DNA of 64,000 bases from Clostridia bacterium (GTDB lineage: Bacteria > Bacillota > Clostridia > RGIG6154). Below, one piece after another: positions 1 through 64,000 of this stretch. The notes beneath the pieces were generated by a model. That model was not told where the DNA came from and did no database searches. It worked only from the letters and a program-made list of their open reading frames with translations. The position numbers were made by a program, and so were the translations under genes. Numbering within the stretch: the first letter of the stretch is position 1; each line of letters opens with the position of its first letter. Location of the stretch: contig JAZNOU010000012.1 of the NCBI GenBank assembly GCA_045589295.1, positions 64,001-128,000 on the forward strand. The letters are read 5' to 3'.

Positions 1-301
1 GGTCGCTGTTAACAAACATAACGTCGTTGTTAATCTGCATAACAATGATTAAATCACCTTTTCTGGAAATTACTGTTTCTGTTGCCTCGTCATAATCAAC
101 TGTAGCACCCAATGATTCAAAAATCTTTCTTACAGGAACCAAAGTTCTGCCTGCTTCTACAACCGGCTTTTGGTCAAACTCAAGCTCTGTACCGTCAAGA
201 ACAACCTTAACATTCATGCTTTCGTCAAACTGAGGTGCTGCAAATGCCAGAGTGCTCAGACAAAGAACAAGTACCATAGTTAATGCTAAAATCTTTTGCA
301 T
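1..301 (-). CDS. Secreted protein with copper amine oxidase-like N-terminal (stalk) domain, partial (runs off window)
   Basis: Own translation from ATG at 301 (RBS AGGAG): MQKILALTMVLVLCLSTLAFA signal peptide, then VKVVLDGTELEFDQKPVVEAGRTLVPVRKIFESLGATVDYD, typical of Cu_amine_oxidN. Confidence 0.8.
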   Translation of the reverse strand, partial: MQKILALTMVLVLCLSTLAFAAPQFDESMNVKVVLDGTELEFDQKPVVEAGRTLVPVRKIFESLGATVDYDEATETVISRKGDLIIVMQINNDVMFVNSD

Positions 302-358
302 ATATTCCAACTCCTTTTTTAGTTCATACTTTCATAATACATTATTTTGCGGATTTTG

Positions 359-1024
359 TCAATTATTTTGAAACTTTTTTAATGCAATTTCAGTAATTTC
401 CGACGGCACTTTTACGATATAATCTGCACCTGCGTCTTCAAGTTCTTTTCGGTCACGAAAACCCCACAAAACGCCGATTGATTTAACTCCTGCATTCTTG
501 GCGGTAAAAATATCCACATCTGTGTCCCCTATATATAAAACCTCGTCTTTTTTTGCGTTAAGCCTGTCTATCATTTCCAAAAGAGTGGCAGGATTAGGTT
601 TTAATGGTGCAGTTTCGGTGTCGCCCTTGCAGTCGTCTATTAAGTCACCAAAGACTTTTTTATTTATCTTCTGAACTGTAGCGTCTGTTTTATTTGACAA
701 AATCCCAAGCTTTATTCCTGCATTTTTTAATTCAGCAAGCATCTGGTCAATACCGTCATAGCTATGTGATAAATGACACGGGTTATTATTATAAGCTGTT
801 TTATAATTTAAAAAAATTTCCTCAAAATTTGAAAAGTTTGCGCCTACTTCTTTCAAAGCACGTTCAATAAGATTTTTTGCGCCGTTTCCTACCATATTGT
901 AAAATCGGTCAAGTGCTATGGTTTTGTAGCCGAACTTTGTTAAAGTTTCGTTTGTATAATGTGCAATTGATTTTATGGAATCAACAGTTGTTCCGTCCAT
1001 ATCAAAGATACATGCTTTAATCAT
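359..1024 (-). CDS. HAD-family hydrolase (phosphoglycolate phosphatase-like)
   Basis: IFDMDGT motif I, LSNK, LKP, IGDTDVD motif IV. Confidence 0.9.
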   Translation of the reverse strand: MIKACIFDMDGTTVDSIKSIAHYTNETLTKFGYKTIALDRFYNMVGNGAKNLIERALKEVGANFSNFEEIFLNYKTAYNNNPCHLSHSYDGIDQMLAELKNAGIKLGILSNKTDATVQKINKKVFGDLIDDCKGDTETAPLKPNPATLLEMIDRLNAKKDEVLYIGDTDVDIFTAKNAGVKSIGVLWGFRDRKELEDAGADYIVKVPSEITEIALKKFQNN

Positions 1025-1719
1025 TTGTCTTCTCCTAAAACCTGAGTAATAATATTTTTTGATGCAATATTTTCAAAGTTGTCTGAAATGGGTTTTAAAA
1101 TGTTGTCACCGCCGTATTTTTTGTCAAGCGCTTTTTTAATTATATAATCGCAAAGGACTGGGTTTTTTGGAAGCAATGGTCCGTGAAGGTTGCTTGCAAA
1201 AACATTTTTATAAATTGCGCCCTCAAACCCCATACCATTGTTGCCATATCCCACCAAAACATTACCAAGCGGTGTTAAATCATGGATATCCGTTTCATAT
1301 TCGTGGTTTTCAAACCCTGAAACTAAAATTTTCTTGCCATCTAAAATGAGTTCAAAAACTACGTTGCCTGAAGCTCTTTTTTTAGCTTTTTTATGCGTAA
1401 CGTCAATTAGCCCAAGCTCGCCTGCCATTTGAAAACCCCCACAAACAAAAAGTGCAGTGCCCGAGCTTTCTATATATTCTTTCAAATCTGCTTTAACTTT
1501 ATCAAGTTTTTCTAACACCATTTCCTGTTCGCAGCCACCACCGCCACCTAAGAATAGGATATCGCAGTCCGAAAGGCAGAGCGCATCATCACCTTTTATT
1601 TCGGTAACTTTTGCATCAATCCCGCGCCATAGACACCTTTTTTCAAGAGCGGATATATTACCCTTGTCACCATAAAGGTTTAAAAGGTCGGGGTATAAAT
1701 GAACAATTTTAATTTCCAT
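1021..1719 (-). CDS. gatD: Lipid II isoglutaminyl synthase, glutamine amidotransferase subunit (CobQ-like)
   Basis: HLYPDLLNLYGDKGN, VCGGFQ, GFENH, NLHGPLLPKNP; coupled to murT. Confidence 0.9.
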   Translation of the reverse strand: MEIKIVHLYPDLLNLYGDKGNISALEKRCLWRGIDAKVTEIKGDDALCLSDCDILFLGGGGGCEQEMVLEKLDKVKADLKEYIESSGTALFVCGGFQMAGELGLIDVTHKKAKKRASGNVVFELILDGKKILVSGFENHEYETDIHDLTPLGNVLVGYGNNGMGFEGAIYKNVFASNLHGPLLPKNPVLCDYIIKKALDKKYGGDNILKPISDNFENIASKNIITQVLGEDK

Positions 1720-3055
1720 TATCTTTGTCCTCCAGCTCTTTTAAAATTGCCTGTGTAGGAAACAGCGCGGTGTAGTTTACGAGAACGTAAATCACATTTC
1801 CGCTTCCTGAAAGTGCGAGTTCTTTTAGTCTTGCTTTAATATCGGGAGAGAGCACAATATCACTTTCTTGTGCACCTGCGTATTTAAATCTTAATCCTAA
1901 ATCGGCATAACGAGTGCCCGAAACCGAACATGTAAAGGTGTTTTGATTTAACAAATCCTCGAAGTCAACATCCCACAGCCACGAAACGTCTTTGCCATCG
2001 CCTATTCCGTCATTGATTGCGATTATTATATCTTTGTTTTCGGGGTCTTCTTTAACTGTTTCTACCGACTGGTTAAAGCCTGCGGGGTTTTTGGCAAGAA
2101 GAAGATAAACATTTTTGCCGTTTAATTTAAATCTCTCAAGTCTGCCTGCCTGAGGAGTGTAGCAAAGGGCGGTTTCTTTTAAGGCATCAAAGCTGCCTTT
2201 TATTTCACTTGTTGCACCTGCTACTGCCAAAATGTTATAGACGTTATATTTTCCTCTGCCATTTAGCTCGATTTTGCCAAAAGGCTCAATATCAAAGCAA
2301 AGTGCAGGGAAAAGTGAAATGTTTTTAGCATAAATGTCCAAGTTTGGTCTTGCAAATCCGCACCAACATGAATAGTCGCCAAGCTGACTGAAGTGGCGGA
2401 AGTTATATTTAAGCTCTTTTCCGCAAAAATGACAGAACTTACCCTCGGCGGTTTCTTTATCTGTTTTAAATTCGTTATCTTTTATTCCGTAATAAACCTT
2501 TTTGTTTTCAAAATCGGATGCAAGTGTTACGGTTAAAGGGTCATCCGCATTTAAAATGAGAGTGGCATCAGGTGCTAAGGCGATTGCTCTTTTTAAAAAG
2601 CTCATTGTTGTGTTAATTTCGCCGTAGCGATCAAGCTGGTCGCGGAAAAGGTTGGTAATTACAATTTTATGAGGAGTGAGCATTTTGAAAATATATTCCG
2701 CCCAACCCTCGTCCATTTCAAGACAAGCATAATCAACGTCGATTTTTCCAAAAAGGTTTGCCTTTTCTAAAAATGCACCTACTGCACCTTCGTCCATATT
2801 AGCGCCAAGTCGGTTGCAGGCAACACTATAACCCGCATTAGTTAAAGTGTCTGCTAAAATGTTGTTTGTTGTGGTTTTGCCGTTTGTTCCCATTACGGCA
2901 ATTATTTCTTTTTTTACTTTCTTTTCAAACACTCTCAAAATATCAGGATAAAGCTTAAATGCAAGCTTGCCCGGGGCGCTTGTTGCTTTTTTACCCATTA
3001 ATTTAAGTAAAAATATAAAAACTTTGCAAACAAAAACTGTTAAAAAATATTTCAT
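1709..3055 (-). CDS. murT: Lipid II isoglutaminyl synthase, Mur-ligase subunit (DUF1727)
   Basis: GTNGKTTT, TNLFRDQLDRYGE, Cys knuckle, KNPAG and DVSWLWDVDFE motifs. Confidence 0.9.
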   Translation of the reverse strand: MKYFLTVFVCKVFIFLLKLMGKKATSAPGKLAFKLYPDILRVFEKKVKKEIIAVMGTNGKTTTNNILADTLTNAGYSVACNRLGANMDEGAVGAFLEKANLFGKIDVDYACLEMDEGWAEYIFKMLTPHKIVITNLFRDQLDRYGEINTTMSFLKRAIALAPDATLILNADDPLTVTLASDFENKKVYYGIKDNEFKTDKETAEGKFCHFCGKELKYNFRHFSQLGDYSCWCGFARPNLDIYAKNISLFPALCFDIEPFGKIELNGRGKYNVYNILAVAGATSEIKGSFDALKETALCYTPQAGRLERFKLNGKNVYLLLAKNPAGFNQSVETVKEDPENKDIIIAINDGIGDGKDVSWLWDVDFEDLLNQNTFTCSVSGTRYADLGLRFKYAGAQESDIVLSPDIKARLKELALSGSGNVIYVLVNYTALFPTQAILKELEDKDNGN

Positions 3056-3159
3056 AAAAAAGTCCTTTTGTTTTGTATAAATTTTATTATTGGGGTAATA
3101 ATATGAGTGACCTCACAAAACACATACCCCCTTTTAAAGCGGTAAAACCGCTTTTCGTA

Positions 3160-3186
3160 AAAAGCACCTTGACGGGTGCTTTTTTA
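3160..3186 (-). terminator. Intrinsic terminator of the repressor-immA operon (bidirectional shape)
   Basis: AAAAGCACC-ttgacg-GGTGCTTTTTT hairpin at the end of ORF 3184..3387. Confidence 0.6.
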
Positions 3187-3387
3187 CATATCTTCGGCAT
3201 CTTTTACCGAATCTTTGTCCCAGTCGCCTCTTTTTATATGCGCCATTTCGTGAAGATAGGTAAGGCGCTGTTGCTCGGAAGATAAGTTCTCATTTAAATA
3301 TATATTGTAGTTGCCGTCGTTATCAATTGCGGTATAGCCTTTTATTCTGGTTGGCAGTTTTATCAGTCTTGTAAAAATTTCGTCCAT
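3184..3387 (-). CDS. Short ImmA/IrrE-like zinc metallopeptidase (phage anti-repressor protease type)
   Basis: YNIYLNENLS...TYLHEMAHI (HExxH); directly downstream of an XRE repressor; RBS AAGGAG. Confidence 0.7.
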   Translation of the reverse strand: MDEIFTRLIKLPTRIKGYTAIDNDGNYNIYLNENLSSEQQRLTYLHEMAHIKRGDWDKDSVKDAEDM

Positions 3388-3397
3388 TTTGTTCTCC

Positions 3398-3757
3398 TTA
3401 AAAATCAGTATTTGTAGCTTTCATTGCATTATGTATTGCAATCATTTGTTTTATTTCGGTTGGTGTGGCATTTTTTGCAATGTCAAAAAGAACCTTAAAT
3501 TCAGGGTTTGATTTTAACATTTCTTTCATTTCGTCCACATCATCATTCATATCGTAGTGCTCAACTCCGTACAAATAATCTGTTGAAACCGAGAAAAATT
3601 TTGCAAGTCTGGTAATTGCGTCGGGAGTTGGCACTGCTGCACCTGACTCATATTTACATACAGAAGAAACGTGCACACCTAAAAAGTCTGCAAGCTCTTT
3701 TTGTGTCATATTACTTTGTTTTCGTAAGTTTTTAATATTTTCCGACAAAAGCGGCAT
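3398..3757 (-). CDS. XRE-family HTH repressor (CI/ImmR-like)
   Basis: IKNLRKQSNMTQKELADFLGVHVSSVCKYESG...FSVSTDYL; RBS GAAAGGA. Confidence 0.9.
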   Translation of the reverse strand: MPLLSENIKNLRKQSNMTQKELADFLGVHVSSVCKYESGAAVPTPDAITRLAKFFSVSTDYLYGVEHYDMNDDVDEMKEMLKSNPEFKVLFDIAKNATPTEIKQMIAIHNAMKATNTDF

Positions 3758-3808
3758 AATTTCTATTCCGTCCTTTCATAAAATAAAAGTGCATACGTAC
3801 TTGATATT

Positions 3809-3929
3809 ATTATATGAACTTTATTCAAATTTGTCAATCATTTTTTGAATTATTTTCAACTTTTATCTTGACATTTGAATTAAATTCAATTATAATAGTG
3901 CTTGTAAAAGAGATTTGAATTAAATTCAA
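3809..3929. promoter_or_regulatory. Divergent sigma-A promoters with four TTGAA-N5-TTCAA operators
   Basis: Minus: TTGACA(3837-3832)-17-TATAAT(3814-3809). Plus: TTGACA(3868-3873)-17-TATAAT(3891-3896). Boxes at 3814-3828, 3845-3859, 3875-3889, 3915-3929 (last two identical, TTGAATTAAATTCAA). Confidence 0.85.
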
Positions 3930-3942
3930 GTCAGGAGAAAAT

Positions 3943-4104
3943 ATGATAATTTGCAATTCTTGTGAAAGGATTTCAAGAGAGGCGCTTATTTTAAAAGAAG
4001 TGCATTTTGAGTGTGACGAATGGCCGTATGAGATAATCCCCGTGTGCCCGTACTGCCAGGACACTGACATTGTGAGTTTTGAAGGGAATGATTGTGATGA
4101 CTAA
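3943..4104 (+). CDS. Small zinc-ribbon protein, 53 aa (not in ORF track)
   Basis: RBS AGGAG; MIICNSCERISREALILKEVHFECDEWPYEIIPVCPYCQDTDIVSFEGNDCDD with CxxC...CPxC; overlaps next start. Confidence 0.7.
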   Translation: MIICNSCERISREALILKEVHFECDEWPYEIIPVCPYCQDTDIVSFEGNDCDD

Positions 4105-4384
4105 AACCTGCGGAATATGCGGTAAAGAATTTGACGGCAGACAGCAAAAATATTGCAGTTTTCAGTGCAGATGGAAAGCAAAGCAAATCCAGAGTGCAAG
4201 AAAACCTAAAAAAAGAAAGGAAACACTTTGCTGGACCTGCAAAAATGCGTGCGGCGGATGTTCATGGTCGCAAAGCTTTACTCCCGTTGAAGGATGGGAT
4301 GCTAAAGAAACCGTGTTAAAATCATCAGAAGGTGAGGTGCAGAGCTTTTTTGTCAACAGTTGCCCATTATTTACAATAGGATAA
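4097..4384 (+). CDS. Cys-rich phage-type hypothetical protein
   Basis: MTKTCGICGKEF...YCSFQC and TLCWTCKNACGGCSWS...PVEGW...CP; ATG at 4097 chosen. Confidence 0.7.
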   Translation: MTKTCGICGKEFDGRQQKYCSFQCRWKAKQIQSARKPKKRKETLCWTCKNACGGCSWSQSFTPVEGWDAKETVLKSSEGEVQSFFVNSCPLFTIG

Positions 4385-4394
4385 AGGAGTAAAA

Positions 4395-4805
4395 ATGAAG
4401 GCCAGAGAGTTTTTGAATATGCCTGCCGTGATAAACATGGAAATCATGTGTGCCCGAATTGAACTTGAGCATTACAAAAGGCTTGCCGGGCAAATGCAAA
4501 ATACTTTGGTGGACAATGACAGAACAAGGCTTTTGCTTTTGGATGCAAAGGAGAAAATAAAAGAGCAGGAAAAGCTTTTGGAAGAAAAATATATAAGTCT
4601 TACAAATGCAGAAAGAAAGATTTGTGAGGCTGTTAACCGCCTTGATGATGAGCATGTTAAAGCGGCGCTTAAGTACAGGTACATATGTCTTATGAAATTT
4701 GAGGAAATTTCTGAAAAGATGCAGTATTGCGTGCGTCAGGTCAGAAGATTTTGTGAAAAAGGTATGGCTGAACTTGACGAAATATGGGAAGAAAAAACGG
4801 GCTGA
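4395..4805 (+). CDS. Phage late-gene transcriptional activator (ArpU/RinA/DUF1492-like, sigma70 region 4 HTH)
   Basis: MKAREFL start, coiled coil, C-terminal ALKYRYICLMKFEEISEKMQYCVRQVRRF; RBS AAGGAG. Confidence 0.75.
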   Translation: MKAREFLNMPAVINMEIMCARIELEHYKRLAGQMQNTLVDNDRTRLLLLDAKEKIKEQEKLLEEKYISLTNAERKICEAVNRLDDEHVKAALKYRYICLMKFEEISEKMQYCVRQVRRFCEKGMAELDEIWEEKTG

Positions 4806-4819
4806 CGCCCGTTTTTTTT
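4792..4819. terminator. Bidirectional terminator between activator and hydF
   Basis: AAAAAACGGGC-tgac-GCCCGTTTTTTTT. Confidence 0.75.
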
Positions 4820-4835
4820 ATTGTAAAATATATTT

Positions 4836-6014
4836 CTATTTAAATACTTTTGTCGCACGGGAAAGTATTCCGTTAACCTTTGAAATTACCATTCCGTAGT
4901 TGGTTATTGGCACGTTTTCGTCTGATGCAAGTGCCATTCTTGCCTGCATTTCTTTTTTGTTCAGCATGCATCCGCCGCAATGGATAATTAAATCGTAATC
5001 GGTTAAATTTTCCGGAAATTCCATTCCCGAGGTAAATGAAAATTCAATCTTTTTTCCTGTGTAGCCATTTATCCATGCGGGCAATTTAACTGTGCCTATG
5101 TCACCGCACTGTCTGTGGTGGGTACAACCCTCTGAAATCAATACTTTTGAGCCGTCTGTTAAGTTGTCTAAGGTATCTGCGCCATTTAAAAGTGTGTCAA
5201 GCTCGCCTTTGTATCTTGCAAAAAGTATTGAAAAAGATGTCAGAAAAATACTTTCTGGCAAGATTTTTGCTACTCTTCCAAACGCCTGCGAGTCTGTTAT
5301 TACAAGGTCAGGCGGATTTTTTAGTTTTTCTAAAGTTTTTAAAAGCTCGCTGTCTTTACAGCATACCGCTGTTGCGCCAAGGTCCAAAAGCTCGCGCAGA
5401 ACCTGCTGTTGAGGAAGTATTATTCTTCCCTTTGGTGCGGCTTCATCTATCGGGATAACCAAGACAACTGTGTCGTTTTCTTTTACAATTCCGTCTAAAA
5501 TTTTTCTGTTCTCTTCTTCTGGAAGTGCGTTTGCAAGCATTTGTTTAAGTTTTTCTATATTTTCACCTGTTTTTGCACTTACATAGAGTGAATTTTCAGG
5601 AATTTGCGAAAATTCCTTTAACAAATCGCTTTTAGTATAAGCAATAACAAACGGAATATTTTTCTTTTCAAAAAGTTTTATGAGGGCTTTGTCTTCGTCA
5701 TTTAAGCCGAGTGAGGCATCAACTGCTAAAACGGCAATATCTGTGTAGCTTAGTGCTCTTTTTGCCTTTTTCATACGCAGGTAGCCTATTTCGGTGGTAT
5801 CGCCAAAGCCGGGACAGTCGATAATTGTAACTGTGCCCAATGGCAAAAGCTCCATATTTTTTTGGACCAAATCGGTGGTAGTGCCTTTTTGGGAAGAAAC
5901 AACAGAAAGTTCCTGGTTGGTAACTGCGTTAACCAGGCTTGATTTTCCTGCATTTACGCATCCAAAAAAGCCAATGTGTACTCTTTCGCCTGAAGGCGCT
6001 TGATTTAAGCTCAT
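4836..6014 (-). CDS. hydF: [FeFe]-hydrogenase maturation GTPase
   Basis: GCVNAGKSS P-loop, GTTTD, AAPKGRIILPQQQ, EGCTHH, HCGGCM cluster ligands. Confidence 0.95.
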   Translation of the reverse strand: MSLNQAPSGERVHIGFFGCVNAGKSSLVNAVTNQELSVVSSQKGTTTDLVQKNMELLPLGTVTIIDCPGFGDTTEIGYLRMKKAKRALSYTDIAVLAVDASLGLNDEDKALIKLFEKKNIPFVIAYTKSDLLKEFSQIPENSLYVSAKTGENIEKLKQMLANALPEEENRKILDGIVKENDTVVLVIPIDEAAPKGRIILPQQQVLRELLDLGATAVCCKDSELLKTLEKLKNPPDLVITDSQAFGRVAKILPESIFLTSFSILFARYKGELDTLLNGADTLDNLTDGSKVLISEGCTHHRQCGDIGTVKLPAWINGYTGKKIEFSFTSGMEFPENLTDYDLIIHCGGCMLNKKEMQARMALASDENVPITNYGMVISKVNGILSRATKVFK

Positions 6015-6118
6015 TTTACCACTCCTTTGCTATATTGATTATATAGCAGGCGGGATGTTTTGTCAAACAGATGAAGGGGCAAACACAAAAAAGAGGATGT
6101 TTTTGCATCCTCCTTTTT

Positions 6119-6691
6119 TTAAATTTTTTTCAATCTTTTTGGCTTGTGTTTTTTGTTTTGGTAGAGCATATCGTCTGCCCTCTTGAACACTGCATCAAAT
6201 GGCTCACCCTCTACTGATATTGCATAGCCTTTTGCTGTGGTGAATGAAAGGCGGTTAAGTTCGGTGCGGGTTAGTTCGGTCAAAAGCTCGTGAGTTTTTG
6301 TTTCGTTTGCATTTATTGCGATTATCGCAAACTCATCCCCGCCTATTCTGTAAATATTGTATAGCGGCGATGAAAACAAGTTCTTTAAAATATCTGCAAA
6401 CGATTTTAAAACTTTGTCCCCCTCTAAATGTCCGCAGGTGTCGTTAATGGATTTAAAGTCATTTATATCAAAAACAATAATCATCCACCCGCCCATACCT
6501 ATTCTTTCAAGCTCGCTTATCTTTCTTGAGTAGGCTGCCTGATTTTTAAGACCGGTAAGAGCATCCGAAAATGCTATATCATACCATTTGCTTAAATTCT
6601 TAATTAATTTCCCTTTTTCTCTAAGCTGTCGTTGCTGGTATATGATAATCCAGATAAAGCTTAAAAAAACCAGCACATAAATTATTTGCAT
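6119..6691 (-). CDS. Membrane-anchored GGDEF diguanylate cyclase
   Basis: N-terminal TM, DALTGLKN, DINDFKSINDTCGHLEGD, RIGGDEF, RADDMLY. Confidence 0.9.
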   Translation of the reverse strand: MQIIYVLVFLSFIWIIIYQQRQLREKGKLIKNLSKWYDIAFSDALTGLKNQAAYSRKISELERIGMGGWMIIVFDINDFKSINDTCGHLEGDKVLKSFADILKNLFSSPLYNIYRIGGDEFAIIAINANETKTHELLTELTRTELNRLSFTTAKGYAISVEGEPFDAVFKRADDMLYQNKKHKPKRLKKI

Positions 6692-6827
6692 TTTTATCTC
6701 CTTATGTAACGAAAAACAAAATTAAATAGTAAAAAAACTTTTTTTGTGTACCCTATTATAGACGTTTTCTGTCTAAAAGTCAATAGAAAGTTTCTGTCTA
6801 TGGTAAATTATATAGGGTGAATGTATA

Positions 6828-7037
6828 ATGGAGTATACAGTTGGTGAAAGAATAAGGAGCTTACGGGAGGACAATAATCTTACACAATCACAACTTGCAC
6901 AAAAGCTTAATACTACACAAAGGAAAATATCCTACATTGAGTGCGGAAAGTATGAGCCGTGCATTGGGGATATTGTTGAAATATGCAAATTTTTTAAAGT
7001 TTCGACAGATTTTTTGCTTGGAATAAAAAAAGACTGA
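6828..7037 (+). CDS. XRE-family HTH regulator
   Basis: IRSLREDNNLTQSQLAQKL...ISYIECG...VSTDFLLG. Confidence 0.85.
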   Translation: MEYTVGERIRSLREDNNLTQSQLAQKLNTTQRKISYIECGKYEPCIGDIVEICKFFKVSTDFLLGIKKD

Positions 7038-7041
7038 GTTC

Positions 7042-7620
7042 TCAGTCTTTTTTATTTAAGATTTTTAGAAATTCTTCTTTGCCTAAGAAGGTGTTTACGG
7101 CATCTAAAAAGGCGTTGGTTGAAAGCTTTGAAGGAAACCCTGCTTTTTTCATAAATTCCTGTCTTAAGCCCTCAGAAGATTTTCCCCCTGAAAGACCAAA
7201 AGCGAACAGGTCGGCTTTTGTAACGGGGGTTAAGGGGGGTGTTTCTTCTAACCCGCATCCTGCTTTTTTAAGGCAGTCTAAAATTACTTCTTTTGTCATT
7301 CCCTCGACACCTAAGAGTCCTTCTTTGCCTGCTTTTTCTTTTCGTTTTTCTTTTCCTTTAATTTCGGGGATATACGCATTTTTGATATACTCTTTACCAA
7401 CCCAGCCTTTTAAGTGGTTTCTTATTAAAAAACCTGCAGAGTCTGAGTCGGTTAAGATTACTATTCCTCGCTTTTTAGCGTACATTTTTATAAGCTCTTT
7501 TTTTTTCTGGTCTTTAAAAATCCGAAAGCCATCCAAAGAGATTACTGTCGCGTCTAAAAGTGAGGTAAGTTTTATTTTATCGTATTTTCCTTCAACAATT
7601 ATTACTTCTTTTATTCTCAT
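7042..7620 (-). CDS. rnmV: Ribonuclease M5 (TOPRIM + DUF4093)
   Basis: IIVEGKYD, ILTDSDSAG, EGLLGVEG; start at ATG 7620. Confidence 0.85.
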   Translation of the reverse strand: MRIKEVIIVEGKYDKIKLTSLLDATVISLDGFRIFKDQKKKELIKMYAKKRGIVILTDSDSAGFLIRNHLKGWVGKEYIKNAYIPEIKGKEKRKEKAGKEGLLGVEGMTKEVILDCLKKAGCGLEETPPLTPVTKADLFAFGLSGGKSSEGLRQEFMKKAGFPSKLSTNAFLDAVNTFLGKEEFLKILNKKD

Positions 7621-7624
7621 TTTT

Positions 7625-9496
7625 TTAAATAAGGTCAAGCATGGTATTTGCAAAGTCTACGGGACTTTCCAAGGTTAATCCTTCTATTAAAACTGCTCCG
7701 CCGTACAATACCTCGGCAAGCTTTTTAAGTTTTTGGTTATCGGTATTAAAAAGTGATTTCATCTTTTCAAAAACAGGGTGGTTTAGGTTGATTTCTAAAA
7801 CCTTTTGTGCTTTTATGCCGTTGCTATCGGGCATTTTGCTTAAAACTTTTTCCATTTCAACCGACAGTTCTCCCTCGTTTGTGATGCAGACAGGGTGAGA
7901 TTTTAATTTATTTGTAAGTCTTACGTCTGCAACTTTTTCTTTTAGGGTTTCTTTTATAAATTCAATTAAATCTTTGTTTTCCTGGGATGTTTTTTCTTCC
8001 TGTTCTTTTTCGTCTTGTGTTCTGATATCCAAATCGCTTGAAGAAATTGACTTGAATTCTTTTTCTTGGTAATTGAACATCATTTTTAAGGCGAATTCGT
8101 CTACGTCGTCTGTTAAATAAAGAATTTCGTAGCCTTTTTCCAAAATGGCTTCTGCCTGCGGAAGTCTTGAAATTTTGTCAGCGTTTTCGCCCGAAGCGTA
8201 GTAAATTACACTTTGGTCTTCTTTCATACGCTCTACGTATTCTTTCAATGTGGTAAATTTGTTTTCATAAGATGAAACAAACATAACAAGGTCAGACAGC
8301 ACATCTTTATGCTGACCGAAATTATTGTAAATACCAAACTTTAGCTGACGAGCAAAAGCTTTATAAAATTCTTCGTATTTTTCTCTTTCATTTTTCTGCA
8401 TCAACAAAAGTTCGTCTTTGATTTTCTTTTCCAGGCGTGATGCGATAACTTTAAGCTGGCGGTCGTGCTGAAGAAGTTCTCTTGAAATGTTAAGGCTAAG
8501 GTCGGCTGAGTCAACCAAACCTTTTACAAAGCTGAAATAATCAGGGAGCAAATCGGCACATTTTTCCATAATCATAACGCCGTTTGAATAAAGAGCAAGT
8601 CCTTTTTCAAAATCCTTTGTATAATAGTCAAAAGGTGCTCTTTTTGGAATAAACAATAAAGCTGTGTAGCTTGTAAGTCCTTCTGCTGTGGTTTTAATGG
8701 TTTTAACAGGCGCATCAAAATCGTGGAATTTTGATTTGTAAAACTCTGCGTATTCTTCTTCAGTTACTTCAGATTTGCCTTTTCTCCAGATGGGTATCAT
8801 TGAGTTTAGGGTTTCGTCTTCGTAAGTTGTATCAAATTCACCTTGGCTGCCCTCTTTTGGTGTTTTGTGAGAAACGAGCATTTTGATTGGGTATTTAATA
8901 TAGTCGGAATACTTTTTGATTAATGATTTGATTGTGTATTCTTCTAAAAATTCGTCGTAGTTTTCATCATCTGTGTTTGGCTTGATATGAAGTGTTATAA
9001 CTGTGCCTGTTTCCTTTTTATCGCAAGGGGTGATGGTATAACCTTTTGAACCTTCAGATTCCCACATAAATGCGCTGCCATCTGAAAAACTTTTACTTTC
9101 CACAGTGATTTTGTCAGCTACCATAAATGCAGAATAAAAACCTACGCCAAACTGACCGATAATATCAACGTCGTCTGCTTTTTCATTTTCGTTTTTAAAC
9201 GCAAATGAGCCACTCTTTGCAATTGTACCTAAGTTGTTTTCAAGTTCAGATTCTGTCATACCGATACCTGTGTCGGTGATGATTATTTTTCTTGCAAACT
9301 TGTCAAGTGCTATTCTTATATAAAAATTTTCTCTGTCAAACTTAATGTTTTCATCTGAAAGTGAGAGGTAATAAAGCTTGTCTATGGCATCAGATGCGTT
9401 TGAGATAAGCTCACGAAGAAAAATTTCTTTATTTGTGTAGATTGAGTTAATCATAAGGTCTAAGAGCCTTTTTGATTCTGATTTAAATTGTTTCAT
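7625..9496 (-). CDS. htpG: Hsp90 chaperone HtpG
   Basis: [41 protein letters not shown]; start at ATG 9496 with RBS AAGGAG. Confidence 0.97.
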
Positions 9497-9529
9497 AATA
9501 TCGCTCCTTTTAGTAGCTTGCATTGCACT

Positions 9530-9556
9530 TTAGCACTCTGATGTTAAGAGTGCTAA
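9530..9556. promoter_or_regulatory. CIRCE element (HrcA operator) upstream of htpG
   Basis: Perfect TTAGCACTC-N9-GAGTGCTAA; minus-strand promoter TTGACA(9588-9583)...TGGTACAAT just upstream. Confidence 0.95.
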
Positions 9557-9662
9557 CTGTATTGTACCATATTTTTGCCTGTTGTCAAGTTTTTACTTGT
9601 AAAAATTTAATTTGTGTGGTAAAATGTAATTTAGGTAAATATGTGCGAAAGGACTTTTTGAT

Positions 9663-10829
9663 ATGTATACATTTTCCACCAAAATAAGAGACTTAGAGGG
9701 TTCTGCTATCCGTGCGGTTTTGAAGATGGCACAGGGTAAAGACCTTATTACTTTTGCAGGCGGTCTTCCTGCTTTGGAAACACTTCCTGTTGACTTTATC
9801 AATAAGACTATTGATAAGGTTTTAAATGAAAATCCTTCTCTTGCGCTTCAGTATGGTGTTACTGACGGTTACGGCGTTTTGATTGAACGCTTACAGCAAA
9901 AGGTTAAAAATATGGGTATGAGTCTTAAGGAAAACGGTGTTATGGTAACCTCGGGCGGTCAGCAGGTTATTGACCTGGTTGCAAGGAGCCTTTTAAATGA
10001 GGGAGATGTTGTTTTGTGCGAACTTCCTACATTTATCGGCGGTCTTAACGTGTTTAAATCATACAACGCAAATGTTATTGGCGTTCCGTTGGAAAAAGAC
10101 GGCATAAATTTAGAGGCTCTTGAAAAACAGCTTAAAGAAAATAACGTTAAAATTTTATATACAATTCCTACATTCCACAATCCGATGGGAACTACTATGT
10201 CTGAGCTTAAGAGAAAGGCAATTCTTGCGCTTGCTCACAAGTATGACTTCTTAATTATTGAAGATAATCCGTACGGGGAACTCAGGTTTAAGGGCGAAGA
10301 GGTTCCTACAATGAAATCTTTGGATGCTGAGGGCAGAGTTATTTATGCAGGCTCATTTTCTAAAATTTTATCACCCGGTCTTCGTGTGGGTTTTGCTGTT
10401 GCACCAAAGCCGGTTTTGGAAAAAATGGTTGTTGCAAAGCAGGTTATTGACGTTCACACAACAATGCTTTCACAAATTGTTGCGGCTGAGTTTTTAGCTT
10501 GGGACGGATATGATGCTCACATTAAAAACTGTTGTGAAAATTACGGGAAAAAAGCAGCTTTAATGAGCGAGTGCATTGACAAGTATCTGCCTGAATACAT
10601 TACTCACACAAATCCTGACGGAGGTATTTTTATGTGGTGTGACATTGACAAAGATGTTGACACCAAAGAGCTTTTGGCTAAGGCTGTTGAGAAAAAGGTT
10701 GCGTATATTCCTGGTTACACATTTATGATTGATACCGAAAAGCCGTGCAACTCATTCAGACTTAACTACTCAATGCCGACAGAGGAAGATATTATAAAAG
10801 GTATTGAACTTTTGTCAGATGTATTTTAA
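9663..10829 (+). CDS. PLP-dependent class I/II aminotransferase (LysN/ARO8-like)
   Basis: FAGGLP, PTFHNPMG, IIEDNPYGEL, SFSKILSPGLRVG. Confidence 0.9.
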   Translation: MYTFSTKIRDLEGSAIRAVLKMAQGKDLITFAGGLPALETLPVDFINKTIDKVLNENPSLALQYGVTDGYGVLIERLQQKVKNMGMSLKENGVMVTSGGQQVIDLVARSLLNEGDVVLCELPTFIGGLNVFKSYNANVIGVPLEKDGINLEALEKQLKENNVKILYTIPTFHNPMGTTMSELKRKAILALAHKYDFLIIEDNPYGELRFKGEEVPTMKSLDAEGRVIYAGSFSKILSPGLRVGFAVAPKPVLEKMVVAKQVIDVHTTMLSQIVAAEFLAWDGYDAHIKNCCENYGKKAALMSECIDKYLPEYITHTNPDGGIFMWCDIDKDVDTKELLAKAVEKKVAYIPGYTFMIDTEKPCNSFRLNYSMPTEEDIIKGIELLSDVF

Positions 10830-10834
10830 AAATT

Positions 10835-10964
10835 AAATCATCAAAAGTCAGGACATGCGCCTGACTTTTGATACCACTAAATTTGCTTGTGCCTCGTATG
10901 CGAGGCACAAGGCGCGAGCGAACAAATTTGCAAAACCAAAGTGCAATGTGTATTGCACTTTGAG
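10835..10964 (+). repeat. Dispersed three-hairpin repeat, copy A (full)
   Basis: Hairpins at 10840-10872, 10886-10911 and 10937-10962; aligns by eye with reverse complement of 48782-48911. Confidence 0.75.
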
Positions 10965-10985
10965 AGCGACGTTAGGAGCGATTTT

Positions 10986-11966
10986 ATGAAAAAAACAATA
11001 TTCAGCGGTGTTCAGCCATCAGGACAGATTACTCTTGGTAACTATCTTGGTGCGCTTAAAAACTGGACTAAGCTGTTAGATGAATACAATTGCATTTTTG
11101 CGGTAATGGATTTACATTCCATTACTGTTAGACAAAACCCTGAGGAACTAAGAGAAAGAAGTTTGAAACTTTTAGCTCAGTACATTGCGTGTGGCTTATC
11201 ACCAGAGAAGTGCACGCACTTTATTCAGTCACATGTGCCTGCTCACGCTCAGCTTTCTTGGGTTTTGGGTTGCTATACTTATATGGGTGAGCTTAACAGA
11301 ATGACACAATTTAAAGAAAAATCTCAGCGCCATGCTGACAACATTAATGCAGGGCTTTACACCTATCCTGTTTTGATGGCAGCAGACATTTTGCTTTACA
11401 ATGCAGATCTTGTACCTGTTGGTCACGACCAGAAGCAACACTTGGAAATGGCACGTGATATTGCAGAGCGTTTCAATGGAATTTATGGTGATACTTTTAC
11501 AGTGCCAGATCCGTTTATTGCAAAAATGGGTGCAAGAATTATGGACCTGTCCGACCCAACCAAAAAAATGTCAAAATCTGAACCTGCAGGCAGCATTTCA
11601 CTTTTAGAAGACGAAAATGTTATTCTTAAAAAAATCAAAAGAGCGGTTACAGATTCACTGGGGATTGTAAAATATGAAGAGGGCAGACACGGTATTAACA
11701 ATCTCTTGTCAATTTACTGTGCGGTTACAGGAAAAACTGTAGAAACGGCTGAAAAAGAATTTGATGGTAAGGGCTACGGCGATTTTAAAAAGGCGGTGGC
11801 AGAAGTTGTTATTGATGAGCTTCGTCCTGTTCAGCAACGGTACAATGAGCTTATTGAAAACAAGGATTATCTTGACGGAATTATTAAAGACGGCGCTGCA
11901 AAGGCAAATGAAATTGCACAAAAAACTATAAAAGACGTTTATGAAAAGGTTGGCTTTATTGTATGA
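10986..11966 (+). CDS. trpS: Tryptophanyl-tRNA synthetase
   Basis: FSGVQPSG, TLGNYLGA, YPVLMAADIL, GHDQKQH, KKMSKS; start at ATG 10986. Confidence 0.97.
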   Translation: MKKTIFSGVQPSGQITLGNYLGALKNWTKLLDEYNCIFAVMDLHSITVRQNPEELRERSLKLLAQYIACGLSPEKCTHFIQSHVPAHAQLSWVLGCYTYMGELNRMTQFKEKSQRHADNINAGLYTYPVLMAADILLYNADLVPVGHDQKQHLEMARDIAERFNGIYGDTFTVPDPFIAKMGARIMDLSDPTKKMSKSEPAGSISLLEDENVILKKIKRAVTDSLGIVKYEEGRHGINNLLSIYCAVTGKTVETAEKEFDGKGYGDFKKAVAEVVIDELRPVQQRYNELIENKDYLDGIIKDGAAKANEIAQKTIKDVYEKVGFIV

Positions 11967-14137
11967 GTGTAAGTTTACTGGTTATTTTAGCTTTTGTGGT
12001 TGCATTTTTAGCGTCCTTTGCGTCAACTCCGTTTGCACGCGAGCTTGCTTATAAAATAGGCGCCATTGATGTACCTAAAGATGCAAGAAGAATGCACAAA
12101 ATCCCAACTCCAAGACTTGGAGGCATTGCTATATTTTTAGGTTTTATAATTGCGCTTGTTTGTTTTGTGATTTTAACTCCTGAAATTATAGGCATTGTAA
12201 TTGCTTCGTTAATTATTGTTTTGATGGGAATGATTGACGATAAAAAACCTATAAAAGCATGGCAAAAGCTTTTGGTACAAATTGTGTGTGCTTTGATTGT
12301 TGCGGTTTCGGGCGTGAAAATTGAAGTTTTTACAAACCCAAACCTCTTTTCTTCAAGTGATTATTTGTTATTGGGTAAGCTTTCAATTCCTGTTACGGTT
12401 ATATGGATTGTTATAATTACAAATGCCGTTAATTTAATTGATGGTTTGGACGGCTTGGCTGCAGGCGTTGCATCTATTTCGTCTGTATGCCTGTTGGTAA
12501 TTTCTTTAATGGTTTCTGAAAGCAATATTGCTGTTTTAACTGCATGTCTTGCCGGAGCGTGTTTTGGATTTTTACCTTACAATTTTAACCCTGCATCAAT
12601 TTTTATGGGAGATTCAGGCTCAAACTTTTTAGGATTTATGCTTGCCTGCATATCGATTGAGGGGTTGTTTAAGGGATACGCGGTTATTTCGTTTGCAGTT
12701 CCGCTCTTGCTTTTAGCGCTTCCGATTTTTGATACTTCGGTTGCAATTTTAAGAAGAATTAAAAACAAAAAACCTGTTATGGCACCGGACAGAGGGCATC
12801 TTCATCACAAACTTGTGGATATGGGCTTTTCTCAAAAGCAGGCTGTGTTAATTCTTTACACAATTTCTGCTGTTTTGGGGCTTGCGGCTATTGTATTTAC
12901 AGGGTTTGGTGCACTTCGTGCAATTATGCTTTTGTGTGCTGCGCTTGCAGGTATGCTTATAAGTATTTACTTTTTTAAAGAAAGGACAAGTAGTATGATT
13001 AAGGTTATGACAATTTTCGGGACACGTCCTGAGGCCATTAAAATGGCACCATTGATTAAAGAACTCGAATCCAGAAAAGAAATTAATTCTGTTGTTGCAG
13101 TTACTGCTCAGCACCGCCAGATGCTTGATCAGGTTCTTAAAATTTTTGATATTTTGCCAAACTACGATCTTAACATTATGAAAGACCGTCAAACTCTTGT
13201 TGGCATTGTAACAGGGGCTTTGGCGGGTCTTGACGAAATTATGAAAAAAGAAAATCCTGACATTGTGCTTGTTCATGGTGATACATCTACTACTTTTGTA
13301 GGAGCGCTTGCTGCTTTTTACAATCAAATTGCTGTGGGGCACGTTGAGGCTGGTCTTCGCACTTATGACAAGTATTCACCATTCCCTGAAGAAATGAACA
13401 GAAAGCTTACAGGGCAGATGACAGATATGCATTTTGCACCTACAGTTAAAAACAAGAACAATCTTTTAAGAGAAGATATGAACGAAGATGATATTTACAT
13501 TACGGGTAACACTGTAATTGATGCGCTTAAAACTACTGTTCGTGATGATTACGAATTTGTTGACAAAACACTAAAAAGTCTTGATTTTGAAGGCAAAAGA
13601 GTTATTTTGGTTACTGCTCACAGACGTGAAAATTTAGGAAGACCTCTTGAAAATATTTGTGAGGCCATAAAGGAAATTGCGCTTTCTTACGATGCTGTTG
13701 AAATAGTTTATCCTATTCATATGAATCCTGCTGTTCGTGAGGTTGCACATAAGATTTTAGACGGACTTGAAAATGTTCACATTATTGAGCCGTTAGATGT
13801 TGAAGAACTTCACAATGCTATGAACAGATGCTATATGGTTATGACAGATTCGGGCGGAATTCAGGAGGAAGCACCGAGTCTTAAAAAGCCTGTATTGGTA
13901 CTTCGTACAGAAACAGAGCGTCCTGAAGCGGTAGAAGCGGGAACTGTTAAAATTGCAGGCGTTGAAAAAGATGTTATTTTAAAAATGGCAAAAGAATTGT
14001 TAGACGATGAAACAGCTTATGCAAAAATGGCTAAGGCGGCAAACCCTTACGGCGATGGCCTTGCATCTAAAAGAATTGTCGATGCGATTATTGCAAAATT
14101 TAACAATCTTCCAAAACCTGAGGACTTTATTTCGTAA
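11963..14137 (+). CDS. In-frame fusion: TagO/WecA undecaprenyl-P GlcNAc-1-P transferase + UDP-GlcNAc 2-epimerase (MnaA/WecB, internal start 12995)
   Basis: N half: RLGG, NAVNLIDGLDGLA, FMGDSGS, DRGHLHH. C half: FGTRPEAIKMAP, HGDT, HVEAGLR, HRREN, DSGGIQEEAP. Confidence 0.9.
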   Translation: MSVSLLVILAFVVAFLASFASTPFARELAYKIGAIDVPKDARRMHKIPTPRLGGIAIFLGFIIALVCFVILTPEIIGIVIASLIIVLMGMIDDKKPIKAWQKLLVQIVCALIVAVSGVKIEVFTNPNLFSSSDYLLLGKLSIPVTVIWIVIITNAVNLIDGLDGLAAGVASISSVCLLVISLMVSESNIAVLTACLAGACFGFLPYNFNPASIFMGDSGSNFLGFMLACISIEGLFKGYAVISFAVPLLLLALPIFDTSVAILRRIKNKKPVMAPDRGHLHHKLVDMGFSQKQAVLILYTISAVLGLAAIVFTGFGALRAIMLLCAALAGMLISIYFFKERTSSMIKVMTIFGTRPEAIKMAPLIKELESRKEINSVVAVTAQHRQMLDQVLKIFDILPNYDLNIMKDRQTLVGIVTGALAGLDEIMKKENPDIVLVHGDTSTTFVGALAAFYNQIAVGHVEAGLRTYDKYSPFPEEMNRKLTGQMTDMHFAPTVKNKNNLLREDMNEDDIYITGNTVIDALKTTVRDDYEFVDKTLKSLDFEGKRVILVTAHRRENLGRPLENICEAIKEIALSYDAVEIVYPIHMNPAVREVAHKILDGLENVHIIEPLDVEELHNAMNRCYMVMTDSGGIQEEAPSLKKPVLVLRTETERPEAVEAGTVKIAGVEKDVILKMAKELLDDETAYAKMAKAANPYGDGLASKRIVDAIIAKFNNLPKPEDFIS

Positions 14138-15117
14138 TGGAAACTATCAAAAAAGCTTTTAAAGACAAAAAATTTGATAATTTATATTTTTTCTATGGTG
14201 AAGAGGTTTATCTCTCAAACTTTTATGTTAATGCTTTGAAAAAAGAGCTGGTTGAAAATGAGGAGTTTAATTTTACAAGGCTTTTTTGTGACGAGCTTGA
14301 CAGGTTTCAGGAATCGGTTGAGGCTATGCCTGTTTTTGAAGAAAATCGCATGGTTTTGGTATCAGCGAGGGATTTTTCTTCCGAAATAAAAGAGGATTCT
14401 TACCGTCTTTTAGAAGAAATGCTTGAGGATATGCCCCCATTTACCTATGTGGTGTTTGTTTGCTCGACTATTAAAAAGACAAGCAAAATCTACAAGCTTT
14501 TATCTTCAAAATGCACCACCTGTGTGTTTGAAAAGCAAAAAGCACCCAGTCTTATTTCGTGGATAACGAATGTTTTTAAGAAAAAAGGCTATGAAATTGA
14601 AAAAGACACAGCTGCATATCTTTTGGAGTTTGCGGGCAGCGATATGACCAAGCTTCAAAGTGAGGCGGACAAGCTTGCCTCTTATGAATTCAAAACAAAA
14701 AAGATTACTGAAAAAAGCATTGAGGCGGTTGTTACAAGAACCATAGAGTCTAAGGTTTTTGACCTTTTAGATGCCGCAATGTATAAAAAAAGCGATACTG
14801 CTTTTGAAATTTTGAACAACTTAATGCGTGAAAAGGAAGAGCCTGTTTACATTAACGGCGCTTTGATGAGAAACATAACATCTCTTTTGAATTACAAGAT
14901 TTTAAAAGCAGAGGGCAAGCCGATTTCTGCAATTTCAGAAAAGCTTGGGCTTAGACCTTTTGTTCAGAAAAAATATGCTGAGTTTGACAAAAAGTTTTCC
15001 GAAAGCTTTTTACAACAAATGATAAATGAGTGCGCTAGGTGCGACATTGGTTTTAAAACGGGCGAGATGGAAGGGTATACCGGACTTTCGCTGTTAATAG
15101 GACAATTGTGTAAATGA
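14137..15117 (+). CDS. holA: DNA polymerase III delta subunit
   Basis: LYFFYGEEVYL, E.DKLASY, VFDLLDA, size 326 aa. Confidence 0.85.
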   Translation: METIKKAFKDKKFDNLYFFYGEEVYLSNFYVNALKKELVENEEFNFTRLFCDELDRFQESVEAMPVFEENRMVLVSARDFSSEIKEDSYRLLEEMLEDMPPFTYVVFVCSTIKKTSKIYKLLSSKCTTCVFEKQKAPSLISWITNVFKKKGYEIEKDTAAYLLEFAGSDMTKLQSEADKLASYEFKTKKITEKSIEAVVTRTIESKVFDLLDAAMYKKSDTAFEILNNLMREKEEPVYINGALMRNITSLLNYKILKAEGKPISAISEKLGLRPFVQKKYAEFDKKFSESFLQQMINECARCDIGFKTGEMEGYTGLSLLIGQLCK

Positions 15118-15147
15118 AAAGATGTGATGAAAATCACATCTTTTTTT
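15118..15147 (+). terminator. Intrinsic terminator after holA
   Basis: AAAGATGTGAT-gaaa-ATCACATCTTTTTTT. Confidence 0.75.
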
Positions 15148-15162
15148 ATGAATAATGAAGGA

Positions 15163-15186
15163 GCAAACGCTTTGGCGTTTGCTTTT
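15163..15186. repeat. 24-bp direct repeat (hairpin), copy 1
   Basis: GCAAACGCTTTGGCGTTTGCTTTT identical to 15741-15764. Confidence 0.9.
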
Positions 15187-15400
15187 ATTTTATGGGGGTT
15201 GGGTTGTTGGTTATGCCTAAGATGTAGTCAGAAGATACGTTATAAAGTTTTGTTAGTTTGATTACCATTGAAACCGGAATTTCTCTCAAACCACGTTCAT
15301 ATCTTGCATACACTTGACGGTTACAGGTAAGGTACTCGGCTACCTGTTCTTGTGTTAAGTCGTTATCCATTCGTAAATCATACAAACGTTTAAAAAACAT
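15185..15400 (-). CDS. XRE-family HTH regulator
   Basis: MFFKRLYDLRMDNDLTQEQVAEYL...YARYERG...VSSDYILG; RBS GAGGTGG. Confidence 0.85.
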   Translation of the reverse strand: MFFKRLYDLRMDNDLTQEQVAEYLTCNRQVYARYERGLREIPVSMVIKLTKLYNVSSDYILGITNNPTPIK

Positions 15401-15491
15401 TAAAACCACCTCTTGACTTTAATGTTACCATATGGTATCATTTATGTTATTAATATGGTACCAAACGGCACCTTGGAGAAAGGATATAATT

Positions 15492-15722
15492 ATGAATATT
15501 AAAGTTGAATTATTAAAAGAGTGGGTGGCGGACCGAATTATAAACAATATGAATGATTTTGAAATTGACGCTAATGAAATTGCAGACAGCACTGCCATTA
15601 GGGCACTTTCGGAAATTCAGAAAATTTTGATAAGCGATGATTATGATGAAGAAATTGTGGAGCAGATTGTGTCGGTTTTTTCAAAATATCATTTGGATTT
15701 TGGTTCTTGTCACAATTATTAA
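15492..15722 (+). CDS. Small acidic hypothetical protein
   Basis: RBS GAAAGGA, ATG 15492; promoter TTGACT-17-TATCAT overlapped by palindrome TACCATATGGTA (15426-15437). Confidence 0.7.
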   Translation: MNIKVELLKEWVADRIINNMNDFEIDANEIADSTAIRALSEIQKILISDDYDEEIVEQIVSVFSKYHLDFGSCHNY

Positions 15723-15740
15723 AAGTTTTTATAATATGGT

Positions 15741-15764
15741 GCAAACGCTTTGGCGTTTGCTTTT
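15741..15764. repeat. 24-bp direct repeat (hairpin/terminator), copy 2
   Basis: Identical to 15163-15186, followed by a longer T run. Confidence 0.9.
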
Positions 15765-15816
15765 TTTTTCGCTTTGCGACAAGGTTTTACAAAATAAGTG
15801 CAGTCTACTTTGAAAC

Positions 15817-15852
15817 ATGTCCTTGAATGTCACATTATAGTAGTGGTATAAT
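15817..15852 (+). promoter_or_regulatory. Putative late promoter of the structural operon
   Basis: Direct repeat ATGTCC/ATGTCA with 10-bp period (15817, 15827), then extended -10 TGGTATAAT (15844-15852). Confidence 0.55.
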
Positions 15853-15877
15853 GCGCCCAGTCGAAAGGAGAGGCGAT

Positions 15878-16057
15878 ATGCAAAATAAAGTTTTGAATAA
15901 GACCGAGATACTTTTTAACTTAAGCTTAATTGCAAAAGATGACGCAGTTGCACCTAATTACAGAATAAAAGCTTTGGAGCTTTTGGGTAAGGCAAAGGGG
16001 ATTTTTGAGAGCGACGAAAAGGTTTTGGGTACTGTTAAGATAGTGGATGATATTTAA
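15878..16057 (+). CDS. Terminase small subunit, C-terminal part only (59 aa)
   Basis: RBS GAAAGGAG; RIKALELLGK...VKIVDDI, the typical TerS C-terminus; abuts terL. Confidence 0.75.
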   Translation: MQNKVLNKTEILFNLSLIAKDDAVAPNYRIKALELLGKAKGIFESDEKVLGTVKIVDDI

Positions 16058-17251
16058 GTGAATTTAAAAGATGCTGTAGCACCAAGCTTTTTTAGTGTTC
16101 ACGAAGCAATCAAAAAAGAAAAGTATACCCATTACTTTTTAAAAGGCGGAAGGGGTTCTGCCAAATCATCTTTTGTTTCTGTTGAAATTATTTTAGGTAT
16201 TATGAAAAACAAAAACGCTAATGCGGTGGTTTTAAGATGCGTTGCGTCTTCGCTCCGTGACAGCGTAATAGAACAGCTCAGCTGGGCGGCCGACCTGTTG
16301 GGCGTTTCGCATCTCTTTAAGACGACTTTTGCTCCTGCTGAAATGATTTTTTTACCGACGGGTCAGAAAATTATTTTCAAAGGGGCAGACGATGTTAAGA
16401 AAATCAAATCCACAAAGGTTAAAAACGGATACATAAGATATGTTTGGTTTGAAGAATGTGATGAATTTAAAAGCTACGACGATATTTTATCTGTTAACCA
16501 ATCTCTTTTACGAGGCGGTGAAAAGTTTGAAGTTTTTTACACTTTTAATCCGCCAAAAAATAAATCACATTGGATTAATTCGGTTAAGGGAAACAAAGAC
16601 ACGCTTTTTCATCACTCCACATACTTAAGCGTTCCATTTAAATGGCTTGGAAAACAGTTTTTTGAGGAAGCCGAAAGACTTAAAAATACTGATGAAGAAA
16701 GGTACCGGCATCAGTATTTAGGTGAATGTATTACTCCCAAGGAGCAGATTATTAAAAATTTTGAGGTTTTAGATGAATTACCTGAAACTGACATTAAGTT
16801 TTTAGGTCAGGATTTTGGGTTTAACCATGCAAATGCTATTTTGGAAGTGGGATTTACTGAAAACACTATTTACATTTACAAAGAGCATTATGTAAAGGGT
16901 ATGGACACTTCAGAGGTTATAAAAGATGCCGAAGGCATATTCAATAAAGACCTCATTATGTGGTGCGACAGTGCTGAGCCTGACAGGATTAAAATGTGGA
17001 AAAAGGCTGGATACAGAGCAGTACCTGTTTCAAAGGAGCGCGCATCTGTAAAAGCTCAGATTGATTTTCTTCTTTCCCATAAAATTGTTATTCATTCGTC
17101 CTGCGTTAACACTGTTAACGAAATAAACGGCTGGTGCTGGATGAAGGACAAGGCTACGGGTGAGTGCAGCGATGTGCCAAACCCAATAAATGACGATTTA
17201 ATGGCGGCGCTTCGCTACAGCATTGAATATTTAAGAAAGGCAGGATTTTGA
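16058..17251 (+). CDS. PBSX-family terminase large subunit
   Basis: KGGRGSAKS Walker A, WFEECDE Walker B, TFNPP, GQDFG, CDSAEP, DDLMAALRY. Confidence 0.92.
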   Translation: MNLKDAVAPSFFSVHEAIKKEKYTHYFLKGGRGSAKSSFVSVEIILGIMKNKNANAVVLRCVASSLRDSVIEQLSWAADLLGVSHLFKTTFAPAEMIFLPTGQKIIFKGADDVKKIKSTKVKNGYIRYVWFEECDEFKSYDDILSVNQSLLRGGEKFEVFYTFNPPKNKSHWINSVKGNKDTLFHHSTYLSVPFKWLGKQFFEEAERLKNTDEERYRHQYLGECITPKEQIIKNFEVLDELPETDIKFLGQDFGFNHANAILEVGFTENTIYIYKEHYVKGMDTSEVIKDAEGIFNKDLIMWCDSAEPDRIKMWKKAGYRAVPVSKERASVKAQIDFLLSHKIVIHSSCVNTVNEINGWCWMKDKATGECSDVPNPINDDLMAALRYSIEYLRKAGF

Positions 17252-17254
17252 TTT

Positions 17255-18532
17255 TTGAATATTTACTCAGTTTGCGATTATTTAGGCAAGAAGCTTGGAA
17301 TAAACATTCCTTGCGATTTTTATCAGAACGTAAAGCTCTGGCGTGACTGGTACAAGGGGTATTCAAAAGAGTTTCATCACTATACCGATTTTAACGGCAA
17401 AGAAACGGTGGAACTTGACAGGTACTCGCTTAAAATGGCAAAAAAAGTGTGCGAAGACTGGGCAAATCTGTTGTTTAACGAAAAGACTGTTGTTGCATCT
17501 GATAATGAAAAGGCGGACAAGCTTTTAAAAAGCATATTTTCTGCAAGCTCATTCCGCCAGGGAATGAACAATTTGGTTGAAAAGGCGTTTGCGCTTGGTA
17601 CAGGGGCGGCAGTTTTAAGGTTAAAGGGCAGTGAGATTTCGTTTGATTTCATAGGCGCAGAGTCAATTATTCCAATTTCGTACAAAGATGGCAATATTGA
17701 GGAAGTAGCCTTTGCAAGTGATTTTTATCATAGAGGCAAAAGGTACACTTACTTAGAGTGCCATTTAAAAGACAGTAACGGAAACTACGTTATTACAAAC
17801 GAGTATTTAGACGATTTGTTTGGTGTGGCTGAATTAGACACGGGGGTAATTAAAAGCTACAACACAAACTCTTGTATGCCGTGGTTCTCCATTATAAAGC
17901 CTAATATTGTAAACAATATTAACGATGTAACACCTCTCGGCATCTCGGTTTTTGCTAACGCGATTGACGTTTTAAAGGGACTTGACCTTGCGTATGACAA
18001 TCTTTGCACAGACTTTTTCTTAGGCGGGAAAATGATTATGATGAACGAAACGGTGATTGCAAAAGAAGAGGGCGGAAGAAGAATTCCTCCGCAGTTTTCA
18101 AGAAAGCGCCTTTTTATGTCAATGGGAGATTCTATTATTGACGGGAAAATGTATGAAGAATATAATCCTGCGCTCCGCGTTGACGAAAACACAAAGGGTA
18201 TTTTTACCCAGCTTTCGATTTTGGCCTCCATTTGCGGACTTGGTGAAAAGTTTTACTCTTTTTCAAACAATGAGGTTAAAACTGCAACTGAGGTTATGAG
18301 TGAAAACTCATCTCTTTTCAGATGTGTGAAAAAACACGAAATTATCATCGAAAATGCGCTTATTGCACTTGCAAAGGCGGTGCTTGATATTTTCAAAATT
18401 GATGCAAATGTTACAGTTATGTTTGATGACAGCATTATTGAAGACAAAAAGTCTGAAAGAGAGCAGGATTTTAAAGATGTAGAGGCAGGTCTTATGGAAA
18501 AGGAAAGTTACATCAGAAAGTATCACGCATAA
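17255..18532 (+). CDS. Phage portal protein (SPP1 gp6/A118-like)
   Basis: MAKKVCEDWANLLFNEK, PLGISVFANAID, KTATEVMSENS, FDDSIIED; follows terL. Confidence 0.88.
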   Translation: MNIYSVCDYLGKKLGINIPCDFYQNVKLWRDWYKGYSKEFHHYTDFNGKETVELDRYSLKMAKKVCEDWANLLFNEKTVVASDNEKADKLLKSIFSASSFRQGMNNLVEKAFALGTGAAVLRLKGSEISFDFIGAESIIPISYKDGNIEEVAFASDFYHRGKRYTYLECHLKDSNGNYVITNEYLDDLFGVAELDTGVIKSYNTNSCMPWFSIIKPNIVNNINDVTPLGISVFANAIDVLKGLDLAYDNLCTDFFLGGKMIMMNETVIAKEEGGRRIPPQFSRKRLFMSMGDSIIDGKMYEEYNPALRVDENTKGIFTQLSILASICGLGEKFYSFSNNEVKTATEVMSENSSLFRCVKKHEIIIENALIALAKAVLDIFKIDANVTVMFDDSIIEDKKSEREQDFKDVEAGLMEKESYIRKYHA

Positions 18533-18541
18533 GGAGAAAAA

Positions 18542-18970
18542 ATGGATTTTTTAAAAGAATTTTTAAGTGCTGAGCTTTTTGACTCTGTTAAAAAAGAGCT
18601 TGAGGGCAAAAATGTTAGCCTTATTAACAATTTCAGCGGTGAATATGCTCTAAAAAGCGAGCTTGAAGAACAAAGCAATAAAAAAATCAACGAAATTATG
18701 TTTGAAAATGCGCTCTCTAGCGCGCTTGAAAAAAGTGGAGTTAAAAGCGTTAAAGCGCTCAAAGGGTTTTTAGAGCCTGAAAAAATGAGTTTTGAAGACG
18801 GAGTTTTAAAGGGCTTTAATGAACAGATTACAAAAATAAAAAAAGAAAACGGATTTTTATTTAACGATTTTGGTATAACAGGGCATTCTCACAAAAGCGG
18901 GATGACTGATTTTAACTCAATGAGTGATGATGAATATTACCAGAGCGTTTTAAGAAAGGATGAATTTTAA
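18542..18970 (+). CDS. Phage scaffolding protein (GP20-like)
   Basis: ALEKSGVKSVKALKGFL...GFNEQITKIKKENGFLF; sits between portal and capsid. Confidence 0.75.
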   Translation: MDFLKEFLSAELFDSVKKELEGKNVSLINNFSGEYALKSELEEQSNKKINEIMFENALSSALEKSGVKSVKALKGFLEPEKMSFEDGVLKGFNEQITKIKKENGFLFNDFGITGHSHKSGMTDFNSMSDDEYYQSVLRKDEF

Positions 18971-18972
18971 TT

Positions 18973-20082
18973 ATGGCAAATCAGCTTATTACTATTAAAG
19001 AAATTGCAAGGGCGGCTCTTCCGAGACTTATTGAAAATCTCGCGTTCCCGAACCTTGTTCACAAAGATTTTTCTAACGAGTTTGTTTCAGGTAAAGGTGA
19101 CAGAATTCAGGTAAGAAAGCCTGTTGTGTTATCTGCAGAAGAATTTGATGAAGCAAAAGGCACTTCTGTGCAGGATATTAACGAATCTTCTGTTGAAGTG
19201 GCACTCGACAAGCTTGCAACAGTTGATACAGAATTTTCTGCAATTGCTGCGGCAACTTCTATTGACGATATCAACAGAATTTTCATTGAGCCTGCGGCTG
19301 CGGCTCTTGCACAGAAAATCAACTCTGATGGTTTAGAACTTTATAAAGATATTCCTTATATTACAGGTGAAGCAGGCAAAACTCCGTCTTCCCTGGAAGA
19401 CATTGCGGCTGTAAGAAAGGCTTTAAATGACAAAAATGTTCCGATTACTCCGAGAGTTGCGGTATGGGACACTGAAGCAGACACCAAGTTTACAACTGTT
19501 GACGCTATTGTTCACGCTGACAAGTCAGGCAGAGTAAAAGCACTTCGCGATGGTTCAATCGGTAAGATTTTCGGACTTGAAAACTATATGTCTCAGGCCG
19601 TTAAAAAGCACAAGAGTGAATTGTCAGGCACTGCCCTTAAGATAAATGGTGCGACAGAAGAGGGGGCTACGACACTTTCTGTTACAGGAACAACTCTTAC
19701 AGGCAAGTTTGTAAAAGGCGACGTGCTTAAAATTGACGGCAAAACTTACACAGTTACTAAAGATTCAGATGAAGCGGCAAACAACACAATCGCTGAAGTT
19801 TGTGTTTACCCTGCTCTTGGCGCAGTGAAAGACAAAACAGAAATTACGTTAGTTGGAGACCACACAGCAAATCTTGCGTTTAATCCTATGGCGTTTGCTT
19901 TTGTAACACGTCCGCTTTCTGCTCCGTCAGGCGTTGAAAGCTATGTTACAAGCTACAACGGCATTACACTTCGTGTTGTTAAGGGATACGATATGAAGCA
20001 CAAAAAGGAAATGCTTTCTATGGACGTGCTTTACGGCTACAAAACTATGTATCCTGAGCTTGCAACAAGAGTTTTGGGCTAA
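18973..20082 (+). CDS. Major capsid protein (P22 coat-protein family)
   Basis: MANQLIT, GDRIQVRKP, GKIFGLENYMSQ, NLAFNPMAFAFVTRPL, SMDVLYGYK. Confidence 0.88.
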   Translation: MANQLITIKEIARAALPRLIENLAFPNLVHKDFSNEFVSGKGDRIQVRKPVVLSAEEFDEAKGTSVQDINESSVEVALDKLATVDTEFSAIAAATSIDDINRIFIEPAAAALAQKINSDGLELYKDIPYITGEAGKTPSSLEDIAAVRKALNDKNVPITPRVAVWDTEADTKFTTVDAIVHADKSGRVKALRDGSIGKIFGLENYMSQAVKKHKSELSGTALKINGATEEGATTLSVTGTTLTGKFVKGDVLKIDGKTYTVTKDSDEAANNTIAEVCVYPALGAVKDKTEITLVGDHTANLAFNPMAFAFVTRPLSAPSGVESYVTSYNGITLRVVKGYDMKHKKEMLSMDVLYGYKTMYPELATRVLG

Positions 20083-20103
20083 TCCTTTAAAGGAGGAGCT
20101 TGT

Positions 20104-20436
20104 ATGGATAAAGTAGGATTTGATTATTATCAGAACGTCTTTTTAGGCAGTGAGATTACTTCCAAAAAGGTGTTTGAAAAATTAGAGCGCTACGCACTTT
20201 CGTACGTTGATAAAATCACTTTCGGCAGAATTACTTATATGACCGAAAGCATTAAATGTGCGGTTTGCAGTGTGTGTGAGGCGCTTTTTAAAAGTAGTGA
20301 GCGAAGCGGCATTAAACACGAGGTAAATGACGGATATTCTGTGACTTATACCGATAAGGCAGAAAGCGAATTTTCTGATATTTATATGGCGGCGGCTGTG
20401 TTTTTGCCCGCGGAACTTCTTTACAAAGGTATTTAG
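20104..20436 (+). CDS. Head-tail connector/adaptor
   Basis: VDKITFGRI, KCAVCSVCE, NDGYSVTY, LLYKGI; follows capsid. Confidence 0.7.
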   Translation: MDKVGFDYYQNVFLGSEITSKKVFEKLERYALSYVDKITFGRITYMTESIKCAVCSVCEALFKSSERSGIKHEVNDGYSVTYTDKAESEFSDIYMAAAVFLPAELLYKGI

Positions 20437-20492
20437 CGGAAGGGGGCAATCCCTTTCATGCACAGATTATGAGTAAGGGGTGGATTTTTTAA

Positions 20493-20795
20493 ATGATATG
20501 CTGCGATAAATGTATTACGGTGTTTTCGTTTAACGGGAGGGCGTATGACAGTTTTGTTTTTGATGGTGTGAGTATTTTTGGTTCTGACGGGATTAAAGAA
20601 AATAATTCGGGGTTTGAAGAAAACAACAGCTTTAAAATAAGAATCCCGACAACTCAAAAGATTAGTGTTGCACCAGGTGACAGGGTTGTTTTCGGCATAA
20701 AAGATGCTTTTGATGCAGAAAATGCTTACACCGTTATGAGTGTTAAAGACAACACCAGGGGTGTAAATAAGCACTTTTTAATTGAAATTAAATAA
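20493..20795 (+). CDS. Head closure / neck protein
   Basis: GDRVVFG, TVMSVKDNTRG...H; gene order. Confidence 0.6.
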   Translation: MICCDKCITVFSFNGRAYDSFVFDGVSIFGSDGIKENNSGFEENNSFKIRIPTTQKISVAPGDRVVFGIKDAFDAENAYTVMSVKDNTRGVNKHFLIEIK

Positions 20796-20880
20796 TTTTT
20801 TGTGGGTTGGAGTATCGAAAAGGCAAGTTGTGTTTTAAGGTGGGAGAAAACACAGAATTTAAAAAGAAAGAGGGATTGAT

Positions 20881-21270
20881 TTGATAGATAAAATTCAGGA
20901 ATTTTTGCTCGGTTTCGGGCATTTCAATATAGATTATTTATCGGGAAAGATTAACGGAATGAGTGTGTATCAGGATAATTTTAATCCCGTCAAAAAGCCG
21001 TATTCCGGCGGCGGCGGACTTTACAGGTATTCCTTTTTTGTTGAAATCACAAGCCCTTATGCTGCCGATTTAAATGCAGGCAACCATATGGTGGTTGACG
21101 AGCTTATTGATTTCATAGAAAGAAAAAATTTAAAAAGGCAGCTTCCTGAACTTAAACAGGGGTTAAAGGCGCAGTCTATAAAGGTAATACAAAATTTCGG
21201 GCGTGTGAATACTGCAGTAAACAAGGCAAATTTCAGGCTAAAGCTTGAACTTTTGTACACAAAGGGGTGA
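20881..21270 (+). CDS. Tail terminator / neck (minor capsid-type) protein
   Basis: FNIDYL, DFIERKNLKRQLPEL, LKLELLY; gene order. Confidence 0.6.
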   Translation: MIDKIQEFLLGFGHFNIDYLSGKINGMSVYQDNFNPVKKPYSGGGGLYRYSFFVEITSPYAADLNAGNHMVVDELIDFIERKNLKRQLPELKQGLKAQSIKVIQNFGRVNTAVNKANFRLKLELLYTKG

Positions 21271-21770
21271 TATCTTTGGATTTAATTATGCTATCTGAAA
21301 ATCTAGCGGCATTTATGGAAATTGATGGTAAGTTTTATAAAATGCAAGGTTTTTCAAAGCTGGATATTCTTTCTGTGCCTGAGGTTTATGCAAGAAAATA
21401 CATAAACAACGACTTTAAAAGTGTAACAGTTACTGGCGGTGACACAAAAATTTCATACGCTTTTGACAGAATGAAAAATTTTAAGGTTCATGACGTTTTA
21501 TCACGTATTGCAGACCTTAATTTGAGCGGTGACGAGGCGACAGTAAAAATTGTTTTGGTCGATTTTGACAATGAACAAGACGGAAAGTTTTATGCTATTA
21601 AGCAAAGCTTTGCAGTTGTGTGCAAAGATGTTCGGCCTGAGGATGGTTTTTTAGATTATTTTGGTATGTTTATTTCTTCGGGTAAGGCATCAGAGGGGGC
21701 TGTTACCTCCTGTGATGGTTTTGAAACTGCTGATTTTACAGAGAAAAGGAGGGGAATATTATGCGATTGA
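21267..21770 (+). CDS. Major tail (tube) protein-like
   Basis: LAAFMEI..FYKMQGFS, YARKYIN, ISYAFD; gene order; start uncertain (ATG 21288 possible). Confidence 0.6.
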   Translation: MISLDLIMLSENLAAFMEIDGKFYKMQGFSKLDILSVPEVYARKYINNDFKSVTVTGGDTKISYAFDRMKNFKVHDVLSRIADLNLSGDEATVKIVLVDFDNEQDGKFYAIKQSFAVVCKDVRPEDGFLDYFGMFISSGKASEGAVTSCDGFETADFTEKRRGILCD

Positions 21771-22600
21771 TTTTTGAAAGCGACGGCAAAAAACTTGAAA
21801 TGGGTGACGATTGCGACGCCTCTGTTATTGAAATCTCGGGGCTTGGTACGCCTGAAAGGCAATACAACACCAAAAGGTATGTAAATATTCCAGGACAGGT
21901 TACTGTTTCTTCGCACGTGCTTGCAAGAAATATTGTAATTAAGGGTGATATATGTTTAAACGGAGGGTTGCCGACAGAAAAATATCACACTTTTTTCTGT
22001 CAAAGCGGAATGCTTACCATAACAGGAAAAGATAAAAAGAACATTAATTACAATCCTGTTTCTTTTAAGACGGGCAATAGAAATGGCGAGTTTGTTTCTT
22101 TTGAGCTTAAATTAGTTTGCGATTTTCCTTACTTTTCTGACGGCAATGACATTCCGTATGAGATATACAAAAGATTAGATATGGTAACAGGTAAGTTTAG
22201 TTTACCTAAAGTTTTTACCAAAAGAGTTACTGAGGTGGATATCTACAATTCGGGACAGGCAGACTCTGAACCTGTTATAACCATTGGATGTACAAATCAG
22301 GGTATTTACTCAGGCGGCATTGTGATTTACAATGCGCTTACAAAAAAAGAACTTAAGCTGGATACCAATCTTTCTTTAGGTGAAACGATTACAATTGATA
22401 TAAAAAACAGAAAAATCTCGAGTAATAAGAGAGCAAACTGCTACGGAATTTTAAATGAGAATTGTGTTTTGTCTGATTTTGTGATTGCAAGGGGAATAAA
22501 TCATATTTTACTTACAAACTTAAACGACGGAGAAACAGTTACAGCATCAATTTTGTTTAATAATTTATATGCGGAGGCGGAGATTGTTGAAAGAAATTAA
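21761..22600 (+). CDS. Distal tail (Dit/Sipho_tail) protein
   Basis: ISGLG, PG, RNIVIKG, CDFPYF, IYNSGQ..SEPVITI, GETITID, GINHI. Confidence 0.75.
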   Translation: MRLIFESDGKKLEMGDDCDASVIEISGLGTPERQYNTKRYVNIPGQVTVSSHVLARNIVIKGDICLNGGLPTEKYHTFFCQSGMLTITGKDKKNINYNPVSFKTGNRNGEFVSFELKLVCDFPYFSDGNDIPYEIYKRLDMVTGKFSLPKVFTKRVTEVDIYNSGQADSEPVITIGCTNQGIYSGGIVIYNALTKKELKLDTNLSLGETITIDIKNRKISSNKRANCYGILNENCVLSDFVIARGINHILLTNLNDGETVTASILFNNLYAEAEIVERN

Positions 22601-23726
22601 AATTTATGATTTTGACTTTAACCTGATTGCTTCCGAGTTTAAGTGCGTTTCATTTAAGTGGGATGTAAGATTTAATTCAATTGGCGGCTTCGAGGGGGTA
22701 TTTACCCTTGATTCTGACATTTATTCTACGTGTGCAAACAAGGATTTTTTGGTTTGCGTTCAAGGCGAAAATCAGGGAATTGTAACCTCTGTGAGAATTG
22801 AAAACGACCAGATTATAATTAGCGGGAAGTCTTTAAACTTTTTGCTTGAAAAAAGGGTTTGTCTACCTTTTTCAACTAAAGATAGCGGTATTTTAAAATC
22901 TGCTCCCGAGCTTGTGTGCGAGTTGGTTTTAAAGTATTGCGGTGATTTTATGGAGGTTTTAAGTGCACCACAAGGATACGATAAATCGCATTTTACCAGG
23001 ATTGAAGCAAAGCCTCTTTGCGAGATTGTAACAGATTTGCTAAGCGGTGTTAATCTTGGACATTTTGTTAAGTTTGACATAAAAAACAAAAAGTGGATAT
23101 TTGGCATAATAGAGCCTGAAGTAAAAAACATTGTGCTTTCAGAACCTGACAAAACCCTTTCTGATTGCGATTATGTAAGATATTTGTCAGACTATGCTGC
23201 GTCAGGCGTTTATCAGCAAAAAGTATATTATCAGGGCTTGTGGAATGCTGAGACAAACACTCCTTTTTTGTGGGACAATGAAAAACCCAATTTTGCAAAA
23301 GCTTACAAGGTGGAAGAGGCCGGTCAGATGTTTGGCATAAGTTTTGACAAGGGTGATTACATTATTTGCAAGGATGAAAGCGGTAAGTGGCAAAAAAGTG
23401 CAGATTGCTTACCTTTTTGGTACAAGGTTACACCTAAAAACGCAAATGGAGCTAAACTTTGGGAGTGCGCTTTATCCTGCGATGATATTTCAGAGGCTTA
23501 CGAATTGACACTTTTAAGAGAAATAAGCGAAAATGTGGTAGCACTTACCGAGGGTGAGGTTAAAAACGAGTTTAAAGTGGGCGATATAATAAAAATTCAG
23601 CTTGGCAGAGGCGATGCTCTAAAGGTTTTTACAAAGCAGGTTAAAAGAATGGTGCATCACAGCGACGCTGAGGAAAGTTTTGTAAGACCTACATTCTATA
23701 AGTTAAAGGAGAGGGAAGATGAGTAA
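22569..23726 (+). CDS. Siphovirus baseplate hub (Gp37/Tal-like) protein
   Basis: IKIYDFDFNLI, RFNSIGGFE, ISGKSL..LLEKR, FKVGDII; follows Dit; true start may be TTG near 22587. Confidence 0.65.
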   Translation: MRRRRLLKEIKIYDFDFNLIASEFKCVSFKWDVRFNSIGGFEGVFTLDSDIYSTCANKDFLVCVQGENQGIVTSVRIENDQIIISGKSLNFLLEKRVCLPFSTKDSGILKSAPELVCELVLKYCGDFMEVLSAPQGYDKSHFTRIEAKPLCEIVTDLLSGVNLGHFVKFDIKNKKWIFGIIEPEVKNIVLSEPDKTLSDCDYVRYLSDYAASGVYQQKVYYQGLWNAETNTPFLWDNEKPNFAKAYKVEEAGQMFGISFDKGDYIICKDESGKWQKSADCLPFWYKVTPKNANGAKLWECALSCDDISEAYELTLLREISENVVALTEGEVKNEFKVGDIIKIQLGRGDALKVFTKQVKRMVHHSDAEESFVRPTFYKLKEREDE

Positions 23727-24573
23727 TTATAAATATACTTTTTTTGATAATCAGACGGTTGGCGTTGACCATTTGAACGAAATTACAAAGAGGCTTGTGT
23801 CAGGGGGGATTTCTGCAGTTTACAGCGGAGTAGATTTTAATGTTGCAGACATTAATGATAACAATAAGGCGATTTTAACAGGCGGTGTTGTACCTGGAAA
23901 TGATTTGAATTTAAAGGTAACGGCGGTAGGAAGCGGAAAGTACCTTATAAATCAGGGACTTTGCTTTTTTAACAACGGCACTACTATGGAGATTTTATCG
24001 GGCGGAGAAGAAATTGTTGTACCGCAAGGGGTAACAAGCTACATTTATTTGGTGTCCGACAGCAATAAAATGGCGTGTTATGTCGAAGTTTTGCAAAGTG
24101 AAAAGCAGACGGGTGAATTTATTCTTCTGGCTGTTATAAATGTTGACGGGACAGTTGTCGATAAACGCACCTATGCGAAAGGTAAAGTTCCCGGGTTTTA
24201 TGCGTCTTCCGAGAGCATGCAGGTAAATATTACCCAAAAATATGAGGGAGAAAAAAATATAGAAATTTCGGTTGGTATGGGCAATTTTAAGCATCTTTGT
24301 ATCAGGGCAGAGTCAGGCGCTTTTCATAATGGTTCTGGGTATAACATTAATTACGGGGGACTTTTTTATTGTGATTTTGAAAACTCAGTTGCGGTAAATC
24401 CTTCTATGTGTTCCGTGCTTGCAGGCGATAGTTATATTTATTATGACAGAAACATTGGCTCCTGCCGTCTTGGGTCTAATATTAGATTGGAAAACGGAAA
24501 GCTCATTATACCTGTGATAGAGGGTAATGTAAATAAGGGGTATGAAGTACGGTTTTCATATCATTTATGGTAA
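23719..24573 (+). CDS. Baseplate / minor tail protein
   Basis: YTFFDN, G.CFFNNG, ILLAVI...VDKRTY; gene order. Confidence 0.6.
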   Translation: MSNYKYTFFDNQTVGVDHLNEITKRLVSGGISAVYSGVDFNVADINDNNKAILTGGVVPGNDLNLKVTAVGSGKYLINQGLCFFNNGTTMEILSGGEEIVVPQGVTSYIYLVSDSNKMACYVEVLQSEKQTGEFILLAVINVDGTVVDKRTYAKGKVPGFYASSESMQVNITQKYEGEKNIEISVGMGNFKHLCIRAESGAFHNGSGYNINYGGLFYCDFENSVAVNPSMCSVLAGDSYIYYDRNIGSCRLGSNIRLENGKLIIPVIEGNVNKGYEVRFSYHLW

Positions 24574-24585
24574 GGAGGAGTTTAG

Positions 24586-27411
24586 ATGAAGAGAAAAATT
24601 ATTCCAAAACAAAAATATACAACCTATGCTTCGTTTCCGCTTGTGTCTGGCGACGTAAGGGCATACGAGATAGAGCTTGATTTAGGTGAAAATGTTTCGG
24701 GGGCGGAGTTTAAGGTAGTTGCAATCCGCGCTGACGGCAAGGCTATTGAGGATTTGGGAACAGTTGAAAACGGAATCGCAAGATATACTTTATCAAACAG
24801 TATGTACGCCGTACAGGGTGAGCTTACTGTAAGATTGCAGATACTTCATAATTCAAGTGTTTTAACTGATAGGGAAATTATTTTTGAGGTTAAAAAAGGT
24901 GCGACTGATACTACAGCGGCACAAACTGTTATGCCTCTTAACGACAGTGTGATTTTAAGAGTTTCTGCATTTGAAGATAAGCTTTTAAGCAAGGTTGACA
25001 AACAAGCGGGCATGGGACTTTCGACAAATGATTTTTCGGACCAGTACAAGCAAAAACTTGATAACTTAGATGAAACTATGGGAGCAGAAATAGAGCAAAT
25101 ATCAGAAACGATTGATAATTTGTCAGATAGTTTTGATGAACACACAAAAGACAAAGCAAACCCCCACAATGTTACGGCGCAGCAGGTTGGTGCATATTCA
25201 AAATCTGAAACAGATAACAAGCTTTATAAAAAAGCGGATAAATCAGATATTTCTAATATATACTCATATCAAGGCTCAGTTGATACTTTTGAGGATATTG
25301 AGTGTATCAGCATAACGCTTGTCCCCAATGGCGAGCCTACTTGCAAAGGACAAGTATGCGGGTCGTTTAATGAAGATGATGGGTGTGTGACTATCGATGA
25401 GATAGCAGAAGAAGATTTTGATACAATTATTATTCCAATAAAAGAGGTAACGCTTAAAAAGGGGTATTATGCTATATCAAGCGAGCTGAGAGATGGTATG
25501 TATAAGTCAGGAATTGCAATTGATATTTACCAAATGGATGAATTTAATGTGCAGGAAGGATATGTTTTCAAAGTCGAAAATGACACGGTTATAAATCTGG
25601 CTCATATATTCAGACATAGTGATTCACTATTTGGTGGTTGCACAGGAGATGTTGTATGCACACTTACCAAAATGCCAAATATACTTGTAGATGAATCCAG
25701 CTATAACGAACAATATGGAACTTGTGAAGCGTATGGCATTTCTCCGTCAAACGGCTCAGTATACAACGTCTTAGACACGGGTATAAACTATGCTTGGAAT
25801 GGTACTGAATGGGACGCTTTAGGCGGTGAGCATAAGGATTTAGAGGCTAGAGAAGAAATTAAAAAACTGTCTGATAGTTTGGACTGTATTGATATTAGTG
25901 ATAATAACATTTCGTTTAACAGAGATAAAAACACAGTCGGCATAATAAAAGAGATTGGTAGTTTCACCTGTACTGCGATTGATGAAAGTACAAACAAATA
26001 CACCTTTGATGTTGCTGACACGTCAGTTTTTGTTTCATACACCGAGTACAAGGTTACGGTAGATGATACTGACTATCTTATAAGGTCAACAACAATAAAC
26101 GAAGATAACGTTGTGTTTGAAGCGGTTGATGATGCAGTTCCTTTTGAGGTTGGAAATACATACAACATAAGATTTGAGACAAAAAATGCAACCTCTTTTG
26201 GTGTGGATAATACAGTTTTGGCAAATGAGGGCTTTGCAACAGGTATGGCTAATTTCATTGATGAAACTGGCGACCAAGGTGTTGCTCACGGATACGGCAA
26301 TAAGCTCTCAGGAAAGGCACATTTTGTTGCAGGTTCATCAAATGATGTTTCAGAAGGCAGTACTGATACAATATTTGGCAGTAACAACATTGTCAAAGGC
26401 AGTAACAAACTTGTTGCAGGTCTAAACCTGCTTGCGGAATTAACTGCTTCGGGAAGTGCTGTATTAGGAAAATACAACATTGATGTAAAAGATGCTTTGC
26501 TTATAGTTGGTATCGGATATGATAAAAACCACAGACAAAATGCTTTGGTTATGGACAAAAACGGCAATATTGTAGCTTATGGTACTCTTACTGTGGATAA
26601 TAATGTAAGTATTAACGGAGAGCTAAATGTTTGCAATAAAGCTGTTATGTCTAAGGGGTTAGAGGTTAACGGTGAAACTACGATTGATGGCAGTACAAAT
26701 ATTAAAGGAGCAATGGCATATAAAGAGTCTGAGGTTGTGAACCTAGAAATGTTATCCAAACATACAGGTATCGATATTGGCAGAAAAGGTGCAGGTTATA
26801 TGTCTGTCGTGTTTAATCACGACGGTAATGAAGGAAGCGGGTATGCTTCGTTTACTGCAGGCACAAGTAACAAAACAACTGCAGGACAGGCAGCAACCTT
26901 TGGGCACGCAAATGAAAATAGCGGTTTTTCTGCTTTTACTGCAGGCTCGGGCAATATAACTACAAAAGACCAAGGTGCTACGTTTGGCTATTCAAATGAA
27001 AATCACGGATGGGCTTCTTTCATAGCCGGTGCTTTTAACAAAATAAAAGGAGCTTTTAACGCCTGTATTGCTTTAGGTAGGGATATATTAATAAATGCAG
27101 ATAACGCTATTGGTATTGGAAGAGGACTTAATGTTGATAAGGCTAACCAAGTAGTTGTTGGTGCATATAACAAGTCTGATAATGAATCTGTGTTTATAGC
27201 AGGCTGTGGTACGGATGATAAAAACCGCAAGAACGCAATAACTGTAAGAGAATCTGACGGACGTACCAAAATCCATAATGGGCTTGATGTAGAAGGTTTA
27301 ATAAACGGTGTGGATTTACAAGAACTTAAAACGCAAATGGGTGACATTAACACTGCACTTGAAGCCATTATCGAAATTGACAATAAACTGATTGGCGGTG
27401 ATGGTGAATGA
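24586..27411 (+). CDS. Tail fibre / receptor-binding protein (BppU-like N-terminus, YadA-head-like repeats)
   Basis: KVDKQAGMGLSTNDF, NPHNVTAQQVG, NYAWNGTEWDALGG, 14-aa periodic AxG.SN repeats, G.G.D..RKNA neck motifs. Confidence 0.75.
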   Translation: MKRKIIPKQKYTTYASFPLVSGDVRAYEIELDLGENVSGAEFKVVAIRADGKAIEDLGTVENGIARYTLSNSMYAVQGELTVRLQILHNSSVLTDREIIFEVKKGATDTTAAQTVMPLNDSVILRVSAFEDKLLSKVDKQAGMGLSTNDFSDQYKQKLDNLDETMGAEIEQISETIDNLSDSFDEHTKDKANPHNVTAQQVGAYSKSETDNKLYKKADKSDISNIYSYQGSVDTFEDIECISITLVPNGEPTCKGQVCGSFNEDDGCVTIDEIAEEDFDTIIIPIKEVTLKKGYYAISSELRDGMYKSGIAIDIYQMDEFNVQEGYVFKVENDTVINLAHIFRHSDSLFGGCTGDVVCTLTKMPNILVDESSYNEQYGTCEAYGISPSNGSVYNVLDTGINYAWNGTEWDALGGEHKDLEAREEIKKLSDSLDCIDISDNNISFNRDKNTVGIIKEIGSFTCTAIDESTNKYTFDVADTSVFVSYTEYKVTVDDTDYLIRSTTINEDNVVFEAVDDAVPFEVGNTYNIRFETKNATSFGVDNTVLANEGFATGMANFIDETGDQGVAHGYGNKLSGKAHFVAGSSNDVSEGSTDTIFGSNNIVKGSNKLVAGLNLLAELTASGSAVLGKYNIDVKDALLIVGIGYDKNHRQNALVMDKNGNIVAYGTLTVDNNVSINGELNVCNKAVMSKGLEVNGETTIDGSTNIKGAMAYKESEVVNLEMLSKHTGIDIGRKGAGYMSVVFNHDGNEGSGYASFTAGTSNKTTAGQAATFGHANENSGFSAFTAGSGNITTKDQGATFGYSNENHGWASFIAGAFNKIKGAFNACIALGRDILINADNAIGIGRGLNVDKANQVVVGAYNKSDNESVFIAGCGTDDKNRKNAITVRESDGRTKIHNGLDVEGLINGVDLQELKTQMGDINTALEAIIEIDNKLIGGDGE

Positions 27412-28571
27412 GTAACAGTATAGAGCAAAACCTTGTGACTATTGCTGAAAACCGACAAAAGATTTATGATGCAGGGAGAAATGCCGTTATAAACGAACTG
27501 AAGGAACTGCAAAAAGGCACTGCAAATGGTGAAGTTGTTGCCATTTCTGATATATCACCTATCCCACATAATATTGATGTTAAAGTATCAAGCAAAAATA
27601 TAGTTAATGCTGATGTTTTATGTGGCAAACAATTTACTAAAAATGATGATGGAAGTTATACCTTTACTATGGGTAGTGGCGGTAATAGATTTACTGCAAT
27701 GGCTAATATATTTATTCCAAAAGGCTCAAAAGTTGTGTTTTCTATAACTGGTTTTGAGAGTGATAATATTGCTTTGGTTGGTATTCAAACACTTTATGCT
27801 AATGGCACTTATTTAAGTAGTTATGATGTAAAGCCTGGATATTTATCAAACAAAGCAATTAAAACAGAAGATGATATAGTAGGCTTGCGCTTATATCTTA
27901 ATCAAGGCACTGCTGAAGGAGCAACAGTAAAACTAACTGGTATTCAATTGGAATATGGCACAGTAGCAACCGCTTATACACCTTATGTAGATGTAAGCAC
28001 AGTTAAGTTAGATGCTCTTGGGAAAAATCTGTGGGATGCAGACTTAAATAAAATAGCACCAGTGCAATATACATCTGCGACAAGCGGTGGAATGGCAAAA
28101 AGAAATGGTTGGGAAATGGAATTGGTTGCAGGTGTTACATACACAGTAAAAGCAACACCAAAAGAAAGCAGTTTTACAGAAAGTTATTTGTACGGATGTG
28201 TAACTGATAAGGATGATAAAGTTAAAAAGACTACACCTTTAGTAGCAAATCAACAGTTACAAACTCACACATTTACAGCAGAAGATGGTTGGAAATTAAA
28301 GCTGTATGACGGGATTGCGCAAAACGGACTTACAGATACTAAGACAATGGTGTCAAAATTTAATATTCAGCTTGAAATCGGTGAAAAAGCAACACCTTAT
28401 GAACCACATATCCAGCCTGTAACATATATACCGAATGCAGACGGAGCTATAGAGGGGGTAAAGAGTGTTTGCCCTAATATGACTCTTTTAACTAATACTG
28501 AAGGAGTAATGATTGAGTGCAACTATAAGAAAGACATAAACCCGATTTTTGATAAATATGTGAGAGATTAG
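27408..28571 (+). CDS. Phage accessory tail protein with two repeated beta-sandwich modules
   Basis: Two copies of (S/G)KN...IQLExGxxATxYxP. Confidence 0.6.
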   Translation: MSNSIEQNLVTIAENRQKIYDAGRNAVINELKELQKGTANGEVVAISDISPIPHNIDVKVSSKNIVNADVLCGKQFTKNDDGSYTFTMGSGGNRFTAMANIFIPKGSKVVFSITGFESDNIALVGIQTLYANGTYLSSYDVKPGYLSNKAIKTEDDIVGLRLYLNQGTAEGATVKLTGIQLEYGTVATAYTPYVDVSTVKLDALGKNLWDADLNKIAPVQYTSATSGGMAKRNGWEMELVAGVTYTVKATPKESSFTESYLYGCVTDKDDKVKKTTPLVANQQLQTHTFTAEDGWKLKLYDGIAQNGLTDTKTMVSKFNIQLEIGEKATPYEPHIQPVTYIPNADGAIEGVKSVCPNMTLLTNTEGVMIECNYKKDINPIFDKYVRD

Positions 28572-28581
28572 GAGTGATTTT

Positions 28582-29283
28582 ATGAGAATCTGTGTAGATG
28601 CAGGGCATAATTATGATGGGTTTGACACAGGAGCAATTGGCAACGGCTTAAAAGAACAGAATGTTACATTTGAAATTGCAGACAAACTTAAAACCCTTTT
28701 AACCAAAGAAGGTATCGGCGTTACAATGACAAGAGCAAAACTTACTGACAATGTTGGGGTTAATGCAAAAGACAGCATAAATCAAAGGGTGAGAATTGCC
28801 AATACTACAAGATGCGACTATTTTATATCAATTCACTGTAATTCAAGCACAAACAAAGGTGCAAACGGAACCGAAACGCTTATCTACGGGTTTGGTGGAC
28901 AAGCTGAGAGAATAGCAAAAGCGGTAAATGCGAGTATTGTATCAGAGTTAGGTACTTATGACAGAGGTGTTAAAGTAAGAACTGATTTGGGCGTTTTAAG
29001 GGATACTTCAATGCCTGCAATTTTGGTTGAAACGGCTTTTATTTCAAATGAGAAAGATGCTAAACTTTTAAAAGAAAAAACAGATGATTTTGCACAAGCA
29101 ATTTTTGAGGGGATTTTAGAGCATTTGGACAAGAAAGAAGAAGTTGATATCATTGAAAGACTTTCAGAAATTATTGAAATTAATGATAAAACAACTGCAA
29201 AGGCTCAGCTTTTGAAAGAAAAAGAAAAAAATTCAAGTCTGTATTGGATTTTATACAAAATTGCAAACAAGGAGGGGACATAA
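28582..29283 (+). CDS. N-acetylmuramoyl-L-alanine amidase (Amidase_3) endolysin
   Basis: DAGHN, GLKE, ISIHCNS, PAILVETAFISN. Confidence 0.92.
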   Translation: MRICVDAGHNYDGFDTGAIGNGLKEQNVTFEIADKLKTLLTKEGIGVTMTRAKLTDNVGVNAKDSINQRVRIANTTRCDYFISIHCNSSTNKGANGTETLIYGFGGQAERIAKAVNASIVSELGTYDRGVKVRTDLGVLRDTSMPAILVETAFISNEKDAKLLKEKTDDFAQAIFEGILEHLDKKEEVDIIERLSEIIEINDKTTAKAQLLKEKEKNSSLYWILYKIANKEGT

Positions 29284-29483
29284 TGGATGTTGGTCAGATT
29301 ACTGATATGATAATGAATCAGGGGATATGGTGTGCACTTTTCTGCTATCTTTTTTATAGCGTGCGAAAAGAATCAAAAGATGACAAAGCACAGCTTATGG
29401 AACTTTTAAGTCTGCAGAGCGAAAAGCTTTCGGAGATAACCGCGGCACTTGAAAATCTTTCTAATAAAATAAAATCAAATTAA
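29283..29483 (+). CDS. BhlA/UviB-like holin
   Basis: 66 aa, QGIWCALFCYLFYSVRKE single TM then coiled tail; RBS GGAGGG. Confidence 0.75.
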   Translation: MDVGQITDMIMNQGIWCALFCYLFYSVRKESKDDKAQLMELLSLQSEKLSEITAALENLSNKIKSN

Positions 29484-29536
29484 AAATTTAAAAAAACTCT
29501 TTACATTTTGATAATAATATGTTATTATACCTTGTA

Positions 29537-29619
29537 AACCTTTTGCTATGGTTCGGGAATCTCCGACCCGAATCGTTGTGAAATGGCGATTTTATATTAT
29601 TTTTTGGAGGTATTTCAAA
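29537..29619 (+). promoter_or_regulatory. rpsO (S15) autoregulatory leader
   Basis: Structured 5'UTR (GGTTCGGG...CCGACCCGAATC) between promoter and rpsO RBS. Confidence 0.55.
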
Positions 29620-29883
29620 ATGGAAAAAGAAGTAAAACAGCAGATTATCGCGGATAACAAAATCCACGACACAGACACAGGTTCACCTGAAGTTCAGATT
29701 GCAATTTTAACAAACAGAATCAATCACTTAAACGAACACCTTAAAGTGAACAAAAAAGACTTCCACTCAAGAAGAGGTCTTTTGAAAATGGTAGGTAAAA
29801 GAAGAGGTCTTCTCTTATACTTGCAGAAAAAGGACATCGAAAGATACAGAGCTATCATTGCTAAGCTCGGTCTTAGAAAGTAG
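29620..29883 (+). CDS. rpsO: 30S ribosomal protein S15
   Basis: [35 protein letters not shown]. Confidence 0.98.
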
Positions 29884-30065
29884 TAAAAAACGGAGGGAGA
29901 ATTTTTGCTCCCTCTTTTTTGCGTTAAAAGCCCCGAAAAATTTTGGAGGTTTAACGGAGAAAAGAGTTAGTTTTTTATCCTTGTTTACAATTTAAAAATT
30001 ATTATAAATGCACCTGTGAGTGCAAAGCGCATGGACAAGTGTCCGTGCAGAAAGGTTGGTATTTT

Positions 30066-32162
30066 ATGTTCAAGGTTTTTGAAACCACATTAGCAGGCAG
30101 ACCATTAGTTGTTGAAACCGGCAAGATGGCTCAGCTCGCTAACGGCTCATGCCTCGTAAGATACGGTGATACAGTTGTTATGGCAGCAGCCACTGCATCT
30201 GCAAAACCGAGAGAAGGCGTGGACTTTTTCCCTTTAAGCGTAGACTACGAAGAAAAGCTTTATTCAGTAGGTAAAATCCCTGGTAGCTTTATTAAAAGAG
30301 AAGGAAAACCGACTGAGGCGGCAATACTTGCTTCACGTTGTATTGACCGTCCTATGAGACCGCTTTTCCCTAAAGATTTAAGAAACGACGTTTCAATCGT
30401 TACAACTGTAATGAGCGTTGAACAGGATAATTCTCCTGAAATCGCTGCTATGGTTGGTGCTGCAACAGCAGTTGCAATTTCAGATATTCCGTTTAACGGA
30501 CCTGTTGCAAGTGTGTTTGTTGGCTTAATTGACGGCGAACCTGTTATTAATCCTACAGTTGAGCAGAGAGAAAAAAGCACAGTAGAGCTTACACTTTCAG
30601 CTACAATGGACAAGGTTGTTATGATTGAAGCAGGTGCTAAAGAAGTTCCTGAAGATCAGATGCTTAAAGCAATCTTTGCGGGTCATGAAGCTTGTAAAGA
30701 ACTTTGCAAGTTCATTCAGTCAATTGCTGATGAAATCGGCAAAAAAGAAAAAATTCAGTATACACCTGTTGTTGTTGCAGAAGATGTGTATGAAGCAACA
30801 AAAGAAGCAGTTATTGATAGAATTAAATGGGCACTCGACACAGACGATAAAAATGTTCGTGACGAACAGCTCGCTGTTGTTATTGAAGAAGCTCACGCAA
30901 AGCTTGATGAACAGTTTCCTGAAAGAGAGTCAGAAATTGACGATGCTATCTACAAGCTCCAGAAATATGTTGTTCGCCGTTGGATTTTAGACGAAGGCAA
31001 ACGTGTTGATGGAAGAAACTTAAATCAGATAAGACCGCTCGCTGCTGAAGTTGGCATACTGCCAAGAGCACACGGCTCAGGTATGTTCACAAGAGGTCAG
31101 ACACAGGTGTTGACTGTTGCAACACTTGGCTCAATCAGCGAAAATCAGATTTTAGACGGTATTGATGAAGAAGAAACAAAGAGATATATGCATCACTACA
31201 ACTTCCCATCATACTCAGTTGGTGAAACAAGGCCTTCAAGAGGTCCTGGAAGACGTGAAATCGGTCACGGAGCGCTCGCTGAACGTGCACTCGTTCCTGT
31301 TATTCCTTCAGTTGAAGAATTCCCTTATGCTATAAGACTTGTTTCAGAAGTTTTGTCATCAAACGGCTCAACTTCACAGGGAAGTATCTGTGGTTCAACT
31401 CTTGCACTTATGGATGCAGGTGTTCCGATTAAAGAACCTGTTGCTGGTATTTCAGTTGGTCTTGTTACAGAAGAAGACAGATTTGTTACAATGCTTGACA
31501 TTCAGGGATTAGAAGACTTCTTCGGTGATATGGACTTTAAAGTTGGCGGTACTAAAAATGGTATCACAGCTATCCAGGTAGATATTAAGATTGACGGTTT
31601 AACACCTGAAATCATTAAAGAAGCTTTTGAAAAAACAAAGCAGGCAAGACATTATATCTTAGACGAAGTAATGCTCAAAGCTATTCCTGAAACAAGACCT
31701 AGCGTTTCAAAATATGCTCCTAAAATCATTCAGTTTAAGATTGATGTTGAAAAAATCCGTGAAGTTATTGGACCGGGCGGAAAAGTTATTCAGAAAATCA
31801 TCGCAGATACAGGCGTTAAAATTGATATTGAAGAAGACGGAAGTGTGTTTATTTCAACACCTGATGATGAAGCAGGCAACAAAGCACTCGAAATTATCAA
31901 AGGCATCGTAGCTGAACCTGAAGTAGGTACAATCTACAAAGGTAAAGTTACAAAGATTATGGACTTTGGTGCTTTTGTTGAATTCTTGCCAGGCAGAGAA
32001 GGTCTTGTTCATATTTCAAAGCTTGACACAAAACGCGTTGAAAAAGTTACAGACGTTGTAACAGAAGGCGATGAAATTATGGTTAAACTTGTTGAAATTG
32101 ATCGTCAGGGCAGAATGAATCTTTCAAGAAAAGATGCTTTAGCACCTGCTGAACAAGAGTAA
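30066..32162 (+). CDS. pnp: Polyribonucleotide nucleotidyltransferase
   Basis: FFPLSVDY, RREIGHG, SNGSTS, GDMDFKV, KH and S1 domains. Confidence 0.98.
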   Translation: MFKVFETTLAGRPLVVETGKMAQLANGSCLVRYGDTVVMAAATASAKPREGVDFFPLSVDYEEKLYSVGKIPGSFIKREGKPTEAAILASRCIDRPMRPLFPKDLRNDVSIVTTVMSVEQDNSPEIAAMVGAATAVAISDIPFNGPVASVFVGLIDGEPVINPTVEQREKSTVELTLSATMDKVVMIEAGAKEVPEDQMLKAIFAGHEACKELCKFIQSIADEIGKKEKIQYTPVVVAEDVYEATKEAVIDRIKWALDTDDKNVRDEQLAVVIEEAHAKLDEQFPERESEIDDAIYKLQKYVVRRWILDEGKRVDGRNLNQIRPLAAEVGILPRAHGSGMFTRGQTQVLTVATLGSISENQILDGIDEEETKRYMHHYNFPSYSVGETRPSRGPGRREIGHGALAERALVPVIPSVEEFPYAIRLVSEVLSSNGSTSQGSICGSTLALMDAGVPIKEPVAGISVGLVTEEDRFVTMLDIQGLEDFFGDMDFKVGGTKNGITAIQVDIKIDGLTPEIIKEAFEKTKQARHYILDEVMLKAIPETRPSVSKYAPKIIQFKIDVEKIREVIGPGGKVIQKIIADTGVKIDIEEDGSVFISTPDDEAGNKALEIIKGIVAEPEVGTIYKGKVTKIMDFGAFVEFLPGREGLVHISKLDTKRVEKVTDVVTEGDEIMVKLVEIDRQGRMNLSRKDALAPAEQE

Positions 32163-32246
32163 AAACAGTTTATTTAAACCAAAAACTTGAAATTTATAAA
32201 TTAAAGTATTATAATACTTTTGATAAACATTAAGGAGGAAATTAAT

Positions 32247-33257
32247 ATGTCAGTAAAAGTTGCTATTAATGGTTTCGGCCGTATCGGTCGTCTTGCATTC
32301 AGACAGATGTTTGGTGCAGAAGGTTATGAAGTTGTTGCTATCAACGACTTAACAGATCCAAAAATGCTTGCTCACCTTTTGAAGTATGATTCTTCACAGG
32401 GCAGATATGACGGTCACACCGTAGAAGCAGGCGAAGACTTCATCAAAGTTGATGGAAAAGAAATTAAAATTTATGCTATTAAAGACGCTAACGAATGCCC
32501 ATGGGGTGCTTTAGACGTTGACGTAGTATTAGAATGCACAGGTTTCTACTGCTCAAAAGATAAGAGCCAGGCTCATATCAATGCAGGTGCTAAAAAAGTT
32601 GTTATCTCAGCTCCAGCTGGTAACGACCTCAAAACAATCGTATTCAGCGTAAATGAAAACACTCTTACAAAAGAAGATACAATCATTTCAGCTGCATCAT
32701 GCACAACAAACTGCTTAGCTCCAATGGCTAAAGCTCTTAACGACTACGCTCCAATCCAGAGCGGTATCATGGCTACAATCCATGCTTACACAGGCGATCA
32801 GATGATCTTAGACGGTCCACACAGAAAAGGTGACTTAAGAAGAGCTCGTGCTGGTGCTGCTAACATCGTTCCTAACTCAACAGGTGCTGCTAAAGCTATC
32901 GGTTTAGTTATTCCAGAACTCAACGGCAAACTTATCGGTGCTGCTCAGCGTGTTCCTGTACCAACAGGTTCAACAACAATTTTAACAGCTGTTGTTAAAG
33001 GCAAAGATGTAACAAAAGAAGGTATCAACGCTGCAATGAAAGCTGCTGCTTCAGATAGCTTTGGTTACAACACAGATGAAATCGTATCTTCAGATATCAT
33101 TGGTATCACATACGGTTCATTATTTGATGCTACACAGACAATGGTAACATCAATCGGCGATGACCTCTATCAGGTACAGGTTGTTTCATGGTATGACAAC
33201 GAAAACTCATACACAAGCCAGATGGTTAGAACAATCAAATACTTCGCAGAACTTTAA
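32247..33257 (+). CDS. gap: Glyceraldehyde-3-phosphate dehydrogenase (type I)
   Basis: [24 protein letters not shown]. Confidence 0.98.
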
Positions 33258-33326
33258 TACACAAAAAACAAAACGGCGAGAAACCTCGCCGTTTATTTTT
33301 TTCTCAATGGCGAATATACATTCGTT

Positions 33327-33393
33327 TTGTGCCTCACTTCGTTTGGCACAATCAAATTTATAGGTATAAAAAGTCAGGTACACGCACTCTGAC
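33327..33393 (-). repeat. Dispersed hairpin repeat, copy C (partial)
   Basis: TTGTGCC...GGCACAA-T-CAAATTTATAGGTATAAAAAGTCAGG...CTGAC; nearly identical linker to copy B. Confidence 0.65.
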
Positions 33394-33655
33394 GCGGAAC
33401 TTTTTCTAATATTTGCCGTCAAAAAGGGGCGCAGAAGGATTTTATACATAATATATATAGAAGAAACACCAAAAAACTGTTACAAAACCGCCGTAATATT
33501 ACATAAATTTCGGTAAATTTGCAGTTATTTTACAATTATGTTACAAAGTGCGTTTTTGTATTGACATTTAATTGGCATTTGTTGTATAATTTCAAGCGTA
33601 AAGTAAGCTACATATCCGTGTAGCAAAAAATTATTATGAAAGGGGATTTTTTACT

Positions 33656-36544
33656 ATGAAAAATCTTACAAGAGTTCTTGCATTAGTATTAACTTTTGCT
33701 ATGATGATCAGCACAGTAGCTTTCGCTGCTTCATTCGCTGATATCGAAGCTGGTTCTACTTATGCAGAAGCTACAGCAGTTCTTGCTGACCTTGGTATCC
33801 TCAAAGGTTACGAAGATGGCACATTCGGTGCTGACAAAGTTATCACAAGAGCTGAAGTAGTTGCAGTTGTTAACAGACTGCAGGGATTATCAGATGCTGC
33901 TAAAGCAGCTGGTGGTGCAACTCAGTACACAGACGTTCCTTCAACAGAATGGTTCGCTGGTGACGTAAACCTCGCTACACAGATGGGTATCGTATCTGGT
34001 GACGGCAATGGTTTATTCAGACCAAACGACCAGGTTAAGTATGAAGAAGCTGTTAAAATGGTAGTTGCAGCTCTTGGTTACAACCAGGAATATGTATTAA
34101 AGAGAGGCGGATGGCCAACAGGTTATCTCGTAATCGCTACAGAAGCTGAAATTTCAAAAGGTGTTGCTGCTGGTGCAGGCGAACCTGCTTACAGAGGCAT
34201 CGTTGCTAAGCTCGCTTACAACGCTTTGACAGCTCCTACATTTGCTTTCAATTCATACTCAACAGATGGCAAAGCTATCTACACAGTAAATGAAGAAAAG
34301 ATTACTCTCGAAGAAAAACTTCAGGTTTCAAAATTAACAGGTAATGTTGTTGCTAACTCAATTACAGCATTAGCTGGCGCTAAAACTGAAAATGATGAAG
34401 TAGCTTTCAATGTTACAGACAACAAAACAGGTAAAGCTGCTAACACATTTGCTCTTGGCGTAGACACATTCAAAACAGCTACAGATGTTGCTGATACACT
34501 CGGTTACACAGCTGATGTTTATGTAAAAGCTAACGCTAACAACGAATACGAAATCATTTCTTACGTTGTAAACGCTGGTAAGAATAAGACAGTTGCTATT
34601 GCTGATCCTTCAACAATTCAGTCAACAACTGCTCTCACATACGCTTCAGATTTCGCAAGCGCTAACAAATTCATCTCAGTTTATGATGATGAAAAAGATG
34701 TTATCAACACAACATATGACATCGCTGACGCAGCTAAAGTTATCGTAAATGGCCAGGTTGCTGGTAATGCTACAGCATTAGCTACAACAAACATGTACGA
34801 TATCGCTGGTTTGGCTGCAGCTGAACTCGGTTTAATCTGGGCTCCTGCTTACGGCGAAGTTGAATTACTTGACAACAACAACGATGGCAAATACGATTAT
34901 ATTTTCGTTACATCATACGTTGTATCAGTAGTTGACGAAGTTATCGACACAGCTACATCAAAGAAAATCTATGCTAAAGACGGCGTTATCGACCTTCTTA
35001 AGCACATCGAAGGCGAAAAAGGCTATGCTTACAAACTTACTTTAGATGGTAAAGAAGCAGCTATCGCTGACCTTACTGAAAAAGACGTAATCGCAGTTGC
35101 TATGGCTAAAGATAAGTCTTCATACGACATCAAAGCTACAAGAAAAACAGCTGCTGGTATGGTTACAGAATTAGATAACACATCAGCTAACAGAGCTGAA
35201 TGGGTATTCACAGTTGACGGTACAGAATACAAAATTGCTAACCTCGCTGCTAAAACAAATGCAGGTATGGACAGCGTAAACGCTGGTGACGAAGTTACAA
35301 TGTTCCTCGATGAATTTGGTAACATCGCTCTTGCTGACAAAACTTCTACAACAGCTAAGAACTACGGCTTTATCGTAGGCGCTGGTGTTGAAACATCAAT
35401 CGGTGATGCAACATACCAGGTAAGACTTCTTAACAAAGAAGGCGAAATCGTAACATACGAACTCGCTGACAACGTAAGATTTGCTGGTGCTGGTGCAAAC
35501 GGTGTTGTAGCTACAACACCTGCAGCTACAGTTTACTCTGCAGTATATGCACTCAACACACATGGTTGGGTAATTCAGGCTGCTAGCGCTTCAACAGCTC
35601 AGATCCAGAGCTACGCTAACAGAGTTGTTACTTACAGAGCTAACTCAGAAGGCAAAATTACTGAAATCGTTCTTACATCAACAGGTACTGACAAACCATA
35701 CATCACATTTAACGCTGCTGACGCTGTTACAGCTCAGTACAACGGCAAAACTCAGACATTCATCGGCGAAGCTGCTGTTACAGAAGATACTGTAGTATTC
35801 AATCTTCCTATCACAGCTACAGCTACAAGAGATGACTTTGAAATTTCAACAATCGCATCACTTTCACACGAACAGTCATACGATGTTGCTTTCTTGTCAA
35901 TCGACGATGAAAACGTTGCTGGTGCTCTTATCGTTGTTAACAACGACGCTACAGTAGCTTCTGGTTCTAACCTTGCTGTTGCTACAAAGATTATGGCTGC
36001 TCAGAATGCTGATTACGAAGCTATCTACAATGTAACATTCTTACAGAACGGCGAAACAAAAACATTAGCTACAACAGCTGACGTTGCTGGTATCATCGCT
36101 TCTAAGATGGCTGCAGGCGTAGTATTCGAATATTCAGTAAATGAAGAAGGCGCTATCAATGCAATCGCATTAGGCACAGCTAAAGACGCTGCTTGGGCTG
36201 GCGATGTTGCTACACTTAACAACAATGGTTCTAACTTCGTATTCAACGGTGCTAAAGAACAGTATGTATTTGGTGTAGTATACGCTAAGACAAACAACAG
36301 AGTTCTTGCTATCGGTGCTGCTCAGGATACACACGCTATCGCTGCTGACGCTAACTTCTACCTCGTAGACCTTACAAAAGCTAAGAACAACGTTTCTGTT
36401 TCATCATTCGCTGAAATCAGAAAGTTCAACGCTTTAGGCGGAACTGATTACGACTATGCAGTATTCATGAAATACTTCAATGACGAAATCACAGACGTTG
36501 TAATCTACAAAGGTTACACAACAATGGGCTATGACGCTCTTTAA
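33656..36544 (+). CDS. Major S-layer protein (N-terminal SLH domains)
   Basis: Signal peptide, GILKGYEDGTF, ITRAE, FRPNDQV; Ala/Thr-rich; highly biased codons; promoter TTGACA(33561)...TATAAT(33585). Confidence 0.88.
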   Translation: MKNLTRVLALVLTFAMMISTVAFAASFADIEAGSTYAEATAVLADLGILKGYEDGTFGADKVITRAEVVAVVNRLQGLSDAAKAAGGATQYTDVPSTEWFAGDVNLATQMGIVSGDGNGLFRPNDQVKYEEAVKMVVAALGYNQEYVLKRGGWPTGYLVIATEAEISKGVAAGAGEPAYRGIVAKLAYNALTAPTFAFNSYSTDGKAIYTVNEEKITLEEKLQVSKLTGNVVANSITALAGAKTENDEVAFNVTDNKTGKAANTFALGVDTFKTATDVADTLGYTADVYVKANANNEYEIISYVVNAGKNKTVAIADPSTIQSTTALTYASDFASANKFISVYDDEKDVINTTYDIADAAKVIVNGQVAGNATALATTNMYDIAGLAAAELGLIWAPAYGEVELLDNNNDGKYDYIFVTSYVVSVVDEVIDTATSKKIYAKDGVIDLLKHIEGEKGYAYKLTLDGKEAAIADLTEKDVIAVAMAKDKSSYDIKATRKTAAGMVTELDNTSANRAEWVFTVDGTEYKIANLAAKTNAGMDSVNAGDEVTMFLDEFGNIALADKTSTTAKNYGFIVGAGVETSIGDATYQVRLLNKEGEIVTYELADNVRFAGAGANGVVATTPAATVYSAVYALNTHGWVIQAASASTAQIQSYANRVVTYRANSEGKITEIVLTSTGTDKPYITFNAADAVTAQYNGKTQTFIGEAAVTEDTVVFNLPITATATRDDFEISTIASLSHEQSYDVAFLSIDDENVAGALIVVNNDATVASGSNLAVATKIMAAQNADYEAIYNVTFLQNGETKTLATTADVAGIIASKMAAGVVFEYSVNEEGAINAIALGTAKDAAWAGDVATLNNNGSNFVFNGAKEQYVFGVVYAKTNNRVLAIGAAQDTHAIAADANFYLVDLTKAKNNVSVSSFAEIRKFNALGGTDYDYAVFMKYFNDEITDVVIYKGYTTMGYDAL

Positions 36545-36566
36545 TTCCTAACTTAGGAGTTAACAT

Positions 36567-36598
36567 AAAAACCGAGGACTTAGGTCCTCGGTTTTTTT
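36567..36598 (+). terminator. Intrinsic terminator after the S-layer gene
   Basis: AAAACCGAGGAC-ttag-GTCCTCGGTTTTTTT. Confidence 0.85.
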
Positions 36599-36673
36599 AT
36601 CCCTTACAAAATGATTTGTTTCTTGACCAAAGGTGTTAATTTTGGTATAATCAAATAAAAAACGGAGAGAGAT

Positions 36674-37177
36674 ATGCACAACAAATTAACTAAGGCTGAT
36701 ATAAATAAGATGCAGGAAGAAATTGAATACAGAGAGGTTGTTTTAAGACCGAAAATTTTAGAAGATGTAAATGTTGCACGCGGATACGGCGACCTTTCTG
36801 AAAATGCAGAGTACAAGATTGCAAAGCAAGAAAAGAATCGTAATGAAAGCAGAATAAGACATCTTAAAAATATGATAAAGACGGCAATTATTATAGAAGA
36901 CAACTCAAAAGATGATGAGGTAGGCTTATCCGACACCGTTACGCTTTATATTGAAGACGAAGAGGTTGAAGAAACTTATACAATAGTTACAAATATAAGA
37001 GTTGACTTAACGGGCAGTTATATCAGCTACGAGTCGCCCGTAGCAAAAGCGATTTTAGGCAAAAAACAGGGCGACAGAGTGAAAGTTAAAGTGTCAGATG
37101 ACTATTCTTATTACTGCGTGATAAAAGAATTAAAAAAAGGAACGGAAGACGATTCAAGACCAATCCGTGGTTATTGA
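36674..37177 (+). CDS. greA: Transcription elongation factor GreA
   Basis: GDLSENAEY, ISYESPVAKAILGKK. Confidence 0.9.
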   Translation: MHNKLTKADINKMQEEIEYREVVLRPKILEDVNVARGYGDLSENAEYKIAKQEKNRNESRIRHLKNMIKTAIIIEDNSKDDEVGLSDTVTLYIEDEEVEETYTIVTNIRVDLTGSYISYESPVAKAILGKKQGDRVKVKVSDDYSYYCVIKELKKGTEDDSRPIRGY

Positions 37178-37226
37178 TTAAGAAAAAAGGCGATGGGAAA
37201 ACCATCGCCTTTTTATATTAAAAAAT

Positions 37227-37595
37227 TTAATCGTTGTCGATTTCCCACGAGATTATTTTTCCGTCTGACACTGAAATTTCTGCGCTATATTCTGTTCTGC
37301 CTTTACGAAATTCAATTTCATACACTAATATACCATTCTCGTAGTCTTTTTCTGTTCTTTCAAAGATTACATCATTTTCTGTAAGCCCTGCTTTGTCAAG
37401 GGCGATTTTTTTAGCGTCTGCGTCTGTTATTTCGCTTTTAGTTTGTTGTATGCTCTGTTCGTTTTTTACATTAGGAATACCGCCTGACTGGGAAACGGGA
37501 TTTCCTCCACCTTGAAGTTTTGTTGCTGTCATTCCGACAAACAAGCAAGCAAATGCAACAATTACTGTTAGCCATAAAGGAACGCTATTTTTCAT
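37227..37595 (-). CDS. PepSY-domain secreted/membrane protein
   Basis: TM, then ITDADAKKIAL..AG...VYEIEF....EYSAEI...GKII. Confidence 0.8.
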   Translation of the reverse strand: MKNSVPLWLTVIVAFACLFVGMTATKLQGGGNPVSQSGGIPNVKNEQSIQQTKSEITDADAKKIALDKAGLTENDVIFERTEKDYENGILVYEIEFRKGRTEYSAEISVSDGKIISWEIDND

Positions 37596-37637
37596 AAAAT
37601 TACCTCCTCTTAGAATTATAAGCAAAGCTTTTTAAAT

Positions 37638-38177
37638 TTATTCATAGCGGGGAAGTTCTACAACTTTATATGTATGATTTGTATAGGGAACTAATTTTTC
37701 AAAAATATCTTTTGTTCTAATTTTAAGGCTTGAGGTATTTATATTTGGGTGGCAACCGATAAACTCCGACTCTAACAGTTCTTTGTCCACCAAAAGAGTA
37801 ACATTGTTTTCGGTGTCAAAAATAAGTCCTGTTACGCTTGCTGAACCTGGCATTAATCCAAGATATTTTTCCATAGCGCAAGAATCTGCAAAAGAAAGTC
37901 TTGAAGAATTTATCTGTGCCGACAAATCTTTGGTTTTAAACGGCTTATCGCCAGGCATCATCAAAAGATAAAAATCGGTCTTTTGGCGGTTGCACAAAAA
38001 CAAATTTTTGCATATAGCACAACCTAAGGCTTTGTCGATTTCAAGACAAAGCTCCATTGTGTCAGCCTTATCGTGATCAATTCTTTCATATTCTATTTCT
38101 AAACTATCCAAAACATCATAAACTTTTGTTTCTTTTTCGCCTCTTATGTCTTGCGGACGTCCTTTTTGTAAAATCAT
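37638..38177 (-). CDS. YbaK/ProX aminoacyl-tRNA deacylase
   Basis: CKNLFL, RLSFA, PGSASV, GCHPN.NT. Confidence 0.88.
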   Translation of the reverse strand: MILQKGRPQDIRGEKETKVYDVLDSLEIEYERIDHDKADTMELCLEIDKALGCAICKNLFLCNRQKTDFYLLMMPGDKPFKTKDLSAQINSSRLSFADSCAMEKYLGLMPGSASVTGLIFDTENNVTLLVDKELLESEFIGCHPNINTSSLKIRTKDIFEKLVPYTNHTYKVVELPRYE

Positions 38178-38252
38178 AAAATCAACTCCTGATAATTAAA
38201 GTATACAACAAAAAGCTCGCGCTTGCAAGCGCGAGCTTTTTAAAAATAATAA

Positions 38253-39662
38253 TTATTGTAATTTGTTGCTTTTAGCAGCTTTTGCAACAAGTGGTGCTAA
38301 AGCAAAGAGTGCGATGGCGTTAGGAAGTACCATAAACTGATTGAAGGTATCCTGAGTGAGCCAAACGAGTTCGTTTTCCTGAACAACTGTTCCTACAAAT
38401 ACAAACACAACAGAAATTATTGAGTAAATAATTTTTGATTTTTTGCCGAAGAGATAGTTGAAGTTGATTTCACCAAACATATTCCAGCTGATGATTGTTG
38501 TAAATGCAAAGAACATAAGGCAGATTGCAACGTAAGCATTACCAATAGATGAGCCAAATACTCCGCCAAATGCCATCTGTGCGACATTTGTTTTGTTAAT
38601 TCCTGCGTCTGCCATAAGCTGAGCGTAAGATGCACCGTCTGCACCAGCGAGTGCTCCGTTACCTGTGTAAGTGCATGTAATAACAACTAAAGCTGTCATT
38701 GTAAGAACTACAAAAGTATCAAGGAATACACCCATCATAGCAGAAACACCCTGATCGTGTGGCTTTTTAACGTTTGCCATAGCGTGCGCGTGAGGGGTTG
38801 AACCCATACCAGCTTCGTTTGAGAAAAGACCACGTTTTGCACCCTGGCTGATTGCAGTTTTAAGAGCAATACCGATACCACCACCGATTAAAGCCTGAGG
38901 CTGGAATGCATATTTAAAGATTGCGCCGAATGCTTCAGGAACTCTTGCGATATTAACTGCTAAAACAACAAGACTACCAACTATGTACAAAATTGCCATA
39001 AGTGGAACGATTTTTTCTGCAGTTGCTGCAATTCTCTGTGCACCACCGATAACGATAAATGCAACGATAACTGCCAAAACAAGACCTGTTACCCATGTTG
39101 GGATTGCAAATGCAGTGTTAATTGTAGCACCGATTGAGTTTGACTGAACCATACCGCCGATAAAACCGAGCGAAATTACAGTAGCAATTGCGAAAAATCC
39201 TGCAAGGAACTTACCAAATGCGCCTTTAAATGCTGACTTAATGTAGTAAATAGGACCGCCGTGAACAGTACCGTCGCTATCCACCATTCTTGTTTCCTGA
39301 GCCAAAACTGCTTCTGCGTAAATTGTAGCCATACCTAAAAATGCGATAATCCACATCCAGAAGATAGCACCAGGACCACCGGTAAGAATAGCACCAGAAG
39401 CACCTACGATATTACCTGTACCAACCTGACCTGCAACAGCAGTTGCTAACGCCTGGAATGAACTCATACCGCTTTTTTGTTTTCCGCCCTTTAAAGAAAA
39501 GTTGCCGAAAACATTTTTCATTCCTTCGCCAAAACAACGAACCTGAACAAATCTTGTCTTGAAAGAGAAGAAAAGTCCAACTGCTACGAGCAAAATAATA
39601 AGCACGTAGTCTGCCATGTAGGTGTTAATTACACCCATGACATCAAGTAACCATTTTTCCAT
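38253..39662 (-). CDS. Alanine/glycine:cation symporter (AGCS family)
   Basis: VGTGNI, GGPGAIFWMW, RGLFSNEAGMGS. Confidence 0.95.
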   Translation of the reverse strand: MEKWLLDVMGVINTYMADYVLIILLVAVGLFFSFKTRFVQVRCFGEGMKNVFGNFSLKGGKQKSGMSSFQALATAVAGQVGTGNIVGASGAILTGGPGAIFWMWIIAFLGMATIYAEAVLAQETRMVDSDGTVHGGPIYYIKSAFKGAFGKFLAGFFAIATVISLGFIGGMVQSNSIGATINTAFAIPTWVTGLVLAVIVAFIVIGGAQRIAATAEKIVPLMAILYIVGSLVVLAVNIARVPEAFGAIFKYAFQPQALIGGGIGIALKTAISQGAKRGLFSNEAGMGSTPHAHAMANVKKPHDQGVSAMMGVFLDTFVVLTMTALVVITCTYTGNGALAGADGASYAQLMADAGINKTNVAQMAFGGVFGSSIGNAYVAICLMFFAFTTIISWNMFGEINFNYLFGKKSKIIYSIISVVFVFVGTVVQENELVWLTQDTFNQFMVLPNAIALFALAPLVAKAAKSNKLQ

Positions 39663-39756
39663 TTTAAATTCCTCCTAAAAAATTTTTGGAAAAAAAAATT
39701 GCCGATATAAAACCAGCAACTCCGGAAAACATAGGGGCATTATAAAGAATTTACCC

Positions 39757-39886
39757 ACTCTGTCCTTTCGCCTGAGAGATTCAGCATATAGCTTTGCACC
39801 TTCGGCACTCATTTAAGAGATTCTCCAGAGTTCCCTACGCAAAGCGGTCTTAAAAAATTCCGCTCGCATCAAAGGGAATATTCAAC
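39757..39886 (-). ncRNA. Glycine riboswitch (single aptamer with 5' ghost hairpin)
   Basis: Minus strand CTCTGGAGA...GCCGAAGGTGCAA...CTCTCAGGCGAAAGGACAGAG upstream of the AGCS symporter. Confidence 0.88.
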
Positions 39887-39958
39887 TTTAGCATAGTATA
39901 TCACTAAATTCTTGCTTTGTCAACACAAAAATAAAAAAAAGAGCAAATTTTGCTCTTT

Positions 39959-41011
39959 TTAAAGTTGAATTTGGTTTTTGCGCTCTCTGGAATTAAACAT
40001 ATTGTCAAAAAATTCGATATTGTCAAGTGAAGCACCTGTGCCTACTGCAACACACGATACTGCGTCGGGTGCAACTTCTACTTTTATGCCTGTTTCTCTT
40101 TGCAAAAGCTGGTCAAGGCCGTAAATAAGGCTTCCTCCGCCAGTTAAAACAATTCCTCTTGTACTAATGTCACCGATAAGCTCGGGTGGGGTGTCTTCTA
40201 AAACAGTATGAATTGCATCGCAAATCTGAAGAACAGGTTCTTCTAATGCCTCAAAGGTTTCTTCAGAGGTTATCGTAATAGTTTCAGGAAGACCTGACAC
40301 AAGGCTTCTTCCTTTAAAGGTACAGCTTACAGACTCGTCCCTGAAATAAACACTCCCGATTTGCATTTTTATATCTTCTGCAGTTCTTTCGCCGATTGCA
40401 ACAGAATATTTCTTTCTTATATATTTAATAATAGCTTCGTCAAACTTGTCGCCCGCACACTTAATTGATGTGCTTGTAACAACTCCGCCAAGCGAAATTA
40501 CTGCAACGTCTGTTGTTCCGCCGCCGATATCAACAACCATTGAGCCGTAAGGTTTGGTGATGTCAATTCCTGCACCGATTGCAGCAGCAATAGGTTCTTC
40601 GATTAAGTGAACACTTCTTGCACCTGCATTCATACAAGCATCAACTACGGCACGCTGTTCAACCTCTGTTACTCCGCTTGGAACACAAACTACAACGCGC
40701 GGCTTGAAAACTTTTGATGCGTTAACCTTGCCCAAAAAATACTTGAGCATTTTTTCAGTTGTTTCATAGTCCGAAATAACACCATCGCGAAGCGGACGGA
40801 TTGCAATTATATTCCCAGGGGTTCTGCCTATCATCTCCTGAGCCTCAATTCCAACCTTTAATACCTTTTTGGTAGTGCCGTCAAGGGCAACAACAGAAGG
40901 CTCTCTTATAACAATTCCCTTGTCCTTTACATAAACCAAAACAGTTGCGGTGCCAAGGTCAATTCCTATATCTGTGCCAACCCCAAATAAATTTTTAAAA
41001 AACTCAAACAT
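39959..41011 (-). CDS. mreB: Rod shape-determining protein, MreB/Mbl family
   Basis: IGIDLGTA, EPSVVA, VDIGGGTT, LTGGG; stand-alone, so possibly an mbl paralog. Confidence 0.9.
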   Translation of the reverse strand: MFEFFKNLFGVGTDIGIDLGTATVLVYVKDKGIVIREPSVVALDGTTKKVLKVGIEAQEMIGRTPGNIIAIRPLRDGVISDYETTEKMLKYFLGKVNASKVFKPRVVVCVPSGVTEVEQRAVVDACMNAGARSVHLIEEPIAAAIGAGIDITKPYGSMVVDIGGGTTDVAVISLGGVVTSTSIKCAGDKFDEAIIKYIRKKYSVAIGERTAEDIKMQIGSVYFRDESVSCTFKGRSLVSGLPETITITSEETFEALEEPVLQICDAIHTVLEDTPPELIGDISTRGIVLTGGGSLIYGLDQLLQRETGIKVEVAPDAVSCVAVGTGASLDNIEFFDNMFNSRERKNQIQL

Positions 41012-41130
41012 ACTTTAACTCCTTATCATTGTATATCTATTGTACCATATTTTTTAAAAAAAGCAATAATATTTGACTTGATTTTTTGGTTTTTTTATGG
41101 TATAATAACAGAAGATAATTTTTCGGGGAG

Positions 41131-42741
41131 ATGAATATTATGAAAAAGGCAATTGCTTTATTGCTTGGAGCTATTATGATGCTTTCGTCCGTTTCATGCT
41201 TTGCGGTGGAAGCGACACATAATGAATTACATAAAAATGTTTATGTAGAAGGGAAAGTTAAAGAGTATATTGAAGACAAAGAACTTGTGTTTACATTAAC
41301 GGTTGGCGATGAGATTGTGTATGTTAATGAAGGTGTTGTTAACAAAGATGGCACTTATAAAATTAAGTTTTACCACACAGGAAGCCTTGACGATGCAAAA
41401 ATTAATGTAAAATATGCAGATGAAGATGTTACTACATCAGTAGTTAATGTTAGTGCAACAAGTCAGATTATAGAGGCTGATGTTTATGTTACTGACAAAA
41501 ATGATAAAAGTTATGACGCAGAAATTGACAAAACCATTCCTAAAAAGACATATGCCGAAAAAACTGTTAACGGCGTTACTTTGCCCTATCGTGAATATAC
41601 AAGCGTGTACGCTCCTGAAACTCGTGATGGCTTGAAGGCGGTTGTAAATCTTAAAAATAAATTTGCTTTTGAAGATAAAGTTACAGTTATGGTAGCGGCT
41701 TACGATATAAATAACAAGCTTTTGGGTTGTAAAATTGAAAAATTTGATGTTATGTATGGTTATAACGGCGAAAAACAGGTAGTTGAAACTGCAGATGTTG
41801 TTGTTCCTGAAGGAACTGTAACAGCTAAAGCATTTTGCTGGAGTTCAACATCTGACCTTTTTGCTTATGGAAAAGAAGCGGACGGAACGCTTCCAAAGGT
41901 AGATATCTTCTGTATAGGAGACTCTTTCTGTCAGGATTATTTAGACAGAACATGGTATCCCGAATCTGGTTGGGGAACACATCTTATAGATTATTTTAAT
42001 GAAGAATATGTTACAGTAAAAAATTATGGTAAATCAGGTGGATGGGCACAGTCAATTATGAGTAACACCAATGACCCTATTTATCAGAATAATATTGCAG
42101 AGGGCAAAGAGCCTACAGACGGAATGTATGGTTGGGGTTACTGGAATAAGATGCTTAATGATAATGATTTTAGTGAGGGTGATTATATTATCGTATCTCT
42201 CGGTCTTAATGATACATATCTAAAAGGACCAAATGGCATGCCTGCTGTTGATTGGTATGGTATGGGCATTGAAGAAATGGTTAAAAGTGCGCAAAAAAAT
42301 AAGGCTAACATTATCCTCTGCTCACCAATGCTCCGTGCAAGTGTTGAGGCACCTACAGAGACAAGAGCACTTATCACAAGAACCGAAGAGATTGCTAATA
42401 AGTATGGTGTTACTTACCTTAACGTAAATGATGCGTTGGAAGCACAGTACGCAGAAGAATTTGGTTATGTTAAAGGTGAAACAACTGAAGCAGAAAAAGA
42501 AAAAATAGTAAGAGAAATTTATTCAAAATATTATCTTGACAGAGATGCTTTAAAAGATAAGAACCATGAATTCCATCTTACGGATGAAGAACGTGCAAAT
42601 CATATGCAGAGCACTATGAAAGATGAACATACAGACGGACTTAATTCTCATCCTAATTTAAGGGGTGCAGATAATATGGCAAGATGGATTGCAGTGCTTT
42701 TGAAAGATACTGATTCAGATTTGCGTTTCTACGTAAAATAA
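41131..42741 (+). CDS. Secreted SGNH/GDSL esterase (rhamnogalacturonan acetylesterase-like)
   Basis: Signal peptide; IGDS, GWG, GKSGG, LGLND, SHPN.RG. Confidence 0.75.
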   Translation: MNIMKKAIALLLGAIMMLSSVSCFAVEATHNELHKNVYVEGKVKEYIEDKELVFTLTVGDEIVYVNEGVVNKDGTYKIKFYHTGSLDDAKINVKYADEDVTTSVVNVSATSQIIEADVYVTDKNDKSYDAEIDKTIPKKTYAEKTVNGVTLPYREYTSVYAPETRDGLKAVVNLKNKFAFEDKVTVMVAAYDINNKLLGCKIEKFDVMYGYNGEKQVVETADVVVPEGTVTAKAFCWSSTSDLFAYGKEADGTLPKVDIFCIGDSFCQDYLDRTWYPESGWGTHLIDYFNEEYVTVKNYGKSGGWAQSIMSNTNDPIYQNNIAEGKEPTDGMYGWGYWNKMLNDNDFSEGDYIIVSLGLNDTYLKGPNGMPAVDWYGMGIEEMVKSAQKNKANIILCSPMLRASVEAPTETRALITRTEEIANKYGVTYLNVNDALEAQYAEEFGYVKGETTEAEKEKIVREIYSKYYLDRDALKDKNHEFHLTDEERANHMQSTMKDEHTDGLNSHPNLRGADNMARWIAVLLKDTDSDLRFYVK

Positions 42742-42847
42742 CAAAAACAAACCGCGCTTTAAAGCGCGGTTTGTTTTTGTTATTACAATATTGATTTTTT
42801 GAGTTTTTTATGGTATTATTTAATGTAGAATAAAAAGGGGTGATAAA

Positions 42848-43477
42848 ATGTCGATACAACAAAATCTGGAGAACATTAAGGCTCAAATCGGCACGGCACA
42901 GCTTATATGTGTGAGCAAATATCACACCGAGGAAGAAATTATGCAGGCGTACAATCTGGGGCAAAGAGATTTTGGCGAGAACAAAGTGCAAGACCTTGTT
43001 AAAAAGCGGGAAAATCTTCCAAAAGACATAAGATGGCACTTAATCGGGCATTTACAGACCAATAAGGTTAAATATATAATAGGAAAAACTCATCTTATTC
43101 AGTCGGTTGACCGATTTGAACTGGCGGAACTTATTAATAAAAAGTCTTTTGATGCAGATGTTGTTACAGATGTGCTTGTTCAGGTTAACTCAACGGGCAT
43201 TGAGTCAAGGTTTGGCGTAGATCCCGAAAAAACAGTTGAGTTTATAAAACAGATTTCTGAGTTTAAAAACATAAATATAAAAGGCATTATGGGAATGGCA
43301 CCCATTTGCGACAACCCAAAGGATTATTTTGACAAGCTGAAAAAATTATTTGATGAGTGCAAGGCACTTGGAATTTTAAATGGCGATATTCTTTCCATGG
43401 GTATGAGTGGTGACTACAAAAGTGCAGTACAGGCGGGCAGCACAATGGTGAGAATAGGCAGTAAAATTTTTGCATGA
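42848..43477 (+). CDS. yggS: PLP homeostasis protein
   Basis: VSK, FGENKVQ, WHLIGHLQTNK, LSMGMSGD, VRIGS.IF. Confidence 0.95.
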   Translation: MSIQQNLENIKAQIGTAQLICVSKYHTEEEIMQAYNLGQRDFGENKVQDLVKKRENLPKDIRWHLIGHLQTNKVKYIIGKTHLIQSVDRFELAELINKKSFDADVVTDVLVQVNSTGIESRFGVDPEKTVEFIKQISEFKNINIKGIMGMAPICDNPKDYFDKLKKLFDECKALGILNGDILSMGMSGDYKSAVQAGSTMVRIGSKIFA

Positions 43478-43490
43478 GGGGGCAATAAAA

Positions 43491-44696
43491 ATGAAATATG
43501 TTGTATTTTTAGGAGACGGAATGGCGGATTTCCCTGTAAAAGAATTGGGGAATAAGACGCCTTTAGAGGTGGCAAATAAGCCGAATATTGATTTTCTTGC
43601 ATCAAAGGGAATTTCGGGAATGATTAAAACAGTTCCTGACGGAATGAAACCCGGCAGTGATGTTGCAAATTTAGGAGCGATGGGTTTTGACCCTAAAAAA
43701 TATTACACGGGACGTTCGCCGCTTGAGGCAGTGAGTGTTGGTATAAAACTTTTAGATGATGACATTACTTTCAGGGCAAATCTTGTAACGCTTTCAGATG
43801 AAGAAAATTACGAAGATAAAACAATGATTGATTACAGCTCGGATGAAATTACAACACAAGAGGCGACAATTCTAATAAATGACCTTGCAAAAGAGCTTAA
43901 CACAGATGTTTATAAGTTTTATCCAGGTTTTTCATATCGCCACGTGCTTGTGTGGAATGGCGGACACACCGATTTTGAATTAACACCGCCTCACGATATT
44001 ACGGGCAAAAAAGTAACAGATTATCTTCCTAAGGGTAAAAACAGCGAAGCACTTTTAAATTTTATGAAAAAAAGCTGTGAGATTTTAAAAGAGCATCCGA
44101 TAAACAAAAAGCGAATTGAAAAAGGCTTAAGACCTGCATCAAGTCTGTGGGTATGGGGAGAGGGCAAAAAAGCGGTTCTTCCGGAATTTGAGAAAATGAG
44201 AGGATTAAAAGGTGCGGTAGTTTCTGCGGTTGACCTTATTAAAGGTATCGGAATGAGTGCAAAAATGACTTGCGCCGAGGTTGAGGGTGCGACAGGTAAT
44301 ATTCATACCAATTTTGATGGCAAGGCAAAAGCTGCAATTGACCTTTTAAAAGACCACGACTTTGTTTATATTCACGTTGAAGCACCCGATGAGTGCGGAC
44401 ACAGAGCGGAAATCGAAAACAAAGTTAAATCTATTGAAATTATAGATAAGAAAATCGTAGGACCTGTTTTGGAATATCTTAATCAGACAGGAGAAAATTA
44501 CAAGGCGTTGGTTATGCCTGACCATCCTACACCGCTTGAGTTAATGACGCACGTTTCAGACCCAGTTCCTTTCGTTGTTTATGAAAAAAATAACGAAAAA
44601 GAGAATGAAATTAAAGTGTATACCGAAGAAAGTTGCAAAAAAAGTAAAATTTTCTATCAAGACGGATATAAACTTATGGATGATTTTATTGGTTAA
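43491..44696 (+). CDS. apgM: Cofactor-independent phosphoglycerate mutase (archaeal type)
   Basis: GDGMAD, PGSDVAN, HVEAPDECGH, PDHPTP..TH. Confidence 0.9.
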   Translation: MKYVVFLGDGMADFPVKELGNKTPLEVANKPNIDFLASKGISGMIKTVPDGMKPGSDVANLGAMGFDPKKYYTGRSPLEAVSVGIKLLDDDITFRANLVTLSDEENYEDKTMIDYSSDEITTQEATILINDLAKELNTDVYKFYPGFSYRHVLVWNGGHTDFELTPPHDITGKKVTDYLPKGKNSEALLNFMKKSCEILKEHPINKKRIEKGLRPASSLWVWGEGKKAVLPEFEKMRGLKGAVVSAVDLIKGIGMSAKMTCAEVEGATGNIHTNFDGKAKAAIDLLKDHDFVYIHVEAPDECGHRAEIENKVKSIEIIDKKIVGPVLEYLNQTGENYKALVMPDHPTPLELMTHVSDPVPFVVYEKNNEKENEIKVYTEESCKKSKIFYQDGYKLMDDFIG

Positions 44697-44707
44697 TTAA
44701 ATATATG

Positions 44708-44746
44708 TAAAAGTCAGGACGTATGCCCTGACTTTTTATGATTTTA
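44708..44746 (-). repeat. Dispersed hairpin repeat, copy D (hairpin 1 only)
   Basis: AAAAGTCAGG-acgtatgc-CCTGACTTTTTATGATTTTA matches the end of copies A and B. Confidence 0.65.
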
Positions 44747-44750
44747 AAAC

Positions 44751-44846
44751 TTATCTGTTTTCGTTGTTTTTCTGGTTGTTGTTTTTTTGCTGATTGTTGT
44801 TCTGGTTGTTTTGTTTGTTGTTTTTGATTTCTTTGTTCTTTTCCAT
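44751..44846 (-). CDS. 31-aa Asn/Gln/Lys-rich micro-protein (not in ORF track)
   Basis: MEKNKEIKNNKQNNQNNNQQKNNNQKNNENR; RBS GAAAGAAGG. Confidence 0.6.
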   Translation of the reverse strand: MEKNKEIKNNKQNNQNNNQQKNNNQKNNENR

Positions 44847-45090
44847 TTTTAAAGCCTTCTTTCTTTAAAAAATTTGATATATATAAAGGTTACGTAACCA
44901 ATACTATTGTTAGCTTAATTTATAAAAAATATTATAATTTTTGATTAGCAAATATTTCAAAAATTTGGTTAAAATTGTTGATTTTTAAAATGTTTGGTGA
45001 TATAATATACGTTGGGTTAAGTTGTGAAAGTGTTTTTTGATAAAAGCACTTTAAGATACATAATACTATTTTCAAAAAGGAGGCTTTAAA

Positions 45091-45366
45091 ATGACCGGAA
45101 TACCAAACTGGTTCGTAGTTGTAATGGGTATAGGCACAGTTTTCGTTGGTCTTATCTGCATTATTTTACTTTGCAATCTGCTTGGCGCAGTATGTAAAGG
45201 TCTTGTAAAAGAAAGTCCTGTAAAAGAAGCAGAAGCACCTGTAAAAAGCAGTTTACCAATGCCTGCTAACAAACAGGAAATTTTAGCCGGAGTTTGCGCA
45301 GTTATTGCAGAAGAACTCGGCACAGATGTAGAAGCACTTAAAGTAGTATCATTTAAAAGAGTATAA
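45091..45366 (+). CDS. oadG: Na+-translocating decarboxylase gamma/delta subunit (OadG family)
   Basis: MGIGTVFVGL TM, then AVIAEE. Confidence 0.8.
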   Translation: MTGIPNWFVVVMGIGTVFVGLICIILLCNLLGAVCKGLVKESPVKEAEAPVKSSLPMPANKQEILAGVCAVIAEELGTDVEALKVVSFKRV

Positions 45367-45384
45367 TTTTGGAGGTAATTTAAA

Positions 45385-45750
45385 ATGAAAAAGTATAAGG
45401 TTAATGTTAATGGAACAGATTATGAAATCGCAGTAGAATTAATTGGCGAAGCAGAAGCTAAAGCAGCACCTGCTCCTCAGGCTCCTGCAGCTGAAGCTCC
45501 AAAGGCAGCAGCTCCTGCGCCTCAAGCTAACGGTGAAGGTGAAAAAGTTGAAGCTCCAATGCCTGGTAATATCATTGATATCAAAGTTGCAGTTGGTGAC
45601 AGCGTTAAAGCAGGTCAGGTATTAGTAATTTTAGAAGCTATGAAAATGGAAAATGAAATTATGGCAGGTGTAGACGGTACAGTTACTTCAATCGGAGTTA
45701 CAAAAGGTTCAACAGTTGAAGCTGGCACTGTGCTTTTAACAATTAAATAA
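45385..45750 (+). CDS. Biotin carboxyl carrier protein
   Basis: Ala/Pro linker, APMPG, EAMKMENE. Confidence 0.93.
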   Translation: MKKYKVNVNGTDYEIAVELIGEAEAKAAPAPQAPAAEAPKAAAPAPQANGEGEKVEAPMPGNIIDIKVAVGDSVKAGQVLVILEAMKMENEIMAGVDGTVTSIGVTKGSTVEAGTVLLTIK

Positions 45751-45768
45751 TAAACGGAGCGAATTATC

Positions 45769-47367
45769 ATGAAAAAATTATTTGCAGCACTTTTAGCATG
45801 CCTCATTGTTTTCTCAAGCTTTTTGGTATGCTTTGCAGATGGTGAGATTATTTCTGTTAAAAATGCCAAATACGAAGAAGGCATTTTAACATTTGCTATC
45901 GCAAACACCACAAAAACAAATATTTCTGATTCTATGATTGCTTTTGTATATGATGAAAACGAAGTAGAAATCATAGATTATATGGGCGGCTTTATGACCG
46001 GCGAAATTAAAGGCGGCATGGAAAAAGACGTAAAAGTTGCAGTTAACATCAAAGATTTTGATGAAAAAAATCCGCCGAAAATCGGTCTTGAATTTCAGTA
46101 CATAGAAGAAATGGGAGCGGTTGATACAACGGCTCAGCAGGGAATAAAAGCGCAGTCAATTGATAACATCTTCCCTGAAAGCACAACTCCTATGCAGGCA
46201 GTTAAAAACTTTTTAGGACAGACAGGCTTTAAAGCACTTGCTGACAATTACAAGCTTATCATTATGCTTTTAATTTCATTTGTGCTTATGTACCTGGCTA
46301 TTGTTAAACAGTTTGAACCGCTTTTGCTTTTGCCAATTGCATTTGGTATGATGCTTACAAATCTTCCTGGTGCTGGTATGTTTCACGAAGAATTGTTTGC
46401 AGATGGCCATGTTCACTGGGAGCTTTTCTCAGCATCAAACACTATTACTGTAGGACTTATTGATATTTTATACCTTGGCGTAAAGCTTGGAATTTATCCT
46501 TGCCTTATCTTCTTGGGCGTTGGTGCAATGACAGACTTCGAGCCTTTAATTGCTAATCCTAAGAGTCTTTTGTTGGGTGCAGCGGCTCAGCTTGGTATCT
46601 TTATAACATTTATTGCAGCAAGTTACTTAGGCTTTAATGCAGCAGAAGGCGGTTCAATCGGTATTATCGGCGGTGCAGACGGCCCTACAGCAACCTTTGT
46701 TACATCAAAGCTTGCACCACATCTTTTAGGACCTATCGCGGTTGCAGCTTATTCATATATGGCGCTTGTTCCTGTAATTCAGCCGCCTATTATGAAAGCT
46801 CTTACAACAAAAGCAGAAAGACAGATTGTTATGAAACCGCTTAGAAAGGTTTCAAAAACAGAAAAAATCTTGTTCCCAATTGCAGTTACAGTTTTTGTAA
46901 CACTTTTAGTACCATCTGCAGGTCCGTTAGTTGGATGCTTGATGCTTGGTAACCTTGCAAGAGAATGCGGCGTTGTTGACAGAATTTCAAAAACTGCTCA
47001 GAACGAACTTATGAACATTGTAACAATTTTCCTTGGAATTTCTGTTGGTGCAACAGCTACAGCTAACACATTCCTTTCATTTGCTACAATTAAAATCATT
47101 ATTATGGGCGTAGTGGCATTTGGTGTTGGTACAGCAGGCGGTGTGTTACTTGCTAAATTTATGAACTTGTTCTTAAAGAACAAAATCAATCCTTTAATCG
47201 GTTCTGCAGGCGTGTCTGCTGTTCCGATGGCGGCACGTGTTTCACAGACAGTAGGTCAGAAGGAAAACCCGAAAAACTTCCTTCTTATGCATGCTATGGG
47301 ACCAAACGTTGCAGGCGTTATCGGTTCTGCAATCGCAGCAGGTGTGTTAATCGCATTATTCGGTTAA
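45769..47367 (+). CDS. oadB: Na+-translocating decarboxylase beta subunit with N-terminal extension
   Basis: [41 protein letters not shown]. Confidence 0.93.
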
Positions 47368-47382
47368 GAAAGGATGATTTAA

Positions 47383-48765
47383 ATGTCAAAATTATATATT
47401 ACAGATACAATATTGCGTGATGCTCATCAATCACAGGCTGCTACAAGAATGAAGCTTGAAGATATGCTTCCTGCTTGTAAAATCTTAGATGACATTGGTT
47501 ACTGGTCATTAGAGTGCTGGGGTGGTGCGACATTTGACGCATGTATGAGATTTTTGAATGAAGATCCATGGGAAAGACTTCGCGAGCTTAAAAAGGCTAT
47601 GCCAAAAACAAAGCTTCAGATGTTGTTCCGCGGTCAGAATATCTTAGGTTACAAGCACTACGCAGATGATGTTGTTGAAGCGTTCTGCAAAAAGTCAATT
47701 GAAAATGGTATTGATGTTGTCAGAGTTTTTGACGCACTCAACGACCCAAGAAATATGGAAGCTGCGATTAAATATGTTAAAGAATATGGCGGAATTTGTG
47801 AAACTGCAATCAGCTACACAACAAGCCCTGTTCACAACGAAGAATACTTTGTAAAACTTGCTATGCAGCTCGAAAAAATGGGTGCAGACGTTATCTGTAT
47901 AAAGGATATGGCAAACCTTTTATTGCCATACGATGCATACAGCCTTGTTAAAAAACTTAAAGACAACGTTTCGGTTCCAATTCATCTTCACACCCACAAT
48001 ACTGCGGGAACAGGTGATATGACCAACCTTATGGCGGCTCAGGCTGGCGTTGATATTGTTGACTGTGCACTTTCACCAATGGCAAACGGTACTGCACAGC
48101 CGTCAACTGAAGCTATGGTTGCAACAATGCAGGGTACAGACAGAGATACAGGTCTTGATCTTAAGAAATTAAGCGAAGCAGCTGCTCACTTCAGAGGTAT
48201 TGCAGAAAAGATGAAAAAAGAAGGAACACTTGACCCTAAAGTGTTAAATGTTGATCCGAACGCGCTTTTATATCAGGTTCCGGGCGGAATGCTTTCAAAT
48301 CTTATTTCACAATTAAAGCAGCAGAATGCTGAAGATAAATATTATGAGGTTTTAGCTGAAATCCCAAGAGTAAGAGAAGACTTCGGTTATCCGCCGCTTG
48401 TTACACCAACTAGCCAGATTGTTGGTACTCAGGCAGTATTAAACGTACTTATGGGCAGATACAAAATGATTTCAAAAGAATCAAAAGGTGTGCTTCGTGG
48501 TGAGTACGGTGCGCTTCCTGGTAAGGTTAACGAAGAGGTAAGAAAGCTTGCTATCGGCGACGAGCAGCCTATTACCTGCCGTCCTGCAGACCTTATTGAA
48601 CCAGAAATTGAAAAATATCGTAAGGAAACTGAAGGCGTTGCAAAATGTGAAGAAGATGTACTTTCTTATGCACTCTTCCCACAGGTTGCTTCAAAATTCT
48701 TTGAAACAAGAGATAAAAAGCCAGAAGACGAAGTTAGAACACTTTACGTTAAGGATTTATCATAA
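47383..48765 (+). CDS. oadA: Oxaloacetate decarboxylase alpha / carboxyltransferase subunit (no fused biotin domain)
   Basis: RDAHQS, WGGATFD, HLHTH, QVPGGM, VTPTSQIVG. Confidence 0.9.
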   Translation: MSKLYITDTILRDAHQSQAATRMKLEDMLPACKILDDIGYWSLECWGGATFDACMRFLNEDPWERLRELKKAMPKTKLQMLFRGQNILGYKHYADDVVEAFCKKSIENGIDVVRVFDALNDPRNMEAAIKYVKEYGGICETAISYTTSPVHNEEYFVKLAMQLEKMGADVICIKDMANLLLPYDAYSLVKKLKDNVSVPIHLHTHNTAGTGDMTNLMAAQAGVDIVDCALSPMANGTAQPSTEAMVATMQGTDRDTGLDLKKLSEAAAHFRGIAEKMKKEGTLDPKVLNVDPNALLYQVPGGMLSNLISQLKQQNAEDKYYEVLAEIPRVREDFGYPPLVTPTSQIVGTQAVLNVLMGRYKMISKESKGVLRGEYGALPGKVNEEVRKLAIGDEQPITCRPADLIEPEIEKYRKETEGVAKCEEDVLSYALFPQVASKFFETRDKKPEDEVRTLYVKDLS

Positions 48766-48781
48766 GGAACGCTCTGCATTC

Positions 48782-48911
48782 CTCAAAGTGAAATTATCAT
48801 TTCACTTTGGTTACAAATTTGTCCGTTCGCACAAAGTCCCCAATGTATATTGGGGACTTTCAAATTTATAGGAATAAAATTCCAGGCACACGTCCTGGAA
48901 TTTTATGATTT
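48782..48911 (-). repeat. Dispersed three-hairpin repeat, copy B (full)
   Basis: Hairpins at 48784-48809, 48833-48860 and 48874-48906; compensatory changes relative to copy A. Confidence 0.75.
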
Positions 48912-49098
48912 TATACTTTTTACCTGTTGCAGTTATGTAAACAATGGTTGGTTGAACTTCTTCAACATCTTGTATTTGGGTATAAACCTCATTAGTAATA
49001 GGTTCATATGCAGCAACATTTGTAGAGGGGTTGTCACTGCAACCGATACAGGTTGTGATTATAAATAAGAGCAAAGCTATTATAAATAACTTCCGCAT
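48811..49098 (-). pseudogene. Lipoprotein truncated at the repeat element
   Basis: Lipobox CIGC; VYITATGKKY runs straight into repeat-derived sequence at about 48912. Confidence 0.55.
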
Positions 49099-49115
49099 AT
49101 AATTCTCCTTTAATT

Positions 49116-49296
49116 AAAAAAGTGTGTAGCCTTGAAACAAGAGCCACACACTAAAAAACGCAGGGACTCCCATTCAAAGTTTGCTACAACTTATGAATAT
49201 ATCTTAAACCCCAGAGGACAAGAAGTGAGAGTATACGCTTTTTACAAATAGCGTATACCTCTAGAGTTAAATATATTCAAATCCAAGTTGTAGCAC
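49116..49296 (-). ncRNA. Candidate structured sRNA / attenuator leader
   Basis: Promoter TTGTAA-17-TATACT (49329-49301), long rod closed by TGCTACAACTT/AAGTTGTAGCA, terminator 49116-49152. Confidence 0.55.
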
Positions 49297-49402
49297 TATT
49301 AGTATATCACAAACTTTTTAAAATTACAACTATAAAAATCATATCAAAAATAAATGGGCGAATGTATTTATTCGCCCGTATGCTAAATTTTCACAAAATT
49401 AT

Positions 49403-50068
49403 TTATTCACCAAACAAAGCCTTGTTTCTTTCTTCAACTTCTTTTCTCTTTTCAAGTTGCTCTTCCTTATAATTGGGATTTGAAGCTTTAACCTCAAAAA
49501 TCTGTTTTGTTAATTCTGCTACATTTAATGTTCCTTTTTCGTTTGAGTAGGAGGACTGATTTTTCGATGCTTTATCCATAGTATATTTGCCTTGCAGGCA
49601 TCCGACTACAACATAATAGTCTTCGTCTGTTGCAACGTCGCTGTCAGACCTACAAAGAAACAGCAACACATTTTCACCTTTTTTGAATTCTGGACTTTCA
49701 CTGTTTGTATATATGGTGGTTTTATCTTCTCCACCGTCAATTCTTACAGTTACCTGCTTGTTTTTATCCTCTCCGAACAAGACATTATCTACATTGATTA
49801 TAACATCCGTCTGCAAAATATTTCGTATTTCTTTACCTCTTTTAAAATCTGAGTTACTCCACTTGCTGTCTGAAAATTCTTGTACTGTACCTTCTATTAT
49901 TAAATCTGAGTTTAAAATTAAATCAGGTACATCCATGTTTGCAATTATGCCCGACGAGTGTATTAGGATTTTACCTGTGTTTGCTTTGTATATTTTTACT
50001 CCTGTATGTGCTGCGCAAACAACTAAAATTATACATAAAACTGAGATTGTGATCTTTGCTTTTTTCAT
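49403..50068 (-). CDS. Secreted/membrane hypothetical protein
   Basis: N-terminal TM, SDLIIEGTV, FKKGENVLLFL, QGKY; coupled to the protease gene. Confidence 0.75.
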   Translation of the reverse strand: MKKAKITISVLCIILVVCAAHTGVKIYKANTGKILIHSSGIIANMDVPDLILNSDLIIEGTVQEFSDSKWSNSDFKRGKEIRNILQTDVIINVDNVLFGEDKNKQVTVRIDGGEDKTTIYTNSESPEFKKGENVLLFLCRSDSDVATDEDYYVVVGCLQGKYTMDKASKNQSSYSNEKGTLNVAELTKQIFEVKASNPNYKEEQLEKRKEVEERNKALFGE

Positions 50069-50077
50069 ATTTTCCTC

Positions 50078-50659
50078 CTAATATATTGCAGCTATTCCTG
50101 CAATATCGTCGTCTGTTATAGTTCTTGTTTCACCAGGATTTAAGTAAGCGTACATAACGGCTGAACTAATATTGGTATGTTCTAAACCTAATAAATGACC
50201 TAATTCATGAGTTATTGCAGTTTGTGTATTAAATGATGTAGTTGCTGTTCCCCAGTCACAACTTACATTTATATCTATATCGGCTTCATAAATTGTTTCT
50301 GTTGTTATAGATTTTTGGATATAATAAGTCTGCATTAAATATGTTTCATTATATGATCCTCTATAACCTTTAGTTATTTCATTTGTGTTATTTTTAAGTG
50401 GGTACATTGTGTTAGAATGAGTTGCAGTATTGCGATATACTAACGCACTACTATGTGTTCCATTCCATGCAACGCATGAGTTATGGATAGCTGATAAAGT
50501 TGCGTTAGAGAAGCCGTCATAACATTTAACATAGGTAGGAACAGGGTCAAACCCTGAAGAATAACCAATATTATAAGCGTGTCCAACATATATTGTTCCA
50601 AATATTGCAATAAGCAAAATAATGATTGTTATATATAACTTGATCTTTTGCATTTTCAT
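50078..50659 (-). CDS. Matrixin/M10-family zinc metalloprotease
   Basis: Signal peptide; HELGHLLGLEH, AVMY Met-turn, DDIAGIAAIY. Confidence 0.88.
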   Translation of the reverse strand: MKMQKIKLYITIIILLIAIFGTIYVGHAYNIGYSSGFDPVPTYVKCYDGFSNATLSAIHNSCVAWNGTHSSALVYRNTATHSNTMYPLKNNTNEITKGYRGSYNETYLMQTYYIQKSITTETIYEADIDINVSCDWGTATTSFNTQTAITHELGHLLGLEHTNISSAVMYAYLNPGETRTITDDDIAGIAAIY

Positions 50660-50808
50660 ATTTTTTTCCTGTATAAGTTTTGTTATATTTTATTATAAGC
50701 CAAGTTTTATTTATTCCACATGACACATTATCACACCTTTCAAATAAAAAGCACAAGTCAATCTTTGAGACTGACTTGTGCTAAATCTTATGGTTAATGT
50801 TTTTATTT

Positions 50809-50886
50809 TTAATAACTTATATAAGGAACATAACGATGATTTAAATTAAACAAGCCAATCCGTTTTGAAGTAAACAATAAAACCAT
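50809..50886 (-). CDS. 25-aa micro-ORF with its own promoter and terminator
   Basis: TTGACA-17-TATATT, RBS GGAGGTG, MVLLFTSKRIGLFNLNHRYVPYISY, terminator AGCACAAGTCA...TGACTTGTGCTTTTT. Confidence 0.45.
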   Translation of the reverse strand: MVLLFTSKRIGLFNLNHRYVPYISY

Positions 50887-51023
50887 CGTTAACACCTCCA
50901 GTACAACTGTTTGGTTTCTCTATCTAGTTAAAATATAGCATATCTTTCATTAAATGTCAATAATTAATATTGCAGTGGTAGACAAAAATCTGTCCTTGTA
51001 CTATTTATTCTGCATATTTAAAT

Positions 51024-51293
51024 TTACGGCTTACAAACTGTGCAAGGCGTAAGTCCCGCTTTGATTGCATCAGATGTTTTTATGGCAGTTATGTACCCTT
51101 TATGTCTGCAACTGTTTCTGTGGTACTGCTTGTTTCCTTTTGCCTTATAAACAATTTTGTCTGTAGTTCTTTTCCCGTTTATCCTTGTGTTATGTATTGG
51201 CGTGTTTAGTGTTACCTCGCTGTTTTTACTTTCGCAGCCTACACAGCTTGATATTGTTATCATAAGTAAAAGTAAACTTAAAACTTTTCTCAT
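51024..51293 (-). CDS. Lipoprotein with C-terminal HxxxC...CxxC metal-binding motif
   Basis: Lipobox CVGC; YHRNSC...AGLTPCTVCKP. Confidence 0.75.
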   Translation of the reverse strand: MRKVLSLLLLMITISSCVGCESKNSEVTLNTPIHNTRINGKRTTDKIVYKAKGNKQYHRNSCRHKGYITAIKTSDAIKAGLTPCTVCKP

Positions 51294-51358
51294 ATAACTC
51301 CTCCCTTTAAATAAAGTATACCATAATTTCTAAAAAACTCCAATGGAAAAACATTCCT

Positions 51359-51436
51359 TTAAAGCAGGTTTCTCAGTGTTGTCAGCACAGCAAGGAAAAG
51401 CAACACTAAAAGCATAATTTTTAAAATCCGTTTCAT
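51359..51436 (-). CDS. 25-aa hydrophobic peptide or frameshifted lipoprotein remnant
   Basis: RBS AAGGAGG; MKRILKIMLLVLLFLAVLTTLRNLL. Confidence 0.4.
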   Translation of the reverse strand: MKRILKIMLLVLLFLAVLTTLRNLL

Positions 51437-51557
51437 AATTTGTCCTCCTTAACCAATTATATTAAAATTTTAGAGGATTATTAGCATTTACCTTGAAAAA
51501 ATATGTAAAATGGTATATACTAATAAAAAAGTATAATTGTATTAAGCAGAGGTAGTT

Positions 51558-52616
51558 ATGATTTTAGAAAAAACCGAAAAAAACTTAAGAGAATATGAAG
51601 AATTTGTAAAGAATTGCCCCAAAGGTCATTTTGCGCAAACGCCTATGTGGGCAAAGCTAAAGGACAACTGGAAAAATGAGATTGTTGTAAGCTATGATGA
51701 TGAGGGAAAAATCAACGGTGCAATGAGCATACTCATAAGAAAAGTGCCTGTTTTCAAAAGCACGCTTATGTATAGTCCGCGCGGACCTGTTTGCGATGTT
51801 CACAACAAAGAAATTCTTAAAAATCTTTTAGAAGGTGCGAAAACCTTAGCTAAAAAATATAATGCTTACGTTTTAAAGCTTGACCCAGATGTAAAAATCT
51901 CGGATACAGAATTTTTAGATATTATGAAAGACCTTGGGTTTAAGGTTAAGAGCGCGGGCAAAAACTTTGAAGGTATTCAGCCTAAATTCGTATTTCGCCT
52001 TGATGTTGAGGGAAAAACCGAGGACGAAATCTTTGCTGCATTTCATAACAAAACCAGATATAATATAAGAGTGGCTATCAAAAACGGAGTAACCACTTCA
52101 ATCGGCACAAGAGATGATTTAAAAAGATTTCACGAAATTATGGTTGAAACAGGTGCACGTGACGAATTTGTTATTCGCCCGCTGGAATACTTTGAAAAAA
52201 TGTATGATGCAATGGCGCCGACTGATAATTTAAGGCTTTATCTTGCACATTATGACGGAAAAATAATTTCTGGAACAATCGCTATAAAATACGGCGATAA
52301 GGTATGGTATCTTTATGGTGCAAGTTCTAACAGCTATCGTAATGTTATGCCAAACTACCTTTTGCAGTGGGAAATGATTAAGTGGGCAATAGAACAAAAA
52401 TGCAGAATTTATGATTTCCGCGGTGTTTCGGGCGATCTGAGCGAAGACAATCCGCTTTATGGACTTTACAGATTTAAAAAAGGTTTTTCGGGTGAATTTA
52501 CCGAGTTTGCAGGAGATATTGACTATGCTTTCAACCCTTTGATGAAGCTGATGGTCGAAAAAGGTGAACCTGTTTTCAGAAAAGTTAGAAGAAAGGTAAT
52601 GCTTTTAAAGAAATGA
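51558..52616 (+). CDS. FemABX/MurM-family peptidoglycan bridge aminoacyltransferase
   Basis: YSPRGP, KTRYNIR, YLYGAS, YDFRG, GLYRFKKGF. Confidence 0.9.
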   Translation: MILEKTEKNLREYEEFVKNCPKGHFAQTPMWAKLKDNWKNEIVVSYDDEGKINGAMSILIRKVPVFKSTLMYSPRGPVCDVHNKEILKNLLEGAKTLAKKYNAYVLKLDPDVKISDTEFLDIMKDLGFKVKSAGKNFEGIQPKFVFRLDVEGKTEDEIFAAFHNKTRYNIRVAIKNGVTTSIGTRDDLKRFHEIMVETGARDEFVIRPLEYFEKMYDAMAPTDNLRLYLAHYDGKIISGTIAIKYGDKVWYLYGASSNSYRNVMPNYLLQWEMIKWAIEQKCRIYDFRGVSGDLSEDNPLYGLYRFKKGFSGEFTEFAGDIDYAFNPLMKLMVEKGEPVFRKVRRKVMLLKK

Positions 52617-53701
52617 TTAAATACGTTGTTGATAAAGATATTTTAAGAGAAAATATAAGCATTATAAAATCCCTTGCAGGCACAACTCCTGTAATTGCAG
52701 TTTTAAAATGTAACGGCTACGGTTTGGGAACAGTTGAGCTTGCCAAGTTTTTGCTTTATCGTGGGATTGAGATTTTTGGCGTTTCTGATTTGAGTGAGGC
52801 GCTCACTTTAAGAAAAGCGGGCATTTTAAATGAAATAATTCTGCTTTCTTCAAATGCAGTTCCTGAGGACAACGAAAAGATTGTTGAAAATGATATTATA
52901 GCAACAGTCGGCTCAACAGATGCGGCAAAGGCGCTTGATGAGGTAGGCAAAAAGCTTGGCAAAACACCAAAGGCGCATATTAAAATTAATACAGGCATGG
53001 GAAGATATGGCTTTAACTGCGAGGATTTATTGTGGGTTAACGAGCTTAAAAAAACCGAGATTGATTTTTGCGGAACATTTACACATTTCTCGTTTTCTTT
53101 TTCGAAAGATGAAAAAGATGTGTCAAATCAGCTTGCAAAGTTTAAGACATGCATTAAAAAATTAAGACAAGCAGGTTTTGAAACAGGTGTTGTTCATGCT
53201 GCAAATTCACACGCGTTTTTAAAATATCCCAAAACCCATCTGGATGCCGTGCGTGTTGGCTCTGCATTTTTGGGCAGAGTAAATGGCGCTAAGGCATACG
53301 GACTTAAACCTGTCGGCTTTTTAGAAAGCAAAGTAAGCGATATAAATCACCTGAAAAAAGGCGAAAATATCGGATACGGAAACACATATAAAGCAAAAAG
53401 AGATATGAAAATTGCAATTGTTCCTGTTGGGTTTTCTAACGGATATGGAACAGAAAAATCAAGAGATACCTTTCGCATAAGGGATATTTTAAGGTATATT
53501 TTAAGTGACATTATCCCTAAGAAAAAGCATGTTAAGATAAATGGCAATGCCTATAAACTTGTTGGAAGGGTTGCAACGCTTAATGTTATTGCCGATGTAA
53601 CGGGTTCTGATGTAAAGCCAGGCGATAAAGTTGTTTTAAGCGCAAATCCGCTTCTTGTAGATTCCGGCGTGGAAAGAGAATTCAGGGGACTTGACTTGTA
53701 A
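52613..53701 (+). CDS. alr: Alanine racemase-family protein
   Basis: AVLKCNGYGLG PLP lysine, INTGMGRYG, FTHF, IGYGNTY. Confidence 0.8.
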   Translation: MIKYVVDKDILRENISIIKSLAGTTPVIAVLKCNGYGLGTVELAKFLLYRGIEIFGVSDLSEALTLRKAGILNEIILLSSNAVPEDNEKIVENDIIATVGSTDAAKALDEVGKKLGKTPKAHIKINTGMGRYGFNCEDLLWVNELKKTEIDFCGTFTHFSFSFSKDEKDVSNQLAKFKTCIKKLRQAGFETGVVHAANSHAFLKYPKTHLDAVRVGSAFLGRVNGAKAYGLKPVGFLESKVSDINHLKKGENIGYGNTYKAKRDMKIAIVPVGFSNGYGTEKSRDTFRIRDILRYILSDIIPKKKHVKINGNAYKLVGRVATLNVIADVTGSDVKPGDKVVLSANPLLVDSGVEREFRGLDL

Positions 53702-53783
53702 TACAATATTTTAAATATAAACAGGGACTGTTGATTTTTACAGTCCCTGTTTTGTAATTTGAATATGAAAAGACACTTTATTT

Positions 53784-54611
53784 TTACTTTATTGGTGATT
53801 TGCTTGCAGAGGCTTTATACTTGCTTGGGGTAATCCCAAAAGCCTTTTTAAAACTTTGGGTATAGTGGTTTTGCGAAGAATAGGACAAAATTTCCGAAAC
53901 CTCGCATATAGGGATATCGCTTTTAAGCAGTTCTTTTGAGTATTCGAGTTTTAATGAATTAAAGTGGTGGATTGCCCCGTTTCCTGTATACTTTTTAAAC
54001 ACCTTTTTTAAGTTTGCAACACTGGTGTTGGAGTATTTTGCAATCTCGTCTATTGTAATGTTGCGCCTTATGTTTGAGTTCATAAAGTGAAGTGCTTTGT
54101 AAAAAATATCACCTGTTGTTGAACTAAAAACAGATGCCTCACGGCGCTGTCTTAATAGCGAAAGAACAAGGCACTCGATTAAGTTTTTAAGCATCTGGCC
54201 GGTGCCGAATGGCGCAGTTTCGGTATCGCTTCCAACCCAAGGAAGGCCTTCTGACAAAATTCTTTCTATGTAAATAAAGTCTGTTTGCGAGATGTTGTAA
54301 ACCGCGTTGTCAGGAATTTTAGCAGAAAATGTCTGCATATCAAACGACATAACCAAAAGGCGCGCTTTCTCTTGTCCCACAACCCAGTTTTTGTGAAAAC
54401 AGTCAGGCTTTATGATAAATGCCTGCCCTTTTTTTAGTTCAAAAAGTTTGTCGTCTGCGGTTGTACCTACAGAGCCTTCCAAAACAATATTAATTTCGTA
54501 AAATGGGTGCGTTTCTCCGTAAAAAATGTAGTCTTTTTGCAGAGAAAGGTCATATAAAGTGTAAATCGAAGAAACAGAAATCACAGGGTCAAGTATTTTT
54601 TTTGAACGCAT
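53784..54611 (-). CDS. AraC-family regulator (cupin + HTH)
   Basis: GETHPFYEI, FKKAFGITPSKYK; start at ATG 54611. Confidence 0.9.
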   Translation of the reverse strand: MRSKKILDPVISVSSIYTLYDLSLQKDYIFYGETHPFYEINIVLEGSVGTTADDKLFELKKGQAFIIKPDCFHKNWVVGQEKARLLVMSFDMQTFSAKIPDNAVYNISQTDFIYIERILSEGLPWVGSDTETAPFGTGQMLKNLIECLVLSLLRQRREASVFSSTTGDIFYKALHFMNSNIRRNITIDEIAKYSNTSVANLKKVFKKYTGNGAIHHFNSLKLEYSKELLKSDIPICEVSEILSYSSQNHYTQSFKKAFGITPSKYKASASKSPIK

Positions 54612-54751
54612 AATCTCACCTCGAAAAGTAGCCGAATTTATAAATCTTGTAGCTAAATAAGTGTAGATTTTTGGCAAAAAATCTATTACAATTATTATGA
54701 TAACAAGTAAAATTTTGTTTGTCAATAGTTTTTTATAAAGGTGAGGTATTT

Positions 54752-56026
54752 ATGAAAAAAGTTAAAGTTGTTTTAATTGGTGCAGGTCTTCGTGGCATGG
54801 GGTATGCCAAGATAATGGCGGCAAGTCCGGAAAAATTCGAAATTGTTGCTGTAGCAGAACCTATTGAAAGCAGAAGAAATTTAATTAAGGAAATGTATAA
54901 CATTCCTGAAGATAAGTGCTTTGATGATTACAAGCCTCTTTTAGAGCTTGGCAAAATTGCAGATATCGCAGTTATTGCAAATCAGGATCGTCAGCATTTT
55001 GACTGTGCAATGATGGCAATTACATTAAAGTATGATCTTTTGCTTGAAAAACCGATTGCACCAACACCTGAAGAGTGCGTAAAGCTTGCAGCTTACGCAA
55101 AAGAAATGGGCGTAAGGGTTATTATTTGCCACGTTTTGAGATTTACACCATTTTTTGTTACTCTTAAAAATATTATTGACAGTGGAAAAATCGGTAAGCT
55201 TATGAACATTCATCACATGGAAAGCGTTGGAAATGTTCATCACAGCCACAGCTTCACAAGAGGTAACTGGGGCAATTCAGAAAGATCAAGCACAATGCTT
55301 TTGCAGAAAACCTGTCATGATATGGACATTTTGCAGTGGCTTGTTGGCAAAAAATGCAAAAAGGTAAGCTCATTCGGTAACCTTACATACTTTACACAGG
55401 CAAATGCTCCTGAGGGCTCAGCAGACAGATGCCTGGATTGTAAATATCAGGATACATGCCGTTTCAGTGCTAAAAAACTTTACTTAGAAAGTGATGACAA
55501 CGAATGGTTCAGACCAGCTTGTGCAAGAAAAGTAGAACCTACAGATGAAGATATTTTAGAAGCACTTAACACAACACAGTATGGCAAATGTGTGTATAAG
55601 TGTGATAATGACGTTGTTGACCATCAGGTTGTTAATATGGAATTTGAAGATGATATTTTGTGTGCATTTACAATGTCATCCTTTGGCGAAAGCGGCAGAT
55701 TTATAAACGTTATGGGAACAGAGGGCAACATCAATGTGAAGATGGAAGATGCGTCTGAGAAAATTCCTGTTTATAACTTTAACACATGGAAAACTGAGTA
55801 CGTTGACGTTGTTCAGGATGGTCTTAGCATGGGTTCACACAGCGGTGGTGACACAGGTATCATTGAAACACTTTATCAGTTTATCACAGGTACATACCAG
55901 GGTAAATCAATTTGCACAATCGAACAGTCAAAAGATAATCATATGATTGTTTTTGCGGCAGAAAAAGCGAGAGAAACAGGAACTATCGTTGACGTTGACG
56001 AATTTGTAAAAGATTATCAGTATTAA
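54752..56026 (+). CDS. Gfo/Idh/MocA oxidoreductase, copy 1
   Basis: IGAGLRG, LLEKP, HSFTRGNW, KTCHDMD. Confidence 0.92.
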   Translation: MKKVKVVLIGAGLRGMGYAKIMAASPEKFEIVAVAEPIESRRNLIKEMYNIPEDKCFDDYKPLLELGKIADIAVIANQDRQHFDCAMMAITLKYDLLLEKPIAPTPEECVKLAAYAKEMGVRVIICHVLRFTPFFVTLKNIIDSGKIGKLMNIHHMESVGNVHHSHSFTRGNWGNSERSSTMLLQKTCHDMDILQWLVGKKCKKVSSFGNLTYFTQANAPEGSADRCLDCKYQDTCRFSAKKLYLESDDNEWFRPACARKVEPTDEDILEALNTTQYGKCVYKCDNDVVDHQVVNMEFEDDILCAFTMSSFGESGRFINVMGTEGNINVKMEDASEKIPVYNFNTWKTEYVDVVQDGLSMGSHSGGDTGIIETLYQFITGTYQGKSICTIEQSKDNHMIVFAAEKARETGTIVDVDEFVKDYQY

Positions 56027-56060
56027 TTCTATAAATAACCTTCGCGGAGGTGTATGGATT

Positions 56061-57323
56061 ATGAATAAAGTTAAGGTGATTTTAATTGGCGCAAGCACAA
56101 GAGGTATAATTTATACCGATATTATGGCAAACCATCCTGATAAATTCCAGGTGGTTGCAGTAGCAGACCCGTCGAAAACCCGCAGAGATTACATAAAAGA
56201 AACTCACGGGATTTCAGACGATATGTGCTTTGACGATTACAAACCGCTTTTAGCACTTGGTAAAATTGCAGACGTTGCAGTGATTGCAACACAAGACCGC
56301 CTGCATTTTGAACCTGCAATGATGGCGATTTCTTTAAAATATGACCTTTTGCTTGAAAAACCGATTGCTCCAACTCCCGAAGAGTGTGTACAAATTGCAA
56401 GAAAAGCAAACGAAATGGGGTCAAAGGTTATAATCTGCCATGTCCTAAGATTTACACCGTTTTTTAATACTTTAAAAGATATTATTGACAGCGGAAAAAT
56501 CGGCAGAATTATAAACATCGACCATGTCGAAGGTGTTGGAAATGACCATTACGCCCACAGCTTTGTAAGAGGCAACTGGAGCAACAGCAAAGTGTCAAGT
56601 CCGATGCTTTTGCAAAAATCCTGCCACGATATAGATATTTTGCAGTGGCTTATCGGAAAGCAGTGCAAAAGAGTAAGCTCAGTAGGCATGCTTACTTATT
56701 TTAAAGAAGAAAATGCCCCTAAGGGCTCTGCAGAAAGATGCATGGATTGCAAGTATCAAGACACTTGCGGATACAGTGCTAAAAAGAAATATCTTGAAAG
56801 TGACGATAACACATGGATAAGACCTGCGTGCACAAACACAGTAAATCCAAGCGATGAAGAAGTTTTGCATGCCCTTAACACAACCACGTGGGGCAAGTGC
56901 GTGTTCAGGTGCGACAACGATGTAGTTGACCATCAGGTTGTAACTATGGAATTTGAAGATGACATTTTGTGTTCATTTACAATGTCAGGTTTTGCAGGCA
57001 TGGAAAGACATCTCTTTATTATGGGTACTGAGGGCGACATTAAAACAACCGCGACATCTGATAAAATTGCAGTTCACAATCACATAACAAACCAAACCGA
57101 ATATATTTCGCTTCCCGATGATGCACAAGAGAGTGCTCATGGCGGCGGTGATATAGGCATAGTTGATGCCCTTTACGAAGTTGTAAATGGAACATATAAA
57201 GGAAAATCAGTATGCTCAATCGAACAATCCAAAGACAACCATATGATAGTTTTTGCAGCCGAAAAAGCAAGAGAACAAGCCGTATGGATTGATATGGACG
57301 AGTACCTAAAAAGTTTTAACTAA
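56061..57323 (+). CDS. Gfo/Idh/MocA oxidoreductase, copy 2
   Basis: LLEKP, HSFVRGNW, KSCHDID; colinear with copy 1. Confidence 0.92.
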   Translation: MNKVKVILIGASTRGIIYTDIMANHPDKFQVVAVADPSKTRRDYIKETHGISDDMCFDDYKPLLALGKIADVAVIATQDRLHFEPAMMAISLKYDLLLEKPIAPTPEECVQIARKANEMGSKVIICHVLRFTPFFNTLKDIIDSGKIGRIINIDHVEGVGNDHYAHSFVRGNWSNSKVSSPMLLQKSCHDIDILQWLIGKQCKRVSSVGMLTYFKEENAPKGSAERCMDCKYQDTCGYSAKKKYLESDDNTWIRPACTNTVNPSDEEVLHALNTTTWGKCVFRCDNDVVDHQVVTMEFEDDILCSFTMSGFAGMERHLFIMGTEGDIKTTATSDKIAVHNHITNQTEYISLPDDAQESAHGGGDIGIVDALYEVVNGTYKGKSVCSIEQSKDNHMIVFAAEKAREQAVWIDMDEYLKSFN

Positions 57324-57353
57324 AAAAGCGATGCTTTAAGCATCGCTTTTTTT
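57323..57353. terminator. Bidirectional terminator
   Basis: AAAAAAGCGATGC-ttaa-GCATCGCTTTTTT between convergent genes. Confidence 0.85.
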
Positions 57354-57355
57354 AG

Positions 57356-59770
57356 TTATTCGACATATTTCTGACCCTTAATAAAGTCTTTTATCTTTCT
57401 CGGGATGGTTGTAAGGAACCAGCCAAGTTTGTAACTTGTCGAACTTCTTATTTCTTTTATTGTTGCCTCTAAAGTCTCAGCGTAGTGGGATTGACGCAAC
57501 CAATCTTTATTTGGGACTTCTAAAGGAACTTGCTGATATTGAATCTGAGGCTGTGTATACATTCTTGCAAGTATTCCCTGCCCGGTGTAATGAACAAGAG
57601 TGTTTATAGCAGACTGCTCAGGTGTCTTTTTAATTTCTGCTGTGTCAGGATTCAAAGTTTTTTCAAATATGTAATCCCAATGTTTTGCAAGGTCAATGCT
57701 CAGTATCTCTTCTGCACTTTCTCTTGCCTCTTTGCCCATCTGCTTTTTAAGTTTGTCATCGGATAATATTTCAATAATCTTTTCTGCAGCAGCATCAATA
57801 TCATTTTGCGGAACTACCGCCATACCCTTTGCATCTCTTACGGTGTCAAGATTCGGAAGGTCATAAATAACAAGAGGAAGGCCGCAAATTTTACCTTCTA
57901 ACAAAGATAAACAAAATCCTTCAATTTTACTAGTTATAAGCATAACATCAGCAGACTGGTAATAGGGCAGAACATTTTTCTTAAAACCAACCATTTTTAC
58001 AATATCATCGAGTTTATGCTCTTTTATATAGTTTGTTAAATCATTTTTGTAACATTCATCTCCGCCACCTACAATGGTGAAAGTAACATCTGGGATTTTA
58101 AGCGAAACCTGTTCAACTATTTTTATTGCATCCAAAACTTGCTTTTCCTGAGATATTCTGCAAGTCATTACCACATTGTTGGATTTAAGCTGAGAAGTTT
58201 TGGTGTTGAGCGGAAGAGGTGATGGATTTGTTGTTTGTATAGCATTAAGATTAAAGCTTTTCCAGTATGCCTGATCTGCTTGGGTGAGAGTAATAACATT
58301 ATCACATAAGGCATACATCTTAGGAAGTTTCGTGTTTATAAAAGCACAATAGCTGTCAGTGCTTTGAAAATCGGTACAACATACGCCATGAGTGTGAGAA
58401 ATAAACGGTATTCCGAGACTTTTTACAATTAATTCATCATATACAATGTAGTGAAACATCCATGCGTGGTATACCATAATATCTACGTTATACTTTTGAA
58501 GATTTTCTCTAAAATCTTTTACCCTGTCAGCGTATGAGGAATATTTGTCAAACACATATTCCGGTAAAATAACACGTTTTATTTTAGGGTTTATATAGTA
58601 ATCGTCATCGCTTTTTGGTTGGTCGGTGAATAATACCACATTATAGCCGTTTTTTACCCATATATCAGTTAGTTGCGATATAACATTTTCAATACCGCCG
58701 TTATATACCCTGAAATAGAATGTGCCTATAGTTCTTTTATCTTTTCGTACAGTCTTGAAAATATCAAGATTTGCACATATTTCAGCAAGTTCATCTCGTC
58801 TTTTAATACATTGGTTGTTAACCATATACGAAATAATGGAAATAAAGTTTTCAACAGGACAATATTCAAGAACACGATTTACAAAACTGTTTTGTTTTTC
58901 TTTTGGACACTGAACCAAAAGAGCATAGCCTATATTTTCCAACATTTGCATTTTGAGTGATTCGAGACGGGTTTTGCATATTTTCAAAGCTCCGTTCTGT
59001 TTTGTCCAGTTTTTCAAATAATCATAAATGAAATAACATTTCGCAATTGCATTAAGCCTTGTTTCGCTAATAGTTTTGCTGGTTGAGATTCCGCTTCCGA
59101 ATCTGTAATTATATAACTTTTTGTTAATATAACTATATGATTTGGCAAGGAAGCAAGCAATAAATGAGAATAATACGTCTTCTGCTACAATTAAATGTTC
59201 GTTGGGGAGTTGTGAATTAGCAGCATCGACAAGTTGCTTTTTGAAAATCTTATTTCTCATTGTGAAATTTAATTTATCTTTTGAAAGTTTACTACCCAAA
59301 AGACCAGCTTTACCGGGAGCAAATATTTTCATGGAGGGGCCTTTCAAGTATTTATATGCACTTTGTATTTCTCTGCTTTTTTTCTCAAGCACTTCTTTTT
59401 CTGCAAAAATGTTCATCTCAAATTGCAAGATATCTACATTTTCTTTATTGATGGCATTGTACGCTGTTTCACATGCCTTAAAGTCAAGTATATCATCGCC
59501 ATCGAGAAACATAATGTATTCTCCTGTTGCAGCGTCGCATCCATATTTACAAGTAAGCATAGTGCCGGAGTTTTGTTTATTTTTAATAACTTTTATTCGA
59601 TGGTCGGCCTTTGCTAATTCGCAGATTATTTTGTGTGTTGTATCTGTTGAGCCGTCGTCAACAACGATAAATTCGACATCTTCTAATGTCTGGTTTATAA
59701 GACTGTGCAAACATTCTTCTATGTATTCTTCAACATTATACGCGGCAACGATAACGCTAACTTTTGGCAT
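57356..59770 (-). CDS. Bifunctional GT2 + GT4 glycosyltransferase
   Basis: VSVIVAAYN, DDGSTD, FLDGDD; C-terminal RISQEK, EGFCLSLLEG. Confidence 0.9.
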   Translation of the reverse strand: MPKVSVIVAAYNVEEYIEECLHSLINQTLEDVEFIVVDDGSTDTTHKIICELAKADHRIKVIKNKQNSGTMLTCKYGCDAATGEYIMFLDGDDILDFKACETAYNAINKENVDILQFEMNIFAEKEVLEKKSREIQSAYKYLKGPSMKIFAPGKAGLLGSKLSKDKLNFTMRNKIFKKQLVDAANSQLPNEHLIVAEDVLFSFIACFLAKSYSYINKKLYNYRFGSGISTSKTISETRLNAIAKCYFIYDYLKNWTKQNGALKICKTRLESLKMQMLENIGYALLVQCPKEKQNSFVNRVLEYCPVENFISIISYMVNNQCIKRRDELAEICANLDIFKTVRKDKRTIGTFYFRVYNGGIENVISQLTDIWVKNGYNVVLFTDQPKSDDDYYINPKIKRVILPEYVFDKYSSYADRVKDFRENLQKYNVDIMVYHAWMFHYIVYDELIVKSLGIPFISHTHGVCCTDFQSTDSYCAFINTKLPKMYALCDNVITLTQADQAYWKSFNLNAIQTTNPSPLPLNTKTSQLKSNNVVMTCRISQEKQVLDAIKIVEQVSLKIPDVTFTIVGGGDECYKNDLTNYIKEHKLDDIVKMVGFKKNVLPYYQSADVMLITSKIEGFCLSLLEGKICGLPLVIYDLPNLDTVRDAKGMAVVPQNDIDAAAEKIIEILSDDKLKKQMGKEARESAEEILSIDLAKHWDYIFEKTLNPDTAEIKKTPEQSAINTLVHYTGQGILARMYTQPQIQYQQVPLEVPNKDWLRQSHYAETLEATIKEIRSSTSYKLGWFLTTIPRKIKDFIKGQKYVE

Positions 59771-59797
59771 AATTTTATCTCCTTGCTTTTTGACAGA

Positions 59798-61858
59798 TTA
59801 TTTTAATACAGCATGTTTGATTTTACGTAGCTTTAATAATAAGCGGTCATACTTTTGTTTTGCTTGGTATTTGTATATTTTTTTATTGTTTGAATAGTAT
59901 TGCTTGTCAACACGACAAATCAATTCGATGGTTTTGGTTTTTTTAATAATGTCAGGACTTAAGTTAATCCACGCGAAAACACCGCAGTTTTTGGGAGCGG
60001 TGGGATAAATGTCTGAAACATCATATCGGGAAGATTTTTGAGAATCAAACAGATATTCTTTGCCTGCCGTATCTGTCAGGCGTACATAAATCTCACTTTC
60101 CTGATTTTTACAAAAACCCCAGCCTGTTAAAAGAATCATGTCGTCTGAATAAAGATTTACCGAGTCAATAGCATACAAAAAGTCTGAATTTTCGCAAACA
60201 TTCGAAAAAATTTTTGTTTGCAAAATACTCTTTTGCATATATTTGTTTCTGATTTCTTTTTCGTTAAGTCTGAGTAAAGCAGTTCTTTCCTTTGTGGCAA
60301 ATGCGTTTGCGGGCACACGATAGACAGAGGTGGTTTTTTCAATAAGGAAATAGTCGGCAAAGGTTGAATATTTTAGCCACAAATCCCAATCTTCCAAATA
60401 TTCATATTTTGTGTTAAAGCCCCCTATCTTTTCGTACACTTCTCGCTTGAAAAAGACTGACTGAATTGGAAAGAGGTTGTTAATAACAAGGTTTGATTTT
60501 GTATATTCAGGTCTTTGAATATCTGCATAATCCTTGATTTCGTAGATATATGGTTCCTTGGATTTAATTTCAATGGGAGTTTCATAGCATTTTGCGTAAA
60601 ACATTTTTTCTGACGGATACTTTAATGCTTCGTTTATCATAGTTTCAATATGGTCGCAGTAAAACACATCATCGTCATCAAGGAAATTGAGATACTCTCC
60701 CGTTGACATGGAAAGAGCAAGATTTCCTGCATAACTTCTCCCTTTCTTTTCGCCTGTTGAAATATATTTAATGTTCAAATCCGGAAAATTTTCTTTAATG
60801 AAATTTTCCGAATAGTTTTCACCGTCTTCTGCTATGCAAACTTCTACGTTTTTGTATGTCTGATTTCTGATTGATTCAAGACACTCCTTTAAAACGTATG
60901 GTCTTTGACATGTTCGTACAATAACCGAAACCAGTGGGGTGTTTGATTCATCATAACGCCTGCTTTCATAAAAAGCGCCGCACCTTGCATATTCGTACTC
61001 AAATCCGATGAATTTTGCGATATTAAAGCTTGCTTTTTTGAATTTATTCCTGAAAGGAAAGCCGTTGATGAGCGAGTTAAATATAATTGAAAGGACCTTA
61101 CATCTTGCTTTCGGGAAATGATTTGGTTTTATAACATATCTTGCTAAATTAACATATCCCGTAAGAATATCTTTGAATTTTCCGTATCTCCATCTGAGTA
61201 AAATGTTTGCCCTTAAAGAACCAAAATATTGCAATGGTTTTACTTCATTTGCCTGGGTGTATGAATAATGGTTTATACAGCAACTGGGCAAATACATAAG
61301 CTTGTACCCAAGACTGCGAATTCTCCAGGAAAGCTCCACATCTTCGCCATACATAAATATATCTTCATCAAATCCGCCTGTTTTTTCAAAAATATCCCTT
61401 TGTAAAACAAAACAGGCACCGCTTACCCATGATGTTTCCAAAGTTGCAGGATTATATATTTTCGGATGCTCATAGGGGAGTTGGCGCATTTCCCATGCAC
61501 CTACATCATCACTTGAACTATCAATGCTTTCACAGAGTCTGATAAGGGCATCTTTTTCAATGCAAGTATCAATGTTGACAAAAAACACATAAGGACTTTG
61601 ACCTGCACTTGCAGCCTTATTACAGCCAGCGCCGAACCCGGCATTTTGTTCATTGTTGATTATTTGGAAGGTCCCAAAGGCCCGTAAGGATGGGTGATTT
61701 TTTAAAGTTTCTACAGTATTGTCGGTTGAACAGTTATCCACAAAATAAAAATGCAGTTTCGACAAATCAACCTCTTGTAAATTTTCAAAAGAGGTCAAAA
61801 ATCCATCAATCCATTTTTCAGAGTTATATGTTACAACAGCAATATCTATATCTATCAT
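59798..61858 (-). CDS. Tandem GT2-GT2 glycosyltransferase
   Basis: VTYNS, NAGFGAGCN, GGFDEDIFMYGEDV; second domain VSVIVRT, FLDDDD, EDWDLW. Confidence 0.9.
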   Translation of the reverse strand: MIDIDIAVVTYNSEKWIDGFLTSFENLQEVDLSKLHFYFVDNCSTDNTVETLKNHPSLRAFGTFQIINNEQNAGFGAGCNKAASAGQSPYVFFVNIDTCIEKDALIRLCESIDSSSDDVGAWEMRQLPYEHPKIYNPATLETSWVSGACFVLQRDIFEKTGGFDEDIFMYGEDVELSWRIRSLGYKLMYLPSCCINHYSYTQANEVKPLQYFGSLRANILLRWRYGKFKDILTGYVNLARYVIKPNHFPKARCKVLSIIFNSLINGFPFRNKFKKASFNIAKFIGFEYEYARCGAFYESRRYDESNTPLVSVIVRTCQRPYVLKECLESIRNQTYKNVEVCIAEDGENYSENFIKENFPDLNIKYISTGEKKGRSYAGNLALSMSTGEYLNFLDDDDVFYCDHIETMINEALKYPSEKMFYAKCYETPIEIKSKEPYIYEIKDYADIQRPEYTKSNLVINNLFPIQSVFFKREVYEKIGGFNTKYEYLEDWDLWLKYSTFADYFLIEKTTSVYRVPANAFATKERTALLRLNEKEIRNKYMQKSILQTKIFSNVCENSDFLYAIDSVNLYSDDMILLTGWGFCKNQESEIYVRLTDTAGKEYLFDSQKSSRYDVSDIYPTAPKNCGVFAWINLSPDIIKKTKTIELICRVDKQYYSNNKKIYKYQAKQKYDRLLLKLRKIKHAVLK

Positions 61859-61867
61859 AAAAAATCC

Positions 61868-62599
61868 TTAATTACTATTTTTGTATGTATTACATACTTG
61901 GTTCGTTTCACCAATCATTTTCATTTTACCTTTTTCGAGCCATAAAACACGGTCGCACAGTTTTTTGATTTGCTCTAATGTGTGCGAAACGATTATTACC
62001 GTAGTTCCGCCGGACATCATTTCTTTGATACGTTTTTCACATTTTTCCTGAAATTTGTAGTCACCGACAGAAAGAATTTCATCAACAATCAGGATGTCGG
62101 GTTTTACTAGGGTGGCGATTGAAAAACCTAGTCTTGCAACCATGCCGGAAGAGAAATTTTTGATGGGAACATCTAAAAATTCTTCAAGCTCAGAAAATTC
62201 AACTATTTCGTTGAATTTTTCGTTTATATACTGTTTGGTGTAACCAAGCACATAACCGTTTAAGTATATGTTCTCTCTTGCGGTAAGGTCAGGGTCGAAG
62301 CCTGCACCAAGCTCAATCAGAGGAGAAATATTTCCATTTACCATAACATTTCCGTTGGATGGTTTTAAGATTCCCGAAATTATTTTCAAAAGTGTTGATT
62401 TGCCAGAACCATTTAATCCGACAATGCCGAAAACTTCACCTTTTTTTACTTGGAATGAAACATCGGTAAGGGCTGAAAACTCTGTATATAAAAGTTTGCC
62501 TTTAACAAGTTTAACAAAGTATTCTTTTATACTGTCTATTTTTTCTTTAGACATATTGAATTTCATTGAAACATTATTAACTTCAACTGCAAATTTCAA
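61868..62599 (-). CDS. wzt: Polysaccharide export ABC ATPase (Wzt/TagH)
   Basis: GLNGSGKST, FSSGMVARLGF, VDEILSVGD. Confidence 0.92.
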   Translation of the reverse strand: MKFAVEVNNVSMKFNMSKEKIDSIKEYFVKLVKGKLLYTEFSALTDVSFQVKKGEVFGIVGLNGSGKSTLLKIISGILKPSNGNVMVNGNISPLIELGAGFDPDLTARENIYLNGYVLGYTKQYINEKFNEIVEFSELEEFLDVPIKNFSSGMVARLGFSIATLVKPDILIVDEILSVGDYKFQEKCEKRIKEMMSGGTTVIIVSHTLEQIKKLCDRVLWLEKGKMKMIGETNQVCNTYKNSN

Positions 62600-62613
62600 A
62601 TTTGGTCACCTCA

Positions 62614-63390
62614 TTAAATGTACAAGATAAATTTGTCCTGTTTTTTCTTGAAGAAAGCAACTCCAATCAACAGCATTATAGCAGAGAATCCAATACAAAT
62701 AAGATTTGTGCGAAGATCAGGGATGTGATTGTCAAGAATCAGTGCTCTAAAATATAAAATGTAATGATAAAGTGGGTTGAATGTAATAAGTTCTTTCATA
62801 AAGTCAGGGAGCATGTCCATAGGATAAAAGATAGGTGTTAAATACATCCACGCCGTTGTGAAAACACTATAAAGATGCGCAATGTCCCTGAAAAAAACAT
62901 TTGCTGCCGCAAGGAAAAAGCTTAATCCTACCGAAAAAACGAATAAATACAGCATTGGAATCGTGAATGCAAAAAAAGATGGTGTTATCGGCACCTTGAG
63001 CGCTATCATAACTATAATTGTTGCTATAAAAGAAAACAGCATATTTACAAAGCTGAAAATACATTTTTCGAGAGGGAAAATGTATTTGGGAACATATACT
63101 TTCTTTATCAGCGAACCGGAACTGATAATAGAAGTCATGCTGGAGTTTGTGGATTCCGTAACAAATGAAAAGAAAAGGTATCCTGTAAGATAATATATCG
63201 GGAAATTTTCTATATTTGAACGAAACAAATTCTGAAATACCGCCGTGATTACAACCATCATTAACAGAGGATTTAAAATACTCCAGGCAAAGCCGAGTAC
63301 GGAACGACGGTACTTGATTTTTAAATCTCGCACAACAAGATTCCAGAGTAAGGATTTATATTTTAATAAATTTGATACATATTGTTTCAT
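62614..63390 (-). CDS. wzm: Polysaccharide export ABC permease (Wzm/TagG)
   Basis: KYRRSVLGFAWSILNP, FFRDI, TPIFYP, NPL. Confidence 0.92.
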   Translation of the reverse strand: MKQYVSNLLKYKSLLWNLVVRDLKIKYRRSVLGFAWSILNPLLMMVVITAVFQNLFRSNIENFPIYYLTGYLFFSFVTESTNSSMTSIISSGSLIKKVYVPKYIFPLEKCIFSFVNMLFSFIATIIVMIALKVPITPSFFAFTIPMLYLFVFSVGLSFFLAAANVFFRDIAHLYSVFTTAWMYLTPIFYPMDMLPDFMKELITFNPLYHYILYFRALILDNHIPDLRTNLICIGFSAIMLLIGVAFFKKKQDKFILYI

Positions 63391-63545
63391 GTTAAGATAC
63401 CTTTCGACAAGTTATATAAATATTATAGCACAAGGAACTTGATAAATCAACAAAAATGGGAGAATTTTATACAATAAAGTAAACTTGCCAAGAGGGCGGA
63501 TTTATGGTACAATTTATATAACAATGTTTTAAAAGAGGTGTTATA

Positions 63546-64000
63546 ATGAAAAAAGCTACTTGCGATTATCCATGGAATGAAACCGTAAAGACTGATTCTT
63601 TATACGAAATGATTTGTATGGCAGAAAACGAGGTGCCCGACAGGGCGGTTTTCAAATACAGACAGGGTAAAGACAATATAATTGAAATTACAAACAAGGA
63701 ACTTAAAAGCAGTGTTGATGCTATGTATCTTGCGTTTAACAATTTAGGGGCAGAAAGCACACATATTGCTTTAATCGGGCCATCAAGCTATAAATGGTTG
63801 CTCGCATACATTTCAGGGCTTTGCTCGGAAAATGTTGTTGTTCCTGTTGATAAGGACTTGCCTGAAAGTGATTTGATTTATGTTATTAATCACTCAGATG
63901 CTGAGTATGTATTTTGTGCAACAAAAAAATACGAGGACTTTTTCAAAGAAAAAAGAGCGGAATTTCCAAACATCAAGAAATTTATTTCTTTCGACAAAGA
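63546..64000 (+). CDS. AMP-binding (long-chain acyl-CoA synthetase-like) protein, partial
   Basis: RBS GAGGTG, ATG 63546; HIALIGPSSYKW...VVVPVDKDL...INHSDAEYVF; open to window end. Confidence 0.75.
   Translation, partial: MKKATCDYPWNETVKTDSLYEMICMAENEVPDRAVFKYRQGKDNIIEITNKELKSSVDAMYLAFNNLGAESTHIALIGPSSYKWLLAYISGLCSENVVVPVDKDLPESDLIYVINHSDAEYVFCATKKYEDFFKEKRAEFPNIKKFISFDK

Follow-up and report, generated by a model that had tools for sequence, protein, structure and literature searches.

A five-gene repressor-protease-activator module as the candidate switch of a tamed phage particle system in gut Clostridia

Introduction

What does a small set of phage-type regulatory genes control when it stands in the host chromosome between the genes for MurT and HydF? 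This question is raised by one locus in a stretch of 64,000 nucleotides of clostridial DNA, referred to below as the window.

PBSX of Bacillus subtilis is a defective phage kept by its host, whose heads cannot carry its own genome; its Xre repressor acts through several operators, the sigma-like factor Xpf turns on the late operon, and all of these parts are contiguous. A control module separate from a dispersed late regulon is otherwise known from the GTAs of alphaproteobacteria, and RcGTA has an unlinked regulator, GafA.

Late regulators of the Ltr super-family comprise RinA/ArpU, LtrA (Sigma70_r4), LtrB (DUF1492) and LtrC (passages of Quiles-Puchalt et al. 2013, PMC3753634). According to the same passages, LtrB and LtrA proteins were shown to bind DNA repeats and so to activate terS promoters, and late transcription needs no phage factor other than the Ltr regulator. 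In the Listeria monocin the protease MpaR cleaves a CI-like repressor under SOS conditions (passages of Argov et al. 2019, PMC6872733). MuF toxins of temperate phages join minor-head-protein sequence to a C-terminal toxin domain and are followed by a small immunity gene (passages of Jamet et al. 2017, PMC5576092). GTA-like particles in gut Clostridia were reported only in 2026, with FpGTA of Faecalibacterium (Nat Commun, PMC12946183).

Here we argue that the five genes probably act as master switch for tamed phage particles of the GTA/PBSX type, a system passed on by vertical inheritance. To judge from the sequence, this switch most likely turns on a structural cluster, together with toxin and lysis genes elsewhere, via a common promoter box.

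Organization of the switch module

The module lies amid housekeeping genes and consists of the following features:

3157..3187, both strands: bidirectional hairpin terminator, murT / ImmA-like gene (folding, z -3.9 to -4.0)
3184..3387, minus strand: ImmA67, a minimal HExxH (M78/COG2856-like) protein of 67 aa, presumed anti-repressor protease
3398..3757, minus strand: XRE119 repressor, 119 aa, with an N-terminal HTH and a conserved C-terminal 40-aa domain
3943..4104, plus strand: Zn53, a 53-aa Cys4 zinc-ribbon protein in the cro position
4097..4384, plus strand: Cys-rich protein, 95 aa from ATG 4097 (the likely start) or 101 aa from TTG 4079
4395..4805, plus strand: Act136, 136 aa, coiled coil and sigma-70 region-4-like HTH, DUF1492/LtrB-type
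4790..4819, plus strand: intrinsic terminator closing the activator operon (-17.3 kcal/mol, z -4.0)

An earlier note on this DNA had described a repressor/protease pair opposite a three-gene operon in the murT-hydF interval, and gene calls and flanks confirm this in full: the XRE repressor and the HExxH protein diverge from the operon for the Zn-ribbon protein, the Cys-rich protein and the activator. Terminators had been claimed at both ends. A consensus terminator scan of the module region returned none, and folding located strong hairpins with U runs at 4790-4819 and 3157-3187 (z about -4), where the claim places them. The claimed absence of cro, integrase and replication genes was likewise borne out, as ORFs and searches of Pfam, PHROGs and NCBIfam gave no cro-type HTH, integrase or replication gene in or adjoining the module.

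Promoters and operators of the switch

Two promoters and four candidate operators occupy the interval between the divergent genes:

3809..3837, minus strand: P-left, promoter of the XRE-ImmA operon, TTGACA-17-TATAAT, 12/12 match, kept across the family
3814..3828, no strand: O1, candidate operator ATGAACTTTATTCAA, ATGAA-N5-TTCAA with one mismatch, inside the P-left spacer
3845..3859, no strand: O2, candidate operator, exact TTGAA-N5-TTCAA, between the two -35 elements
3868..3896, plus strand: P-right, promoter of the Zn53-Cys101-Act136 operon, TTGACA-17-TATAAT, 12/12 match
3875..3889, no strand: O3, candidate operator, exact TTGAA-N5-TTCAA, inside the P-right spacer
3915..3929, no strand: O4, candidate operator, exact TTGAA-N5-TTCAA, about +12 to +26 downstream of P-right

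Both promoters had been called perfect TTGACA-17-TATAAT elements, and their scores of 12/12 agree. The four boxes attributed to the promoter spacers are present, with one in each spacer, but O2 and O4 lie outside the spacers and O1 is inexact. The exact TTGAA-N5-TTCAA motif occurs three times in the window against 0.52 expected, a count reached in 2 of 100 shuffles; the whole 1.54-Mb genome has 23 distinct sites, and three of them fall together in a stretch of 85 bp here. Both promoters and all four operators are found at identical places in each of the 13 intergenic regions that were read completely, while the fourteenth (G012) is represented by its right-hand 82 nt, i.e. O3, the P-right -10 and O4. 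The position of O1 is unchanged in the 12 other genomes with the P-left region read. In genus g2 both operator half-sites are altered together (TGAAT to TGATT), and because this change is symmetrical the operators fit a dimeric HTH binder. The genes of XRE119 and ImmA67 lie 10 nt apart on the same strand with a candidate operator in the P-left spacer, a layout for autoregulation; a repressor and a protease gene in one operon with its own operator form the arrangement of the ImmR/ImmA type.

The repressor and the putative protease

XRE119 matches HTH_3 (2.8e-15) and, just under the cut-off, an RstR-like model (1.1e-21). Its C-terminal domain is common to ImmA-linked XREs of other families.

ImmA67 carries an HEMAH motif and matches Pfam Peptidase_M78 (PF06114) with 28.7 bits (cut-off 22), the match covering only positions 21-58 of the 123 in the profile. 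It also matches PHROG 20936 and 20886, which are short phage forms, and it has less than half the length of the characterised proteases ImmA, IrrE and MpaR. A PDB profile search gave nothing useful (best E 0.48). Twenty-three columns are invariant in 13 genomes of five genera, including H46, E47, H50, D55, D57 and E65. The HExxH motif is invariant across the family; all five outgroup proteins have the E and the second His, and the degenerate copy of G313 among them has lost the first. The conserved D55, D57 and E65 could supply the third metal ligand expected of an M78 domain. If active, this 67-residue HExxH protein would be a minimal ImmA-type protease.

The shortness of ImmA67, together with the missing integrase, replication and cro genes, might suggest a decaying prophage remnant without present function. 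This is hardly credible, given that the layout is identical in the 13 full intergenic regions and in the right-hand 82 nt of G012, that ImmA67 keeps its 23 invariant columns across five genera, and that each of the five genes has a dN/dS well under 1.

The three proteins of the rightward operon

Zn53 is present in all 14 modules found (see below) and belongs to no family in Pfam, NCBIfam or PHROGs. The Cys-rich protein has two Cys clusters and 22 invariant columns. Its C-terminal domain, CWxCxNAxxxCSW, is phage-associated and occurs in gut phages, and full-length orthologues were found only in the cluster-bearing family; a PDB profile search with this protein gave nothing useful (best E 0.17).

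Act136 matches phrog_36 (9.6e-9) and, in the PDB, SigF region 4 (E 9.6e-4), and its residues 44-132 give weak NCBIfam sigma-70/ECF matches. Residues 1-136 match Atlas DUF1492 clusters (score 0.97), with structure neighbours at TM 0.83-0.92. The nearest of these clusters contain PF07374 in 23-80% of their members, and structure rows 3, 5 and 8 qualify for the name; a Pfam search at E up to 1 gave no DUF1492 (PF07374) match for Act136. The protein is encoded by a single-copy gene and is the only regulator of its type found in the 1.54-Mb genome. By these sequence and fold matches Act136 is classed as a DUF1492/sigma-region-4 (LtrB-type) late regulator of the Ltr super-family. The earlier description as an ArpU/RinA-like activator is right as to the super-family, but the type is DUF1492/LtrB, not strictly ArpU/RinA.

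An alternative is that the module is a stand-alone stress or defence switch like CapH/CapP or DdrO/IrrE, the three small proteins being effectors, e.g. of an abortive-infection or DNA-damage response. XRE119 does match the PADLOC model of capH (1.5e-9) and also RmrA models. In G390 and G333 an ImmA-XRE pair stands opposite a DUF1492-like gene among non-phage genes, and the TerL of the present cluster, used as query, found no homologue in these genomes or in G197. DUF4417 and Ntox50 genes come after the activator in G002. On the other hand, none of the three P-right proteins matches a PADLOC model, full-length orthologues of the Cys-rich protein keep to cluster-bearing genomes, and the fold of Act136 is that of a phage late activator, which makes a defence switch distinctly improbable.

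The late operon and its promoter box

If Act136 is a late regulator, its presumed target is the one structural cluster of the genome, whose terS lies 11.0 kb from the module with housekeeping genes between:

15818..15852, plus strand: late promoter, direct-repeat box TGTCCTTGAATGTCA and TATAAT with a 14-nt spacer between; the module is presumed to act here
15878..29283, plus strand: late operon for a 59-aa TerS, TerL, portal, scaffold, major capsid, connectors, Dit, fibres and endolysin (PHROGs)

The cluster holds structural, packaging and lysis genes at a chromosomal site flanked by holA and rpsO/pnp, without integrase or replication genes. [quoted passage not shown] Chaperone, tape-measure-like gene and holin, which the other genera have, are missing from genus g1, to which this genome belongs, so particle production here is uncertain.

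The interval 15780-15877, which the earlier note had singled out, contains a conserved late-promoter box: a direct repeat TGTC-N6-TGTCA with a 10-bp period, 14 nt before the -10 element. It precedes terS in 12 of the 12 loci read and also in G001 and G007, i.e. in all cluster-bearing genomes, and the 14-nt spacing is constant wherever it was counted (G000, G003, G012 and G016). An exact 16-mer of the box has three copies in the 1.54-Mb genome, one before terS and two before barnase/barstar pairs. The box is multi-copy in most cluster-bearing genomes, the additional copies preceding barnase/barstar (G000, G005), amidase and holin (G012, G013) or fibre-like genes (G003, G016), and genus g4 yields one chance-like match in four genomes. 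Related prophages and the outgroup loci L064-L071 have no TGTC box, except for two matches inside unrelated sequence.

Since the operator half-site TTGAAT is also central in the late box of four genera, it was considered that XRE119 represses the late promoters directly, with no activator needed. Operators and box fail to covary: in g2 the operators change to TGATT and the late box still has TTGAAT, whereas in g6 the late boxes change to TTGTTT or TTGCTT and the operators keep TGAAT. The late box is, moreover, non-palindromic, and what stays constant in it is the pair of TGTC repeats. Binding of XRE119 to the late box was accordingly rejected, and direct repression is very improbable.

In a metatranscriptome, the sole mismatch-free contigs across 20 kb lie in Act136 (4427-4614) and in terS/terL (16021-16225); these are two contigs of low depth from one metatranscriptome, where DNA carry-over is possible and the uncovered parts are uninformative, and they hint weakly at expression of both. 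A small XRE gene near the cluster (15191-15400) was dismissed as the conserved regulator, being absent from G005 and from a variant contig of run X2.

Co-occurrence and descent of module and cluster

The five module genes were found in 14 of the 18 genomes of this order of uncultured gut Clostridia, representing five of its six genera (12 by blastp, plus G003 and G000). The capsid gene is present in the identical 14 genomes, with 71-92% identity, and is effectively single copy, additional matches in G001 and G007 being fragments at contig ends. Neither module nor cluster was found in the four genomes of genus g4. Co-occurrence had been fixed beforehand as the test that could refute a link between the two, and it gave both in 14 of 18 genomes and neither in the remaining four. 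The whole cluster is syntenic in 13 other genomes.

Values of dN/dS are 0.03-0.26 for the module genes (0.03 for ImmA67) and 0.06-0.22 for genes of the structural cluster, compared with 0.08-0.13 for MurT, GatD and HydF, at a divergence where synonymous sites are saturated among the 14 genomes. Trees of the capsid and of the module recover the same genera as the PNPase tree. The sequences indicate that cluster and module are inherited vertically under purifying selection. The word "orphan" previously applied to the module fits its isolation among housekeeping genes but understates it, since it is a conserved unit with a wider presumed regulon.

In a quick single-protein PNPase tree g4 is basal (SH-aLRT 94); because the genus lacking both is basal, co-occurrence amounts to one evolutionary event and could follow from common origin alone. 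Module and cluster might then be co-inherited from one prophage but uncoupled, another host or element factor reading the TGTC box and the module controlling itself or some other target. The two are in fact unlinked in every genus: the distance is 11 kb in G000 and about 24 kb in G005, where the holA-cluster block is inverted, and in the fragmented assemblies of the other genera they lie on different contigs. No operator or TGTC box is common to module and cluster. In addition, the g1 terS promoter looks fairly strong by itself, and with its fair -35 (TTGAAT, 18-nt spacer) and TGn extended -10 it might fire without an activator. Against this, none of the 14 genomes has lost one of the two while keeping the other, despite the saturation of synonymous sites, tested members of the family of Act136 activate terS promoters, and the 1.54-Mb genome yielded no further candidate for a late regulator. 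We consider uncoupled inheritance unlikely. Counting against a coupling, ImmA67-like genes (seven genomes) and capsid homologues (six genomes) outside the family never occur together among the 399 genomes of the class.

The proposed circuit

The interpretation given in the earlier note, of a repressor-cleavage switch feeding a late activator, is supported in every part that could be computed, and the following circuit is proposed. Dimers of XRE119 on the four palindromic operators would shut P-right and autoregulate P-left, as the placement of the operators suggests. Upon a stress signal, ImmA67 would inactivate XRE119, probably via the conserved C-terminal domain; we infer this step by analogy with ImmR/ImmA, the monocin CI-like repressor and MpaR, and DdrO/IrrE. 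P-right would then be freed and Zn53, the Cys-rich protein and Act136 made. Act136 is predicted to bind TGTC-N6-TGTCA overlapping the -35 region of late promoters, which would thereby be switched on. In the present genome these promoters would be those of terS and of two MuF-fragment barnase/barstar pairs, and in sister genera also those of holin-amidase and fibre genes. The assignment of Act136 to the cluster is also made by elimination, because it is the only such regulator found in the genome and there is a single structural cluster; Zn53 or the Cys-rich protein could instead be the reader of the box. A repressor/protease/late-activator circuit like those of PBSX and the monocin is suggested by the conserved module, the activator family and the distribution of the box.

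Toxin and immunity genes

The two pairs preceded by the late box consist of a toxin with a C-terminal barnase domain (PF00545, 2.9e-10) and a downstream barstar immunity gene (PF01337, 5e-16). A complete N-terminal MuF domain is not present in the toxins, only its last ~40 residues: residues 19-57 align with positions 69-111 of the 112 in the MuF profile, a match (E 8.6e-4) that falls short of the cut-off, and phrog_115 is matched at 1.1e-7. The pairs stand away from the head module and each is preceded by a late promoter of its own, and in G003 a toxin pair lies within the cluster, between amidase and holin.

As in the MuF polymorphic toxins (passages of Jamet et al. 2017, PMC5576092), a MuF-toxin fusion is followed by a small immunity gene; unlike in those, the MuF domain is partial and the genes are separate from the head module. 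The word "barnase" is absent from the main text of that paper. It is conceivable, if doubtful, that the system is a capsid weapon or courier owned by the host, the unlinked switch co-inducing heads, short tails, lysis and MuF-tag-barnase toxins for delivery into neighbours. The toxins would dock in the capsid via the fragment of the minor head protein, and barstar would protect kin. Were this so, an entire order of gut Clostridia would have retained a capsid-borne delivery system for polymorphic toxins, and the module would be the first regulator for GTA-like particles of gut Firmicutes. The occurrence of MuF-fragment toxins in the presumed late regulon also bears directly on whether capsids carry MuF toxins.

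Comparison with known systems

As in PBSX, the order of control would run from an XRE repressor via a sigma-like positive factor to a late operon led by terS; unlike in PBSX, the switch is apart from dispersed late promoters, and Act136 has only a region-4-like domain.

The monocin (passages of PMC6872733) is likewise a tamed phage without an excision or replication module, in which a CI-like repressor and the DUF955 protein MpaR stand opposite lmaD/lmaC, i.e. opposed promoters, one serving repressor and metalloprotease and the other small early genes. It is also vertically inherited and absent from one early-branching group. The monocin switch, however, adjoins its tail and lysis genes, whereas the present one is unlinked; head and packaging genes are present in this element, whereas the monocin is without capsid genes; and where ImmA67 has 67 residues, MpaR is a DUF955 protein of full length. 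The passages of PMC6872733 name no DUF1492 activator for the monocin.

Act136 resembles the Ltr activators (passages of PMC3753634) in its small size, a C-terminal part for DNA specificity, cI-type control and a repeat before terS, binding to which is here presumed. Unlike them, it lies in the host chromosome at a distance of at least 11 kb, with presumed sites spread over several loci.

FpGTA (passages of PMC12946183) shares with this system its occurrence in gut Clostridia, conservation across species, a TerS that is short and has no DNA-binding domain, and the distribution of structural and lysis genes over more than one locus; the word "regulator" is absent from the main text of that paper. 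The likeness to GTAs lies here in the genes, and the only pointers to particles filled with random host DNA are the 59-aa TerS with its C-terminal profile match and the two RNA contigs. Because capsid homologues outside the own family are scarce (6 of 399 genomes of the class), the two probably represent separate lineages.

If the proposed circuit is correct, the control module of a tamed phage of Firmicutes can be physically apart from its dispersed late regulon. The minimal switch and the defined late-promoter box and regulon are three concrete parts that lend themselves to testing.

Related loci in prophages

In siphoviruses of Firmicutes the replication genes were said to separate the repressor from a late activator placed just before terS. 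The related complete prophage G141 has int-ImmA-XRE at one end and an Act-like gene after the replication genes, upstream of terS, so the first half of this statement holds there; four small ORFs, however, intervene before terS. The order of genes in G141 is taken as the ancestral one. In phage NatCom_43819 the Act136 homologue also follows the replication genes and lies upstream of the packaging region, not abutting terS. In a gut phage, direct repeats of 10-11 bp stand immediately after its Act homologue.

A divergent regulatory module between murT and hydF

The ORF list and a reading of the sequence bear out the arrangement proposed in the earlier note, i.e. an XRE repressor and an HExxH protease gene diverging from a three-gene operon in the murT-hydF interval:

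1709-3055 (-): murT, left flank (NCBIfam)
3184-3387 (leftward): 67-aa HEMAH protein (ImmA67), 10 nt after XRE119
3398-3757 (leftward): XRE119, first gene of the leftward pair
3943-4104 (rightward): 53-aa Cys4 protein (Zn53), first of the trio
4097 (ATG) to 4384 (rightward): Cys-rich protein, its start overlapping the end of Zn53
4395-4805 (rightward): 136-aa protein (Act136), last of the trio
4836-6014 (-): hydF, right flank (NCBIfam)

The five module genes were taken from the ORF list. A promoter scan found two back-to-back promoters, P-left and P-right, both of which are, as previously claimed, perfect TTGACA-17-TATAAT sequences (12/12 match each). The boxes TTGAA-N5-TTCAA had been described as four in number, with an operator in the spacer of each promoter. 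Three exact sites are present in the window (0.52 expected; 23 sites per 1.54 Mb genome-wide), all inside 85 bp of the XRE119/Zn53 intergenic region, and sequence reading added a fourth, with one mismatch, inside the P-left spacer; the number therefore stands, but just two boxes lie within spacers. Folding revealed strong hairpins with U runs at either end, in agreement with a terminator-bounded module, while a simple consensus scan listed no terminators there.

All 13 completely read intergenic regions share one layout with both promoters and four operators: O1 lies in the spacer of P-left, O2 separates the two -35 elements, O3 occupies the P-right spacer and O4 follows shortly 3' of P-right. 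A fourteenth region (genome G012) was read over its right-hand 82 nt, and these contain O3, the P-right -10 and O4. In genus g2, TGAAT is replaced by TGATT in both half-sites together, so that the palindrome is kept; such a symmetric change is predicted for a dimeric HTH repressor.

Proteins encoded by the module

XRE119 is an HTH_3 protein whose nearest models are RstR-type phage repressors, and its last 40 residues are common to ImmA-linked XREs of other families with differing HTH parts. ImmA67 scores above the Pfam Peptidase_M78 threshold with one third of the model covered, and matches two PHROGs made of 72-91-residue phage proteins; its catalytic competence is uncertain. Residues R7, L11, P12, T19, Y27, N28, N32, E47, H50, D55 and E65 of this mini-ImmA are also kept in outgroups, where the ImmA/XRE pair is adjoined by an integrase (G364) or followed by Mu-like early genes (G197), a location that would be expected for a lysogeny switch. 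Zn53 has no match in Pfam, NCBIfam or PHROGs. Full-length orthologues of the Cys-rich protein are restricted to the family, and its C-terminal domain also occurs in uncultured gut phages, at early or pre-packaging regions.

Act136 has no match in Pfam. It matches phrog_36 ('transcriptional regulator') and, weakly, sigma-70 ECF models and SigF region 4 in PDB. In the ESM Atlas (features 0.97; full-length structure, TM 0.83-0.92) it falls among mostly viral DUF1492/Sigma70_r4 clusters. These families correspond to LtrB and LtrA, respectively, two groups of late transcriptional regulators. According to Quiles-Puchalt et al. (2013, PMC3753634), cI controls the expression of such proteins, which bind to repeated DNA 5' of terS and suffice to switch on the late operon. 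The previous assignment of Act136 as 'ArpU/RinA-like' is thus correct for the super-family but not for the family.

Co-occurrence and descent of the module and the structural cluster

15878-29283: structural cluster (TerS of 59 aa, TerL, portal, scaffold, major capsid protein, connectors, Dit, fibres, endolysin)

The cluster, situated between holA and rpsO/pnp, contains no integrase or replication gene. We compared the genome under study (G000; 1.54 Mb, 22 contigs) with the rest of its order (18 species-level genomes in total, six genera, g1-g6). The capsid protein is present in 14 of the 18 (71-92% identity), effectively in single copy, since additional matches in G001 and G007 are contig-end fragments, and synteny of the entire cluster extends to 13 further genomes. 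The same 14 genomes carry all five module genes (12 by blastp, G003 by profile, plus G000), and the four genomes of g4 (completeness 72-96%) have neither capsid nor module. The co-occurrence proposed as a check in the earlier note held across the order. Perfect as it is, it amounts to a single gain or a single loss, because g4 is sister to the remaining five genera (quick PNPase tree, SH-aLRT 94).

The capsid tree and the concatenated module tree both recover every genus. All five module genes show dN/dS values of 0.03-0.26, far under 1 and similar to those of flanking housekeeping genes, with synonymous sites saturated. The neighbours of the module change with genus (murT/hydF in g1, galT/nrdD in g6, others elsewhere), and in none of the 14 genomes does it adjoin the cluster: the distance is about 11 kb in G000 and about 24 kb in G005, where the holA-cluster block is inverted, and elsewhere the two reside on separate contigs. 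In a class sample of 399 genomes, capsid homologues were found outside the family in six and ImmA67-like genes in seven, with no overlap.

Over the 20 kb compared with one metatranscriptome (contigs only), two RNA contigs were free of mismatches:

4427-4614: inside Act136
16021-16225: across terS/terL

The remaining pieces were diverged or represented short conserved stretches of housekeeping genes. The two contigs hint weakly at co-expression of Act136 and terS/terL, with DNA carry-over as a possible alternative source.

The late box and its candidate regulator

By-eye alignment of 12 loci revealed one conserved element 5' of terS: TGTC-N6-TGTC(A), 14 nt, -10 hexamer; the rest of the upstream DNA is unalignable. 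This late box also precedes terS in G001 and G007. As a point against the need for an activator, the terS promoter of g1 combines a reasonable -35 with a TGn motif and might fire unaided. Further copies were found in most cluster-bearing genomes by a pattern search over the family (controls: 0-2 matches per strand per genome, maximum 4 in one genome); the four g4 genomes gave one, chance-like match.

G000, window 15818: exact 16-mer TGTCCTTGAATGTCAC (three sites in the genome), upstream of terS
G000, same contig outside the window, two sites: TGTCCTTGAATGTCAC, upstream of MuF-fragment/barnase + barstar loci C12:44822-45732 (L087) and C12:1993-2812 (L086)
G005: twice upstream of barnase/barstar
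G012, G013: upstream of amidase + holin
G003, G016: upstream of fibre- or receptor-binding-like proteins
G003: upstream of a replisome-organiser-like gene

Both G000 toxin loci encode a barnase-family RNase (PF00545, 2.9e-10 and 2e-10) followed by barstar (PF01337). Ahead of the RNase, the intact toxin retains the end (the last ~40 residues) of a MuF domain, known from minor head proteins; in the second copy the N-terminal portion is not in frame. The G003 toxin/barstar pair (toxin 57% identical to that of G000) lies within the cluster, between amidase and holin. Because the extra copies precede toxin, lysis and fibre genes, and the G003 toxin is inside the cluster, the late box appears to define a dispersed late regulon linked to particle genes. 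A palindrome, AATAACGTTATT, right after the -10 is common to the two G000 toxin promoters and two in G005, and missing from the terS promoter; it may provide a second control layer at toxin promoters.

Act136 is the candidate regulator acting at this box. The proposal is based on the tested function of the Ltr family (PMC3753634), on our finding no other such regulator in the G000 genome, and on the invariance or near-invariance of its recognition-helix residues (Y111, R114, R118; the N-terminal half diverges), which parallels the invariant TGTC repeats. Moreover, homologues in G141 (a complete prophage, capsid 56-61% identical) and in phage NatCom_43819 sit past replication genes, upstream of the packaging region. 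XRE119 is unlikely to read the late box, since the box and the XRE operators do not covary.

Directly 3' of the NatCom_43819 homologue (L118 4400-4470) there are 3-4 CTTCACCC direct repeats with 10-11-bp spacing, then a TG-extended -10, a likely Ltr binding site of other specificity. A mini-ImmA/XRE pair directly facing a DUF1492-like gene also occurs in two other families (L064 of G390, 10290-11463; L065 of G333, 9773-11126), in non-phage surroundings and without the two Cys proteins; this cluster's TerL, used as query, found no homologue in either genome. Orphan switches like these may be common. In g2 (L034 of G002, 509-2187), a DUF4417 gene and then an Ntox50 toxin-domain gene lie 3' of the activator on the same strand.

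Relation to known systems

The module resembles in its logic PBSX, where an Xre repressor is combined with the sigma-like Xpf. Scattered targets have a counterpart in RcGTA, whose targets lie at several loci. The same regulatory logic is found in the Listeria monocin, described (PMC6872733) as having a CI-like repressor and metalloprotease MpaR opposite small early genes, lacking an early module, vertically inherited and missing from an early-branching group, and in Ltr-dependent late promoters (PMC3753634). The present system differs from monocin, PBSX and Ltr systems in a switch physically apart from its presumed targets, the scattering of these targets over several loci, and a putative protease of only 67 residues. 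The split operons of FpGTA (PMC12946183) are comparable to this scattering; the word 'regulator' is absent from that paper's main text, and in the literature searched no paper that names DUF1492 deals with tamed elements.

Variation within and around the cluster

Between Dit and the tail protein of 167 aa, genera g2, g3, g5 and g6 encode two additional proteins, one of 176 aa belonging to phrog_706 and one of 380-499 aa that is coiled-coil and tape-measure-like (window 21267-22600 set against L076 9365-11068 and L080 8745-10778). Both are missing from g1, including G000, as are the chaperone and holin of the remaining genera; tblastn found no match anywhere in G000 to the phrog_706 protein, the tape-measure-like protein, or the other genera's holin or amidase. 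The g1 particles may be tail-poor, or use a different lysis route.

Small unknown ORFs 3' of the first toxin/barstar pair (L087, G000:C12:40615-44330), with a serine resolvase at the end and adjoining an Eco57I-type methyltransferase, may form a small mobile or satellite-like element. At 6828-7037, a GGDEF gene and a Toprim-like gene flank a lone 69-aa XRE gene that has no partner (RstR-like, 5.6e-12). Two copies of one hairpin, GCAAACGCTTTGGCGTTTGC, enclose a cassette at 15150-15770 that comprises a small XRE gene (15191-15400, -) together with a 76-aa ORF (15492-15722, +) and has palindromes of its own, TACCATATGGTA. This cassette is missing from G005, where holA abuts terS, and from a contig of DNA run X2, in which 15186 is joined to 15763; it resembles a small insertion that only some strains carry.

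Follow-up and report, generated by a model that had tools for sequence, protein, structure and literature searches.

A phage-derived operon between holA and rpsO in a Clostridia genome as the candidate core of a GTA-like particle system

In the window, the stretch of 64,000 nucleotides of Clostridia DNA that was analysed as a whole, 16 genes on one strand form a phage head, neck, tail and lysis operon between the host genes holA and rpsO (Table 1). The genes were identified by Pfam and PHROG scans, which confirmed the operon as outlined in a preliminary description of the sequence. In agreement with that description, the scans matched no integrase or replication families in the cluster or its flanks, and a repeat search for att sites found no direct repeat bracketing the cluster. 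The claimed tail tube belongs to no named family, yet its profile matched a known tube structure, and the claimed terS, with a weak PHROG match (E 0.009), was borne out by a profile of 12 orthologues that aligned to residues 83-104 and 122-159 of the 164 residues of SF6 TerS (3zqp, E 2e-11). The 284-aa protein gave no family match in the Pfam and PHROG scans.

Table 1. Features of the switch, the cassette and the operon, with positions in the window.
Feature	Position	Strand	Evidence or remark
ImmA/IrrE-like metallopeptidase, 67 aa, HEMAH motif	3184-3387	-	Peptidase_M78 E 1.3e-6, 28.7 bits (cut-off 22)
Xre/cI-type repressor, 119 aa	3398-3757	-	HTH_3 2.8e-15; PHROG transcriptional regulator/repressor families
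Switch promoter, TTGACA-17-TATAAT, two palindrome copies TTTGAATTAAATTCAA	3869-3930	+	read from sequence
Cys-rich (zinc) protein, 95 aa	4097-4384	+	first long gene of the switch's rightward operon
DUF1492/LtrB-like late activator, 136 aa	4395-4805	+	phrog_36 transcriptional regulator 9.6e-9; terminator 3'
holA	14137-15117		flanking gene
Insertion cassette, polymorphic	15160-15769	.	repeat family D2; outside the conserved element
Xre-type HTH of cassette	15185-15409	-	HTH_3 1.6e-12
76-aa ORF of cassette	15492-15722	+	
Operon promoter	15818-15853	+	direct-repeat TGTCCTTGAATGTCA overlaps -35 (TTGAAT), 18-nt spacer, TG-extended TATAAT
Head/neck/tail/lysis operon, 16 genes	15878-29483	+	between holA and rpsO
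terS remnant, 59 aa	15878-16057	+	N-terminal DNA-binding domain missing
TerL	16058-17251	+	Terminase_3 1.6e-40; Terminase_3C 9.2e-13 (Pfam)
Portal	17255-18532	+	phrog_533 1.3e-91; SPP1_portal 3e-14
Scaffold	18542-18970	+	Phage_scaffold 5.2e-16
Major capsid protein, P22-coat type	18973-20082	+	P22_CoatProtein 5.7e-46; phrog_283 1.2e-81
Neck 1, head-tail adaptor	20104-20436	+	phrog_541 1.2e-16
Neck 2, DUF6751	20493-20795	+	DUF6751 3.3e-9
Neck 3, tail completion	20881-21270	+	phrog_3266 1.7e-12
Tail tube	21267-21770	+	13-sequence profile vs PDB 11ok 'Phage tail tube protein', E 1e-15
Dit, distal tail protein	21761-22600	+	phrog_33 1.1e-11
Tail hub, Sipho_Gp37-type	22569-23726	+	Sipho_Gp37 4.2e-14
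284-aa baseplate-region protein	23719-24573	+	orthologues 3' of hub in all genera
Fibre, 941 aa	24586-27411	+	tail-fibre PHROGs, fibre + partner: 2.8e-8 and 5.1e-5
Fibre partner, 387 aa	27408-28571	+	presumed receptor-binding module together with the fibre
Amidase_3 endolysin	28582-29283	+	Amidase_3 2.5e-47
BhlA-type holin	29244-29483	+	Holin_BhlA 6.5e-7
rpsO	29548-29883		flanking gene

Of the possible starts of terS, the one at 15878 has an AGGAG Shine-Dalgarno sequence before it. The 59-aa product aligns to residues 112-168 of the 175-aa TerS from a phage-like relative (G034), and each of the 12 TerS orthologues covers just the C-terminal third of the TerS known from phages. The dN/dS ratios were 0.06-0.16 for TerS and 0.10-0.13 for TerL. 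Together with TerL, a TerS that lacks the DNA-binding domain would be expected to fill heads with no sequence preference.

The operon promoter was also listed by a promoter scan, and its motif is kept before terS in all 12 loci compared, which come from five genera. The exact 15-mer TGTCCTTGAATGTCA occurs three times in the 1.54-Mb genome, once before terS and twice before modules that encode a MuF-remnant-barnase and a barstar, which lie outside the window on the same contig, 34 and 77 kb away. A search with up to two mismatches added three sites, as compared to seven for the reversed control. Across the family, 24 matches were found in 9 of 18 genomes, with none for the reversed control and none in genus g3, and a motif variant in genus g4 gave six matches (control 0). 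The genes 3' of the motif are terS operons, fibres (g4, g5 and g6), an Amidase_2+SLH / holin cassette (g5) and barnase/barstar modules. The motif also precedes three Lin1244_N replication-organiser-like genes in genome G008, and is thus not exclusive to particle genes.

The four-gene switch (3184-4805) is kept as a unit in 12 other genomes from the five cluster-bearing genera. Its ImmA-like gene, which in 12 other genomes is likewise the neighbour of the Xre gene, presumably encodes the anti-repressor protease, and the TTTGAATTAAATTCAA palindromes are presumed to be the operators of the Xre repressor. The repressor is 82-88% identical within the genus and 38-50% identical to its counterparts in other genera. 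The Cys-rich protein has no Pfam family and weak PHROG matches; it is 43-90% identical among the four-gene units and present in G008 too. The Pfam HMM gave no match for the activator, and its structural look-alikes in the atlas are DUF1492/Sigma70_r4 phage clusters (TM 0.83-0.92). It was detected in 13 of the 18 genomes, and not in any of the four from g3. Proteins of the DUF1492/LtrB family turn on late operons via repeats that precede terS (PMC3753634), and this analogy, together with the co-occurrence, suggests that the activator may act on the TGTCCTTGAATGTCA promoters. The Ltr activators described by Quiles-Puchalt et al. (2013, PMC3753634) are likewise DUF1492/sigma-region-4-like proteins of about 130 aa, repressor-controlled and associated with direct repeats upstream of terS. 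In that description a single Ltr protein activates the whole morphogenesis and lysis operon and its gene lies immediately upstream of terS, whereas the activator gene here is 11 kb away and the presumed regulon extends over three loci, and up to five in relatives.

A cassette of 576 bp (15185-15722) with an Xre gene and a 76-aa ORF separates holA from the operon promoter. A hairpin direct repeat of 32 nt borders it on both sides (15160-15191 and 15738-15769). The cassette is missing from genome G002 and is skipped from 15186 to 15763 in contigs from two runs.

The missing tape measure pointed out in the preliminary description is real in the window's genome, but the loss is peculiar to its genus (g1). 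Queries from sister genera found no homologue of the tape measure or tail chaperone anywhere in the genome. In the sister genera, Phage_Gp15 and a 380-aa protein occupy the junction of tube and Dit. In the window, Dit starts within the 3' end of the tube gene, so that neither chaperone nor tape measure lies between them. Both were lost in g1 alone, and tube identity within this genus is 41-54%, as compared to 69-90% where the tape measure is kept. Siphoviruses need the tape measure and chaperone for tail assembly and DNA passage, and a very short or irregular tail is therefore probable in g1. At its N-terminus, the fibre shares 34-38% identity with the fibres of g4, g5 and g6, which are encoded separately and driven by the motif. 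[quoted passage not shown]

A gp7-type head morphogenesis gene, described earlier as absent, is not among the 16 genes of the operon, but a MuF (gp7-like) remnant fused to barnase is present elsewhere on the contig. The toxin contains a full barnase domain (E 3e-31), its immunity gene encodes a barstar (5e-16), and the C-terminal end of Phage_Mu_F was matched in four of five homologues (best E 1.3e-6). One of the two barnase genes of the window's genome is broken into two parts by a frameshift. The toxin pair of G008 lies within the main operon, between amidase and holin, and in G198, from another family, a homologue is found directly 3' of the amidase. Genomes G001 and G003 keep the barstar with a stub of the toxin, and in G007 a motif-driven barstar-like ORF stands by itself. 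The arrangement resembles the MuF polymorphic toxins as described by Jamet et al. (2017, PMC5576092) in its MuF-type N-terminus, C-terminal toxin, 3' immunity gene and siphovirus head module. It differs from them in that the last ~40 MuF positions alone remain, the carrier would be a non-replicating domesticated element, and the gene lies away from the portal, under a separate copy of the late promoter or, in G008, in the lysis cassette; the word 'barnase' does not occur in the main text of PMC5576092.

The loss of the tape measure and the co-regulated toxin leave room for a function other than gene transfer. The particle may be a killer that adsorbs through its variable fibre and harms non-kin, possibly with the MuF-remnant-barnase loaded into the capsid, while carriers of barstar survive. 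The benefit would then be antagonism rather than gene transfer, as for PBSX, which also packages DNA. The sharing of the exact operon promoter with the barnase/barstar modules, the full barnase domain of the toxin, the position of the toxin in G008 and G198, the barstars retained without an intact toxin, the swapped fibre segments and the tape-measure loss, which makes DNA delivery doubtful in g1, are all consistent with toxin delivery, as is the finding that SPP1 gp7 (MuF) binds the portal and is present in 1-2 copies per capsid (PMC5576092). However, the toxin was detected in no more than 6 of the 18 genomes, and in g2 and g4, where all six genomes keep the cluster, it was not detected. In addition, the MuF part is reduced to ~40 residues, scoring below the Pfam cut-off in the window's genome, and the packaging genes rank with the most strongly constrained ones, which a killer would not need. 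We consider a killer or toxin-delivery role of the particle to be rather unlikely.

The capsid gene is present as a single copy in 14 of 18 species and five of six genera of the host's order, and all four species that lack it are members of g3. The capsid protein of the window is 87-92% identical within its genus and 71-78% identical to its counterparts in other genera. Contigs of four runs from four studies contain the cluster, and some span both junctions. The cluster hosts are known from metagenome-assembled genomes only. Within each genus the site is fixed, with host genes directly flanking the cluster, but it differs between genera: in g1 it lies between holA and rpsO (with two ABC genes before rpsO in G001 and G002), in g5 between HisRS and KDPG aldolase, and in g4 between 167-aa/661-aa genes and holin-upp. 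The synteny with holA and rpsO suggested for comparison thus proved constant within g1 but is a genus-level address only.

In the pnp+htpG host tree (midpoint rooting), the five bearing genera formed one clade (100/100). Every genus was monophyletic in the cluster tree, and host and cluster p-distances were correlated (r = 0.81, 89 non-independent pairs). The comparison of trees that had been proposed gave agreement in the topologies within g1 and g4, but the order between genera differed from the host tree. The cluster data reject the g2+g5+g6 split of the host tree (p-AU 0.0004), so that strict between-genus co-divergence is not established, whereas the between-genus split of the cluster is not rejected when tested on the two host genes (p-AU 0.124). 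The dN/dS ratios were 0.04-0.15 for head genes, 0.12-0.32 for tail genes and 0.05-0.09 for host genes; these values are rough since dS is saturated (0.6-3.6). No stop codons were seen in the g1 orthologues and, as claimed for the retained genes, all 16 are whole in species with saturated synonymous sites.

A check for a complete phage with the same genes found no close one among the GenBank and IMG/VR relatives. The best of these had a capsid identity of 27-40% (GenBank), or of 68% with a TerL of 39% (IMG/VR), and portals of at most 44%. Since capsid proteins that are 56-68% identical occur in unrelated phage-like contigs, capsid identity by itself tells little. The phage-like relative G034 is 59-60% identical in TerL and 55% in the portal, and has a 1544-aa tape measure. 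Such relatives, the compact clusters of like architecture in other families, the different locus in each genus and the rejected host split could also be explained by related temperate phages or mobile elements that integrated separately in each genus and were reduced alike, with no single ancient domestication. We find this improbable, because the TerS remnant, the loss of a minor capsid gene from the portal/scaffold gap, the promoter motif and the unlinked four-gene switch are common to five genera, with one copy per genome, and the bearing genera are a single host clade whose data do not reject the cluster topology. A short tape measure is counted as another common reduction, although g1 itself has none. 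A decaying prophage remnant without present function would fit the missing integrase, replication and tape-measure genes, the accelerated tube of g1 and the frameshifted barnase, but this already disfavoured explanation is hardly tenable for 16 intact genes under the constraint described above, kept across 14 species along with their promoter and trans-acting switch.

By its description, the FpGTA of Faecalibacterium prausnitzii (Borodovich et al. 2026, PMC12946183), with two operons and ~40-nm tail-less particles that contain 8.4-8.9 kb of host DNA, is similar to the element in several respects. Both have a gut Clostridia host, near-ubiquity within the host clade and a compact operon that encodes TerL, portal, scaffold and capsid together with a TerS devoid of a DNA-binding domain, and both lack genes for replication and integration. 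In g4, g5 and g6 the genes for fibre and lysis occupy separate loci, as in FpGTA operon II, and g1 may plausibly have a short tail or none. In contrast to FpGTA, which is described as related to short-tailed phages, the tube, Dit and hub are clearly of siphovirus type, and the fibre and lysis genes of the window's genome are inside the main operon. The defined promoter regulon, LtrB-type switch and co-regulated barnase may also set the element apart from FpGTA as described in PMC12946183. Particles and packaged DNA have been shown experimentally for FpGTA, whereas the Clostridia element is known from its genes alone.

The RcGTA of Alphaproteobacteria is likewise a vertically inherited, phage-derived head-tail cluster under purifying selection, with scattered accessory genes and regulators and release by lysis. 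A sequence relationship is not expected, and the capsid here is of the P22-coat type. RcGTA is controlled by host regulators of the CtrA/GafA type, whereas the Clostridia element has retained a phage switch (Xre/ImmA/LtrB), has a toxin/immunity pair in its regulon and, in g1, lacks the tape measure. The TerS of RcGTA also lacks DNA-binding specificity (PMC12946183, citing Sherlock et al. 2019). With PBSX of Bacillus subtilis the element shares a Gram-positive host and a host-kept chromosomal phage-like cluster, but it has no sheath gene, is about half the size, and has its regulator 11 kb away and its accessory loci dispersed. PBSX is likewise controlled by an Xre-type repressor and a sigma-like positive factor. 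It has a contractile tail and carries host DNA in its particles, which may also serve to kill. It has been described as a GTA-like element acting as a tailocin (PMC12946183).

The cluster is likely to be the core operon of a domesticated, multi-locus GTA-like (viriform) particle system that is inherited vertically and controlled in trans. Gene content, conservation and selection speak for this reading, as do the promoter regulon and the joint occurrence of switch and cluster. None of the comparative tests named beforehand refuted the GTA-type reading of the preliminary description, which is thus supported. From the sequence we infer particle production, random packaging, delivery and an inducing signal. 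Such a signal would activate the ImmA-like protease and remove the Xre repressor, and the promoter at 3869-3897 would then express the Cys-rich protein and the activator. Through TGTCCTTGAATGTCA at the -35 of three promoters, the activator would turn on the 16-gene operon (15818-29483) and the two barnase/barstar modules. Heads would be built from portal, scaffold and capsid protein, and the neck, tube, Dit, hub, 284-aa protein and fibre would form a siphovirus-type adsorption device. Holin and amidase would lyse the producer cell, and related cells may be bound via the fast-varying fibre. The GTA-like element thus probably builds DNA-filled particles under host control, and it is predicted to be switched on together with an RNA-cutting toxin.

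The phage-type cluster of the window (table below) lies in a 1.54-Mb, 97%-complete genome of 22 contigs (G000), where it is flanked by holA on one side and by rpsO-pnp on the other. Its 16 genes are tightly packed, and their GC content (0.35-0.43) is similar to that of the surroundings. The 167-aa protein preceding Dit belongs to no named family in Pfam or PHROG; a profile of 13 orthologues matched the PDB entry 11ok, 'Phage tail tube protein', with E 1e-15. No Pfam family was found for the 284-aa, 387-aa and 95-aa Cys-rich proteins, the 76-aa ORF or the 136-aa activator (no Pfam HMM match at E 0.01 for the latter). No tRNA gene was found in the window, no direct repeat or att repeat brackets the cluster, and no integrase or replication family was matched in the cluster or its flanks. 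Thus, based on the gene content, the host flanks and the absence of these features, we conclude that the preliminary description of a one-strand head, tail and lysis operon without integration or replication genes is correct.

Features of the phage-type element and its surroundings (window positions unless a contig or locus is named)
Feature	Position	Strand	Content	Evidence
ImmA/IrrE-type peptidase	first in the switch, 3184-4805			Peptidase_M78, 1.3e-6
Xre repressor	switch, after the peptidase			HTH_3
Strong switch promoter	3869, after the Xre gene		two copies of the 16-bp palindrome TTTGAATTAAATTCAA	
Cys-rich 95-aa protein	switch, after the promoter			
136-aa activator, then terminator	4395-4805			phrog_36, 9.6e-9; DUF1492/Sigma70_r4-like, Atlas TM up to 0.92
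Cassette	15160-15769		576 bp, bounded by a directly repeated 32-nt hairpin; lies after the holA terminator and ahead of the operon promoter	
Xre-type HTH gene of the cassette	15185-15409	-		
Acidic 76-aa ORF of the cassette	15492-15722	+		
Cluster	15878-29483	+	terS to BhlA holin	
terS start	15878	+	ATG with AGGAG Shine-Dalgarno ahead; product 59 aa	
Head and neck genes, in order	cluster	+	TerL, portal, scaffold, P22-coat-type capsid protein, head-tail adaptor, DUF6751, tail-completion protein	Pfam, PHROG
Tail and lysis genes, in order	cluster	+	Dit, Sipho_Gp37-type hub, 941-aa fibre, Amidase_3, BhlA holin	Pfam, PHROG
Tube C-terminal extension	21740-21770		ends ...KRRGILCD, overlaps Dit start	
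Second motif site	C12:45718-45732, outside the window			
Third motif site	C12:2798-2812, outside the window			
Small-gene run (L087)	G000:C12:36000-47000, outside the window			
Serine recombinase after the run	L087 4616-5203			Resolvase 5.2e-26
ABC-exporter pair in G001	L165 1529-5130		604 + 595 aa	

Gene transfer agents (GTAs) are defined by a chromosomal phage-like structural cluster without replication and integration genes, vertical inheritance under purifying selection, a lack of self-transmission (genes dispersed and/or a head capacity below the element's own coding length), the packaging of near-random host DNA and its delivery to recipients. Here, nothing but structural, lysis and host genes was detected, and there is no att repeat. 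PBSX-like bacteriocins have a contractile tail with a sheath, whereas the tail genes of the cluster matched no sheath family in the Pfam and PHROG scans and instead encode a tube, Dit and a Sipho_Gp37 hub, as in siphoviruses.

The small terminase is truncated. A profile of its 12 orthologues, which align with a mean column identity of 64%, matched only residues 83-104 and 122-159 of the 164-aa SF6 small terminase (3zqp; E 2e-11), and the protein aligns to residues 112-168 of a 175-aa TerS from a phage-like relative. The N-terminal part, which is DNA-binding in SF6-type terminases, is absent in all 12 orthologues, an indirect hint at the near-random packaging that the element may share with GTAs. 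The remaining part is under purifying selection (dN/dS 0.06-0.16). The Faecalibacterium GTA (FpGTA) has the same arrangement, with a TerS that lacks the DNA-binding domain heading a TerL-portal-scaffold-capsid operon.

The four-gene switch is kept as a unit in 12 other genomes, covering all five cluster-bearing genera (g1, the genus of the window, and g2, g4, g5 and g6), and is situated between murT and hydF in g1. In the relative G008, at least the Cys-rich switch protein is present. The activator was not found in g3, the genus without the cluster; the C-terminal half of the Cys-rich protein gave partial matches inside longer ORFs in two of the four g3 genomes. DUF1492 proteins make up the LtrB family of late activators, which are small and repressor-controlled, bind to repeats ahead of terS and suffice to turn on the whole packaging-and-lysis operon (PMC3753634). 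The activator of the switch is likewise a small DUF1492/sigma-region-4-like protein and conserved repeats are present upstream of terS here too, their binding by the activator being putative. However, Ltr genes lie immediately upstream of terS, whereas the activator gene is 11 kb away. The switch fits the earlier idea of control in trans, by co-occurrence and by analogy. PBSX-like elements also combine an Xre-type repressor with a sigma-like positive factor, to which a Peptidase_M78 partner is added here.

Another Xre-type gene lies in the cassette upstream of terS. The two cassette genes, which are separated by palindromic TACCATATGGTA-like sites, have paralogues elsewhere in the genome. This Xre gene is not part of the system. 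The cassette is flanked by repeats, absent in the g1 genome G002 and skipped exactly by contigs of two of four runs.

All 12 loci share the sequence TGTC(C/A)TTGAATGTCA, or a close variant, upstream of terS. In this motif, TGTCNT is directly repeated and overlaps the -35 box, with the -10 box 18-19 nt beyond, and the promoter was also found by a consensus promoter scan. In the whole 1.54-Mb genome, the exact 15-mer is restricted to three sites; allowing up to two mismatches added three matches versus seven for the reversed control, which represents background only. Each of the other two exact sites has its own -10 box, followed by a paralogous two-gene toxin/immunity module. Across the family, 24 motif matches were obtained in 9 of the 18 genomes, as compared to none for the reversed control, and none in g3. 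A g4 variant of the motif gave six matches and no control matches. The first gene after the motif was terS in 10 of the 24 cases, barnase/barstar or barstar alone in six, fibre genes in three (g5 and g6), Lin1244_N replication-organiser-like genes in three (G008) and Amidase_2+SLH/holin cassettes in two (g5). In g4, a BspA-LRR fibre gene and a gene resembling the 387-aa protein lie downstream of one further site. With the switch 11 kb upstream of the cluster and the toxin modules 34 and 77 kb off, the genes of the element are dispersed, which may limit self-transmission.

Fibre and lysis genes are found at other loci in g4, g5 and g6, and the N-terminus of the window fibre is 34-38% identical to such separately encoded fibres. 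The variation of the fibre module, in which parts without contig cover in runs X3 and X5 were not scored as absent, has the pattern expected from a working receptor-binding module under diversifying pressure, which is in itself no proof of one. The motif-driven endolysin of g5 (L105, L112) joins Amidase_2 to an S-layer-homology (SLH) domain, which suggests an adaptation of this lysin to the SLH-anchoring cell wall of its own host. The three motif-preceded genes of G008 (L100, L119, L121) combine Lin1244_N with Phg_2220_C, and two Lin1244_N genes are identical copies that face outwards at both ends of a 17.5-kb contig. This genome may harbour a replicating relative that relies on the same activator.

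The first gene of the toxin/immunity modules encodes a 176-aa protein, of which residues 68-175 represent a complete barnase (E 3e-31; Pfam Ribonuclease 2.9e-10), and barstar (5e-16) is encoded directly downstream. Residues 19-57 resemble the last 40 positions of Phage_Mu_F with E 8.6e-4 and 20.5 bits, below the cut-off of 29.6, and the match covers only positions 69-111 of the 112 in the profile; four of five homologues also matched, at best with E 1.3e-6. MuF polymorphic toxins have an N-terminal MuF domain and, similarly to the modules described here, a C-terminal toxin domain and a downstream cognate immunity gene. They are part of the head module of temperate phages, whereas the pairs described here are located at separate loci or in the lysis cassette of a carrier without replication and integration genes. 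The toxin was identified in 6 of the 18 genomes, namely in the whole of g1 (four genomes) and in a single genome each of g5 and g6. It is split by a frameshift in the module copy at 2.8 kb and reduced to a stub beside an intact barstar in the g1 genomes G001 and G003; in G008, toxin and barstar are part of the main operon, where amidase and holin flank them. As a source of the MuF part, the gene that phage relatives have between portal and scaffold was rejected; it is without the PxHxxCxC motif and gave no BLAST match to the barnase fusion.

Five leaders (L109, L102, L108, L114 and L120) contain a perfect 14-bp palindrome, AAATAACGTTATTT, downstream of the -10 box and ahead of the start codon. 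It is common to the g1 toxin/immunity modules and a barstar-like ORF of the relative G007, is missing from the terS leader and might act as an additional operator or as an RNA element. Downstream of the intact module, on the same strand, is a run of small genes that includes paralogous 133-aa and 126-aa proteins and is followed by a serine recombinase. The run and the recombinase may be the remnant of another mobile element.

The tape-measure gene, reported as missing in the preliminary description, is absent in G000 and throughout g1. This absence is specific to the genus, and the four other bearing genera keep the gene. In g2, g4, g5 and g6, two additional genes are located between tube and Dit, a Phage_Gp15 chaperone (E 2.9e-39) and a helical protein of 380 aa, for which tape measures are the nearest Atlas structures (TM 0.43, no more than a lead). 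All four g1 species are without both, and the tube gene overlaps into Dit. Neither protein was found elsewhere in G000 with the sister-genus proteins as queries; the chaperone is the stronger negative since it is better conserved, whereas tape measures diverge fast. Tube identity within the genus is 41-54% in g1 as compared to 69-90% elsewhere, at similar capsid identity (84-95%), and tube dN/dS is 0.26-0.32 in g1 versus 0.06 in g5. The tube protein alone evolved faster after the gene loss in g1. Because all genes are intact across saturated divergence, the tape-measure-free form appears to be still under selection. The four g1 tube proteins have a C-terminal extension overlapping the Dit start, which is missing from the tube proteins of the genera that keep chaperone and tape measure and might have been left behind by the deletion.

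Two features depart from what is usual in a GTA and are relevant to the purpose of the particle, namely the co-regulated barnase/barstar pair and the selected siphovirus-type tail without a tape measure, the absence of which in g1 would count against easy delivery of DNA. A mainly antagonistic role, with the element acting as a toxin or a killer particle, is considered unlikely. No toxin was found in g2 or g4, nor was the MuF remnant joined to other toxin domains in these genera when the N-terminal 90 aa were used as query.

The host family makes up an entire order of 18 species in 6 genera. The capsid gene was identified as single-copy in 14 species, with 87-92% identity to that of the window within g1 and 71-78% in the four other genera, and in none of the four g3 species (completeness 96, 82, 80 and 72%), in which TerL was not found either. 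In every locus long enough to show it, the genes follow one another in the same order from terS up to the 284-aa protein. In a midpoint-rooted host tree of pnp and htpG, the five bearing genera form a clade (100/100) beside g3, so that one gain or one loss explains the distribution. The tree of TerL, portal and capsid recovered every genus with support of 100/97 to 100/100 and the host topology inside g1 and g4. Agreement with the species tree, proposed earlier as a check, holds for the genus clades and within these two genera; in the order of the genera, the two trees differ. Tested on the cluster data, the host's g2+g5+g6 split is rejected (p-AU 0.0004); tested on the two-gene host data, the cluster's g1+g5 split is not (p-AU 0.124). 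Both groups were chosen after the trees were seen, so that the results demonstrate neither incongruence nor strict co-divergence of the genera. Over 89 non-independent pairs, host and cluster distances correlate with r 0.81.

The address of the cluster is constant inside each genus and differs between genera. Both g5 species have it between HisRS and KDPG aldolase-pfkB-MntP, and the three g4 species with contigs reaching both flanks between 167-aa/661-aa genes and holin-upp (for G017, also of g4, only the left flank is visible on the contig). On the left side of the g1 locus, holA is found in G000 and G002. On the right side, the holin adjoins rpsO in G000, and two ABC-exporter genes (3.8 kb) separate amidase-holin from rpsO in G001 and G002 (L164). 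Contigs from four runs of four studies carry the cluster, some spanning the holA side and the rpsO side. The conservation of the cluster between holA and rpsO, proposed earlier as a check, applies at the level of one genus (g1) only; in G007, holA and pnp are 40 kb apart.

Selection was estimated as dN/dS by the Nei-Gojobori method for three g1 pairs and one g5 pair. The ratios were 0.04-0.15 for most head and neck genes, 0.28-0.32 for DUF6751 and 0.12-0.32 for the tail genes, as compared to 0.05-0.09 for the host genes holA, htpG and pnp. With dS saturated (0.6-3.6) the values are rough, although the direction is clear, and the dN/dS check suggested beforehand thus indicated purifying selection (0.04-0.32 overall). 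The g1 orthologues of the cluster genes were free of stop codons. Independent acquisitions or decay together appear improbable beside the single bearing clade and the intact genes. Vertical inheritance across the host clade under purifying selection, as in GTAs, is what these comparisons point to.

No close complete phage with the same genes, which would have argued for a recent deletion, was found among GenBank phages, IMG/VR or GTDB contigs. Capsids of GenBank phages are only 27-40% identical; in IMG/VR and other GTDB contigs the capsid reaches 56-68%, but TerL only 39% and the portal 36-37%, and the best IMG/VR portal is 44% identical. Phage-like relatives have a minor-capsid gene of 367-645 aa between portal and scaffold, which the element lacks throughout the five genera. 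Distant searches with a profile of the portal alignment gave E 1e-30 or better in 43 of the 399 scored genomes of the class. One of these relatives, in family f18 (G034, L176), looks like a real phage module, with a full-length TerS, the minor capsid gene, a 1544-aa tape measure and 59-60% (TerL) and 55% (portal) identity.

Compact clusters with the order portal to tube, Gp15, short tape measure, Dit and hub were found in the families f36 (L182), f37 (L179, L187) and f62 (L185), directly between genes with homologues elsewhere in G000. Their tape measures are 391 aa (f36), approximately 225 aa (f37) and 354 aa (f62) long. The f37 and f62 examples end with amidase and holin, and the f36 example ends at the partner protein of the hub. 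The f37 portal is single-copy in 12 of 25 species (five of eight genera), with identity graded by genus; the f37 cluster starts at the portal with no adjoining terminase gene, and one f37 genome has a MuF-barnase homologue directly after the amidase. The similar clusters in three further families suggest that compact clusters of this kind are common.

As far as sequence comparison reaches, the interpretation of the cluster as a host-kept, GTA-like particle system is supported, and we regard it as probable. The FpGTA report describes gut Clostridia that make GTA-like particles from compact operons (PMC12946183), and our literature search for described elements of this kind in Clostridia gave FpGTA and transductomics papers only. 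The present element is probably a new lineage of the FpGTA kind. Its added features are the siphovirus tail parts, the readable promoter regulon, the LtrB-type switch in trans, the co-regulated barnase/barstar pair and, in g1, the tail without a tape measure. A speculative joint reading, which we hold to be rather doubtful, is that the particles serve kin-discriminating delivery. The barnase, on its MuF remnant of approximately 65 residues, would be loaded via the portal into the DNA-filled head and ejected into target cells, where relatives carrying barstar would survive and may recombine the DNA, and non-kin would be killed. The g1 lineage would then have evolved a tape-measure-free, short-tailed form of an architecture that at least four gut-dwelling Clostridia families have domesticated, with the tape measure reduced from 1544 aa in a phage-like relative to approximately 225-390 aa and finally lost.

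Before the 2026 report of FpGTA, GTA-like elements were regarded as almost exclusive to Alphaproteobacteria. In practice, such elements can be detected in metagenome-assembled genomes by searching for the motif together with a TerS without the DNA-binding domain. The present work contributes an independent element that extends across an order of uncultured gut Clostridia and whose parts can be listed from its sequence, namely the truncated TerS, a promoter signature of 15 bp by which dispersed accessory loci are located and a conserved Xre/ImmA/LtrB switch.
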